A DNA stretch of 43,921 nucleotides from a bacterium (lineage in GTDB: Bacteria; Patescibacteriota; Minisyncoccia; Phycocordibacterales; Zambryskibacteraceae). A program made the position numbers and the translations under genes. The notes under the pieces were generated by a model, which did no database searches, was not told the DNA's origin, and worked only from the letters and a program-made list of their open reading frames with translations. Where the stretch lies: contig JAHFOF010000001.1 of assembly GCA_023266935.1 (NCBI GenBank), forward strand, positions 103,830 to 147,750, given 5' to 3'. Each line of letters starts with the position of its first letter. Position 1 is the first letter of the stretch. Shown here in pieces: positions 1 through 43,921 of this stretch.

Positions 1-438
1 ATCCTCTCGAGTCTCACGATCGGCAAGACGTCCGGCCAGCGCACCATCGCCAAGGCGACCAAGCTTTTCGGCTACATCGACCCCGATTTCAAGAATTGGG
101 GAACTGATGTGGAGAGCGAAGCTCATGGTGAGACCTCGGTCGAAGTTCGCGAACTCACGCAGGACGCCACTTTCATCCAGATGTTCGGTGACACCGGTCG
201 CCCGATGGACGACATGGTCCTCACTCAGGACCAAATCATCGAGTTCGTCGAGAAGCACCGTGAACATCTCCGCACCGACGGCTATGCCACCTTCTTCCTC
301 TTCAAGGCGAAGAACGAAGTCTTCGTCGCGAGCGTGCGCCGGGCTGGCGGCGGCGACCTCGGGGTGGACGTGGGCCGTTTCTCGGGCGGCTACGTCTGGT
401 ACAGCGGGCGTCGGCATCGCGTGGTGGTTCGCAACTGA
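1..438 (+). CDS. Hypothetical protein (5'-partial), putative DGR target with C-terminal variable-region-like segment
   Basis: Frame +1 is open from base 1 (ILSSLTIGKT...) to TGA at 436-438. GC-rich. The C-terminus FVASVRRAGGGDLGVDVGRFSGGYVWYSGRRHRVVVRN is encoded by an A-depleted stretch rich in NNC codons. Confidence 0.75.
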   Translation: MLSSLTIGKTSGQRTIAKATKLFGYIDPDFKNWGTDVESEAHGETSVEVRELTQDATFIQMFGDTGRPMDDMVLTQDQIIEFVEKHREHLRTDGYATFFLFKAKNEVFVASVRRAGGGDLGVDVGRFSGGYVWYSGRRHRVVVRN

Positions 439-475
439 ACCTAAGAACCTTGGGTCTAGAACCTTAGACCCAGAG

Positions 476-514
476 TCCCTTGGGCCCTTAACACGGCCCA
501 GGGGATTTTCTTTT
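476..514 (+). terminator. Hairpin/intrinsic terminator after first GC-rich gene
   Basis: TCCCTTGGGCC/GGCCCAGGGGA stem followed by TTTTCTTTT. A second hairpin TGGGTCTA/TAGACCCA lies just upstream (451-472). Confidence 0.7.
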
Positions 515-591
515 ATAAAATTTGTTTGACAACAAGGACTTGAATGTAGTAGTATTTACACACGCCGACGGGGCGTTTTTTAATACAATTT

Positions 592-774
592 ATGAATAGA
601 TTCATTAATTACATCAAGGATACACAAGGTGAACTTCATCATGTGTCTTGGCCAACTCGTAAACAAGCAATCGCCTTCACAGCGATAGTTATTTTGGTTT
701 CTTTCTTTACTGCTTTTTTTCTCGGATTCTTCGACTACATCTTTTCTCTTATTATTCAAAAGTTTGTTCTTTAA
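592..774 (+). CDS. secE: Preprotein translocase subunit SecE
   Basis: ELHHVSWPTRKQ motif plus one TM helix, directly upstream of nusG. Confidence 0.95.
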   Translation: MNRFINYIKDTQGELHHVSWPTRKQAIAFTAIVILVSFFTAFFLGFFDYIFSLIIQKFVL

Positions 775-783
775 TTTTCTAAG

Positions 784-1329
784 ATGACCAAGCAAAAAAT
801 CTCCGAAGGTAGACATTGGTATGTGATCCACACTTATGCTGGATATGAAAATGCTGTGATGAGAAATCTAAAACAACGCATCGAATCACTCGGGATGGAG
901 GACAAAATTTTTAATGTCATCGTTCCTACAGAAAAGAAAATTAAGATTAAAGGAGGCAAGCGTGTTGAAGAAGAAGAGAAGATTTATCCGGGTTATATCC
1001 TCGTGGACATGATCGTGACCGATGACTCTTGGTATGTAGTGCGCAACACTCCTCGAGTAACTGGGTTCGTCGGTTCTGGAGTTTATCCTGTGCCTATAGA
1101 ACAGAAAGAAGTTGATGTTTTGTTCGGTCGAATGAATGCAGACAAGGTCACTCATACCATTAACCTCGTACCAGACGATGGGATACTCATCATCGATGGT
1201 CCATTCAAGGATCTAGAAGGCAAGGTGAAAGAAGTTGATAGTGAAAGGGGCAAGGTCAAAGTGCTTGTCTCTATGTTCGGCAGGGAGACTCCTGTCGAAT
1301 TAGATTTTCTTCAAATAAAAAAAATCTAA
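784..1329 (+). CDS. nusG: Transcription termination/antitermination factor NusG
   Basis: WYVIHTYAGYEN, YPGYILVDM, VRNTPRVTGFVG and a KOW domain ending MFGRETPVELDF. Confidence 0.98.
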   Translation: MTKQKISEGRHWYVIHTYAGYENAVMRNLKQRIESLGMEDKIFNVIVPTEKKIKIKGGKRVEEEEKIYPGYILVDMIVTDDSWYVVRNTPRVTGFVGSGVYPVPIEQKEVDVLFGRMNADKVTHTINLVPDDGILIIDGPFKDLEGKVKEVDSERGKVKVLVSMFGRETPVELDFLQIKKI

Positions 1330-1335
1330 TTCGAC

Positions 1336-1375
1336 TAGTTGATAAGTTGGTTAGTTAGAAAGTTTATAAGTTAGA
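1336..1375 (+). repeat. Degenerate 8-bp tandem array (5 x WAGTTNNW)
   Basis: tagttgat aagttggt tagttaga aagtttat aagttaga. Confidence 0.75.
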
Positions 1376-1388
1376 AAGGCAAAATTTA

Positions 1389-1925
1389 ATGATTGAAATA
1401 ATCTTTGAAGCTCACGGAACCACTTATGACAATGAAGCCAAACTACCTTCTGGACATAATGATGTAGAGTTATCACCCTTGGGCATACAACAATCTAAGG
1501 AAATGGGTGAAAGATACAAAAACGATTATTTCGATGCAATTTTTTGTTCAGATCTTCAAAGAGCTTATAAAAGCGCAGAAATTGGATTTAAAAATAAGTG
1601 GCCGATTATAAGAGACGCACGATTAAGAGAATGTAATTATGGTGAATACACCCAAAACCCGAGTGTGTGGAGAGAAGACGAAAAGATTCATAGAATAAAG
1701 GAGTCATTTCCAAAAGGCGAATCCTATATCCAAACAACGGCGAGAATGAGGGGTTTTCTTGAAGACTTAATCAAGAATTATGAAGGGAAAAAAGTAATGA
1801 TTATTGGGCATAGGGCAACTCAATATGGGCTAGAGAATCTTGTTAATAAAGTTCCTTTAGAACAAATAATTTCTGCCCCATGGAAATGGCAACCAGGATG
1901 GAAATATAATTTTGAGAAACTTTAA
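1389..1925 (+). CDS. Histidine phosphatase (phosphoglycerate mutase-like) family protein
   Basis: EAHGTT (variant RHG motif), SDLQRA, LRECNYG, IIGH. Confidence 0.85.
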   Translation: MIEIIFEAHGTTYDNEAKLPSGHNDVELSPLGIQQSKEMGERYKNDYFDAIFCSDLQRAYKSAEIGFKNKWPIIRDARLRECNYGEYTQNPSVWREDEKIHRIKESFPKGESYIQTTARMRGFLEDLIKNYEGKKVMIIGHRATQYGLENLVNKVPLEQIISAPWKWQPGWKYNFEKL

Positions 1926-1931
1926 AAATTT

Positions 1932-2300
1932 ATGACCACTGGGCTAGAAAATTTGAAAGTTTATCAAATGACCGAAGCTTTGGAAGTAGAGGTTTATAAG
2001 ATTCTAAAAGAATTTCCTAAAGAAGAAATCTATGGGAGTGTTGATCAGATAAAAAGATCTTCATCCTCAGTTTCAAATAATATTGCGGAGGGTTATGGAA
2101 GATATAGCTTTGCTGAGAAAATTCGTTATATGTATATAGCAAAAGGGGAAGCCGAAGAAACAAAGAGAAATATTATCCGCTCGAGTAAAAAGGGATTATT
2201 GTCGGTTAATGTTGCAAATAAGCTCTCTGATATGTATACTGACCTTCTAAAAGCAATAAGTGGTTATATTAGATTTCTAAAGGATAAATCAACGAAATAA
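1932..2300 (+). CDS. Four-helix-bundle protein (23S rRNA IVP / Avd-like family)
   Basis: LENLKVYQ, FPKEEIYG, QIKRSSSSVSNNIAEGYGR, YIAKGEAEET are typical of this family. Confidence 0.9.
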   Translation: MTTGLENLKVYQMTEALEVEVYKILKEFPKEEIYGSVDQIKRSSSSVSNNIAEGYGRYSFAEKIRYMYIAKGEAEETKRNIIRSSKKGLLSVNVANKLSDMYTDLLKAISGYIRFLKDKSTK

Positions 2301-2344
2301 CGAATCAAACTTAGCAACTTATTAACTTTCCAACTTCTTAACTA
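2288..2344 (+). repeat. Degenerate 8-bp tandem array (about 7 x NNNAACTW), inverted relative to 1336-1375
   Basis: atcaacga aataacga atcaaactt agcaactt attaactt tccaactt cttaacta. Confidence 0.75.
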
Positions 2345-2350
2345 TTTATT

Positions 2351-2773
2351 ATGGCCAAGAAAATAACCAAAATTCTCAAACTTCAAATCCCCGGAGGCAA
2401 AGCGGTGCCTGGTCAGGCGCTCGGTCCGGTCCTCGGAGGTGCAGGTATAAACATCGGTGAATTCGTGAAGCGTTTTAATGATGAGACCAAGGATCGAATT
2501 GGAGAAACAGTACCCACCATCGTCGAAGTATATGAAGATCGAACATATCATTTGATTTACAAAACCGAACCAGCAGCAAATTTGATATTGAAAATGCTTA
2601 ATAAAGAAAAGGGTTCGGGTAAACCTAATACTGAAAAGATTGGCTCGCTCTCAAAATCTCAAGTGAAGCAAATCGCTGAAAAGAAAATGGTGGATTTGAA
2701 TGCGAATGACATAAATGCAGCGATGAAAATCATCGAAGGCACCGCAAGGAGCATGGGTGTTGATGTGAAATAA
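2351..2773 (+). CDS. rplK: 50S ribosomal protein L11
   Basis: KLQIPGGKAVPGQALGPVLG, IIEGTARSMGV. Confidence 0.97.
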   Translation: MAKKITKILKLQIPGGKAVPGQALGPVLGGAGINIGEFVKRFNDETKDRIGETVPTIVEVYEDRTYHLIYKTEPAANLILKMLNKEKGSGKPNTEKIGSLSKSQVKQIAEKKMVDLNANDINAAMKIIEGTARSMGVDVK

Positions 2774-2777
2774 GTCA

Positions 2778-2801
2778 GAAAGCTCCGAGAGGGGCTTTTT
2801 T
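2778..2801 (+). terminator. Intrinsic terminator after rplK
   Basis: AAAGCTCC-GAGA-GGGGCTTT stem-loop followed by a T-tract. Confidence 0.7.
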
Positions 2802-2832
2802 GTTTGTTCGGCATTTCGGGTATGATGAAAGT

Positions 2833-4416
2833 ATGAAAACGACTATAGAAAACCTAGTCAAAAAGGCTCTGGAGAGCGTCGGGGTGTCAGAGGCGAGGTT
2901 TACTGTGGAACACCCAACCAACCTTACCTTTGGAGATTATACGACCAATGCAGGGATTGTCTCGAAGAAAGCACCCGAGCTTTTGGCTTATCTTGAAGAT
3001 CATAAACCAGAGGGAGTAGAAAAAATTGAAATCAAATCAGGTTTTATAAATTTTTATTTGACCAAAGAATTTTTTAAGGAAAGTATCGGAGAGATAATAG
3101 AGAGGGGAAGTGAATTTGGGAAGAATAAAAATCTAAAAGGTCAGAAAACAATCGTTGAATACACTGATCCGAATCCATTCAAAGAATTTCATATCGGACA
3201 CCTGATGAGCAATGCGATAGGAGAATCTATCGCACGAATTTCTGAATGGAATGGCGCGGAAGTGATGAAAGCTTGCTATCAAGGAGATGTGGGGATGCAT
3301 GTGGCCAAGGCTTTATGGAAGGATGATTATGCTTTAGGTTCAAAAGCCTATGAAGAAGATGAGCAAGCCAAGAAGGAAATTCAAGATATAAACAAAAAGA
3401 TATATGAAAAATCTGACCCAGAATTGAATAAAAAATATGAAGAAGGCAAAGAAAGGTCTTTAGAAGAATTTGAAAAGATTTATAAAAAGCTCGGCACCAA
3501 GTTTGATTTTAATTTTTTTGAAAGCGAAGTAGCAGACTTTGGTAAAAAATTAGTTGAAGAGAATACTGGGGAGATATTTGAAAAGGGTGAAGGCGGGGCA
3601 GTGATTTTCAATGCAGAGAAGTTTGATAAGTATCTACATATCCGAGTGTTTATAAACTCCGAAGGACTTCCAACGTATGAAGCGAAGGAGCTCGGTTTGG
3701 CTAAATATAAATTTGAAAAATATCCATACGATAAATCGATTGTGATAACAGGAAACGAAGTGAACGATTATTTCAAAGTTTTACTTTGTGCCCTTGGGCA
3801 AATTTATCCAGAACTAGCACAAAAAACAGAACATTTATCTCATGGGATGCTTCGTTTAACTACAGGCAAGATGAGTTCGAGGACAGGAGAAGTGATCACA
3901 GCAGAGTCACTCATAGAAACAGTGAAGGAGAAAGTGAAAGGGGATGAACAAGTGGCCATCGGAGCGATTAAATATATGATTCTTAGACAATCTATAGGGA
4001 ACGATATTATTTTTGATATAGAGAAATCTGTTTCTACAGAAGGTGACTCAGGAGTTTATCTTCAATATGCATATGTTAGAGCAAAATCTGTCACAGAAAA
4101 AGGAAGATTAATTATTCGTGACTTTGATTTATTAAAAGAGTCCACATCACAACAGGATCAAACTTTGTTAGAAAAAATATTATATAGATTTCCAGAGATT
4201 GTTTTGAGAGCGTGCGACGATCTTTCTCCAAACTATTTGGTTACTTATCTAACTGAAGTTTCTTCTGCTTTTAATAATTTTTATGCAACCACTCAAATAA
4301 TTAATCCGAACGATGTTCCAGAAAGTTATCATAGACTTGCTTTATCTAAAGCAACAGAAATAGTACTCAAAAACGGTCTAGATATTCTCGGCATTCCAGC
4401 ACCAGAGAGGATGTAA
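2833..4416 (+). CDS. argS: Arginine--tRNA ligase
   Basis: VEYTDPNPFKEFHIGH, KMSSRTG, GDSGVYLQYAYVR, ends PERM. ATG 2833 is preferred over the upstream TTG. Confidence 0.96.
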   Translation: MKTTIENLVKKALESVGVSEARFTVEHPTNLTFGDYTTNAGIVSKKAPELLAYLEDHKPEGVEKIEIKSGFINFYLTKEFFKESIGEIIERGSEFGKNKNLKGQKTIVEYTDPNPFKEFHIGHLMSNAIGESIARISEWNGAEVMKACYQGDVGMHVAKALWKDDYALGSKAYEEDEQAKKEIQDINKKIYEKSDPELNKKYEEGKERSLEEFEKIYKKLGTKFDFNFFESEVADFGKKLVEENTGEIFEKGEGGAVIFNAEKFDKYLHIRVFINSEGLPTYEAKELGLAKYKFEKYPYDKSIVITGNEVNDYFKVLLCALGQIYPELAQKTEHLSHGMLRLTTGKMSSRTGEVITAESLIETVKEKVKGDEQVAIGAIKYMILRQSIGNDIIFDIEKSVSTEGDSGVYLQYAYVRAKSVTEKGRLIIRDFDLLKESTSQQDQTLLEKILYRFPEIVLRACDDLSPNYLVTYLTEVSSAFNNFYATTQIINPNDVPESYHRLALSKATEIVLKNGLDILGIPAPERM

Positions 4417-4423
4417 TGTGTTC

Positions 4424-4452
4424 TTGACAAATAGTTTGTTTGGGTGTATAAT
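4424..4452 (+). promoter_or_regulatory. Consensus sigma70 promoter
   Basis: TTGACA-17 nt-TATAAT. Confidence 0.85.
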
Positions 4453-4531
4453 ATAAAGGAATAGAGTTCTTTACTATTCATCCCGCCTCGGGTGAGAGGA
4501 TTCAATGGGTAATGGAGCCCAAGGAGAAACA

Positions 4532-5098
4532 ATGGCTTGGATGACTCAGGATTGGACGATGGGGCAGTTGAACGCTCTCGTCAAGAAGATCGGCGAGAAG
4601 AACGCCCATGCGATTCTCGGAGACAAGGTGAAGTTTTCGATCGTGTTTGAGACGGTTGCTTCAACCCTCCTCACCCTTCTCCGCACGGTGAGGATGCCTG
4701 CCCAACCGGCAGTCACCACCTCGAAGCAGTATTTTGCAGAAGCTGGGGCCAAGTGGTTCGGGAACAATTTTGAGAGCCAGTTCCTTGGCCTCGAAGTTCC
4801 CGTCACCGATGTGGCCGAGCTTGCTGTAAGGAAGCTCGAGCAGTCGTCACTCGATGCTCCCATCCTCACCGAGCTGGGGGACAAGGCGGAAACATCGGTA
4901 TCCCAATTCAAGCAGTTCCTTGCGGACAACCGCGGGAGCACCGAGTGGTTCATCTTTTACCTTCGTGGTAAGGATGGTCGACTCTGGGCTGTGTCGGCGA
5001 GCTGGGTCGCCGACGGCGGCGGTTGGTACTTGGGCGCGCGCTCCGTCGAGAGTCCGGGCAGGGGGGGTGCGGGCGACCGGGTGGTTTCTCGCAACTGA
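4532..5098 (+). CDS. Hypothetical protein, putative DGR target
   Basis: AAGGAG SD before ATG 4532. GC-rich. The C-terminus LWAVSASWVADGGGWYLGARSVESPGRGGAGDRVVSRN is A-depleted and ends TCGCAACTGA. Confidence 0.75.
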   Translation: MAWMTQDWTMGQLNALVKKIGEKNAHAILGDKVKFSIVFETVASTLLTLLRTVRMPAQPAVTTSKQYFAEAGAKWFGNNFESQFLGLEVPVTDVAELAVRKLEQSSLDAPILTELGDKAETSVSQFKQFLADNRGSTEWFIFYLRGKDGRLWAVSASWVADGGGWYLGARSVESPGRGGAGDRVVSRN

Positions 5099-5162
5099 CC
5101 CTTTGACCTCGCCTTGCCCCGCCGTTAGGACGGGGTAAAGCGAGAGACCCTAAGAAGGTCAC

Positions 5163-5190
5163 AGAGCGCTTCGCAAGGAGCGCTCTTTTT
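5163..5190 (+). terminator. Intrinsic terminator
   Basis: AGAGCGCT/AGCGCTCT stem followed by TTTT. Confidence 0.8.
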
Positions 5191-5230
5191 CTTTGGCAAA
5201 AATTGTTTGAAATGCTAAGATTCAAGAACA

Positions 5231-8200
5231 ATGCCTGAAGATAAAGGGCCAACTACCGAAAGTAGGCAAAACAATAGTCGTTCCCAAAGAGAAGAAAAAA
5301 TACTTCAATTTTGGAAAGACCGTAATATATTTCAAAAAACTCTTGAGAAGAAATCTTCGGCAGGTGACTTTATTTTCTTCGAAGGCCCCCCAACAGCGAA
5401 CGGCAAGCCGGGCATTCATCATCTCGAAGCGCGAGCTTTTAAGGATGTTATCCCTCGATACAAAACCATGCGTGGATACCACGTGAACAGAAAAGCTGGT
5501 TGGGATACTCATGGACTCCCAGTAGAAATTCAAGCAGAAAAAACTCTAGGTTTAAAATCCAAGAAAGAAATAGAAGAATTCGGCGTAGCCAAGTTTAATG
5601 CTGAATGTAAAAGAAGCGTGGGGGAATACATTGATTTGTGGAGGGACTTTACTCGACGCATCGGGTATTGGGTGAACATGGATGATGCGTATTTTACTTA
5701 TCATAATTCATACATTGAATCTGTTTGGAAAATTTTGGCTCATGTCGAAAAGAGAAAACTTTTATACAAAGATTATAAAGTGGTTCCTTGGTGTCCGAGG
5801 TGTGGGACTGGACTTTCTTCTCATGAACTCGCTCAAGGTTATCAAGATGTGAAGGATCTATCACTTTATGTGAAGTTTAAAATTATTGGTTTTCCTGACG
5901 CATATTTCCTCGCCTGGACTACTACACCTTGGACGCTTCCGGGTAATGTTGGTTTGGCTGTTGGGCCAGAGATAGATTATGTAGAAATAAAAGTTGGTGG
6001 AGAAATTTTGGTCTTGGCCAAGAATAAACTCTCAGTTATCACCGAGCCTTATGAAATAGTCGCCGAACACAAAGGCAGTGAGATGGTCGGGATGTCTTAT
6101 GAACCGCTTTATCCGTTTATAAAAGACCTGCCTGCCGGCAAGGCAGGCGAAACAGGCAAGGGTTTTAAAGTTTATCCTGCGGACTTTGTGACTACCGAAG
6201 ATGGGACGGGGATTGTACACACAGCGGTGATGTATGGACAAGAAGATTTTGATTTAGGAAACAAAGTTGGATTGCCAAAGGTACATTTGGTCAATCCGGA
6301 TGGGACCTTTATGAAAGGTACAGATTGGCTCGAAGGCCGTTCGGTCGTAGATGAAACTCTGGCTGTAGAAATTCTGAAAGATTTACAAAACAGAGGACTT
6401 TTATTCGGCAAAGAGAACTACAACCACTCTTATCCATTCTGTTGGAGATGTAATACTCGATTAATCTATTATGCTCGCGACTCTTGGTATATAGGGATGT
6501 CCAAACTTCGAGATGAATTGGTGAAAGAAAATGAAAAGATAAATTGGGAACCAGAATATATAAAAGAAGGTCGTTTCGGTGAATGGCTCCGAGAGGTCAA
6601 GGACTGGGCGATTAGTCGAGAGAGGTTTTGGGGTACTCCTCTTCCTGTTTGGCAATCAGAAAGTGGAGATAGATTGGTCGTGGACTCTATTGAGACTCTA
6701 AAAAAATATTCAAAAACCAACAAAAATCGTTTTATAGGTATGAGACATGGTGAGGCTGGTCATAATGTGTCGTATATTTGTAGTGCCTCGGTAGATTTTC
6801 CTGATCATTTAACTGAAAAAGGTAAAAAAGAAGTTATAGAATCGGCCGTAAAACTCAAAAAAGAGGGAATCACAAAAATTATCACCTCTCCTTTTGTTAG
6901 GGCGAGAGAAACGGCTGAATTAGTAGCTAAAGAAATCGGATTGCCGATTGAACAGATTATCCTCGATGAACGAATTCGTGAATATGGATTTGGTATTTTC
7001 GACCAGCAATCACGTAAACTTTATGACAAGTGGCGCCTAGAAAATAATTCTATTGAAGCAAAACCAAATGACGGAGAATCTGTTGGAGAAGCCAAAATGA
7101 GATTCGCAGATTTCTTTTATGAAACAGAAAAAAAATATAAAAATGAAGTAATTCTTTTTGTGTCTCATGGTATAGGATTTGAAGTGATACCCCCAATCCT
7201 TAGTGGATATAATAAACAAGAAACGTGGGATAAATGGGAATCAAATCCCTTGTACTATGGACAGACAAAAGAATATTCTTTTATTTCTCTACCCCACAAC
7301 GAAAATTATGAACTCGACCTTCATAAACCATTTATTGATGAAATTGAACTAGAGAAAGACGGCAAGGTATATAAGAGGGTGAAGGAAGTCATGGATGTTT
7401 GGTTTGATTCTGGTTCGGTACCATTTTCTCAAGATCCAAAAGCAGAATTTAAACCCGCGGACTTCATCTCTGAAGCCATAGACCAAACTCGCGGTTGGTT
7501 TTATACCCTGCACGCCATAGGTGTTTTAATGGAGAAGGGTAAAGTATTCAAAAATGTGATTTGTCTCGGGCTTTTGATGGATAAAGATGGCAAAAAGATG
7601 AGTAAATCTGTGGGCAATGTGGTTGACCCTTTAGAAATGATAGAAAAATACGGTGCTGATACTCTTCGTATGTGGATGTATTCAGTCAATCAACCCGGAG
7701 ATTCAAAAAATTTTGATGAGAAGACTGTGGATGAGATAAACCGCAAGGTCTTTAATCTTTTGGACAATGTTTATGCTTTCTATGAACTATATAGGGATAA
7801 AAATATAGAGGTCAAAGGTAAAAAGATAAAAAGTGAAAACATTTTAGATCAATGGATTATGGTTAGGCTCGAAGAACTTATAAATACAATGTCGACCAAA
7901 TTAGATTCATATAAACTCCTTGAACCAACACGAGCCATTAGAGATTTTATGGACGATTTGTCTACTTGGTATCTCCGTCGCTCCAGAGATAGATTAAAGG
8001 ATGAAGCAGCAAACCCCGCCGAGCTGGCCGGGGCAAGGGAAACTTTGTACTTTGTTTTAAAAACAGTTTCAAAACTGCTCGCCCCGTTCGCTCCATTTTC
8101 AGCCGAAGATTTGTATCAAAAACTGCGAACAGAGTCCGATCCGGAGAGTGTTCACCTAGAAACATGGCCAGAAAAACAAAAAGACTCTATTTTCTCTTTT

Positions 8201-8605
8201 CTACATAAAAAATCTGCAGTGACAGAGAACATGAAGAGAACCAGAGAGATTGTAACTCAAGCTCTCGAAGCTCGTTCGAAGGCAAACATAAAGGTTCGTC
8301 AACCACTTGCCTCGCTTTCTGTTAAACTCGACGGTGCTTATTTGGATTTAATAAAAGATGAAGTAAATGTGAAAGTGGTTATGGACAAAAATATTGAAGG
8401 AGTAGAACTCGACACAAAGCTTTCTCCAGAGTTGATTGAGGAGGGCAAAGTTAGGGACATCATCAGAGTGATTCAAGAAATGAGAAAAGAGAAAAATCTG
8501 AAGCCAACAGACAAAATCGATTATCAAATTCCTGAAACAGACAGAGAGTTGGCTTTAAAAAACAAAAAACAAATAGAAGAAGTGACAAATGTGAACCTCG
8601 TTTAG
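5231..8605 (+). CDS. ileS: Isoleucine--tRNA ligase (type 2) with inserted histidine-phosphatase domain
   Basis: EGPPTANGKPGIHH, GWDTHGLPVE, WTTTPWTLPGN, DWAISRERFWGTP, KMSKS. An RHGE...SHG insert spans about 6720-7300. Confidence 0.95.
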   Translation: MPEDKGPTTESRQNNSRSQREEKILQFWKDRNIFQKTLEKKSSAGDFIFFEGPPTANGKPGIHHLEARAFKDVIPRYKTMRGYHVNRKAGWDTHGLPVEIQAEKTLGLKSKKEIEEFGVAKFNAECKRSVGEYIDLWRDFTRRIGYWVNMDDAYFTYHNSYIESVWKILAHVEKRKLLYKDYKVVPWCPRCGTGLSSHELAQGYQDVKDLSLYVKFKIIGFPDAYFLAWTTTPWTLPGNVGLAVGPEIDYVEIKVGGEILVLAKNKLSVITEPYEIVAEHKGSEMVGMSYEPLYPFIKDLPAGKAGETGKGFKVYPADFVTTEDGTGIVHTAVMYGQEDFDLGNKVGLPKVHLVNPDGTFMKGTDWLEGRSVVDETLAVEILKDLQNRGLLFGKENYNHSYPFCWRCNTRLIYYARDSWYIGMSKLRDELVKENEKINWEPEYIKEGRFGEWLREVKDWAISRERFWGTPLPVWQSESGDRLVVDSIETLKKYSKTNKNRFIGMRHGEAGHNVSYICSASVDFPDHLTEKGKKEVIESAVKLKKEGITKIITSPFVRARETAELVAKEIGLPIEQIILDERIREYGFGIFDQQSRKLYDKWRLENNSIEAKPNDGESVGEAKMRFADFFYETEKKYKNEVILFVSHGIGFEVIPPILSGYNKQETWDKWESNPLYYGQTKEYSFISLPHNENYELDLHKPFIDEIELEKDGKVYKRVKEVMDVWFDSGSVPFSQDPKAEFKPADFISEAIDQTRGWFYTLHAIGVLMEKGKVFKNVICLGLLMDKDGKKMSKSVGNVVDPLEMIEKYGADTLRMWMYSVNQPGDSKNFDEKTVDEINRKVFNLLDNVYAFYELYRDKNIEVKGKKIKSENILDQWIMVRLEELINTMSTKLDSYKLLEPTRAIRDFMDDLSTWYLRRSRDRLKDEAANPAELAGARETLYFVLKTVSKLLAPFAPFSAEDLYQKLRTESDPESVHLETWPEKQKDSIFSFLHKKSAVTENMKRTREIVTQALEARSKANIKVRQPLASLSVKLDGAYLDLIKDEVNVKVVMDKNIEGVELDTKLSPELIEEGKVRDIIRVIQEMRKEKNLKPTDKIDYQIPETDRELALKNKKQIEEVTNVNLV
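6127..6147. repeat. Short palindromic element (family A) in-frame in ileS
   Basis: CCTGCCTGCCGGCAAGGCAGG, encodes LPAGKAG. Near-identical to 37896-37915 and 42501-42520. Confidence 0.8.
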
Positions 8606-9112
8606 ATGTCATACACTATTCACACCACCAAAGGTTTGGTCATGTCGCAGAGAGCTTTGCGAGAAGCAGATAGGGTGTATTCAATCTTGACCGAAGAACT
8701 CGGACTCGTTCGAGCCACAGCGACGGGAGTAAGGAAAGGGCACTCCAAACTTCGCGGACTGCTTGAACCACTCTCGCTCTCATCTGTTTCTCTTGTTCGA
8801 GGTAAAGAATTTTGGAGAATCACTTCCTCAGAATTAATAAAAAAAATTGATTCAAGTGAAGAAATATTGAGGCCTCTTGCTCTCCTTGAAAAGCTTGTCC
8901 AGGGTGAAGCCCCGAATCCAGAATTGTTTAAGGCGGTAGAGAAAATAATTTTAGATAAAGAAAAGCACGGAGAGACATTTGAAATTCACTTTGTGGCTCA
9001 CATTCTCTTTCATCTGGGGTATTTGAAAGAAGGGGATTTGGTCTTACCCAAAAAAGAGATGATTAAAGCTATAAATCAAGGGTTAGAAGCGAGTCAGTTG
9101 ACAAACAGCTAA
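8606..9112 (+). CDS. recO: DNA repair protein RecO (short form)
   Basis: N-terminal OB-fold pattern READRVYSILTEELGLVRATATGVRKGHSKLRGLLEP. Confidence 0.85.
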   Translation: MSYTIHTTKGLVMSQRALREADRVYSILTEELGLVRATATGVRKGHSKLRGLLEPLSLSSVSLVRGKEFWRITSSELIKKIDSSEEILRPLALLEKLVQGEAPNPELFKAVEKIILDKEKHGETFEIHFVAHILFHLGYLKEGDLVLPKKEMIKAINQGLEASQLTNS

Positions 9113-9126
9113 TTTAGGTATATACT
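9098..9126 (+). promoter_or_regulatory. Sigma70 promoter overlapping recO end
   Basis: TTGACA-17 nt-TATACT. Confidence 0.8.
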
Positions 9127-9177
9127 ATAAGTAGTCAGAGGTTCTTTTAGGACCACTTGAAATCAAAGGACAAAGCC

Positions 9178-9603
9178 ATGAGCGACATGATCGTCCGCCC
9201 GTTCAAGACGGACCGCAACCGCACGCCGCAGGAAATGCTCAACGCCACCGGCCGTGTCCAGTACACGGACAAGTCCGTGGTTAAGGGCATGCCAAGGGGT
9301 GAGGGTGAGGAAGGCGAAGTAGTCTTCTTCAAACTCGATCGCTACCTCTTGGACGATGACATCGAGAAGGAGTTCGAACTGCGTGGCCTCAAGCCCGCAG
9401 ACCCGTACTCGCTCGCAGCAGTCAACGAAGCCGATCCGGCTTTCGCCGACACACACCCGAACGGCACCCACTGGAAGGATGCCGAAGGCAATTGGTGTTT
9501 CGTCACGTTCAACAGGTGGGACGACGAGCGCGAAGTGAATGTCGACCGCAGCGAGGGAGAGGGGGTTAGCGGCGCGTGGTTTGCTGGCCTCCGTCGCAAC
9601 TAG
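9178..9603 (+). CDS. Hypothetical protein, putative DGR target
   Basis: AAAGGA SD before ATG 9178. GC-rich. C-terminus WCFVTFNRWDDEREVNVDRSEGEGVSGAWFAGLRRN ends TCGCAACTAG. Confidence 0.7.
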   Translation: MSDMIVRPFKTDRNRTPQEMLNATGRVQYTDKSVVKGMPRGEGEEGEVVFFKLDRYLLDDDIEKEFELRGLKPADPYSLAAVNEADPAFADTHPNGTHWKDAEGNWCFVTFNRWDDEREVNVDRSEGEGVSGAWFAGLRRN

Positions 9604-9630
9604 TTTCAAACAAAACCCTTTCTTGGGTTG

Positions 9631-9660
9631 GCGATCTCTCACGAGGTCGCTTTTTTCTTT
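9631..9660 (+). terminator. Intrinsic terminator
   Basis: GCGATCTC/GAGGTCGC stem followed by TTTTTT. Confidence 0.75.
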
Positions 9661-9677
9661 GATATACTTAATGAATC

Positions 9678-11597
9678 ATGCATGAAGATGAAAGCAAAGT
9701 GGGTGAGTTGAACGACGAACTTTATTCGCGTACACAGTATCATCCTCCAGAAGACAAAAGAACTCCCATTGAACCAGTCGAACAAGCGGTAGAAGTCGGA
9801 GATACTTTCCGTGGGCCAAAGCTCGAAGAACTTCTTCAGCACGAACTCATACCCACCACAGAACATCCATTGGTGAAGAAGATTTTTATTCTCGCTCTTT
9901 CTTTTTGTTTATTGGCTGGAGCAGTTGCAGCCTTTATTTATTTTGGAGGAGGGAACTTTATTTCTTCAAAAAATGTAGACATCACAGTAAACGGTCCAGT
10001 CTCAATTTCTGCAGGAGACCCTCTTGATTTGAGTATTATTTTGACTAACAAAAACAACGCCGATTTACAACTGGCCACCATGACCATCGATTATCCAGAA
10101 GGAACTCGAACTTTTGAAGATCAAACCGTTGCCCTTAGTCATCAAAAGATTGCTATAGGTTCTGTGGGGTTAGGACAAAACGTGACCAAAAATATTAAAG
10201 CTGTTTTGTTCGGACAAACTGGAGATATAAAGGAAATAAAAATAACCGTTGAATATGGGCTAAAGGGTTCAAATGCCTCTTTCAATAAAACCAAAATTTA
10301 CCAAGTAGCCGTTGGGGTTACCCCTATCACCTTAACTGTTGATGAACCACAAAAGGTGACCTCGGGAGATACTTTCACCACTACCTTAAATATTCTCGCC
10401 AACTCAACCAATATTTTAAAAAACGTAGTGGTACGGGGCGAGTATCCTTATGGATATAGTCCCGTTTCTACTACACCAAACAGCGTATCGACTGATAAAA
10501 ATGTTTGGGTTCTGGGAGACCTTGCTCCAGGAGACAAAAGAACCATCACTGTTCGAGGAATTTTAGTCGGTGAAAATCAGGACGAGAGGACTTTTAGATT
10601 TTATGCTGGTATTGCTAATTCAGATAATCCAGAAAAATTTGATACATCTCTGGCCCAAACCTTAGAAACCATTTCACTCGATAGACCAAATGTTGGTTTG
10701 AAAATAAATTTGAACGGAGAAAACATCGACACCTACGTCGCTCCTGCGGGTCAGAATATTCAAGGGAGTGTAGCTTTCACTAACAACCTCTCTTCAGCTC
10801 TGACCGATTCAAAAATTGTCATCAAGTTTTCTGGGGCACCGCTTGATCGATTCACGGTTCGAGCTCAAAACGGTGGATTTTATAATTCGAGCGATAACTC
10901 TATTACTTGGACCAAAGACAACACCGATTCTTTAAAAATACTTGAACCGGGAGACAGTGGAGCAGTTTTCTTCAACTTTTCTTCATTGGCCGATCTTCCT
11001 ACTAGCACAAAAAATCCAGAAATAAAAATTCAAGCCAGTTTTGTAGGGACGAGCCAAGGCGGAGGAATGGGGGACACGGCTGTTAGTGATTCAAGTTCGG
11101 TGAAGATTGCATCACAAGTATCTCTCTCGACGAAAGCTTATTATTCCAAAGGACCATTTTTAAACAAAGGGCCTCTACCTCCCAAAGCAGAAAAGATTAC
11201 GACTTATACAATCACTTTTAATTTGGGCAATACGCAGAATGATATAGAGACACCGATAGTAACTGCGGTCCTCGGACCAAATGTGAAGTGGATGAGCGCT
11301 GCGACTTCTTCAGAAAAAATAATTTATAATCCTAATAACAATACTGTTACTTGGACATTGGATAAATTGGTTTCGGGTGCTGGCTTTTCTGCACCTCTAC
11401 GCACGGCTTCGTTCCAAATTTCTCTCACTCCTTCTATAGGACAGATAAACAGTATTCCTAACCTTATAAATAATATTCAGTTTTCGGGGACGGATACCTT
11501 TACAGGCAAGGGTATAAATCTTACAAACCAATCTGTTACTACCACCCTTTCTTCTGATCCAAGGTTTGTTCAGGGTAATGATGTAGTTGTGAAATAG
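9678..11597 (+). CDS. Membrane-anchored extracellular protein with tandem Ig-like/DUF11-like beta domains
   Basis: Single TM helix near residue 70-90, then beta-rich repeats (e.g. WVLGDLAPGD, ITWTKD, VTWTLDKL). Confidence 0.7.
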   Translation: MHEDESKVGELNDELYSRTQYHPPEDKRTPIEPVEQAVEVGDTFRGPKLEELLQHELIPTTEHPLVKKIFILALSFCLLAGAVAAFIYFGGGNFISSKNVDITVNGPVSISAGDPLDLSIILTNKNNADLQLATMTIDYPEGTRTFEDQTVALSHQKIAIGSVGLGQNVTKNIKAVLFGQTGDIKEIKITVEYGLKGSNASFNKTKIYQVAVGVTPITLTVDEPQKVTSGDTFTTTLNILANSTNILKNVVVRGEYPYGYSPVSTTPNSVSTDKNVWVLGDLAPGDKRTITVRGILVGENQDERTFRFYAGIANSDNPEKFDTSLAQTLETISLDRPNVGLKINLNGENIDTYVAPAGQNIQGSVAFTNNLSSALTDSKIVIKFSGAPLDRFTVRAQNGGFYNSSDNSITWTKDNTDSLKILEPGDSGAVFFNFSSLADLPTSTKNPEIKIQASFVGTSQGGGMGDTAVSDSSSVKIASQVSLSTKAYYSKGPFLNKGPLPPKAEKITTYTITFNLGNTQNDIETPIVTAVLGPNVKWMSAATSSEKIIYNPNNNTVTWTLDKLVSGAGFSAPLRTASFQISLTPSIGQINSIPNLINNIQFSGTDTFTGKGINLTNQSVTTTLSSDPRFVQGNDVVVK

Positions 11598-11623
11598 CTC
11601 TAATTTAAGCTAATATTACAGAA

Positions 11624-12859
11624 ATGGCAGACAAAAATCAGGAAGTGATGGACAAGGTTATCTCGCTTTGTAAGCGTCGTGGATTCGTGTTTCAAGGTTC
11701 AGAAATTTATGGAGGATTGGCGGGGACTTGGGATTATGGCCCCCTTGGTGTGGCTTTAAAAAATAATATAAAAAACTTGTGGTGGAACAAGTTTGTAGAG
11801 AACAGAGAAGATATGTTCGGAGTTGATGCGGCTATTATTATGAACCCAAAGGTATGGGAGGCGAGCGGTCATGTGTCCGGATTCGTTGACCCAACAGAAG
11901 ATGGTAAACAATTTAATGTGATGTTTAAAACTGCAGTGGGGGCAGGGGAAGAAGCGATTGATTCATATCTTCGACCAGAAACAGCGCAGGGAATGTTCGT
12001 GAATTTTAAAAATGTGGTTGATGCTTTTCACCCCAAACTGCCGTTTGGTTTGGCTCAAATCGGCAAGGCCTTTAGAAACGAGATTTCTCCGAGAGATTTT
12101 ATTTTTAGAGTTCGAGAATTTGAGCAGATGGAAATTGAATATTTTGTACAAGAGAAAGATTGGAAAGATTTTTTTGAAAACTGGAGAGAACAGATGTTTG
12201 ATTGGATGAAAGAAATCGGCTTACCAAAAAGTTCGATTCATGAATTAGAAGTACCTGATGGTGATAGGGCTCACTACAGCAAACGCACGATTGATTTTGA
12301 ATTTGATTTTCCTTTTGGTCGCAAGGAGTTATATGGCTTGGCTTATAGAACAGATTTTGATTTGAAGAATCATAGTGATTCAAGCGGAGTGGCACTCGAA
12401 TATTTTGATGAAGAATCTGGGGAAAGATTTTCTCCTCATGTGATAGAGCCAACGTTCGGAGTGGATCGAACCGTTCTCGCTATCTTGTCTTCGGCTTATA
12501 CAGAAGACGAACTTGGTGGAGAGAAAAGAAATTATTTGAAACTATCAAAAAACATCGCCCCAATAAAAGCAGCGGTCTTCCCACTTCTTAAAAATAAACC
12601 AGAGTTAGTAGAGAAAGCTCGAGAGATTTATATGATGCTGAAAAAAGACATTCCTCAAATTGTTTTTGATGATAATGGAAATATAGGGAAGAGGTATAGA
12701 AGACAAGATGAGATAGGCACTCCAGTTTGTATTACTGTGGATTTTGATACTCTAGGAGAAAAACCAGAACTCGCGGATACAGTCACAGTTCGAGACAGAG
12801 ATACAGGAGAACAAAAACGAGTGGCTATAAAGGATTTAATTAAAGAAATAAGCACATGA
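11624..12859 (+). CDS. glyQS: Glycine--tRNA ligase (alpha2 dimeric type)
   Basis: LCKRRGFVF, YDYGP-like WDYGPLG, YLRPETAQG, FRNEISPR, IGKRYRRQDEIGTP. Confidence 0.96.
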   Translation: MADKNQEVMDKVISLCKRRGFVFQGSEIYGGLAGTWDYGPLGVALKNNIKNLWWNKFVENREDMFGVDAAIIMNPKVWEASGHVSGFVDPTEDGKQFNVMFKTAVGAGEEAIDSYLRPETAQGMFVNFKNVVDAFHPKLPFGLAQIGKAFRNEISPRDFIFRVREFEQMEIEYFVQEKDWKDFFENWREQMFDWMKEIGLPKSSIHELEVPDGDRAHYSKRTIDFEFDFPFGRKELYGLAYRTDFDLKNHSDSSGVALEYFDEESGERFSPHVIEPTFGVDRTVLAILSSAYTEDELGGEKRNYLKLSKNIAPIKAAVFPLLKNKPELVEKAREIYMMLKKDIPQIVFDDNGNIGKRYRRQDEIGTPVCITVDFDTLGEKPELADTVTVRDRDTGEQKRVAIKDLIKEIST

Positions 12860-12891
12860 ATTAATAGGGCGTAGGCATTGCTAACGCACTG

Positions 12892-12920
12892 TTGACAAAA
12901 TATGGATAAAGGAGTTTAAT
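12892..12920 (+). promoter_or_regulatory. Sigma70 promoter for sigma-28 gene
   Basis: TTGACA-17 nt-TTTAAT, with an AGGAGG SD at 12953-12958. Confidence 0.7.
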
Positions 12921-12962
12921 AAAAACAGGCATGTTATTTATTACCTCAACGTAGGAGGCACT

Positions 12963-13718
12963 GTGGATCAAGATCGAGTATGGCAGAGATACATAAAGGG
13001 TGACGCAGATGCCAAACGGGAGTTGCTGAACGAACACCTGGGGTTGGTGCATTTCGTGTCTCGTCAGGTGGCTCGTGGACTCGCTGTTGACATGAACTTT
13101 GATGAACTTGTCAGTGCCGGCACGCTCGGTCTGATGAACGCACTCGAGAGCTTTGACCCCAAGCGTGGACTTGCTTTCAGTACGTTCGCAGCTCCGCGAA
13201 TTCGTGGGGCGATTCTCGATGAACTACGTCGTCAGGATCACGTACCGCGTTCGATTCGTCGCAAGACCCGCGAGATTAACGCAGCACGTGAGTCGTTGGC
13301 GCGTCAGCTGTCTCGGTCCGCAACCGATCGTGAGACGGCGGACCGGTTAGGTGTAGATGTCGAGACGCTGTGGCGCTGGCAGGCCGACGTGGAAGGAGCG
13401 ACACATCTGTCGTCCGACAGTAACACGACGCCACAGGATCATTCGAGCGTCGCTCCGACGACAGAGCAGTTAGTAGCAAATGAAGAGAGTGAGATCGAGA
13501 ACCAGCTCAACCACGAGCAAGAAGTCGATCTGCTACGTGCGGCTATCATGAAGCTCAAGGAGCAGGAGCGTGTAGTGCTCTCACTCTACTACTACGAAGA
13601 GCTCAAGCTACACGAGATTGCCGAGATTCTCGAACTCAGTGAGATTCGTGTTTCTCAGATCAGATCTAAGGCATTGTCTCGCTTGCGGACCCAGATGAGT
13701 TCGTTGCGTGAGTGCTGA
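12963..13718 (+). CDS. FliA/WhiG-family RNA polymerase sigma factor (sigma-28-like)
   Basis: ELVSAGTLGLMNALESFDPKRGLAFSTFAAPRIRGAILDELR, DHVPRSIR, LSLYYYEELKLHEIAEIL...RVSQI. Confidence 0.92.
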   Translation: MDQDRVWQRYIKGDADAKRELLNEHLGLVHFVSRQVARGLAVDMNFDELVSAGTLGLMNALESFDPKRGLAFSTFAAPRIRGAILDELRRQDHVPRSIRRKTREINAARESLARQLSRSATDRETADRLGVDVETLWRWQADVEGATHLSSDSNTTPQDHSSVAPTTEQLVANEESEIENQLNHEQEVDLLRAAIMKLKEQERVVLSLYYYEELKLHEIAEILELSEIRVSQIRSKALSRLRTQMSSLREC

Positions 13719-13735
13719 AAGGTCTCAATCTCGAT

Positions 13736-13767
13736 GGGCGTCCTAGATAGGACGCCCTTTTTCTTTT
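13736..13767 (+). terminator. Intrinsic terminator
   Basis: GGGCGTCCTA/TAGGACGCCC stem followed by a T-tract. Confidence 0.85.
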
Positions 13768-13795
13768 GTTCAATTGTTTGGTAAACTCACTGCAC

Positions 13796-15070
13796 ATGAA
13801 ATTCAAAAAAACTACGCTCCCAAATGGGCTTCGGATTATCACTATTCCAACCAAAGGTAATCCTTCTGTGACAGTGATGGTGATGACTAAAACCGGCTCA
13901 AAATATGAATCCAAGACTCAAGGTGGTTTGTCACACTTTCTTGAACACATGATGTTCAAAGGCACTAAAAATCGTCCATCATCAGCAATTATTAATAAAG
14001 AATTAGATGCCTTGGGAGCAATGACCAATGCTGAGACGGTCGAAGAATATACAAGTTATTATGCCAAGGCAGAGAAGAAACATTGGAAACATATCTTGGA
14101 AATTATCTCAGATATGTATCTCCATCCAAATTTTCCTCCTGCAGAGTTAGAGAAAGAAAGGGGAGTGATTATCCAAGAGATATCGATGTATGAAGATTTG
14201 CCCCAATATAAAGTTTTAGAAGTTTTCCTTGAACTTTTGTATGGAGATACACCAGCGGGACGATCCATAGCAGGAACCAAAGAAAATATTCTTAAACTTA
14301 AACAAGAAAGTTTTGTAGATTATCATAAAAAACATTATGTGGCAGAAGGTACCACGGTGATAGTAGGCGGAGATGTCTCTGAATATGATGTGATGAAGGA
14401 AGTTAAGAAGTTATTTAAAGATATTCCAAAAGCCAAAAAACCAACCAAAGAAAAAGTTGTAGAGAAGCAAACCAAACCGCAGTTATCTGTTTTGGATAAA
14501 AAGACTGATCAAACACACATCATTCTCGGATTCAGAGCATGGGGAGCAAAGGATAAGAGGCAAATTATATTAGATGTCCTTTCTGGGGTACTCGGCGGGG
14601 GGATGTCTTCAAGGCTCCATCAGAAACTTCGAGATGAGTTGGGCGCTTGCTACTATGTTTATTCAAGTAACCGAGACCTAACAGATCACGGCTACTTCTC
14701 TATATCTGTTGGTTTAGAAAATACTCGAATAGAAGAAATCACAAAAGTCTTATTGGATGAGTGTAAAAAAATAATAGATGAACCGATTCAAAAGGAGGAA
14801 CTTCAGAGAGTTAAGGATTATATAGTTGGGCATATGTATATGGGTTTGGAAACTTCCGATTCACTCGTTAACTATTATTCTCATCAAGAAGTATTAAAGG
14901 GTAATTTAAAAACTCCTTCAGAAATAGAAAAACAAATTCGCGCTGTGACTCCAGAACAAATTCGAAAAGTGGCCAAGGAAATTTTTCAAAACAAGAACCT
15001 AAACCTCGCGATAGTCGGAGATATAAAAGATGAGAAAAGTTTGAAAAAAGTGCTATTATTGGACAAATGA
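13796..15070 (+). CDS. M16 family (pitrilysin-like) zinc peptidase
   Basis: HFLEHMMFKGT (HXXEH), LGGGMSSRL. Confidence 0.93.
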   Translation: MKFKKTTLPNGLRIITIPTKGNPSVTVMVMTKTGSKYESKTQGGLSHFLEHMMFKGTKNRPSSAIINKELDALGAMTNAETVEEYTSYYAKAEKKHWKHILEIISDMYLHPNFPPAELEKERGVIIQEISMYEDLPQYKVLEVFLELLYGDTPAGRSIAGTKENILKLKQESFVDYHKKHYVAEGTTVIVGGDVSEYDVMKEVKKLFKDIPKAKKPTKEKVVEKQTKPQLSVLDKKTDQTHIILGFRAWGAKDKRQIILDVLSGVLGGGMSSRLHQKLRDELGACYYVYSSNRDLTDHGYFSISVGLENTRIEEITKVLLDECKKIIDEPIQKEELQRVKDYIVGHMYMGLETSDSLVNYYSHQEVLKGNLKTPSEIEKQIRAVTPEQIRKVAKEIFQNKNLNLAIVGDIKDEKSLKKVLLLDK

Positions 15071-16119
15071 GAGAATCAGAAAATCATCAATTGTCTATAA
15101 CCACGGGTAGTTGGGTAAGGGGAATCCTCCTAATCTTGGCTGTGATAGCCCTGTTTATCCTTCGAGATTTAGTGTTGGTTATTCTTGTTTCTATAGTAAT
15201 CGCTTCTGCCATTGAGCCGGCGGCTGTTTGGGCTCGGAAGAAATCTATACCTAGATTACCAACTATTTTATCTGTTTATGTGATTATTGGTGCAGTCTGT
15301 GCGGGGTTGTTTTATTTCTTATTCTTGCCCCTCCTCGGTGAGTTATCAAATTTTGTTACTGCTTTCCCAGAGTACACGAAGACTTTCGCTAGTGATCCTG
15401 GGCTTTCAAATATTTTTGGTTCTGTTACTAGTACCATCTCAGCTCAAAATATTGCTACCCAAATAAATTCATTGGTTGCATCTCTTTCAAGTGGCTTGTT
15501 CTCTAGTGCCACATTCTTTTTCGGAGGGATATTTAGTTTTGTTCTTATAATTATCCTTTCATTCTATTTGGCAGTACAAGAAGATGGGGTGGGTAAATTT
15601 CTCCGAGTGGTTACTCCTTGGAAACAAGAAAAATATATCATTAGTCTTTGGGAACGTTCGAAGAAAAAGATTGGTCTCTGGATGCAGGGACAAATTTTGC
15701 TCGCCGTGATTATTTTGGTTTTGGTTTATCTTGGATTGCTTTTGGTTGGGGTTGAGCATCCGTTACTTTTAGCCGTTTCGGCTGGGGTGTTTGAAATTAT
15801 TCCTCTCTTTGGACCTATCCTCGCAGCTATTCCGGCCATCCTCGTCGCCTTCACTGGAGGAGGTATGTCCCAAGCTCTTATCGTGGCAGGACTCTTTGTT
15901 ATCGTTCAACAATTTGAAAATCAATTGATATACCCCTTGGTGGTGAAAAAGGTGGTGGGAGTACCTCCGATGGTTTCTATTCTCGCTCTACTCATCGGGG
16001 GACAGCTCGCGGGCTTTCTCGGAGTGGTTATTTCTGTACCCGTAGCTGCGGTATTTATGGAGTTACTTGGAGATTTAGAAAGAGAAAAAGCCACTAGAGC
16101 CACTGATTTAACCGCCTAA
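15067..16119 (+). CDS. AI-2E family transporter
   Basis: Multi-TM protein, IIPLFGPILAAIP, QQFENQLIYPLV, G..G...SVP. Confidence 0.9.
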   Translation: MRESENHQLSITTGSWVRGILLILAVIALFILRDLVLVILVSIVIASAIEPAAVWARKKSIPRLPTILSVYVIIGAVCAGLFYFLFLPLLGELSNFVTAFPEYTKTFASDPGLSNIFGSVTSTISAQNIATQINSLVASLSSGLFSSATFFFGGIFSFVLIIILSFYLAVQEDGVGKFLRVVTPWKQEKYIISLWERSKKKIGLWMQGQILLAVIILVLVYLGLLLVGVEHPLLLAVSAGVFEIIPLFGPILAAIPAILVAFTGGGMSQALIVAGLFVIVQQFENQLIYPLVVKKVVGVPPMVSILALLIGGQLAGFLGVVISVPVAAVFMELLGDLEREKATRATDLTA

Positions 16120-16121
16120 AA

Positions 16122-17543
16122 ATGAGTCAAAAAAGTTTTTATATCACTACTACGCTCCCGTATGTGAATGCAGAACCACACCTCGGTCATGCGATGGAGT
16201 TTGTTCGAGCGGACATCATTGCTAGGTGGAAAAGATTAAAGGGTGAGGATGTATTTTTTAATACAGGAACGGACGAGCACGGGCAAAAGGTTTGGCAAAA
16301 AGCTACAGAATCCGGAATAGATGTCCAGAAATATGTAGATATGGGGGCAGAGAAGTTTAAAGATTTAGAGAAACTTTTGGGTTTAAGCGAGGATGTGCAT
16401 TTTATCCGCACTACAGATTCTAAACATGTTCATGCGGCTCAAGAATTTTGGAAACTGTGTGATAAAAATGGATTTATATATAAGAAAAATTATAAAATAA
16501 AATATTGTATCGGATGTGAATTAGAAAAAACAGATTCAGAATTGGAAAATGGTAAATGTATTATTCACCCAAATCTTGAATTAGAAATTCGTGAGGAAGA
16601 AAACTATTTTTTCAAATTTAGCGCATTTGGAGAAAAACTTTCAAAATTTTATGTAGAAAATCCAACTTTTGTTGTCCCAGAGAATAGATTCAATGAGATA
16701 AAATCTTTTGTTTCTATGGGTTTGCAGGATTTCAGTATTTCAAGATTGAAAGAAAAAATGAGTTGGGGAGTGCCTGTGCCTGGAGATGAGAAGCATGTGA
16801 TGTACGTTTGGTTCGATGCACTCGTGAGTTATATTTCGACCCTTGATTGGCCGGATAATAAGGAAGAATTTGATAAATATTGGGTGAACAGTACCCCCAC
16901 TCAATATTGTGGGAAGGATAACCTTCGACAGCAATCAGCCATGTGGCAAGCGATGCTTATGGCCGCTGGGTTACCAAATTCACACCAAATCGTCATAAAC
17001 GGTTTTATCCAAAGTGGAAGTCAAAAGATGAGCAAGAGTATAGGCAATGTGGTTAATCCTGTTGATCTAGTGAAAGAATACGGCACAGATGCTCTACGGT
17101 ACTATGTGGCTCGAGAGTTAAGCACTTTCGAAGACAGCGATTTTACTATAGAAAAATTTAAAGAAGCTTATAATGCAAACCTGGCGAATGGGATAGGAAA
17201 TTTAACCTCTAGAATTATGAAGATGACCGAAAGCAATCTTTTGGATCCAGTGAAAATTCCAGAACAGTCCTTCCACAAAGAAATCATTAAGGCTTTAGAT
17301 AATTTTGAACTACAGAAAGCCATGAACCATATATGGAATGAAATCGGAGAACTCGATGCCTTTATTCAAGAGAAAAAACCATGGGAAACAAAGGACAGAG
17401 AGGTCATCAGTACTCTTTTAATTAAACTGAATCATATTGGGTATTCTCTATCTCCATTTATGCCAGAAACATCAAAAAAGATTTTAGATTTAATTAAACA
17501 AAACAAATCTCCAGAAGCTCCATTATTTCTTCGCAAAGAATGA
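16122..17543 (+). CDS. metG: Methionine--tRNA ligase
   Basis: FYITTTLPYVNAEPHLGH, GTDEHGQK, YVWFDAL, KMSKS. Confidence 0.96.
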   Translation: MSQKSFYITTTLPYVNAEPHLGHAMEFVRADIIARWKRLKGEDVFFNTGTDEHGQKVWQKATESGIDVQKYVDMGAEKFKDLEKLLGLSEDVHFIRTTDSKHVHAAQEFWKLCDKNGFIYKKNYKIKYCIGCELEKTDSELENGKCIIHPNLELEIREEENYFFKFSAFGEKLSKFYVENPTFVVPENRFNEIKSFVSMGLQDFSISRLKEKMSWGVPVPGDEKHVMYVWFDALVSYISTLDWPDNKEEFDKYWVNSTPTQYCGKDNLRQQSAMWQAMLMAAGLPNSHQIVINGFIQSGSQKMSKSIGNVVNPVDLVKEYGTDALRYYVARELSTFEDSDFTIEKFKEAYNANLANGIGNLTSRIMKMTESNLLDPVKIPEQSFHKEIIKALDNFELQKAMNHIWNEIGELDAFIQEKKPWETKDREVISTLLIKLNHIGYSLSPFMPETSKKILDLIKQNKSPEAPLFLRKE

Positions 17544-18340
17544 AATACTTCGACATCCATTCACATTTAAACTTCCATGAATATGATGCAGACCCCGCCA
17601 AGGACGGGGCAAGTAGAGAGGAAGTGATAAATAGATTAAAGGAAACAGAGACTTATACAATCGCTGTAGGGACAGATTTTGATTCATCCGAATGGGCAGT
17701 TAGATTGGCACAAGAGAATGAAAATATTTATGCCTGTATAGGAGTGCATCCTGTAGACAATCCAACAAGAATTTTTGAAAAAGAAAAATTTGAAGAATTA
17801 GTAAAACATCCAAAGGTTGTGGCAATAGGGGAATGCGGTTTAGATTTTTTCCACTTAAAGAAAGAAGAAGATTTTGATAGGCAGAAAAAATTATTTTTAG
17901 AGCAAATAAATTTTGCTTTAGCTTATGATAAGCCGATCATGATTCATTCTCGTGATGCATACGAAGAACTTTTAGAAATCCTCGAACCATTAAAAATCGA
18001 ACACGGCAACAAGTTAAGGGGAGATGTACACTTTTTTGCTGGAAGATTGGAGATTGCTAAAAGATTTTGGAAAATTGGATTCACCACTTCGTTCACCGGA
18101 GTGATAACTTTTGCTCGTGATTATGATGAGGTAATTAAAAATGCTCCGTTGGGTATGATTATGTCTGAGACGGACGCACCATTTGTCGCTCCTGTGCCGT
18201 ACAGAGGAAAACACAATGAACCCAGCTATGTAGTAGAAGTTGTTAAAAAAATCGCTGAAATCCGTGGAGAAGACCTCGAGATTGTCCAAAAAGCTATGGT
18301 TTTTAATGCTCAACGTCTTTTTGGCTTAGATATTGCCTAA
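17540..18340 (+). CDS. tatD: TatD family hydrolase/DNase
   Basis: DIHSHL, GVHP, AIGECGLD, IHSRDA, ETDAPF. Confidence 0.93.
   Translation: MKYFDIHSHLNFHEYDADPAKDGASREEVINRLKETETYTIAVGTDFDSSEWAVRLAQENENIYACIGVHPVDNPTRIFEKEKFEELVKHPKVVAIGECGLDFFHLKKEEDFDRQKKLFLEQINFALAYDKPIMIHSRDAYEELLEILEPLKIEHGNKLRGDVHFFAGRLEIAKRFWKIGFTTSFTGVITFARDYDEVIKNAPLGMIMSETDAPFVAPVPYRGKHNEPSYVVEVVKKIAEIRGEDLEIVQKAMVFNAQRLFGLDIA
17593..17614. repeat. Short palindromic element (family B) in-frame in tatD
   Basis: CCCCGCCAAGGACGGGGCAAGT. Near-identical intergenic copy at 19550-19571. Confidence 0.75.
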
Positions 18341-18430
18341 ACTGGGTGTAAATGATAATGTATCCAGACCTCTTCTGTACCCCGCGCCTAGAGCGATGGG
18401 GCTGAGGTTTAAAAATTAATTATAAAACTG

Positions 18431-18889
18431 ATGTCCACTACAGAAGACCACAAGGAAGCAGGTGTTTATGAGCTCGGGTACTTGGTTCTCCCAAGTGTCC
18501 TCGCAGATAACATCGCCCAAGTGGTCTCTACAATTGTTTCTACAATAGAAAAAGCGGGCGGGAAGACTCTAGACTCTGAATCACCATTCCTCGAAGGATT
18601 GGCTTATTCTATGTCCAAATCTGTCGGTGCAAGGAAGTATGTGGTAAACGAAGCATACATAGGTTGGATGAAATTCGAAGCAGAACCAGGAATGATAGAA
18701 GAAATAAAACTTAAAGTGGAGAAGATGGAAGAAATTCTCCGTGTTCTCTTGATTAAGTCTCCTCGAGAGACTTTGTTTACCTTTGCTCAAGCTGAAGAAG
18801 CTCGCAGAGCACGGGAAGAGACTAGCGCCCTTCCTGTAGATGCAGAAGTATCTCCAGAAGTCGCTCCTATAGAACCCGTGATAGAATAA
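18431..18889 (+). CDS. rpsF: 30S ribosomal protein S6
   Basis: YELGYLVLP, LAYSM, ILRVLLIK, acidic tail; position before ssb-rpsR. Confidence 0.88.
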   Translation: MSTTEDHKEAGVYELGYLVLPSVLADNIAQVVSTIVSTIEKAGGKTLDSESPFLEGLAYSMSKSVGARKYVVNEAYIGWMKFEAEPGMIEEIKLKVEKMEEILRVLLIKSPRETLFTFAQAEEARRAREETSALPVDAEVSPEVAPIEPVIE

Positions 18890-18893
18890 ATAT

Positions 18894-19343
18894 ATGTATC
18901 TAAACAAAGCTATTGTTATAGGTAACCTCACTCGAGATCCAGAATTAAAGTCGCTTCCTTCGGGCATTCAAGTTTGTTCGTTTTCTCTTGCTACTAATCG
19001 TGTTTGGAAAGACAAAAATGGTGCGAAGCAAGAATCAGCAGACTATCACAACATCGTAGTGTTCGGTCGACAGGCAGAGACTGCGGGCCAATATCTAAGG
19101 AAAGGCGCTTCAGCTCTTGTTGAAGGACGAATGCAAACACGAAGTTGGGATGCAGCAGATGGCACAAAAAGATATCGCACAGAAATAGTCGCAGACAGAG
19201 TGCAGTTTGGTCCACGTACCTCTGGCGGTGCGAACATGACAAGTGGCCCGTCTAAATCTTCAGCAGATAAAAACGAAGCTCCTCCAATAGACACCATAGA
19301 TTATCCAGAAGAAACCATTAATCCAGAAGATATACCATTCTAA
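18894..19343 (+). CDS. ssb: Single-stranded DNA-binding protein
   Basis: LNKAIVIGNLTRDPE, VEGRMQTRSW, C-terminal EDIPF. Confidence 0.97.
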   Translation: MYLNKAIVIGNLTRDPELKSLPSGIQVCSFSLATNRVWKDKNGAKQESADYHNIVVFGRQAETAGQYLRKGASALVEGRMQTRSWDAADGTKRYRTEIVADRVQFGPRTSGGANMTSGPSKSSADKNEAPPIDTIDYPEETINPEDIPF

Positions 19344-19345
19344 AA

Positions 19346-19549
19346 ATGAAAAAATCAGATTATTTAAAGGAACACAAAATTGATTATGTAGACTACAAAG
19401 ATGTAGATACATTGAAGAAATTTCTCACTCCGCACTCAAGAATTCAGTCCAAAAAGCGTAGTGGTATTTCTTCAAAATCTCAACGAGCCATCTCACTTGC
19501 TATCAAACGTGCAAGGTTTATGGGTTTCCTTCCCTACATCACTCGATAA
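19346..19549 (+). CDS. rpsR: 30S ribosomal protein S18
   Basis: VDYKDVDTLKKF, AIKRARFMGFLPY. Confidence 0.96.
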   Translation: MKKSDYLKEHKIDYVDYKDVDTLKKFLTPHSRIQSKKRSGISSKSQRAISLAIKRARFMGFLPYITR

Positions 19550-19571
19550 CCCCGCCAAGGGCGGGGCGAGT
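19550..19571. repeat. Short palindromic element (family B), intergenic
   Basis: CCCCGCCAAGGGCGGGGCGAGT immediately after the rpsR stop. Confidence 0.75.
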
Positions 19572-19589
19572 CTGGGTTATAATTAAGGA

Positions 19590-19874
19590 ATGAAAATTCC
19601 TTATTCAGTTCAAGGTGCTTTCTTCGCCCCAGCGTTAGTTGGTGTTTTGTTTATTTTAAAAATAACTTGTCCAGTTGGAGCGGGGCAGGGGTGTTTTGCT
19701 GATCCGTTCCTCACACCTGTATTTATGCCGTTGAGTGTTTTATATAAAATTTTTGGCCCAGTTTCATTTTTGATTACTCATGAACCACTTTTTATTCTTC
19801 TTTATTGGATAATCGTGGGTATATTTGTCGGGTTACTTTTTGATATTCTTAAATACGAACAACAGATTAATTAG
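19590..19874 (+). CDS. Small hypothetical membrane protein
   Basis: 94-aa ORF with hydrophobic segments; TATAAT 6 nt before the ATG. Confidence 0.7.
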   Translation: MKIPYSVQGAFFAPALVGVLFILKITCPVGAGQGCFADPFLTPVFMPLSVLYKIFGPVSFLITHEPLFILLYWIIVGIFVGLLFDILKYEQQIN

Positions 19875-20451
19875 TCACTCGATCAGTATATTCTCCGTTG
19901 TCAGTATTTACTCGAATCACGTCTCCTTCTTTTATAAACATAGGGACTTGAATTTCGGCGCCAGTTTCAAGCACGACCATCTTTGAACCGCCTTGGGCAG
20001 TGTTGCCTTTGACCGCAGGATGAGCCTCTGTTACCTTTAGATCCATTTTGATTGGTAGTTTTAAACCAATAATTTTACCCTCATCACTTTTTCCATCGTC
20101 CCAAACCATCGCATCCACAATGGTGTTTGTCTTTAGAAATTTTGAAGCATTACCGATCATCAATTCAGGAAGTTTGAAGCGATTTGAAGCATCCTTAACA
20201 TCGCAGAACCAAAATTCTTTTTTATTTTCATAAAGAAACTTCACTTCTTTTTTAGAAATATCTGCTTCTTCGGCTTTATCTGATACGTGGAACGAATGCT
20301 CCACAATCCGTCCTGTGAGCATGCTACGCATCTTGGTCGCATTCACGGGCTTGCGCTGTTGTTTTCTAAAGACATGAGAGTCTAGAACTTCGTATGGTTC
20401 ATTCTCAAAAACCACATATTTATGTTCGGTAATTTCGTTATATTCAAGCAT
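19867..20451 (-). CDS. efp: Elongation factor P
   Basis: PAVKGNTAQGGSK, LETGAEIQVPMFIKEGDVIRVNT. Confidence 0.93.
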   Translation of the reverse strand: MLEYNEITEHKYVVFENEPYEVLDSHVFRKQQRKPVNATKMRSMLTGRIVEHSFHVSDKAEEADISKKEVKFLYENKKEFWFCDVKDASNRFKLPELMIGNASKFLKTNTIVDAMVWDDGKSDEGKIIGLKLPIKMDLKVTEAHPAVKGNTAQGGSKMVVLETGAEIQVPMFIKEGDVIRVNTDNGEYTDRVTN

Positions 20452-20523
20452 AGTCTGGTTATTCTACGGATTTAAAAGAAGAAGTCAAACCAAGGCTCAA
20501 TACAGCCATTTTTAGTATTTTTC

Positions 20524-20552
20524 TTGACATTAGCTATAATATGTGATAGTAT
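20524..20552 (+). promoter_or_regulatory. Sigma70 promoter
   Basis: TTGACA-17 nt-TAGTAT. Confidence 0.7.
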
Positions 20553-20630
20553 ACATGCGGGCAGTTCCCGAGCAGCGATGCTCAATACACATGTCCGCGA
20601 GGACAATCCCAGCGATGGGAAGGAGAGAAA

Positions 20631-21047
20631 ATGAAGAACACGAACTTAGTTCGGTCACCACTTGCTCTAGGCATCGACAACATCGACTTGATGGCAAATG
20701 ACATCAGGACGGTTGTGGTCAAGATTGCAGTAAACTTGATCGACTTGACGAAAGATTGGTTTGATACAAACAGCTCGTCGAAGATCATGTCAACTGGAGA
20801 GGGGAGCAAGTGGGGATATTTGATGGGTCGAACCATTACCGGACGCAGATATGTCGAGATTTACTACGACAAGACGTGTCTGTTCTCAGCCGGCGGATAT
20901 CATCAACCCAGGCTCGAAGAGGTTGAGCAGATCTTTGCCGATCTGCCGATTTTCGAAAGGGCAATGTGTGGTATCTTCCCCGGGGTTTATTATAAACTCC
21001 GGCCGTTTCTGAAAGCTTCGGGAGACGAGCGAGCCTTTAGTAACTAG
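20631..21047 (+). CDS. Hypothetical protein (stand-alone cassette)
   Basis: AGGAG SD, 138-aa ORF, own promoter and downstream hairpin (21060-21091). Confidence 0.7.
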   Translation: MKNTNLVRSPLALGIDNIDLMANDIRTVVVKIAVNLIDLTKDWFDTNSSSKIMSTGEGSKWGYLMGRTITGRRYVEIYYDKTCLFSAGGYHQPRLEEVEQIFADLPIFERAMCGIFPGVYYKLRPFLKASGDERAFSN

Positions 21048-21108
21048 CCTTACACAGAAAAGCTTCACAGCTTACTATGTGTGGGGCTTTTCTATTTTAA
21101 TAAAATTA

Positions 21109-21136
21109 TTGACAATAAAAACATTAGGTATAGAAT
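21109..21136 (+). promoter_or_regulatory. Sigma70 promoter upstream of a non-coding structured region
   Basis: TTGACA-16 nt-TAGAAT. Confidence 0.65.
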
Positions 21137-21142
21137 CAAACC

Positions 21143-21370
21143 AGAATCAGTTCATGCTCTGGGGGAAGTCGAGTCAAGCTCTGACCGCCTTGGGAGGCAA
21201 TGTTCGGTCATTGAGTTCCGACTTACCAAACCGTGAGTGATGTAGTCTTCCTCATGCGTCCTCCAGAGCACCAAAAATAATCTCTCGAATCATAGAGAGA
21301 GCAATACAATAGGATTCATAAGAATCCAAATCTTCAAAACCCGCGCCTTCATGGTAGCGGGTTGCTTTTT
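21143..21370 (+). ncRNA. Candidate structured ncRNA, family unassigned
   Basis: Closing stem 21155-21166/21259-21270, two internal arms, further hairpins and a terminator AACCCGC/GCGGGTT plus T-tract. No convincing ORF. Confidence 0.55.
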
Positions 21371-22395
21371 TATTCTCTTAATTTTGCTTTGATTTCCTTT
21401 AGAATTTCGTTTGAAACTTTTTTGTTTTCTCGAAGAAAGATTCGGGTAGCGTCGTATCCACGACCAAGTTTCTCGTCTCCGTATTCGTATGAATTTCCAG
21501 ATTTTTTTACAATGCCGTATTTTTCTCCAAGAGCGATTAGTTCTCCTTCACGAGAAATTCCTTCGTTGTACATCAAATCAAATTCAGTTTGTTTGAACGG
21601 AGCAGCGACTTTGTTCTTTACTACCTTTACACGAATTCTACCGCCCATCACTTCTTCACCCTTTTTAATTTGTGCGATACGTCTGATGTCGAGTCGAACA
21701 GAAGTATAGAACTTTAAAGCCTTGCCTCCAGGAGTAGTTTCTGGATTTCCAAACATCACTCCAATTTGCATTCTGATTTGGTTTATAAATATGACAATAG
21801 TTTTTGAACGAGCGACTATAGCAGTAAGTTTACGAAGAGCCTGACTCATTAATCTGGCTTGCTTACCAACATGATGCGCGCCCATGTCTCCCTCTATTTC
21901 ATCTTTAGGAGTTAGCGCAGCCACAGAATCTATGACTATTACATCCATTTTGCCTGAACGAACGAGTGATTCTACAATTTCCAAGGCTTGTTCGCCTGTA
22001 TCTGGTTGAGAAATGAGTAGTTCGTCTATTTTTACTCCAAGCCGTTTTGAATATTCTGGGTCCATCGCATGTTCAGCATCTATAAACGCACAGATACCAC
22101 CGAGTTTTTGAGCTTCGGCTATAACATGAAGAGAGAGGGTGGTCTTACCAGAAGATTCTGGTCCGAATATCTCTATGATTCGTCCACGAGGTAATCCTCC
22201 GACACCCAAAGCTTCATCAAGACCGATTGAACCAGTCGAGATGGCATCGACACCCACCCTAGGTTTGGCTCCAAGCATCATGATTGAATCCTCTCCAAAC
22301 TTCATCTTTATAGCATCAAGTGTGGCGTCAATATTCTTGGATTCATTTCTTTCGCCCATAGTTTTCAGAACGATTTCTTTTTTATTTTTTTTCAT
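21370..22395 (-). CDS. recA: Recombinase RecA
   Basis: [45 protein letters not shown]. Confidence 0.99.
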
Positions 22396-22399
22396 GTCG

Positions 22400-22744
22400 T
22401 TAATTTACCATTATTTCAATTTGTTTTTCTGTACTTCTGCCGAACCGATCTTTGGCTCGAACGGTCATTATACTAAGTCCTTCTGGGGCTATCAATTTTT
22501 CGTTCCAATTACCATTTTTATCCACAAAGATCGGCCTATCATTCAAACTAATATATGCGATATTTGTGGCCTTGCCAGACACCATGACGACCGACGAAGG
22601 TAAGGAAGCGCCGTTTGTGGGGGAGTAAACCTTCAAAGACGGACCGAAGATAACATAACGAGCTTGAAAAACAGAATAAAGTCCGATAAGAACAAATAAA
22701 CTAATAAAGAAATACTGTTTAGGTGATAAATTTATTTTTTTCAT
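22400..22744 (-). CDS. Hypothetical membrane-anchored Ig-like domain protein
   Basis: N-terminal TM helix, then [28 protein letters not shown] pattern. Confidence 0.7.
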
Positions 22745-24948
22745 AATTCTTCATGTGTTTCTAAAAGTTCATCTGCTTCCGAATCCAAATTACTGTGTGA
22801 TCCGGTGAAGCCTATAACTTCTCGAGCTTTGGCTCCAGAACCTGGGCCGACCACACCCTTTTCTTCTAACATGTCTATTAACCTTGCTGCTCGAGCATAA
22901 CCCACACGAAGTTTTCTTTGGAGGAAAGAAGTAGAGGCTTTGCCAGCACTCATGACGATTTCCCGAGCTTCCTCATACAATTCATCATCGTCTCCGTTTG
23001 CATCGTCTCCTAGATTGGCGGAGAAAATAGAATTGTCCACTTGGCCATTTGAGAAATCGATTTGAGGATTCAATTCTTCCATATAAGCATTAGATAGATA
23101 CTTCACAACTCCTTTTACTTCACCCTCAGAGATATAGGCAGATTGGATACGTTCTGGTTTGGACATTTCTCCACCGAGGAAAAGCATGTCTCCTGCTCCT
23201 AACAGTTTTTCTGCACCTGCTCCATCAAGAATAGTTCGGGAATCAATTTGAGAAGAAACTTGAAGGGCGATACGAGCAGGAATGTTGGCTTTGATTAACC
23301 CCGTGATGATGTTGACCGAAGGGCGTTGGGTAGAAATAATAAGATGGATACCAACTGCTCTAGACATTTGAGCTAAACGGACGATGGCCGATTCAAGTTC
23401 GCGCGGATAAGATTGCATCAAATCTGCCAACTCATCGATGATTACTACGATATAAGGCATTGGATCCAAGTCTTCCTCATCAGCGTTTTTTGTTTTCTTG
23501 ATGGTTGGTAAGAGAATGTTTTTATGATAAGAATCAATATCCCGAACAGTGTTTTCTTCCAGAATGTTGTACCGACGTTCCATTTCTTTCGAAGCCCATT
23601 TTAGAGCAAGGATAGCTTTCTTTGGATCGGTAATAACAGGGGTGAGAAGGTGAGGAATTTTGTTGTATTGAGTGAGCTCGACTCTTTTTGGGTCGATCAT
23701 GATGAATTTTAAATTTTCTGGAGGATTTCTAAACAAAAGAGAATTAATGATGGCATGAATAGTGACAGATTTTCCTGAACCAGTAGCTCCGGCTACCAAA
23801 CAGTGGGGCATCTTGGCAATATTGGCGAAACGAGACTGGCCAGAAACGTTGCGTCCGAGGCAAACTAAAAGTGGTTTATCAGAATCTGCATATTCCGGTT
23901 CGGTTAGTAGAGAACCAAGGCCGATAGTAGCTTTAGAGGTATTTGGTACTTCTATACCCACCAAAGATTTTCCAGGAATAGGTGCTTCAATACGAACGGG
24001 GTGAGCGGCAAGAGCGAGTTCAAGATTGTTTTGCAAACCTAATATTTTTGAAAGCTTCACTCCCTCTGCAGGTTTAAGAGAATAACGAGTGACCGAAGGC
24101 CCGATAGATATTTCATCCATCTCTACTACAATGCCGAAATTTAAAAGAGTGCGTTTAATTTGGTTAGCATTAGCTTTGATGTCTCCCACGCCCGGCTTAC
24201 CTCTATCCTTGTCGAGCAAAGAGAGTGGGGGAGGAACCCATGCCCTTCCTAATCTCTTGGTAATCATGGGGATGAATCCTTCCATTTCGTCTCGATTGAA
24301 TAATTTTTTTGTAGCGCCAGCAATATTTTTTTCAGTACCCTTAATTTCCTCTGAATGAGCCACCTTTTCTACAGCCTTTTCTACTTCTTCACTTTCATCT
24401 TCTTCTAATGAATCCAACGGTTGATCTTTTTTCCCAAAAATTCTTTTAAAAAGAAATATTAAATCAAATTTGATTCTTTGGTCGAAAACTACCAAAAGTG
24501 AAATCAAGATAAGAGCGATAAGAATGATTATGGAAAGAGGTTTGTCAAAAAGAGAAATAAGAGGGGAAGAAATAAATCCTCCGATGATTCCACCTCGATC
24601 AACCGCGAGTAGATTTGTTAGACCAAGTGAAGACACAAAGAAAAGTAGAGCCCCGATAGTTTGGGGAAGAGCGAAATCTTTTTCTTTTGATTGAAAGAAA
24701 GAAACGGCCAAAAGGGCAAAAACCAAAGGTACCAGATAATATCCAACTCCAAAAAGATATGAAAGGAAAGTATAAACACCGCTACCGACCATGCCCCCCT
24801 TACCAAACGCAGCAGAAAGCAAGAAAACTGTTATAAGAGAAGAAAGGACGCCCAGGATAGCATTCAGTGTTTCCTTAGAAATTCGTTCAAAAAATGAAGG
24901 TTTTTCACTCTCTAATCCGTGTTGTTTTTTCTTCGATTTTTTGCTCAT
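22741..24948 (-). CDS. ftsK: DNA translocase FtsK/SpoIIIE
   Basis: N-terminal TM helices, GATGSGKS, IDPKRVEL, IDELADLM, STQRPSV, gamma domain LQRKLRVGYARAARLID. Confidence 0.97.
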   Translation of the reverse strand: MSKKSKKKQHGLESEKPSFFERISKETLNAILGVLSSLITVFLLSAAFGKGGMVGSGVYTFLSYLFGVGYYLVPLVFALLAVSFFQSKEKDFALPQTIGALLFFVSSLGLTNLLAVDRGGIIGGFISSPLISLFDKPLSIIILIALILISLLVVFDQRIKFDLIFLFKRIFGKKDQPLDSLEEDESEEVEKAVEKVAHSEEIKGTEKNIAGATKKLFNRDEMEGFIPMITKRLGRAWVPPPLSLLDKDRGKPGVGDIKANANQIKRTLLNFGIVVEMDEISIGPSVTRYSLKPAEGVKLSKILGLQNNLELALAAHPVRIEAPIPGKSLVGIEVPNTSKATIGLGSLLTEPEYADSDKPLLVCLGRNVSGQSRFANIAKMPHCLVAGATGSGKSVTIHAIINSLLFRNPPENLKFIMIDPKRVELTQYNKIPHLLTPVITDPKKAILALKWASKEMERRYNILEENTVRDIDSYHKNILLPTIKKTKNADEEDLDPMPYIVVIIDELADLMQSYPRELESAIVRLAQMSRAVGIHLIISTQRPSVNIITGLIKANIPARIALQVSSQIDSRTILDGAGAEKLLGAGDMLFLGGEMSKPERIQSAYISEGEVKGVVKYLSNAYMEELNPQIDFSNGQVDNSIFSANLGDDANGDDDELYEEAREIVMSAGKASTSFLQRKLRVGYARAARLIDMLEEKGVVGPGSGAKAREVIGFTGSHSNLDSEADELLETHEEL

Positions 24949-25003
24949 TTTAGGGCTTCTTTATTGACTAATTATATCACACGACTTTTAATTAAATTTT
25001 CCT

Positions 25004-25082
25004 ATTGCAATCTTTGTCCCTGATGTCTTATAATGTCAGGGACTTGCAATAAAGGACAAAGTGTGGTAGTTTATATAGGACA
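25004..25082. promoter_or_regulatory. Dyad/operator-like region between divergent ftsK and HTH gene
   Basis: Inverted pairs GTCCCTGA/TCAGGGAC, ATTGCAA/TTGCAAT and CTTTGTCC/GGACAAAG; TAAAGGACA motif. Confidence 0.55.
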
Positions 25083-25819
25083 TGTTAAAGACAGAAATAT
25101 TAAAAAAGACAGAAAAAATTGTCTCAGCAGTGTATCTTATTACCAGCTTTTTCGACGACAAAGAACCCTTAAAATGGAAGCTAAGAACTCTTGGTTCGAA
25201 TCTTCTGTCAGCATCTATTTTTGTAAAGGACAATCCTCCATCTGTTAGCGACAGGGCAGTGGTCGACATTCAAAACACTATCCTTGAAATTGATAGTCTT
25301 TTTCTAATTGCCAAACGAACCAGTTTGGTTTCAGAAATGAATCATGAAATTCTTTCTCATGAATTAAATAAATTTATTAATTCTATTTCTGATCCAACTC
25401 GAATCTTCGAAGAGACTAGACAGGGCCTTCTCTCAAAAGATTTTTTCGGTTCTAGTATTTCTGACAATTCATACATTTCTGAATTTAAAAAAAGCCCAAA
25501 CATAAAGGACAAAAATGAAGAAATCAAACAAATTGATAAAGGACACAAAATAGAAGAAGGATTGCTTCCAGCAGTGAATATCAAAACTGAATCGAAAGAT
25601 TTAAAGGATTATAGTGTTGTGGCAGTAAAGAAAAACACTAGACAGAGCATCATAATTAACCTTTTAAAGCGAAAAAAAGAGATCATGATAAAAGATGTTT
25701 CGCCCCTCATAGACGGATGTAGTGAGAAAACAATTCAGAGAGAATTAATGGCTATGGTTCATAGTGGAACACTCAGAAAAACAGGGGAAAAACGTTGGAG
25801 CAGATATTCCTTGGCTTAA
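25082..25819 (+). CDS. Hypothetical protein with C-terminal DeoR-like winged HTH
   Basis: RQSIIINLLKRKKEIMIKDVSPLIDGCSEKTIQRELMAMVHSGTLRKTGEKRWSRY; helical N-terminal domain. Confidence 0.75.
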   Translation: MLKTEILKKTEKIVSAVYLITSFFDDKEPLKWKLRTLGSNLLSASIFVKDNPPSVSDRAVVDIQNTILEIDSLFLIAKRTSLVSEMNHEILSHELNKFINSISDPTRIFEETRQGLLSKDFFGSSISDNSYISEFKKSPNIKDKNEEIKQIDKGHKIEEGLLPAVNIKTESKDLKDYSVVAVKKNTRQSIIINLLKRKKEIMIKDVSPLIDGCSEKTIQRELMAMVHSGTLRKTGEKRWSRYSLA

Positions 25820-26037
25820 CACTAGAAATGGTCAAGATTGACTCTAAATAGCCATTCCTATATACTGAATCCCAGTTATCCACAGCGTTTATGGGGTATT
25901 TGCCTTATAATATGTGGGTGCAGATTATCAGCTTGCCGACGAAGGCTTATCCGTCGTCGGCAATTAATACCCGTATTGCAACCCCGCAATATTAATAGTT
26001 ATGGGGAAGCAAATGCGCATTAAAATTAAATTATAAA

Positions 26038-27969
26038 ATGTTAAGAACACGAAACGCACGATTTGTAGCCGCTTTCACAGGAGCAGCTTTTGCTATTGCT
26101 TCGTTTGCTCCAGTAGCAAGCGCCGCAACAGTAGCTGAACTTCAGGCTCAAATCAACGCACTTATGGCGCAACTCAGCTCAATGAGCGGAGGTTCGTCAG
26201 CATCAGCAACTTTCAACGCCGACCTTACACTCGGTAGCAAGGGTGCAGATGTTACAGCACTTCAGAACTGGCTCATCAGCAAGGGTCAATCAATCCCTGC
26301 AGGTGCCACTGGTTACTTCGGTGCTCAGACAAAGGCAGCAGTTATGGCATGGCAAGCAGCATCTGGAATTTCTCCAGCAGCTGGTTACTTTGGACCAAAG
26401 TCCAGAGCAGCAGCTAATGCAGGCGGTGCTTCTACAACTGGCGGTACAACCTCAACCACTTCAACTGGTTCAGCAGGTATCACTACTCCAGGAGCAGAAG
26501 GTATCCTTTCTGTAACTACTGGCCCAGTACCTAACAACACTGTTTACGCGGGTGATCATCAGGACGGAGTCCTCGTCTTCCAGGCGAAGGCCCTCAGCTC
26601 TGACATCGCACTTCAGCGTGTACAAGTTGACCTCGGTACAAACACTACGATCTATAACAAGATCTTCTCGACACTCTACGTAGTTGATGATGCAGGACGT
26701 GTCCTCGCTTCTACTCCGTTGAACTCGACAACAGTGTCAAAGAGCGGTTCAAACTACTTTGTAACCATCACTGGTTTCAGCTCAGTAGTTCCAAAGAACA
26801 TGACTCGTAACTACACCGTTGCAGCTGATCTTTATCCTTCTATAGACACTACTTACCGAACTTCATACACAGTTGGTATCCAAGCAAATGGTATCCGCGG
26901 TGTTGATGGCGCAGGTATAGATCTATACGCAGGTGCAGGTGGACCACTTCCAACAGCTGAAACTCTCAGCAACACAATATTGGTAAGTGCAAACTTGACT
27001 GATAGCGCAGCTATGACCTTCTCAACCAACTCAGCAACACCTCTTCTTCAAGAAGTTATTGCTGCAGATGGTGCTTCTCTAAACCAGAAGGACAAGGTAG
27101 CAATGCTCGTGTTTGATGTTCGTGCAACATCAGACGATGTAACCATCACTGACCTCACCACTACTACAACAGTATCTGGTGGAGTTGCTTCAGCTTCATC
27201 AACTTACCTCTATGCCGGCAACGGTACTTCAGGTACTTTGATTAACTCAGCTACAGCGGTTACAGCTACAGGAGTTGCAACATTCTCTACTATCAACCAA
27301 GTGGTTCCAAAGAACACTACAAAGACGTTCACCATTGCGGCAGATATACGAGGAGCAACTTCAGCTAGAACAACCTTCGGAGTTTCAGTTACATCCATCA
27401 CAGCTCAAAGCTCAACTGGTACAACTGTAGTTCCTACAGGTTCAGCAACATCAAACAGCTTCTACGTTCGAAACATTGGTCCCGTCTTCACTCTCGTAGG
27501 TACTCCTTCGATTATGAAGTCGTTGACCGCAGGAGGAGTTAGTGGATACTCTACTTCAACCTTGAGTTCAACTTTCGTAGTTAACATTCAAGCTCTTGGT
27601 TCTGCTATCTCATTCCCAACACAGGCAGCTTCATCAACCTTCGGTACTCGTTTGTACCAAGGAGGTGCAGTTGACGTACAAGCTGTGTCTTCAACAACCA
27701 GCTTCATCATTCCTTCAAATGGAATTGTGACAACAGGTCTTCCAGGTAACATGGCATTCCAACTTGCTCAGAACAACTCTGTTCAAGTTACTGTCAATGT
27801 CTACACAGAAGGTCGTATCACAGCAGGTGGAGCACAGGTTACTGGAGCTTCTTACGCAGTTGGTCTTGATAACATCATCTGGTCATCAGATGCTGGATTC
27901 ACCCAAAACGTATCTAACTTCATGAGAGGTAAGACAAACTGGCAAACAGCTTCAGTACAGCTTCCATAA
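26038..27969 (+). CDS. Secreted peptidoglycan-binding-domain protein, probable surface-layer protein
   Basis: Signal peptide ending ASA-A, PG_binding_1-like LTLGSKGADVTALQNWL...GYFGAQTKAAVMAWQ, very Ser/Thr/Ala/Gly-rich, strongly biased codon usage. Confidence 0.8.
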   Translation: MLRTRNARFVAAFTGAAFAIASFAPVASAATVAELQAQINALMAQLSSMSGGSSASATFNADLTLGSKGADVTALQNWLISKGQSIPAGATGYFGAQTKAAVMAWQAASGISPAAGYFGPKSRAAANAGGASTTGGTTSTTSTGSAGITTPGAEGILSVTTGPVPNNTVYAGDHQDGVLVFQAKALSSDIALQRVQVDLGTNTTIYNKIFSTLYVVDDAGRVLASTPLNSTTVSKSGSNYFVTITGFSSVVPKNMTRNYTVAADLYPSIDTTYRTSYTVGIQANGIRGVDGAGIDLYAGAGGPLPTAETLSNTILVSANLTDSAAMTFSTNSATPLLQEVIAADGASLNQKDKVAMLVFDVRATSDDVTITDLTTTTTVSGGVASASSTYLYAGNGTSGTLINSATAVTATGVATFSTINQVVPKNTTKTFTIAADIRGATSARTTFGVSVTSITAQSSTGTTVVPTGSATSNSFYVRNIGPVFTLVGTPSIMKSLTAGGVSGYSTSTLSSTFVVNIQALGSAISFPTQAASSTFGTRLYQGGAVDVQAVSSTTSFIIPSNGIVTTGLPGNMAFQLAQNNSVQVTVNVYTEGRITAGGAQVTGASYAVGLDNIIWSSDAGFTQNVSNFMRGKTNWQTASVQLP

Positions 27970-28018
27970 TCTACGGATTATAAAGCAACTGATCCCGACC
28001 TTCGGGTCTGGAAGTTTC

Positions 28019-28044
28019 AAAAACACCCCTTCGGGGGTGTTTTT
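28019..28044 (+). terminator. Intrinsic terminator
   Basis: AAAAACACCCC-TTCG-GGGGTGTTTTT. Confidence 0.85.
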
Positions 28045-28061
28045 GTTATACTTAATTACGT

Positions 28062-28157
28062 ATGAAATATTTTGATAAGACCTTTTTTAAATTTCTGTTC
28101 GCTTTTATTTGTTTATTGGTTTTGAGTTTTGGAATAATTATTTATGCTCGCGGATAG
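28062..28157 (+). CDS. Small membrane peptide (31 aa), below ORF-track cutoff
   Basis: MKYFDKTFFKFLFAFICLLVLSFGIIIYARG*. TATACT 9 nt upstream; its end overlaps the next start. Confidence 0.55.
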   Translation: MKYFDKTFFKFLFAFICLLVLSFGIIIYARG

Positions 28158-29415
28158 AACGAAAACATTTTTTATAATATTTTTCCTCCTTGTGTTCCCA
28201 AGTTTTCTTCAAGCCCTAGATGTTTCTCGATTCATTTTTACTACTGATTCACAAACAATTTCTCCGAACACCTTGTCTTCTATAATGACGATTCAATCCC
28301 AAGATAGTTCAGGAACGGGGGTGGATATTCCTAATACTATGTATGTGAGTCTCAACTCATCATCAGCGACTGGTGAATTTTTCTCTAACACTTCTGGTTC
28401 GATATTGTCTCTACCAGTTACTATGGCCAAAAACTCACAGAATAAAAATTTTTATTATCAGGATTCAGCTCTGGGTACCCATACTATTCAAGCCAGTATC
28501 TCTTCGGTTAAGGGTGGTACTATTCTTTTTTCTACTCAGCAACAGATTGTCATTGGTGAAAGTATTGCGACTGCCACACCTTCCACCATAAACCAAACAT
28601 CAAATAATACCGAACAAAATTCTTCAAACAATACGACAGCTCCGATAAATGATAATTCTGTTCATTATAGTTCCGTGCCTCTTTCAAATGTTATCGTTCA
28701 GCCTGTATACAAAGTTGGAGCAGGGAGAACAAGAGTTGGGATAGTTGAAACCCCGATAGAATTCAAAGGCGAATCGAATGCAGATTTTAGTGGGCAGACC
28801 ATTTATAAGTGGTCTTTCGGTGATGGGGCCGTAGGTTATGGTCACATAATTAGTCACGCATATGACTATCCAGGAGATTATGTTGTTGTATTAAATGCCA
28901 CATCTCCAGCCGGACAAGCTGTGTCCCAAACAGATGTAAAAATCATTTTTGCAGATTTTACTATTACTTATGCATCTCCAGAAAGAATAGAAGTAGAAAA
29001 TAAATCTAAATATGAGATAAATCTTTTTGGTCGGGAGCTTGTTTCCAAAGGGCAAATCTTTGTTTTTCCTGAAGATACAATTATCAAGTCGGGGATGAAA
29101 ATATCCTTCACCAGAAATATCACCAAACTTTCACCCACGAATATTTCGGAGGTCAGCTTTGTGGTAGTGGGGGACAATATAAATAAATCAGATGAGGAGA
29201 AAACAAAAATTAGTTTGTCTAATCAAATTCAAGAATTACAAAAAGAAATAGCCGAGTTACCAACAGAAAGGATTTCTGTTCCAACCACGTCATCTCAGAA
29301 CAAAGAGATCGCTTCGGTTGTTGTGGCTTCTAAATTTTTATCCACCAGCACAGCAACTACTCATCGAAGTTGGTTTGAAAAATTAAAACTTTTCTTTTTT
29401 GGTAAAAGCGAGTAG
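28144..29415 (+). CDS. Secreted PKD-domain protein
   Basis: Signal peptide; YKWSFGDG...HAYDYPGDYVVVL PKD motif. Confidence 0.8.
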   Translation: MLADRTKTFFIIFFLLVFPSFLQALDVSRFIFTTDSQTISPNTLSSIMTIQSQDSSGTGVDIPNTMYVSLNSSSATGEFFSNTSGSILSLPVTMAKNSQNKNFYYQDSALGTHTIQASISSVKGGTILFSTQQQIVIGESIATATPSTINQTSNNTEQNSSNNTTAPINDNSVHYSSVPLSNVIVQPVYKVGAGRTRVGIVETPIEFKGESNADFSGQTIYKWSFGDGAVGYGHIISHAYDYPGDYVVVLNATSPAGQAVSQTDVKIIFADFTITYASPERIEVENKSKYEINLFGRELVSKGQIFVFPEDTIIKSGMKISFTRNITKLSPTNISEVSFVVVGDNINKSDEEKTKISLSNQIQELQKEIAELPTERISVPTTSSQNKEIASVVVASKFLSTSTATTHRSWFEKLKLFFFGKSE

Positions 29416-29442
29416 GGTAGAGCGCGGACCGCACAACAGTTT

Positions 29443-29725
29443 ATGTCTATCACCAGAGAGGCTAAGGGCAATGAGGCACATCTTGGATGACGGATCGTGG
29501 TTGTTGTTTGTTGATCGAGATGATGATCGGAGAGAAGAGTTAGAAAATTTTCTTCGAGACAACGGCATCGTTATTCATGTTCGGTATCTCAGAGAGTTTG
29601 GTCGCCCAGAACTCCGTTTTGATAGAACCGAAAGGATAGAAGGAGCTTTCGAGATTATGGAGTTTCTGACAAAGAAGCTCGATGAACAAAACAAGATACG
29701 CCAACAGACGCGAGGTGTAAGATGA
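29443..29725 (+). CDS. Hypothetical protein (start uncertain: 29399/29443/29471)
   Basis: ORF coupled to the next gene by an ATGA overlap. Confidence 0.55.
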
Positions 29726-29949
29726 AAATTTTTCAGCTCACTTACAATCCAGCAGACAAAGAAACAGACTGGGTTGTATTGTTCATTAGAGAATACTGTC
29801 CAACAGTTTGTCTCAATCCGGCAAATGGAAGGGTGTTGCCTAGACTCGAGATTTCCGATGAAGAAAGTATTTTCGGGGAGTATGAAATTGTAGACTTCCT
29901 GAAGAAAGAAATGGTGAGGTGTGGCTCATCACACCCCGCGCCCAGTTGA
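29722..29949 (+). CDS. Hypothetical protein
   Basis: 75-aa ORF, ATGA-coupled, followed by a GCGCCCA/TGGGCGC hairpin plus T-tract. Confidence 0.6.
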   Translation: MKIFQLTYNPADKETDWVVLFIREYCPTVCLNPANGRVLPRLEISDEESIFGEYEIVDFLKKEMVRCGSSHPAPS

Positions 29950-30002
29950 TGGGCGCTTTTTATACCCACATTATCCCCAAAAGTGCCTAAATATAGCCTT
30001 AG

Positions 30003-30031
30003 TTGACATAAAATAGTCCTTAGTATAATAT
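30003..30031 (+). promoter_or_regulatory. rRNA unit promoter
   Basis: TTGACA-17 nt-TAATAT about 390 nt upstream of 23S; boxA-like GAACTTTGACAA near 30170. Confidence 0.65.
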
Positions 30032-30950
30032 GTTGTTTACCCAAATATGTTTATCACCTTAGTAACTTCAAAGCGGTTTAAGTAGCCACGAAGCTACTTT
30101 ATGGTCGAAAGACCCCCGCTTCGGTTCGAAGCGGGGGTCTTCATTTCTGGGTCCCGCAAAATGCGGGGTGAACTTTGACAAAATTAATTCCGTCACAGAT
30201 GAAGTACCTATAAAAGTGGGTCTTTTCGAATCTGGAGACGGGGAAGTCTCGAGCCGTTGATTTAAGTTGAACGACTCGAGACAATGCTAAATGAAAGTAT
30301 TGATTTCATTTAGCAGGACAGAGCAGAGTCAACTCAATAACTCGGACGGGTTATTGAGCACTCAAAGAAATTAAGTAAACCCCGCCAAGGAGGCGGGGTA
30401 AAGTGGTTTTTAAATTTCCTAATAGGAAATTTAAGGGCGTATGGTGGATGCCTTGACTCCAATGAGGTTATGAAGGACGCAGCATGGCGGCGAAACGCTT
30501 CGGGGAGGTGCCTAGCAACCTTTGATCCGGAGATGTCCGAATGGGGAAACCCGGTGTCTTTTGACATCATCTCGCCAATTAGGCGGGAAACTCACCCAGT
30601 GAAGTAAAACATTTCAGTAACTGGAGGAAAAGAAAACAATAGTTATTTCCTAAGTAGCGGCGAGCGAAAAGGAAGAAGCCCAAACCCAGTTTCATTCTCA
30701 CCACAGAATTTATTCTGTTGTGGGATTGATGCTGGGGGTTGTAAGGCAGAAACGGCACAAATTTATTTGTGCGGAAAGTTAAAAAATGTTTGGTTAGCAG
30801 AAGCTTTTGGAAAGTAGCACCCAAGTGGGTAATAGTCCCGTAAGCGAAAATCAAACATCTTTCTCGTTTCTGTTCTTGAGTACCTCGAGACACGAATGGC
30901 TCGGGGGAATCTGCCGGAACTAACCGGTAAGGCTAAATACTCTTGGAGAT

Positions 30951-30989
<39 letters not shown>

Positions 30990-32228
30990 GCCCGGTAAGG
31001 GCGGTGAAATAGATCTGAAACCATATGTTTACAAGGAGTCGGCGAGGGTATTTATATCCTCTACGGCGTGCCTATTGAAGAATGAGCCAACGAGTTTATG
31101 CATACTGCGCGGCTAAGCCCCAATAAAGGGTGGAGCCATAGGGAAACCGAGTGTGAATAGCGCGTTTGTAGTATGCATAAGACCCGAAGCCAGAGCGAGC
31201 TTGTCATGAGCAGGGTGAAGTTTGTCGAAAGACAGATGGAGGCCCGAACCGGTGACCCGTGCAATAGTCTCGGATGACTTGTGATAAGAAGTGAAAAGCT
31301 AATCGAGCCTGGTAATAGCTGGTTCTCTCCGAAATAGCTTTTGGGCTAGCGTCGCGTGTTCCCCACTGGGGTAGAGCACTGGAAGGTCTGGACAGGGAGA
31401 AATCTCGCTAGACCTATCAAACTCCGAATACAGTGGATTAAAAATGCGGCAGTTAGACTGCGGGGGCTAAGCTCCGTCGGTCAAAAAGGAAACAGCCTAG
31501 ATCTCAATTTAAGGTCCCTAAATTTACACTAAGTGCACTTAAGGAGGTGATATTTCTCTGACACTGAGGAAGTTGGCTTAGAAGCAGCCATCTTTTAAAG
31601 AAAGCGTAACAGCTCACTCAGTAAGAGATATCGCACCGCAGATTCATGGGGCTAAGTGTAGTACCGAAACTGAGGATTTAATTCTGCTTCGGCAGGATTG
31701 AGTGGTAGGAGAGTATTCGCATCTGCTGTGAAGGCGAAGGGGTGACCCACGCTGGAGCGTTGCGAAGTAAGAATGTTGGCACAAGTAACCACAATGCGGG
31801 TGAGAAACCCGCACGTCGAAAGAACAAGGTTTCCCTCTCAACGATTGTCGGAGAGGGGTTAGTCGGGCCTAAGGAAATGGTGAGAACCGCATCCGATGGA
31901 CACATGGTTAATATTCCATGACTGTTTACGTAAGTGATGGGAGGACGAGGATAAGTATGTATCGCGCATTATTGGATTTGACGTCCGTGCATTGAGGTCG
32001 CTTCCGTGGAAAATCCCGGGGCACAAGACCAAGGTGAGCGGAAATGCTGAAGGGCAACCTTCAGTAAATGATACAAAGCTATTCTCCAAGAAAATTCTCT
32101 AAACTTATTGCGTAGACATCCGTACCGCAAACCGAAACAGGTGTTCAGGTCGAGTAGACCAAGACGAACGAGTGAGACGTCCCCAAGGAACTCGGCAAAA
32201 AAGCAGCCGTAACTTCGGAATAAGGCTT

Positions 32229-32484
32229 GCCCCCTACATTCAGCCCTTTTGGTGCTGAAATGTACAAATAGTGGGGTGGTAGCCATGGGAGAAAATGGAT
32301 CGAATCCCGATGAGAACCGTTGAACATCCTCTACACGTACGAACGAATGTACTTGTACGATGTCGCTGTGCTTCTCTCGGTCGTTGGTAAAAGGATCATC
32401 CGCCAACGCAAAAATCAAAGCCTTCTCATGGCTACCACTTCACTACCTCTTGTTGATTTAACAAGAGGGTTGAATGTAGGGGGC
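32229..32484 (+). other. Large structured insertion/intervening sequence in 23S helix 63 region
   Basis: Between GTAACTTCGGAATAAGG and CCGCAG; nested long stems 32229-32247/32466-32484 and 32269-32291/32423-32445. Confidence 0.8.
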
Positions 32485-32637
32485 CGCAGCTAAAGTATCT
32501 CTGGCAACTGTTTATCAAAAACACAGCTCCCTGCGAACTCGCAAGAGGATGTATAGGGGGTGACACCTGACCAATGCCAGAAGGTTAAACGTCGGTGGTG
32601 ATTGCCGCAAGGCATGAGCTGGATGATGTAAGCCCTG

Positions 32638-32672
<35 letters not shown>

Positions 32673-33253
32673 TCTGAAACTTTCGAAAGAAGGTTTCAGA
32701 AGGACTGGGACCGTTCGGATACGGAGTAAACAGTTGAATGAATTAAAATTACACAAAACGCTGCCTCGCTGTATAGAGATATATAGCAGGTCCAAAAATG
32801 TGACTATATCGGTGAAATCTAGAAACGGACAACACCGAGGGAAAGTTTGTGGATTTCGTTGAGGAAAAAGTTCTTTATGTTGGGTTGTGTTGGAAAGTTG
32901 CGTCGAATGGTTGGTCCGCTAGCCTACACGAGGGCGCAGAGGTACCTCCTCTGGACGCATAAAATCATTCAGTGCCGATCCTCAAAAGGGAAAGGACAGT
33001 AAATCGCGAAGCATGTAGACTATGGACCCGCAATGTCCCGGGGTACCACGGAAACATTGTCCTATAGTCAGAGTACTGACTGCGGAGACGTCACTCATGC
33101 GTGGCGAATGATTTCTTTCCAACATAATCCAAAAAGGCAACGAATACTCGTTGCCTCCTCAACGAAGTTCATAAACTACCCGTAGAGACTACACGTCACA
33201 CATCCGTATTAAATTCGGATGAAGATATAGTCCAAAGCTCCACAGGAAGCTAG
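32673..33253 (+). mobile_element. Group I intron in 23S rRNA at about E. coli position 1931, no homing endonuclease ORF
   Basis: Interrupts CCTAAGGT^AGCGAAATTCC; 5' exon ends in T and intron ends in G. P3 TGTGAC/GTCACA, P4 TCGGTG/CACCGA, P7 elements GAGACTA and AAGATATAGTCC, P8 CATCCG/CGGATG. Confidence 0.93.
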
Positions 33254-33893
33254 AGCGAAATTCCTTGTCTGGTAAGTTCAGACGCGCACGAATGGTGTAA
33301 TGACTGGAGAACTGTCTCGGGGACCTGCTCGGTGAAAATACAATACCGGTGAAGATGCCGGTTTCCTGCAGATAGACGAAAAGACCCCAGGAGCTTTACT
33401 GCAACTTGATATTGAAAATATAATTAGCATGCGTAGCATAGATGGGAGAGGTTATGTGCAAGGTTTCGGTCTTGTAATACTCAACAGTGAAATACCATTC
33501 TTGTAGATTGTATTTTCTAACCTAAACGGAAAAAACGTTTAGAGACAGTATCTGGCGGGCAGTTTTAGTGGGGCGCTATCCTCCTAAAAAGTAACGGAGG
33601 AGTCTATTAAGGTCAGCTAGGCGCGAATGGAAACCGTGCCGATAGTGTAATGGCATAAGCTGGCTTGACTGTGAGTCGTACATGACAAGCAGACGCGAAA
33701 GCGGAGCATAGTGAACTTTTAGTGCGCATTAGAGGCGGCTAAAAATTATCGGATAAAAGCTACCCTGGGGATAACAGGCTGGTTGTGCCTAAGCGTCCAT
33801 AGCGACGGCACAGTTCGGCACCTCGATGTCGGCTCAACTTATCCCGGAGGTGGAGAAGCTTCCAAGGGTATGGCTGTTCGCCATTTAAAAAGT

Positions 33894-33928
<35 letters not shown>

Positions 33929-34299
33929 TGGTCTCCTATCTACTGCAGGCGTTTGATTCTTGAGGAGATTTGACTCTAGTACGAGAGGACCGAGTTGAAC
34001 TGACCTCTGGTGTACCAGCTGTCCTGCCAAGGGCACCGCTGGGTAGCTATGTCGGGAATGGATAAATTCTGAAAGCATCTAAGAATGAAGCCAACTCCAA
34101 GATTAGGAATCGTTGAGAGCCCTAGAAGATGACTAGGTTGATAGGCTTTAGGTGTAAGCACAGTAATGTGTTGAGCCGAGAAGTACTAATTGCTCGATTC
34201 TTATTAGGAAATTTAGGAATCACAAATTTATTTTCTGTTTCTGTCCTGCTAAATGAAATCAATATAATTGTTTTTGGAATATCTTGAGTTGGGAAGTTT

Positions 34300-34374
34300 G
34301 CACCCGTAGTTTAACCGGCAAAACAACAGATGATTCATATCTGTAGAGTGGAGGTTCGAATCCTTCCGGGGGCA
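34300..34374 (+). tRNA. tRNA or pseudo-tRNA with atypical anticodon loop (identity unresolved)
   Basis: Acceptor GCACCCG/CGGGGGC, D arm GTTT/AAAC, anticodon stem ACAGA/TCTGT around 9-nt TGATTCATA, T arm GGAGG-TTCGAAT-CCTTC. Confidence 0.7.
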
Positions 34375-34451
34375 TGAAGCACCAACAAAACGGGGAATTT
34401 ATTTCCCCCTAACTCGAGGTATTTCAAAATAAAAGTTATTCGAAAATTATG

Positions 34452-34559
34452 TTCTGGTGATTCGTCGCGAGGGTCACACCCGTTCTCATTCCGAACACGG
34501 CAGTTAAGCCTCGTTGAGCCGATGATAGTCCTATGGGCAAAAGTAGGTAATCGCCGGAA
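34452..34559 (+). rRNA. rrf: 5S rRNA
   Basis: CACACCCGTTCTCATTCCGAACACGGCAGTTAAG, GCCGATGATAGT, AGTAGGT; termini pair. Confidence 0.93.
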
Positions 34560-34609
34560 CATAGCGTTTGAATATAAAAATACCCCTATTTTTGGGGTTA
34601 TTTTTATGC

Positions 34610-34638
34610 TTGACATTTATATTAAATTGTGATAACCT
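34610..34638 (+). promoter_or_regulatory. Sigma70 promoter
   Basis: TTGACA-17 nt-TAACCT. Confidence 0.6.
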
Positions 34639-34694
34639 ATTAATAGATAGGCAATACGCTTAAAGTTGTCCAACCTCTTCAAGCGAGAGTACTT

Positions 34695-35222
34695 GTGAAA
34701 ACCGTAATCGGCTTGCTTCCCAAGAGCCCATTTCCAGAAGGACGCATCGGCCCCGAAAGGATGCAGGATTGGTTTGGTCAATGTGTCCTCGCCATCAAGC
34801 TCGCAGAGGCGCTTGATGAGGAAACAGAGATCATCACCAGTTCGGAGTTTCAGACCGACGAAGGCGTGAGTGATGAGACTCAGTATGAAAAAATCATCAA
34901 GTACCGGTTCAACGAAAACCTCGGGATCCTGTCGCAAGGCAGGGAAAGCGTTGGACACATCACAGCGATGAGCGAGTACGCCAAGAAACAGCAAGCCAAG
35001 TTCATCCTGGTGGTAACGTGGGTTCACTATCCGCGCATGCTCTGGGTCGCGTTTCGCGAGCATGTGGATGTGGATCTGCGGATCGCTTTCGGCATTCCGC
35101 GACCCAAGGAGATGGTGACAGATGTGATTCTCACTTTCCTCTATCCAGTCCTTGATCTCATGGGTCTGAAGCAGAAGTTTCTGGAAAGAGTGGGTGCACG
35201 CCGGGTGACTGGCAAGTTGTAA
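34695..35222 (+). CDS. Hypothetical protein, possibly YdcF/DUF218-like
   Basis: ILVVTWVHYPRM resembles the LVTSxxHmpRa motif; GC-richer cassette. Confidence 0.55.
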   Translation: MKTVIGLLPKSPFPEGRIGPERMQDWFGQCVLAIKLAEALDEETEIITSSEFQTDEGVSDETQYEKIIKYRFNENLGILSQGRESVGHITAMSEYAKKQQAKFILVVTWVHYPRMLWVAFREHVDVDLRIAFGIPRPKEMVTDVILTFLYPVLDLMGLKQKFLERVGARRVTGKL

Positions 35223-35240
35223 CCACTCACGCGAGACTTC

Positions 35241-35274
35241 GCCCGTTCCGAGTATGATTCGGAACGGGCTTTTT
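35241..35274 (+). terminator. Intrinsic terminator
   Basis: GCCCGTTCCGA/TCGGAACGGGC stem followed by TTTTT. Confidence 0.85.
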
Positions 35275-35324
35275 GTTTGGCCGAATTTTCATAAAGATAA
35301 GTGCAAACCTGGCAGGTTGACACC

Positions 35325-35352
35325 TTGACAGAAACATTGAAAGGTGTATAAT
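35325..35352 (+). promoter_or_regulatory. Sigma70 promoter
   Basis: TTGACA-16 nt-TATAAT, with a second TTGACA at 35317. Confidence 0.7.
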
Positions 35353-35426
35353 TAAAAGCAGAAAGTGAGGGATTTTCCCTCTACCGACTCGGCGGAGCCG
35401 AGAATGTTCTATGAAAGGAGCTGACC

Positions 35427-35924
35427 GTGAACAACACGCTCAGGCAAGCACTTCGCAAAACTCGCGAACTGCGCCAACAAGTCGAGAACTTGCTTCTCGG
35501 CGATGAAGGTGATGTGTACGAAACAGAACTCAAGAAGTTTGTGGCCAGGCGACCATGCTGGGGGCCAAAGGCAAAACCGTTGGCAACCAGAGAATATCAG
35601 AAATTCGAACTCTACCTCCACGACAAGCAGAAGAATGGTGGACGGATCAATGGCTTCGACCTCGAGAATTACCTCAAGGAAACCGGCCTCATCAACCGTG
35701 CCCTCTCCCTCGAAGACGAGTTGGTCAAGGGTTGGCTTGAGAACCCACGGACCTACCCTGAGGAGCTCAAAGGCAAAGCCGTCTTCCTGTGGAAGTCCAC
35801 ACAGGACTCCGACGGCAACCGCGGGGTCGCGTGTCTCTGCTGGCTCGACGGCCGGGTGGTGGTGCGTTGGGGCTGGCTCGTCGTCGATTGGGACGGCAGC
35901 CGCCCTGCCCTTCTCGCCCCGTAG
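35427..35924 (+). CDS. Hypothetical protein, putative DGR target
   Basis: AAAGGAG SD and GTG start. The C-terminus DGNRGVACLCWLDGRVVVRWGWLVVDWDGSRPALLAP is extremely A-poor. Confidence 0.78.
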   Translation: MNNTLRQALRKTRELRQQVENLLLGDEGDVYETELKKFVARRPCWGPKAKPLATREYQKFELYLHDKQKNGGRINGFDLENYLKETGLINRALSLEDELVKGWLENPRTYPEELKGKAVFLWKSTQDSDGNRGVACLCWLDGRVVVRWGWLVVDWDGSRPALLAP

Positions 35925-35955
35925 AACGGAACAAGCAAGTTTTTGATTTTGATTC

Positions 35956-35986
35956 TCGGCTCTGCGTTCCTGCAGAGCCGATTTTT
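35956..35986 (+). terminator. Hairpin/terminator
   Basis: TCGGCTCTGC/GCAGAGCCGA stem followed by TTTTT. Confidence 0.8.
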
Positions 35987-36000
35987 GTTATAATAAGTGC

Positions 36001-36786
36001 ATGAATCAATGGTCGATTAATCGCAAGAGGTTTATTTTGTTTCTCATTATTTTAATTCTCGTTGTGCTTATCGGAGCACCAATCTTTTTCTTTTTTTATA
36101 AAGCTCCAACTTGTTTTGATAAAAAACAAAATGGTGATGAAGTTGGTGTAGATTGTGGTGGTTCGTGTTCTTTGATTTGTACGACTCAAACTCTGCCTCT
36201 GATTATGAAAGGTGATCCGCGAGTTCTCCGTGTGGCCACGAGTACTTATGAAGTGATTTCTTATATAGAAAATCCAAATGTTTCTGCAGAAATTTTACTC
36301 GCCCCTTATACCTTTAATATTTATGGTGCGAATTCTGCTGTGCCTTTGAAAACTATTTCTGGACAAACTTTTGTGCCGAAAGGATCTTCGTTTGTAGTTT
36401 TCGAAGGACCATTTAATCTCCTTGGAGACATTCCTGTTCGAACGACATTTTCTTTGGACAATAATTCTTTAGTCTGGCAGAAAAATTTAAACAACCTACC
36501 CGATTTAAAAATAAAAGATTCCACTCTTTCTAATACTGATTCTGAGCCTAGACTCGAAGCAGGACTTACTTCTTCTTCATTGGTGTCGGTTTTAAATATA
36601 GAATTAGTCGCACTTGTTTTTGATGATAAAGGGAACACAGTCGGTGCATCGAAAACTTTCATTGATAGTTTGAGGGTAGGAGAATCAGCCCCCTTGGTTT
36701 TCGTTTGGCCCGAACCTTTTGTAGGTAAACCAGCCACATTTGAGATAATCCCTCGCATTTTACCCAACAAAAGCTACATAAAATGA
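36001..36786 (+). CDS. Membrane-anchored hypothetical protein with Cys motif
   Basis: TM helix followed by PTCFDKKQNGDEVGVDCGGSC and beta-rich domains. Confidence 0.75.
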   Translation: MNQWSINRKRFILFLIILILVVLIGAPIFFFFYKAPTCFDKKQNGDEVGVDCGGSCSLICTTQTLPLIMKGDPRVLRVATSTYEVISYIENPNVSAEILLAPYTFNIYGANSAVPLKTISGQTFVPKGSSFVVFEGPFNLLGDIPVRTTFSLDNNSLVWQKNLNNLPDLKIKDSTLSNTDSEPRLEAGLTSSSLVSVLNIELVALVFDDKGNTVGASKTFIDSLRVGESAPLVFVWPEPFVGKPATFEIIPRILPNKSYIK

Positions 36787-37895
36787 GTGCTTGGAATTCT
36801 TTAAAGTCTCTAGTAATCAGGACTAAAATTGATTGGCTTTTGTTTGCTCCGGCGATTCTCATTTCGCTCGCGGGGCTTATCACTATGGACTCTTTTTCTG
36901 GGAGTCAGTATTTTTTTGTTAGACAAAGTATTTGGATTTTGATTTCAATCGTTTTGTTTTTTGTAGCCAGTACTATAGATTGGAGGTTTCTTCGTCGAAC
37001 ACGCGTGCTCGTCACTATTTTTGCCTTCGTCATTTTTCTCCTCCTCCTTCTATTCGTGGTGGGGCATGTGGCCAAGGGAGCAGAATCTTGGTTCCATCTT
37101 GGATTTTTTGCTCTTCAACCATCTGACCCGGCGAAATTCATCACTATCCTTATGTTAGCCAAATATTTTTCTCGTAGACACATCGAGATAGCAAATATTC
37201 GACACATCTTGGTTTCTGGAGCTTATGCGTTTTTTATTTTTATCCTTGTGTTTTTTGAACCAGACTTTGGTGGAGCGATGACCATTTTCTTTCTTTGGAT
37301 TGGAATGTTACTCGTGTCTGGTATTCCGAGGAGACATTTTGCTGTGGTTGCAGGGATTTGTTTGGTTCTGGTTGGATTTCTGTGGATGTTTGTTTTCAAA
37401 CCGTATCAGAAAGCACGTATCATAAATTTTATTCATCCCTTAGAAAATATTCACAGCACAGGATACAATGCATATCAATCCACCATCGCTGTAGGTTCTG
37501 GACAAATTATGGGCAAAGGCATCGGACAGGGGAGTCAATCCAAACTTCTTTTCCTTCCAGAATTTCAAACCGATTTTATCTTCGCCGCGTTTGCTGAAGA
37601 GTGGGGGTTCGTTGGTTCTGTTATTCTTTTATTAATTTTTTCTATATTACTTTTTAGAATTATAGATAATGCGAACAATGTTTCTTCGAACTTCGAAGCC
37701 CTATTTGGCCTTGGTCTCGCAGTTTTATTTATTATTCATATTCTGATTCATGTGGGGATGAATATGGGGTTTCTGCCCGTGACCGGCATCACTCTTCCAT
37801 TCATGAGTTATGGTGGATCACACCTCGTGACCGAATGGTTTGCCCTCGGTATCCTCTCTAGTATGAAAATGAATTCTCTTGGCCCGAGGGTCTAA
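36783..37895 (+). CDS. rodA: Rod shape-determining protein RodA (SEDS family)
   Basis: GAESWF, LQPSD, EPDFGGA, GYNAYQSTIAVGSG, LPEFQTDFIFA, PVTGITLPFMSYGGS. Confidence 0.92.
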   Translation: MSAWNSLKSLVIRTKIDWLLFAPAILISLAGLITMDSFSGSQYFFVRQSIWILISIVLFFVASTIDWRFLRRTRVLVTIFAFVIFLLLLLFVVGHVAKGAESWFHLGFFALQPSDPAKFITILMLAKYFSRRHIEIANIRHILVSGAYAFFIFILVFFEPDFGGAMTIFFLWIGMLLVSGIPRRHFAVVAGICLVLVGFLWMFVFKPYQKARIINFIHPLENIHSTGYNAYQSTIAVGSGQIMGKGIGQGSQSKLLFLPEFQTDFIFAAFAEEWGFVGSVILLLIFSILLFRIIDNANNVSSNFEALFGLGLAVLFIIHILIHVGMNMGFLPVTGITLPFMSYGGSHLVTEWFALGILSSMKMNSLGPRV

Positions 37896-37960
37896 CCTGC
37901 CTGCCGGCAGGCAGGAATGTCTTTATCACCGCCTCTGGCGTGACCCCGCAAAATGCGGTG
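37896..37960. repeat. Cluster of short palindromic elements
   Basis: CCTGCCTGCCGGCAGGCAGG (37896-37915), CCGCCTCTGGCG, and CCCCGCAAAATGCGG (also at 30153). Confidence 0.75.
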
Positions 37961-37987
37961 GTCTAGAGCCGTGTAATAAATATTTTC

Positions 37988-38016
37988 TTGACATTTAGTT
38001 TATTTGGACATATAAT
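37988..38016 (+). promoter_or_regulatory. Consensus sigma70 promoter
   Basis: TTGACA-17 nt-TATAAT. Confidence 0.85.
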
Positions 38017-38113
38017 ATAGGAAGGTGGGCAAGGATTTCCTTGCAACTGTTCCGGCAGGCAAAACGGAAACACGCATGGATAATGCGTGGAAGTTCTTCA
38101 AAGGAGAACGGCT

Positions 38114-38605
38114 ATGGATAATAGCGAGAAAACACAAGTGCCTGAGAGCGATATCTACGGGCGATTGTTTAAGCTGTGGGCCATGGTGACGAAGCTCATT
38201 CTCGATGGGAAGCGCAGTCCGCACAAGGTTGCGGATGTCCTCCAGATAATCCTGGAAGAGCACATGCTGCGATTCGTGTTTTATCGTCGTGCAAAAGCTA
38301 GTCGCCATACTTCCGCCGTCGTGATGCAATACCTCCTCAAGAGAGACGGTGTATTGCATCGAGCGTTGTCAGCAAACGACGATGTGGTCAAGGAGTGGCT
38401 CCGCAACCCCCAGATGTATCCGTCTGACCTCAAGTCGTTTGAATGGATTCTCTGGAAGGATGTTCAAATGGACCCGGATGGTGTTACTGGTGTGGCACCG
38501 GCGATGGTGTGGAATCGAGACACTAAGAGTGTCAAGATCATCGGGTACGAAGCGATGGATGATTTTTACAATCCCAATATGGCAGTCTTGCTCTATGCCA
38601 AATAG
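38114..38605 (+). CDS. Hypothetical protein, paralog of 35427-35924
   Basis: AAGGAG SD before ATG 38114; shares RALS..D..VK.WL.NP..YP..LK....LWK..Q..DG..GVA...W. Confidence 0.75.
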   Translation: MDNSEKTQVPESDIYGRLFKLWAMVTKLILDGKRSPHKVADVLQIILEEHMLRFVFYRRAKASRHTSAVVMQYLLKRDGVLHRALSANDDVVKEWLRNPQMYPSDLKSFEWILWKDVQMDPDGVTGVAPAMVWNRDTKSVKIIGYEAMDDFYNPNMAVLLYAK

Positions 38606-38628
38606 CTATATTTTCACGATTTGCAACG

Positions 38629-38660
38629 AGACCTCCCAATCAACTCAGGGAGGTCTTTTT
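38629..38660. terminator. Terminator between convergent genes
   Basis: AGACCTCCC/GGGAGGTCT stem followed by TTT. Confidence 0.75.
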
Positions 38661-39744
38661 ATTTATATAATTCGAATATTTTTCGAACTATTTTGTCGAA
38701 TGAGAATTTTGAAATAATTGTTTGTTTCAAGTTTGTTCCCAGTGTTTCTCGAAGGTTTTTATTATCAACAAGTTTAATTAAAGCAGAAGTAAGTTCTAGA
38801 GCATTTTCTTTTTGTACAAGCAAACCATTTTTTCCGTCCTCAATAAGTTCAGGTATTCCTCCAACTGACGAGGCGATTACAGGCAGTCCGGCGAATCCTG
38901 CTTCAAGCAGAGCATAAGGCATCGCTTCAGATCGGGAGGGCATCACGAAGATATCAAAAGTAGAAAGTTGTGCCCGAGCATTGTTCACGAACCCCTTAAA
39001 AACAACAGAGTCGGTAATGTTTAATTTTGAAGCAAGATTTTTTAAATTATTTTCTTCTTCACCAGAGCCCATAATCACAAGTTTTGCTTTATGGTTTTTT
39101 ATAAATTCTTTCCAACTTCTTAATAAAACATCTAAACCTTTTATTTTGTGCAGTTCGGAGATTGCCCCGACAGTGAATGAATCATCAATGCGTGGAACAA
39201 GTTCAAATTCTTTTATTCCATTATAAATAACCACCAATCTGTTTTTAATAAACGGCATCCAAGAAACGTCTTTTTTGGTTTTTTCTGAGACACAGATAGT
39301 TTTATGAGAAAGCAATATGGTATACCAGATTAACTCCATAATCAGAATTTTATTTAAGAAGAATCTGTTCTCATTAAATGCCCAACCATGTGCAGTAAAG
39401 ATAATTTTCTTTATCCCAACCAACCTTCCTGCAAGTCCACCGATGCCTCCCATCTTTGAACTATTTATATGAAAGACATCGGGCTTTATTTCTTTTAAAA
39501 TTTTCTTTATTTCAAAAAAAGATTTCAAATCTCCTAAGATAGAAATATCTCGATCGAGAGAGGGGAGAGAAATAACTCGAACCCCAGCATCTTTTAATTT
39601 TTGAACGAGTGGACCGTCTCCTCCACACATCACAGAGACTTCATTTCCAGCTTTTTGAGATTCTACTGCAAGGTCGAAGACATATCTTTGGGCTCCACCG
39701 AAGTTTGATTTGGTTATCCCATACAGGATACGAAGTGGCTTCAT
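38659..39744 (-). CDS. Glycosyltransferase family 4
   Basis: FGGAQRYV, HINSSK, FTAHGW, PSRSEAMPYALLEA, VGGIPE. Confidence 0.93.
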   Translation of the reverse strand: MKPLRILYGITKSNFGGAQRYVFDLAVESQKAGNEVSVMCGGDGPLVQKLKDAGVRVISLPSLDRDISILGDLKSFFEIKKILKEIKPDVFHINSSKMGGIGGLAGRLVGIKKIIFTAHGWAFNENRFFLNKILIMELIWYTILLSHKTICVSEKTKKDVSWMPFIKNRLVVIYNGIKEFELVPRIDDSFTVGAISELHKIKGLDVLLRSWKEFIKNHKAKLVIMGSGEEENNLKNLASKLNITDSVVFKGFVNNARAQLSTFDIFVMPSRSEAMPYALLEAGFAGLPVIASSVGGIPELIEDGKNGLLVQKENALELTSALIKLVDNKNLRETLGTNLKQTIISKFSFDKIVRKIFELYK

Positions 39745-39812
39745 CCCGCTATATTACCGCATATATGAAAGGGCTTCCAGCGGGATGGATTTTAGGGTAT
39801 AATGCACGCTAC

Positions 39813-41168
39813 ATGAATTCTCTAAGCAATAGAGAGCCATCCGTCCTCCTGTTGGGCGACATCTTCTGCCTCCTGGCTTCCTTGTGGTTGTCCCTCCTGT
39901 TTCGTGCCTTTGAGGTGCCCTCACAAGAGCTTTTTTTCCTACACCTTGTGCCTTTTAGTTTTCTCTTCTTAGTTTGGGTCGTGGTTTTCTATATCGCTGG
40001 TTTGTACGAGCGTCACACGCTGATGCTCCAGTCACGCCTACCAGCCATCCTCTTCAATACCCAAGTGGTGAACTCGACCATCGCCGTAGTCTTTTTCTAT
40101 TTTGTTCCTCTCTTTGGTATTACCCCAAAAACAATTCTCTTTATTTATCTAATCGTTTCTTTCATCATAATTTTTGTTTGGAGGACCTATGTTTATTTCT
40201 TCGTCGGAGTAAAGCAACCGATTAATGCGGTGCTAGTGGGGAGTGGAGAAGAAATGAGAGAGTTGTTCGAGGAGGTAAATGCCAATCCGCTTTATAGTTT
40301 TCGGTTTGTTTCCTCAGTTGATCTGGATAGAGTCGAAAATGATGGGTTTAAAGATGAGATAGTTTCTAGAATTTATAGTGAAGGAGTAACTATGATAGCC
40401 ATCGACCTTGCGAACGAGAAGGTCGAACCAGTCCTGCCAAGTTTGTACAATTTGATTTTCTCTAAAATTCAATTCGTGGATATGTATAAGGTGTATGAAG
40501 ATATTTTTAAACGCGTCCCTCTTTCACTCCTTAAATATAATTGGTTTCTAGAAAATATTTCTACTTCGCCTCGACACACTTATGATGCTCTCAAACGAGT
40601 TATGGATATCTTGATTTCTATTCCATTATTTAGTGTTTTCTTCATCACTTATCCGTTCGCTTTGATTGCGATGAAAATTGAAGACGGAGGTCCGGTGTTT
40701 ATCCACCAAGAGCGAGTAGGCAAGAACAATAAAATAATTAGAATTGTTAAGTTTCGCAGTATGACTACAAACGACCATGGAGAATATAAAAATGGTTCGA
40801 CTGAACTCAAGGTGACGAAAGTTGGTGCATTCCTCCGCAAGACCCGCCTCGATGAATTTCCTCAACTCTGGAATGTTCTCAGAGGGGATATTTCTTTAAT
40901 TGGTCCTCGCCCAGAACTCCCATCTCTCGTGAAGCTTTATGAGAAGGAGATTCCTTATTACAACGTTCGACACCTTATCAAGCCGGGACTTTCTGGTTGG
41001 GCTCAGATTTATCAAGATATAAACCATCCTCATCACACCCAAGCGGTAATGCAGACCAAAGAAAAATTGTCTTATGATCTTTACTATATAAAAAATCGTT
41101 CATTTATTACTGATTTAAAAATCGCTCTAAAAACTATCAAAACCTTGCTTTCTAGGGTAGGAGTGTAG
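39813..41168 (+). CDS. Polyprenyl-phosphate sugar transferase (WcaJ/WbaP-like)
   Basis: KRVMD, KFRSM, FLRKTRLDEFPQLWNVLRGDISLIGPRPE, KPGLSGWAQI, YDLYY. Confidence 0.93.
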   Translation: MNSLSNREPSVLLLGDIFCLLASLWLSLLFRAFEVPSQELFFLHLVPFSFLFLVWVVVFYIAGLYERHTLMLQSRLPAILFNTQVVNSTIAVVFFYFVPLFGITPKTILFIYLIVSFIIIFVWRTYVYFFVGVKQPINAVLVGSGEEMRELFEEVNANPLYSFRFVSSVDLDRVENDGFKDEIVSRIYSEGVTMIAIDLANEKVEPVLPSLYNLIFSKIQFVDMYKVYEDIFKRVPLSLLKYNWFLENISTSPRHTYDALKRVMDILISIPLFSVFFITYPFALIAMKIEDGGPVFIHQERVGKNNKIIRIVKFRSMTTNDHGEYKNGSTELKVTKVGAFLRKTRLDEFPQLWNVLRGDISLIGPRPELPSLVKLYEKEIPYYNVRHLIKPGLSGWAQIYQDINHPHHTQAVMQTKEKLSYDLYYIKNRSFITDLKIALKTIKTLLSRVGV

Positions 41169-41235
41169 TTTCTTTATGCTGAGCATGTCGAAGTATTGCC
41201 CAAAAACTCTATTTCTGTATAATTGTTCTACTTTA

Positions 41236-42576
41236 ATGAAAGCCCACAAACATCTGATTTTCTCCGTTTTGCTGATTATTGTTTTTGTCCTCCTGGGCTA
41301 TTTTTTGGTCAGAGAACAGAAACCGGGGGCAAAATTCCCATTTAAATTCGGCCTGGACCTAGTCGGAGGAACAGAGCTTATTTATAAAGCCGATACTTCT
41401 GGAGTAACAGATAGAACCGATGCGATGCAGAGTTTGAAAGATGTCATAGAACGCCGAGTAAACATCTTCGGTGTTTCTGAACCGCTTGTGCAAACAGAAC
41501 ATGCTGGATTTATTTCTGGGAATCACGATGATCGACTGCTCGTAGAACTTCCAGGAGTTTCAGACATTAACCAAGCTATTTCTCTCATCGGGCAAACTCC
41601 AATTCTAGAATTTCGTTTGCAAAAAGCTAATGCAGCCGAATTAGTAAAGGCTAATCCGCAAGTTACCCTTGATGAAGTTTATACTCCAACGGGTTTAACT
41701 GGTCGATACCTTTCTCATGCAACGGTTGAATTTGATCAAAACACCCAAGCTCCCCAAGTCGGCTTAGAGTTCAACAGCGAAGGTTCTGATTTGTTTTCTA
41801 AACTTACTACAGCAAACAAAGGACAAGTGCTGGCTATTATTCTGGATGGTCAAGTTCTTTCGGCTCCAGTGATTCGAGAAGCTATCACAAACGGCAAAGC
41901 TCAAATCACGGGAACATTTTCTGCTGATGTGGCCAAGACTCTGGTTCGTAACTTGAATTATGGTGCTCTCCCTGTGCCTATTTCACTTTTGAATTCTCAA
42001 GTAGTTGGCGCCTCGCTCGGCACATCCGCACTTAATTCTGGTGTCCGAGCGGGGTTAATAGGACTCGTGGCTTTGATTATTTTCTTGATTCTTTGGTACA
42101 GGCTTCCAGGTTTTGTTGCTTCGGTCGCACTCATCTCATACATTATCCTTTCGCTCGTTGCCTTTAAAATGTTGGGTGTGACTCTCACGGCTGCTGGCCT
42201 CGCTGGGTTCATTCTCTCTATAGGTATGGCTGTGGATGCGAACGTGCTTATTTTTGAACGAACCAAAGAAGAATTAAAGAGAGGTAAATCAATTTATGAC
42301 GCATTGCATGAAGGATTTACTCGAGCTTGGCTTTCGATTCGAGACTCAAACATTTCTTCAATCATCACAGCGATAGTCTTGTTCTGGCTCGGGACGAGCG
42401 CGGTCAAAGGTTTCGCTCTCACCCTCGGCCTAGGAGTGCTCATTTCGATGTTCACAGCTATCACCGTGTCCAGAACATTTTTGTTTGCCATTGCACCCAA
42501 CCTGCCTGCCGGCAGGCAGGAGGGGGACAGTGGATTCAAAAGATTTTTATTCAGTAATGGTTTCCATATAAAATAA
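41236..42576 (+). CDS. secD: Protein translocase subunit SecD
   Basis: GLDLVGG, RRVNIFGVSEP, GALPVP, IGMAVDANVLIFER, DSNISS, VKGFA. Confidence 0.96.
   Translation: MKAHKHLIFSVLLIIVFVLLGYFLVREQKPGAKFPFKFGLDLVGGTELIYKADTSGVTDRTDAMQSLKDVIERRVNIFGVSEPLVQTEHAGFISGNHDDRLLVELPGVSDINQAISLIGQTPILEFRLQKANAAELVKANPQVTLDEVYTPTGLTGRYLSHATVEFDQNTQAPQVGLEFNSEGSDLFSKLTTANKGQVLAIILDGQVLSAPVIREAITNGKAQITGTFSADVAKTLVRNLNYGALPVPISLLNSQVVGASLGTSALNSGVRAGLIGLVALIIFLILWYRLPGFVASVALISYIILSLVAFKMLGVTLTAAGLAGFILSIGMAVDANVLIFERTKEELKRGKSIYDALHEGFTRAWLSIRDSNISSIITAIVLFWLGTSAVKGFALTLGLGVLISMFTAITVSRTFLFAIAPNLPAGRQEGDSGFKRFLFSNGFHIK
42501..42520. repeat. Short palindromic element (family A) in-frame in secD
   Basis: CCTGCCTGCCGGCAGGCAGG, encodes LPAGRQ. 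Confidence 0.85.
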
Positions 42577-42577
42577 T

Positions 42578-43528
42578 ATGTTTGTTGTAAAATACAGAAA
42601 ATTATTCTTTGTTCTCTCTGGACTACTCATCGCCCTTTCGGTTTATGGAATAGTGGTTTATGGATTTAATTATTCAATCGATTTTAAAGGAGGAGCTTTG
42701 ACTGAAATAAAATATACAGATTCTGCACCAACCCTCGATGATTTGAATAGAAACATTACCACTTTGAACATTGGCGGTTTTTCTGTTCGACCATCTGGAG
42801 ACATGGATTTTATTATTCGTACCAAAGAGTTAACTAATGATGAACAGAAAAAACTTTTAAGCGCTGTTTCTCAATATCCAGGAAAAGAGATTAACCACAT
42901 CTCGATTAACCCCCCAACGGTTCTTAGACAAAACTCTATTGGTCCTGTGGCTGGAGCAGAACTAAAATCAAAAGCGATTAAAGCTATCGCTGTTGTGGTG
43001 GTGATGATTGTGCTTTTTGTCACTTTTGCTTTTCGAAAAGTTTCTCATGCTAGTTTGTCCAAAGGTTCTCGAGGAGTTTCTTCTTGGAAATATGGTTTCG
43101 CCACTATCATTGCTCTGTTCCATGATGTGATTATTCCCACTGGAGTGTTTGTCTTCCTTGGACATTTTAAAGGTGTAGAGATTGACCTTCTCTTTGTTAC
43201 TGGCCTACTCGCTATCCTTGGATATTCTGTGCATGACACTATCGTGGTATTCGATCGAGTTCGAGAAAATTTGAAAATAAATCGTGATTCTAGTTTGAAA
43301 GAAGAGTTCGAAGAGACGGTAGGCAAGTCGGTAGCCCAAACCTTTGGTCGTTCAATCAATACTTCTCTCACCATCTTCATCACTCTCCTCGCCCTTTTTA
43401 TCGTTGGTTCTGGAGCGACAAAAGATTTCGCTCTTCTTCTCATCATCGGAGTCATCGTTGGTACATATTCTTCAATCTTCGTCGCTTCACCACTCCTCGT
43501 GACTTTTCAAAAGTGGCAGAACAAGTAG
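42578..43528 (+). CDS. secF: Protein translocase subunit SecF
   Basis: IDFKGG, ALFHDV, GYSVHDTIVVFDRVREN, RSINTS, GTYSSIFVASP. Confidence 0.96.
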   Translation: MFVVKYRKLFFVLSGLLIALSVYGIVVYGFNYSIDFKGGALTEIKYTDSAPTLDDLNRNITTLNIGGFSVRPSGDMDFIIRTKELTNDEQKKLLSAVSQYPGKEINHISINPPTVLRQNSIGPVAGAELKSKAIKAIAVVVVMIVLFVTFAFRKVSHASLSKGSRGVSSWKYGFATIIALFHDVIIPTGVFVFLGHFKGVEIDLLFVTGLLAILGYSVHDTIVVFDRVRENLKINRDSSLKEEFEETVGKSVAQTFGRSINTSLTIFITLLALFIVGSGATKDFALLLIIGVIVGTYSSIFVASPLLVTFQKWQNK

Positions 43529-43538
43529 ACTGTAGTAA

Positions 43539-43921
43539 ATGACCCAAGTAGATAATCTTATAAAATACATTCCGGATTTAGTTTCAAGGAATGTTTTGGA
43601 TGTGGGATGCGGGGAAGGAGCATTTGTTCTTGATGTGTTGAGTCGTGGAGGGCGAGTGGTAGCTGTTGAACCTCATACAGGTAGGGTAGAGAGGTTAAAG
43701 AAAATTATTTTAGAAAAACATTACCCTGGAGAAGTGTATGAGGCCGGAGGAGAGAATATGCCGTTCCTTAAAAATGATTCGTTTGGATTTATAAATGTTT
43801 GCGAGGTGATAGAACATGTGGTCGAACCAGAAATTGTTTTAAATGAGGTTCATCGAGTGTTGGCAAAAAACGGCAAGGTCTACATCAGTGTCCCAAACAG
43901 ATTTGGATACTATGATTGGCA
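43539..43921 (+). CDS. Class I SAM-dependent methyltransferase (3'-partial)
   Basis: ATG 43539; VLDVGCGEG, EVIEHV, EVHRVLAKNG; runs off the window end. Confidence 0.85.
   Translation, partial: MTQVDNLIKYIPDLVSRNVLDVGCGEGAFVLDVLSRGGRVVAVEPHTGRVERLKKIILEKHYPGEVYEAGGENMPFLKNDSFGFINVCEVIEHVVEPEIVLNEVHRVLAKNGKVYISVPNRFGYYDW

Follow-up and report, generated by a model that had tools for sequence, protein, structure and literature searches.

The octamer TCGCAACT, with which three genes of the window (the whole stretch of 43,921 nt that was analysed) end, is very probably the host version of a core, CGCAA[C/G], that closes the VRs of target genes of Patescibacteria-type DGRs and is the counterpart of the IMH in the Bordetella phage DGR. 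The host element is of a known kind, a Patescibacteria DGR with an IMH. A scan of the whole window returned three copies of TCGCAACT (nt 429–436, 5089–5096 and 9594–9601) and no others, all on the plus strand. Each copy spans the final two codons and the first base of the stop codon in a gene that is GC-rich and A-poor (CGC AAC T(GA/AG)), giving the C-termini ...VVVRN*, ...VVSRN* and ...GLRRN*, so that the ending reported in the preliminary description, RN* on three genes, was found as described. As a number, three copies lie within what chance gives (1.23 expected; at least 3 in 12 of 100 shuffles), and it is the placement at gene ends that leads us to reject a chance origin. The genes are otherwise unrelated at the level of the searches made, as had been claimed: protein queries with genes 1, 2 and 3 against their own genome gave no mutual matches and returned self only, with gene 2 additionally matching a paralogue and the TR. 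A genome-wide count gave the same picture, with five copies of TCGCAACT, four of which are at the stop of GC-rich ORFs (59–60% GC against a genome GC of 40%). The fourth copy ends the target gene of an intact DGR (RT, bAvd, TR and target with VR) located 75 kb upstream of the window on the same contig (C2), and the fifth (C2:45702) is internal, within ordinary sequence. The features of the window are as follows.

1..438, plus strand: gene 1, GC-rich, ends VVVRN*, cut by the window start; putative orphan VR-type target gene
316..428 (approximate bounds), plus strand: VR-like A-depleted stretch of gene 1, tail A fraction 0.09
429..436, plus strand: IMH-like end of the gene 1 VR, TCGCAACT (motif scan)
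451..472, plus strand: first hairpin past gene 1, inside three CTTNG-type repeats
472..509, plus strand: terminator-like hairpin with T-run, gene 1 (fold and terminator scan)
4424..4452, plus strand: sigma-70-type consensus promoter before gene 2 (12/12 consensus positions)
4505..5098, plus strand: gene 2, DGR target at a distance of 75 kb from the RT; paralogous to the target beside the RT (C2:29843-30391)
4979..5091, plus strand: gene 2 VR, 113 nt, matching the TR (C2:29476-29588)
5089..5096, plus strand: TCGCAACT at the gene 2 end; TR-VR homology stops after TCTCG (5091)
5108..5144, plus strand: GC-rich hairpin 10 nt past the gene 2 stop, a candidate target-site hairpin/cruciform
5163..5186, plus strand: terminator-like hairpin, gene 2 (fold and terminator scan)
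9098..9126, plus strand: promoter-like site before gene 3 (11/12)
9178..9603, plus strand: gene 3, putative orphan VR-type target gene, C-terminus GLRRN*
9594..9601, plus strand: IMH-like end of gene 3, TCGCAACT; most family members have CGCAAG and the stop here
9614..9629, plus strand: small hairpin of gene 3 (fold)
9630..9651, plus strand: terminator-like hairpin, gene 3 (fold and terminator scan)
35427..35924, plus strand: gene 4, putative orphan VR-type gene; end TCTCGCCCCGTAG, AA of the motif replaced

The gene 1 ORF continues upstream of the window through a 10-N scaffold gap (C2:103820-103829). A promoter similar to that of gene 2 (family D5) is present before gene 3 and also at nt 37988. 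None of the Pfam and NCBIfam profiles matched the target proteins above cut-off. The A fraction of the last 90 nt is 0.09 in genes 1 and 2 and 0.20 in gene 3, which, set against the last 90 nt of 981 ORFs (median 0.30, 5th percentile 0.167, 1st percentile 0.12), is extreme for genes 1 and 2 and merely moderate for gene 3. Gene 4, which had been mentioned as a possible variant, can be regarded as one; its terminal sequence is CTCGCCCCGTAG (nt 35913–35924), its tail has the lowest A fraction in the genome (0.04), and a paralogue (C4:105191-105820) ends TCTCGCAAGTTAG. Hairpins had also been described close behind each gene, and this is supported by the DNA-fold z-scores downstream of the stops (gene 1, −4.3; gene 2, −3.9; gene 3, −3.3). 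The order after each of the three stops is the same, with one hairpin first and a second, terminator-like hairpin carrying a T-run behind it, and when the RT-adjacent VR is included, hairpins are found 10–20 nt past the stop with z-scores of −3.1 to −4.3.

The identification of the motif as an IMH, already suggested in the preliminary description, draws on the intact DGR. Its order, on the minus strand, is VR-bearing target, TR, bAvd (on the opposite strand) and a 326-aa RT. The RT ORF (C2:28098-29075) matches RVT_1 (PF00078) with 85.5 bits (cut-off 29.6) and contains the motif LGNLTSQ, which we take to be typical of DGR RTs. The Avd scores 40.1 bits against bAvd (PF22296, cut-off 40) and 56.2 bits against NF033474 (E 3.5e-15), the latter being under the cut-off of 80. 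TR and VR are collinear over 113 nt, up to ...GTGGTTTCTCG; beyond the final TCTCG the TR continues as TTACTAT and the VR as CAACTGA, which at the level of the motif is TCGTTACT in the TR against TCGCAACT in the VR. The motif is the ending of both the adjacent VR and gene 2; the TR has a non-identical version. Judged from their sequence, the VR end (...TCTCGCAACTGA) and the TR end (...TCTCGTTACTAT) are a non-identical IMH/IMH* pair, positioned at the 3' limit of A-mutagenesis. In the RT-adjacent VR 21 of the 31 TR adenines are changed and there are no non-A changes, while the gene 2 VR has 23 of 31 changed and three non-A differences; A to G makes up 17 of the 21 and 18 of the 23 changes, respectively. 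The 315 nt upstream of the VR are identical in gene 2 and its RT-adjacent paralogue, and of the 113 VR positions 22 differ between the two, with TR adenines accounting for 19, a pattern that points to recent mutagenic homing. By these sequence comparisons the two genes are shown to be independent adenine-mutagenised copies of one TR, and the DGR looks working.

The TR RNA would be reverse-transcribed by RT-Avd with errors at adenines, and the cDNA would then replace the VR as far as the boundary that precedes CAAC. The motif's AA lies just beyond the TR-VR homology boundary, which would explain why it is kept while the upstream VR adenines are mostly lost. The hexamer, together with the sequence that follows, would mark the recipient and set it apart from the donor. 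IMH, IMH* and a downstream inverted repeat are given as general DGR features in PMC5758913 and PMC3240598, and in the former the GC-rich inverted repeat downstream of the IMH is attributed to a minority of DGRs. The DGR of Bordetella phage BPP-1, as portrayed in the same two papers, resembles the host element in having a target gene with the VR at its 3' end, a TR beside Avd and RT, differences at TR adenines (true of the host's adjacent VR, while gene 2 has three elsewhere), a non-identical repeat at the VR/TR ends as the 3' boundary of mutagenesis and, for the gene-2 type of the host, a GC-rich hairpin a few bases past the VR. It differs in that the conserved part is a 14-bp GC run plus 21 bp in BPP-1 and the 6-nt core CGCAA[C/G] with a short G/C/T-rich lead in the host, where the Avd gene lies between TR and RT and is encoded on the opposite strand. 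The host targets are small cellular proteins (140–200 aa) whereas that of BPP-1 is the phage tail fibre (mtd), and most sister cassettes carry arrays of 7–8-nt CTTNG repeats whereas BPP-1 has a single 7–10-bp hairpin with a GRNA loop. Hairpin loops in the host genome are not of the GRNA type.

Host type, chromosomal location and targets without Pfam matches are shared with the cellular DGRs of Patescibacteria/CPR (the 'CPR set' of PMC5758913; 'DGR clade 2' of PMC8144416). The source names of gene 2 homologues are Parcubacteria, Zambryskibacteria or Paceibacterota. Unlike those DGRs, the host has a second target 75 kb away and at least five VR-type genes without a TR. The Treponema denticola DGR has seven non-adjacent targets (as cited in PMC5758913), and the host TR similarly serves an adjacent and a distant VR that have a common end signal. 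All targets listed there for multi-target DGRs match one TR, whereas by sequence match only 2 of about 8 VR-type genes in the host genome correspond to the TR present. The notion of one machinery addressing different targets, put forward at the outset, is demonstrated for gene 2 and the RT-adjacent paralogue only; genes 1 and 3 have no TR match in the assembly.

In a survey of relatives the RT was found in 38 of 101 genomes (search threshold E <= 1e-20), and scanning of 32 loci gave 26 TR-VR pairs, a number that overstates independence because the surveyed genomes are kin. The hexamer at the VR boundary of these 26 cassettes is CGCAAG in 14, CGCAAC in 5, CGCAG[GT] in 4 and another sequence in 3. 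CGCA(A/G)N closes the VR in 23 of the 26 and is missing in G006, G096 and G031; in every one of the 23 cassettes with the hexamer, the TR hexamer is unlike that of the VR. The exact 8-mer TCGCAACT is not VR-specific, since in G005 it ends the TR while the VR ends TCGCAAGT. Often there are 2–4 RT copies per relative (four matches each in G037 and G051, two in G005). In the gene-2 type the hexamer is followed by a GC hairpin, in the other types by arrays of CTTNG repeats, and the motif downstream of the TR in relatives is CTCTCTTCATTTCTC plus a hairpin. Arrays of 7–8-nt CTTNG repeats follow most VRs of the host's RT lineage. Among the titles and abstracts listed by a full-text literature search, none described tandem arrays downstream of VRs. 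An ORF at C12:39729-40055 has four CTTNG motifs downstream and was considered as a VR gene, but was rejected as it looks spurious.

Three observations argue that the end signal acts at the DNA level. In the gene-1 family CCGCAAC is read in another frame, as Pro-Gln, and is followed by 2–10 further residues (GTGGTGGTTCCGCAAC... is read as ..VVVPQ..); the window copy is one base shorter and reads VVVRN*. All 20 of the 20 on-target cases use CGC for the terminal Arg, compared with 116 of 237 (49%) of the other Arg codons of the same genes. In four gene-2 relatives the motif lies 10–15 codons ahead of the stop. The preliminary description had allowed that the ending might reflect RN conservation in the protein only, and a form of this can be stated in which the last beta-strand of the variable domain (..V-V-S-R-N) is conserved and the identical DNA follows only from the codon preferences of GC-rich genes. 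Across 68 members of the gene-2 family the consensus does end QVVSRN, and CGC is already the commonest Arg codon in target genes. We nevertheless consider this explanation very unlikely, as the gene-1 family keeps CCGCAAC in spite of the different reading frame, the terminal Arg codon is constant while the adjoining Val/Leu codons vary, the hexamer recurs in VR families without mutual search matches, and the TR, which encodes no protein end, has a closely similar sequence in the corresponding position.

No TR for genes 1 and 3 was found when the whole assembly (94% complete, 12 contigs) was scanned in an ungapped, A-tolerant search, so that it is on family resemblance that they are regarded as DGR targets. 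A 40-nt element conserved in front of the TR (up to 10 substitutions allowed, whole assembly) was found only as the known copy, and querying the assembly with the post-TR hairpin gave weak scattered matches only. Gene 1 has homologues in 6 of 100 relatives, and the G037 copy is followed by its own TR, Avd and RT; gene 3 has homologues in 13 of 100, and the copy in G005, of the same genus, is followed by TR, Avd and RT. Aligned with its best TR type (G037) over 120 columns, the gene 1 VR shows 81 matches, 22 mismatches at A, 14 non-A mismatches and 3 gaps. The best TR type for gene 4 is that of relative G032. We infer that genes 1, 3 and 4, like three more at other sites in the genome, are VR genes that belong to sister types of cassette; going by sequence match, the TR present in the assembly cannot rewrite any of these. 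The TRs of all these genes are absent from the assembly and would be either unassembled or lost. A second RT, on contig C11, was rejected as the source of a TR for genes 1 and 3, being truncated to 213 aa and without TR or Avd, and the two targets that neighbour it end in another motif, TCCCGCAG...

It is a realistic possibility, if not the expected case, that genes 1 and 3 are live targets whose cognate TR/Avd/RT cassettes are present in the organism but unassembled or unbinned, with several cassettes per cell for several gene families. The multiple RT copies of relatives, the frequent occurrence of cassettes on contigs of 1–4 kb, the completeness of the assembly and the scaffold gap inside gene 1 are in keeping with this, as are the intact state of both genes and their promoter-like and terminator-like sites. 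However, neither a further TR or pre-TR element nor another intact RT was found in the assembly, the C11 RT being truncated and without a TR, and no cassette lies downstream of gene 1 or gene 3 in the window. Genes 1 and 3 could equally be relics, former targets whose cassettes have been lost and whose VRs are frozen with the motif kept by descent, a reading that is plausible without being probable. For many or most of the homologues in relatives no TR lies closer than 1.5 kb, and homologues of all three families reside in genomes in which the RT search found nothing (E <= 1e-20), such as G065, G062, G036 and G071, and further G016, G019, G050 and G041. The decayed DGR on C11 indicates that cassettes do decay in the host genome, and the motif in gene 4 no longer has its AA. 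Against relic status, the motif is exact and the ORF intact in both genes, and the assembly may be incomplete. That a single RT/Avd acts on every gene that bears the motif, needing no cognate TR and using for example the gene's own transcript as template, would be the strong form of the one-machinery notion and is extremely improbable. There are five VR-type genes with CGCAAC and one intact RT in the genome, and gene 4 is almost free of A, as repeated self-templated A-mutagenesis predicts. Such a mechanism, however, does not figure in the DGR passages considered from PMC5758913 and PMC3240598, the A fractions of orphan VRs (0.09–0.20) are like those of TR-linked VRs (0.09–0.11), and in relatives every family comes with its own ordinary TR.

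The reading of TCGCAACT as the IMH of a Patescibacteria-type DGR means that a groundwater Patescibacteria genome of 0.54 Mb has a working-looking DGR, and that a target 75 kb from the RT has been rewritten independently of its RT-adjacent twin. It also explains the common ending of small GC-rich genes scattered among housekeeping genes. The comparative yield is a short VR-end core that is conserved across target families and in which the TR always departs from the VR in one base or more, and a repeat array after most VRs; together these are testable candidates for recipient/donor discrimination in the clade. For annotation, the motif with an A-poor tail could serve as a cheap flag for VR genes distant from any RT. 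A more speculative extension, which we think unlikely, is that target recognition in this clade relies not on the GC run and cruciform of BPP-1 but on a portable two-part tag, consisting of CGCAA[C/G], always at least one base off the TR, and four to seven 7–8-nt CTTNG repeats. Because the tag is common to unrelated scaffolds, promoter-scaffold-VR-tag units would be interchangeable modules, served by any co-resident RT/Avd given a matching TR, and the many TR-less copies would then be a reservoir of parked targets.

The model of the gene 2 protein (pLDDT 90.9) has a predicted C-type-lectin-like fold at residues ~48–188. Foldseek returned no match to this model in the PDB at E <= 0.001. Nearly all of the best 50 VIA-align matches are C-type-lectin-like or FGE/EgtB proteins, all weak (best Z 5.6), and the matches include the Treponema DGR variable protein 2y3c_A (Z 4.7, rmsd 3.6, 121 aligned). 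The sequencing runs that contain the DNA are groundwater metagenomes. When assembled run contigs were compared with nt 1–10000 of the window, a unitig over nt 4664–4993 had about 2x the depth of its neighbours, which fits the duplication of gene 2 and the RT-adjacent paralogue. One low-depth run contig carried small insertions at nt 357–363, in the VR of gene 1.

The window contains exactly three copies of the 8-mer TCGCAACT, starting at 429, 5089 and 9594, and each one ends a gene (gene 1, nt 1–438; gene 2, nt 4505–5098; gene 3, nt 9178–9603), where it is read as CGC AAC plus the T of the stop codon to give ...RN*. The shared ending noted in the preliminary description is thereby confirmed, as are the hairpins close behind each gene, a first one being followed by a terminator-like hairpin in all three; near-consensus promoters precede genes 2 and 3. 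The proposed co-occurrence with A-depleted ends held genome-wide, where four of the five copies close, at the stop codon, a GC-rich ORF with an A-poor tail, but the bare count in the window is not significant (1.23 expected; three reached in 12 of 100 shuffles), and it is the placement of the motif, not its number, that is the signal. A-depletion of the last 90 nt is pronounced in genes 1 and 2 (A fraction 0.09 in both, against a median of 0.30 and a first percentile of 0.12 for 981 ORFs) but reaches only 0.20 in gene 3.

The three genes form short, GC-rich islands interspersed among AT-rich housekeeping genes (nusG-like, L11-like, ArgRS, IleRS, MetRS, RecA, FtsK and SecDF, from ORF lists and Pfam) in a genome of 543,574 bases (12 contigs, rated 94% complete, about 40% GC). 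Between genes 1 and 2, nt 1932–2300 encode a four-helix-bundle protein of 122 aa that matches PF05635 (E 1.5e-29), the '23S rRNA intervening sequence protein' family; this family is related to Avd. By eye, nt 30400–34600 resemble an rRNA operon, with a 23S-like stretch carrying apparent insertions, then tRNA-like and 5S-like stretches.

The fourth copy of the motif belongs to a canonical diversity-generating retroelement (DGR) cassette on contig C2, of which the window is nt 103830–147750, comprising a target gene, template repeat (TR), bAvd and reverse transcriptase (RT):

C2:29845, minus strand: TCGCAACT, closing a 182-aa gene (the adjacent target, C2:29843–30391)
C2:29476–29588, minus strand: TR, a 113-nt adenine-rich repeat (31 A) behind the 182-aa gene
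Behind the TR, opposite strand: bAvd-type gene (PF22296, 40.1 bits; NF033474, E 3.5e-15)
Behind the 182-aa gene, minus strand: RT of 326 aa (PF00078, 85.5 bits)

The variable repeat (VR) of the adjacent gene departs from the TR at 21 positions, every one a TR adenine, and that of gene 2, which lies 75 kb from the RT, at 23 adenines and three other positions. The two genes are paralogues with an identical 315 nt ahead of the VR, and their VRs differ from each other at 22 of 113 nt, 19 of these at TR adenines. One TR copied twice independently, each time with adenine mutagenesis and behind the same flanking sequence, is the pattern expected of recent mutagenic homing. Since most of the changed TR adenines have become G (17 of 21 in the adjacent VR and 18 of 23 in that of gene 2), the tails are GC-rich and A-poor. 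A GC content of 56–60% extends over the entire target genes, VR and remainder alike (genes 1–3 and gene 4, nt 35427–35924), unlike the RT and Avd genes, which are AT-rich like the genome. The families of genes 1, 3 and 2 are patchily distributed (6, 13 and 17 of 100 relatives), and this suggests that the target genes are mobile modules. A 159-aa ORF, RNase HI-like by eye, begins on the final base of the RT gene (C2:27616–28095, minus strand; 3617–4096 of extracted locus L003); a different gene occupies that place in the related genome G005.

The proposal that the ending is an IMH-like signal, IMH being the VR-end and IMH* the TR-end signal, is supported by comparison with the 3' end of the TR. 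TR and adjacent VR are collinear up to ...GTGGTTTCTCG, beyond which the VR reads CAACTGA and the TR a non-identical TTACTAT; the AA of CAAC is retained because its position is immediately past this homology boundary. CAAC thereby stands where the IMH does in the Bordetella phage system, in which a non-identical IMH* is likewise present on the TR (PMC5758913, PMC3240598). The RT had matches (E ≤ 1e-20) in 38 of 101 genomes (the source and 100 relatives), and scanning 32 loci for TR–VR pairs of at least 60 nt detected 26.

Hexamers at the 3' boundary of the 26 TR–VR pairs
CGCAAG: VR 14, TR –
CGCAAC: VR 5, TR 9
CGCAG[GT]: VR 4, TR –
CGCAAA: VR –, TR 3
CGAAAC: VR –, TR 3
CGAAGT: VR –, TR 4
CGCTAC: VR –, TR 2
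CGTTAC: VR –, TR 1
CGCCAC: VR –, TR 1
Other: VR 3, TR 3

Every one of the 23 hexamer-bearing pairs has a TR–VR difference inside the hexamer. The exact 8-mer is thus one local form of a core found across the lineage, and by itself it is not VR-specific: in G005, a genome from the same genus, TCGCAACT ends the TR and TCGCAAGT the VR. The system is a chromosomal Patescibacteria DGR, a known kind.

Conservation of RN at the level of the protein was given in the preliminary description as a refuting case, and three results argue against it. Relatives of gene 1 end GTGGTGGTTCCGCAAC.., read as ..VVVPQ plus 2–10 further residues, while gene 1 itself is one base shorter there and yields VVVRN*; in this family the DNA of the ending is conserved, but neither the frame nor the protein. 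Across the families of genes 2 and 3, a regular expression returned 24 candidate terminal Arg codons (23 CGC, one CGG), four of which lie inside the VR (G071, G094, G050, G016b); this leaves 20, every one of them CGC, compared with 116 of 237 other Arg codons of the same genes, and neighbouring Val/Leu codons vary, although the genomes are kin and such counts overstate independence. In four relatives of gene 2 the motif (CGCAAT) stands 10–15 codons ahead of the stop.

Matches to the TR were found only in gene 2 and the adjacent gene; whole-assembly A-tolerant ungapped scans with queries of 60 and 130 nt, like a sliding scan of 36 nt, returned no matching TR for genes 1 and 3, and the 40-nt element preceding the TR occurs once. 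Elsewhere both families are DGR targets, a gene 1 homologue in G037 and a gene 3 homologue in G005 each having a TR, Avd and RT of its own behind it. Their TRs may be unassembled, as relatives often have several RT copies, cassettes often lie on very short contigs and a scaffold gap falls inside gene 1; or they may be lost, as many homologues have no TR nearby or occur in genomes with no RT match at E ≤ 1e-20. On either account genes 1 and 3 cannot be rewritten from the TR that is present, so that one machinery addressing different targets is shown for gene 2 and its paralogue alone; its extension to unrelated genes is unsupported by the TR content of the assembly. By the same criteria as genes 1 and 3, further VR-type genes are:

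Window 35427–35924 (gene 4), ending TCTCGCCCCGTAG
C2:88857–89465, ending ..GTTCGCAACAAGTAG
C4:105191–105820, ending ..TCTCGCAAGTTAG
C7:13723–15576, ending ..CCCGCAAGTGA

The best match of each TR-less VR is the TR type of some relative, with 14–28 non-A mismatches, about level with the 13 between gene 2 and another genome's TR. A decayed DGR on contig C11 of the same genome (13100–15800; L004 4200–6800) was rejected as a second TR source: its RT, the only other one in the assembly, is a truncated 213 aa, neither TR nor Avd was found at the locus, and its two paralogous GC-rich targets (273 and 204 aa) have VR-like ends closing differently, with TCCCGCAG... A paralogue of gene 4, situated 2.2 kb downstream of it (nt 38105–38605; 36% identity over 86 aa, E 6e-16), has a consensus promoter (nt 37988–38020) and an ordinary A-containing C-terminus; the similarity stops where the A-poor tail of gene 4 starts. 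In a gene 3 homologue (L016, G082:C16:9134–9547) the ORF runs past ..FAGVRN into SLHFS.., the would-be translation of the TR-downstream motif of other cassettes, and may represent a TR embedded in a gene copy.

The target proteins fit no Pfam or NCBIfam family, and all 98 homologues of gene 2 are 'hypothetical' (sources named Parcubacteria, Zambryskibacteria or Paceibacterota). A model of gene 2 from 68 sequences (pLDDT 90.9) gave no Foldseek match at E ≤ 0.001. In an all-against-representatives structural search, residues 48–188 matched almost only C-type-lectin-like and FGE/EgtB domains (best Z only 5.6), including, weakly, the Treponema DGR variable protein (2y3c_A; Z 4.7, rmsd 3.6, 121 aligned). 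This weak evidence is consistent with the predicted fold being the usual DGR scaffold.

Most cassettes of this RT lineage carry four to seven 7–8-nt repeats with the core CTTNG behind the VR stop (relatives' loci L013 and L030–L060; window 439–475; C2:89466–89530; C7 just below 13723); among the papers listed by a literature search, none describes such arrays in its title or abstract. In the 70 nt behind the boundary in 26 cassettes, CTT(N0-2)G averaged 4.7 behind VRs and 0.58 behind TRs, compared with 1.04 (sd 0.96) in shuffles, with a spacing of 7–8 nt in 54 of 96 intervals; Tandem Repeats Finder reported one such array, of period 8. Only two of 694 ORFs in the source genome have four such motifs downstream, one of them a VR gene. 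In the gene 2 type, one CCCTTTGAC-like unit and a GC hairpin take the place of the array.
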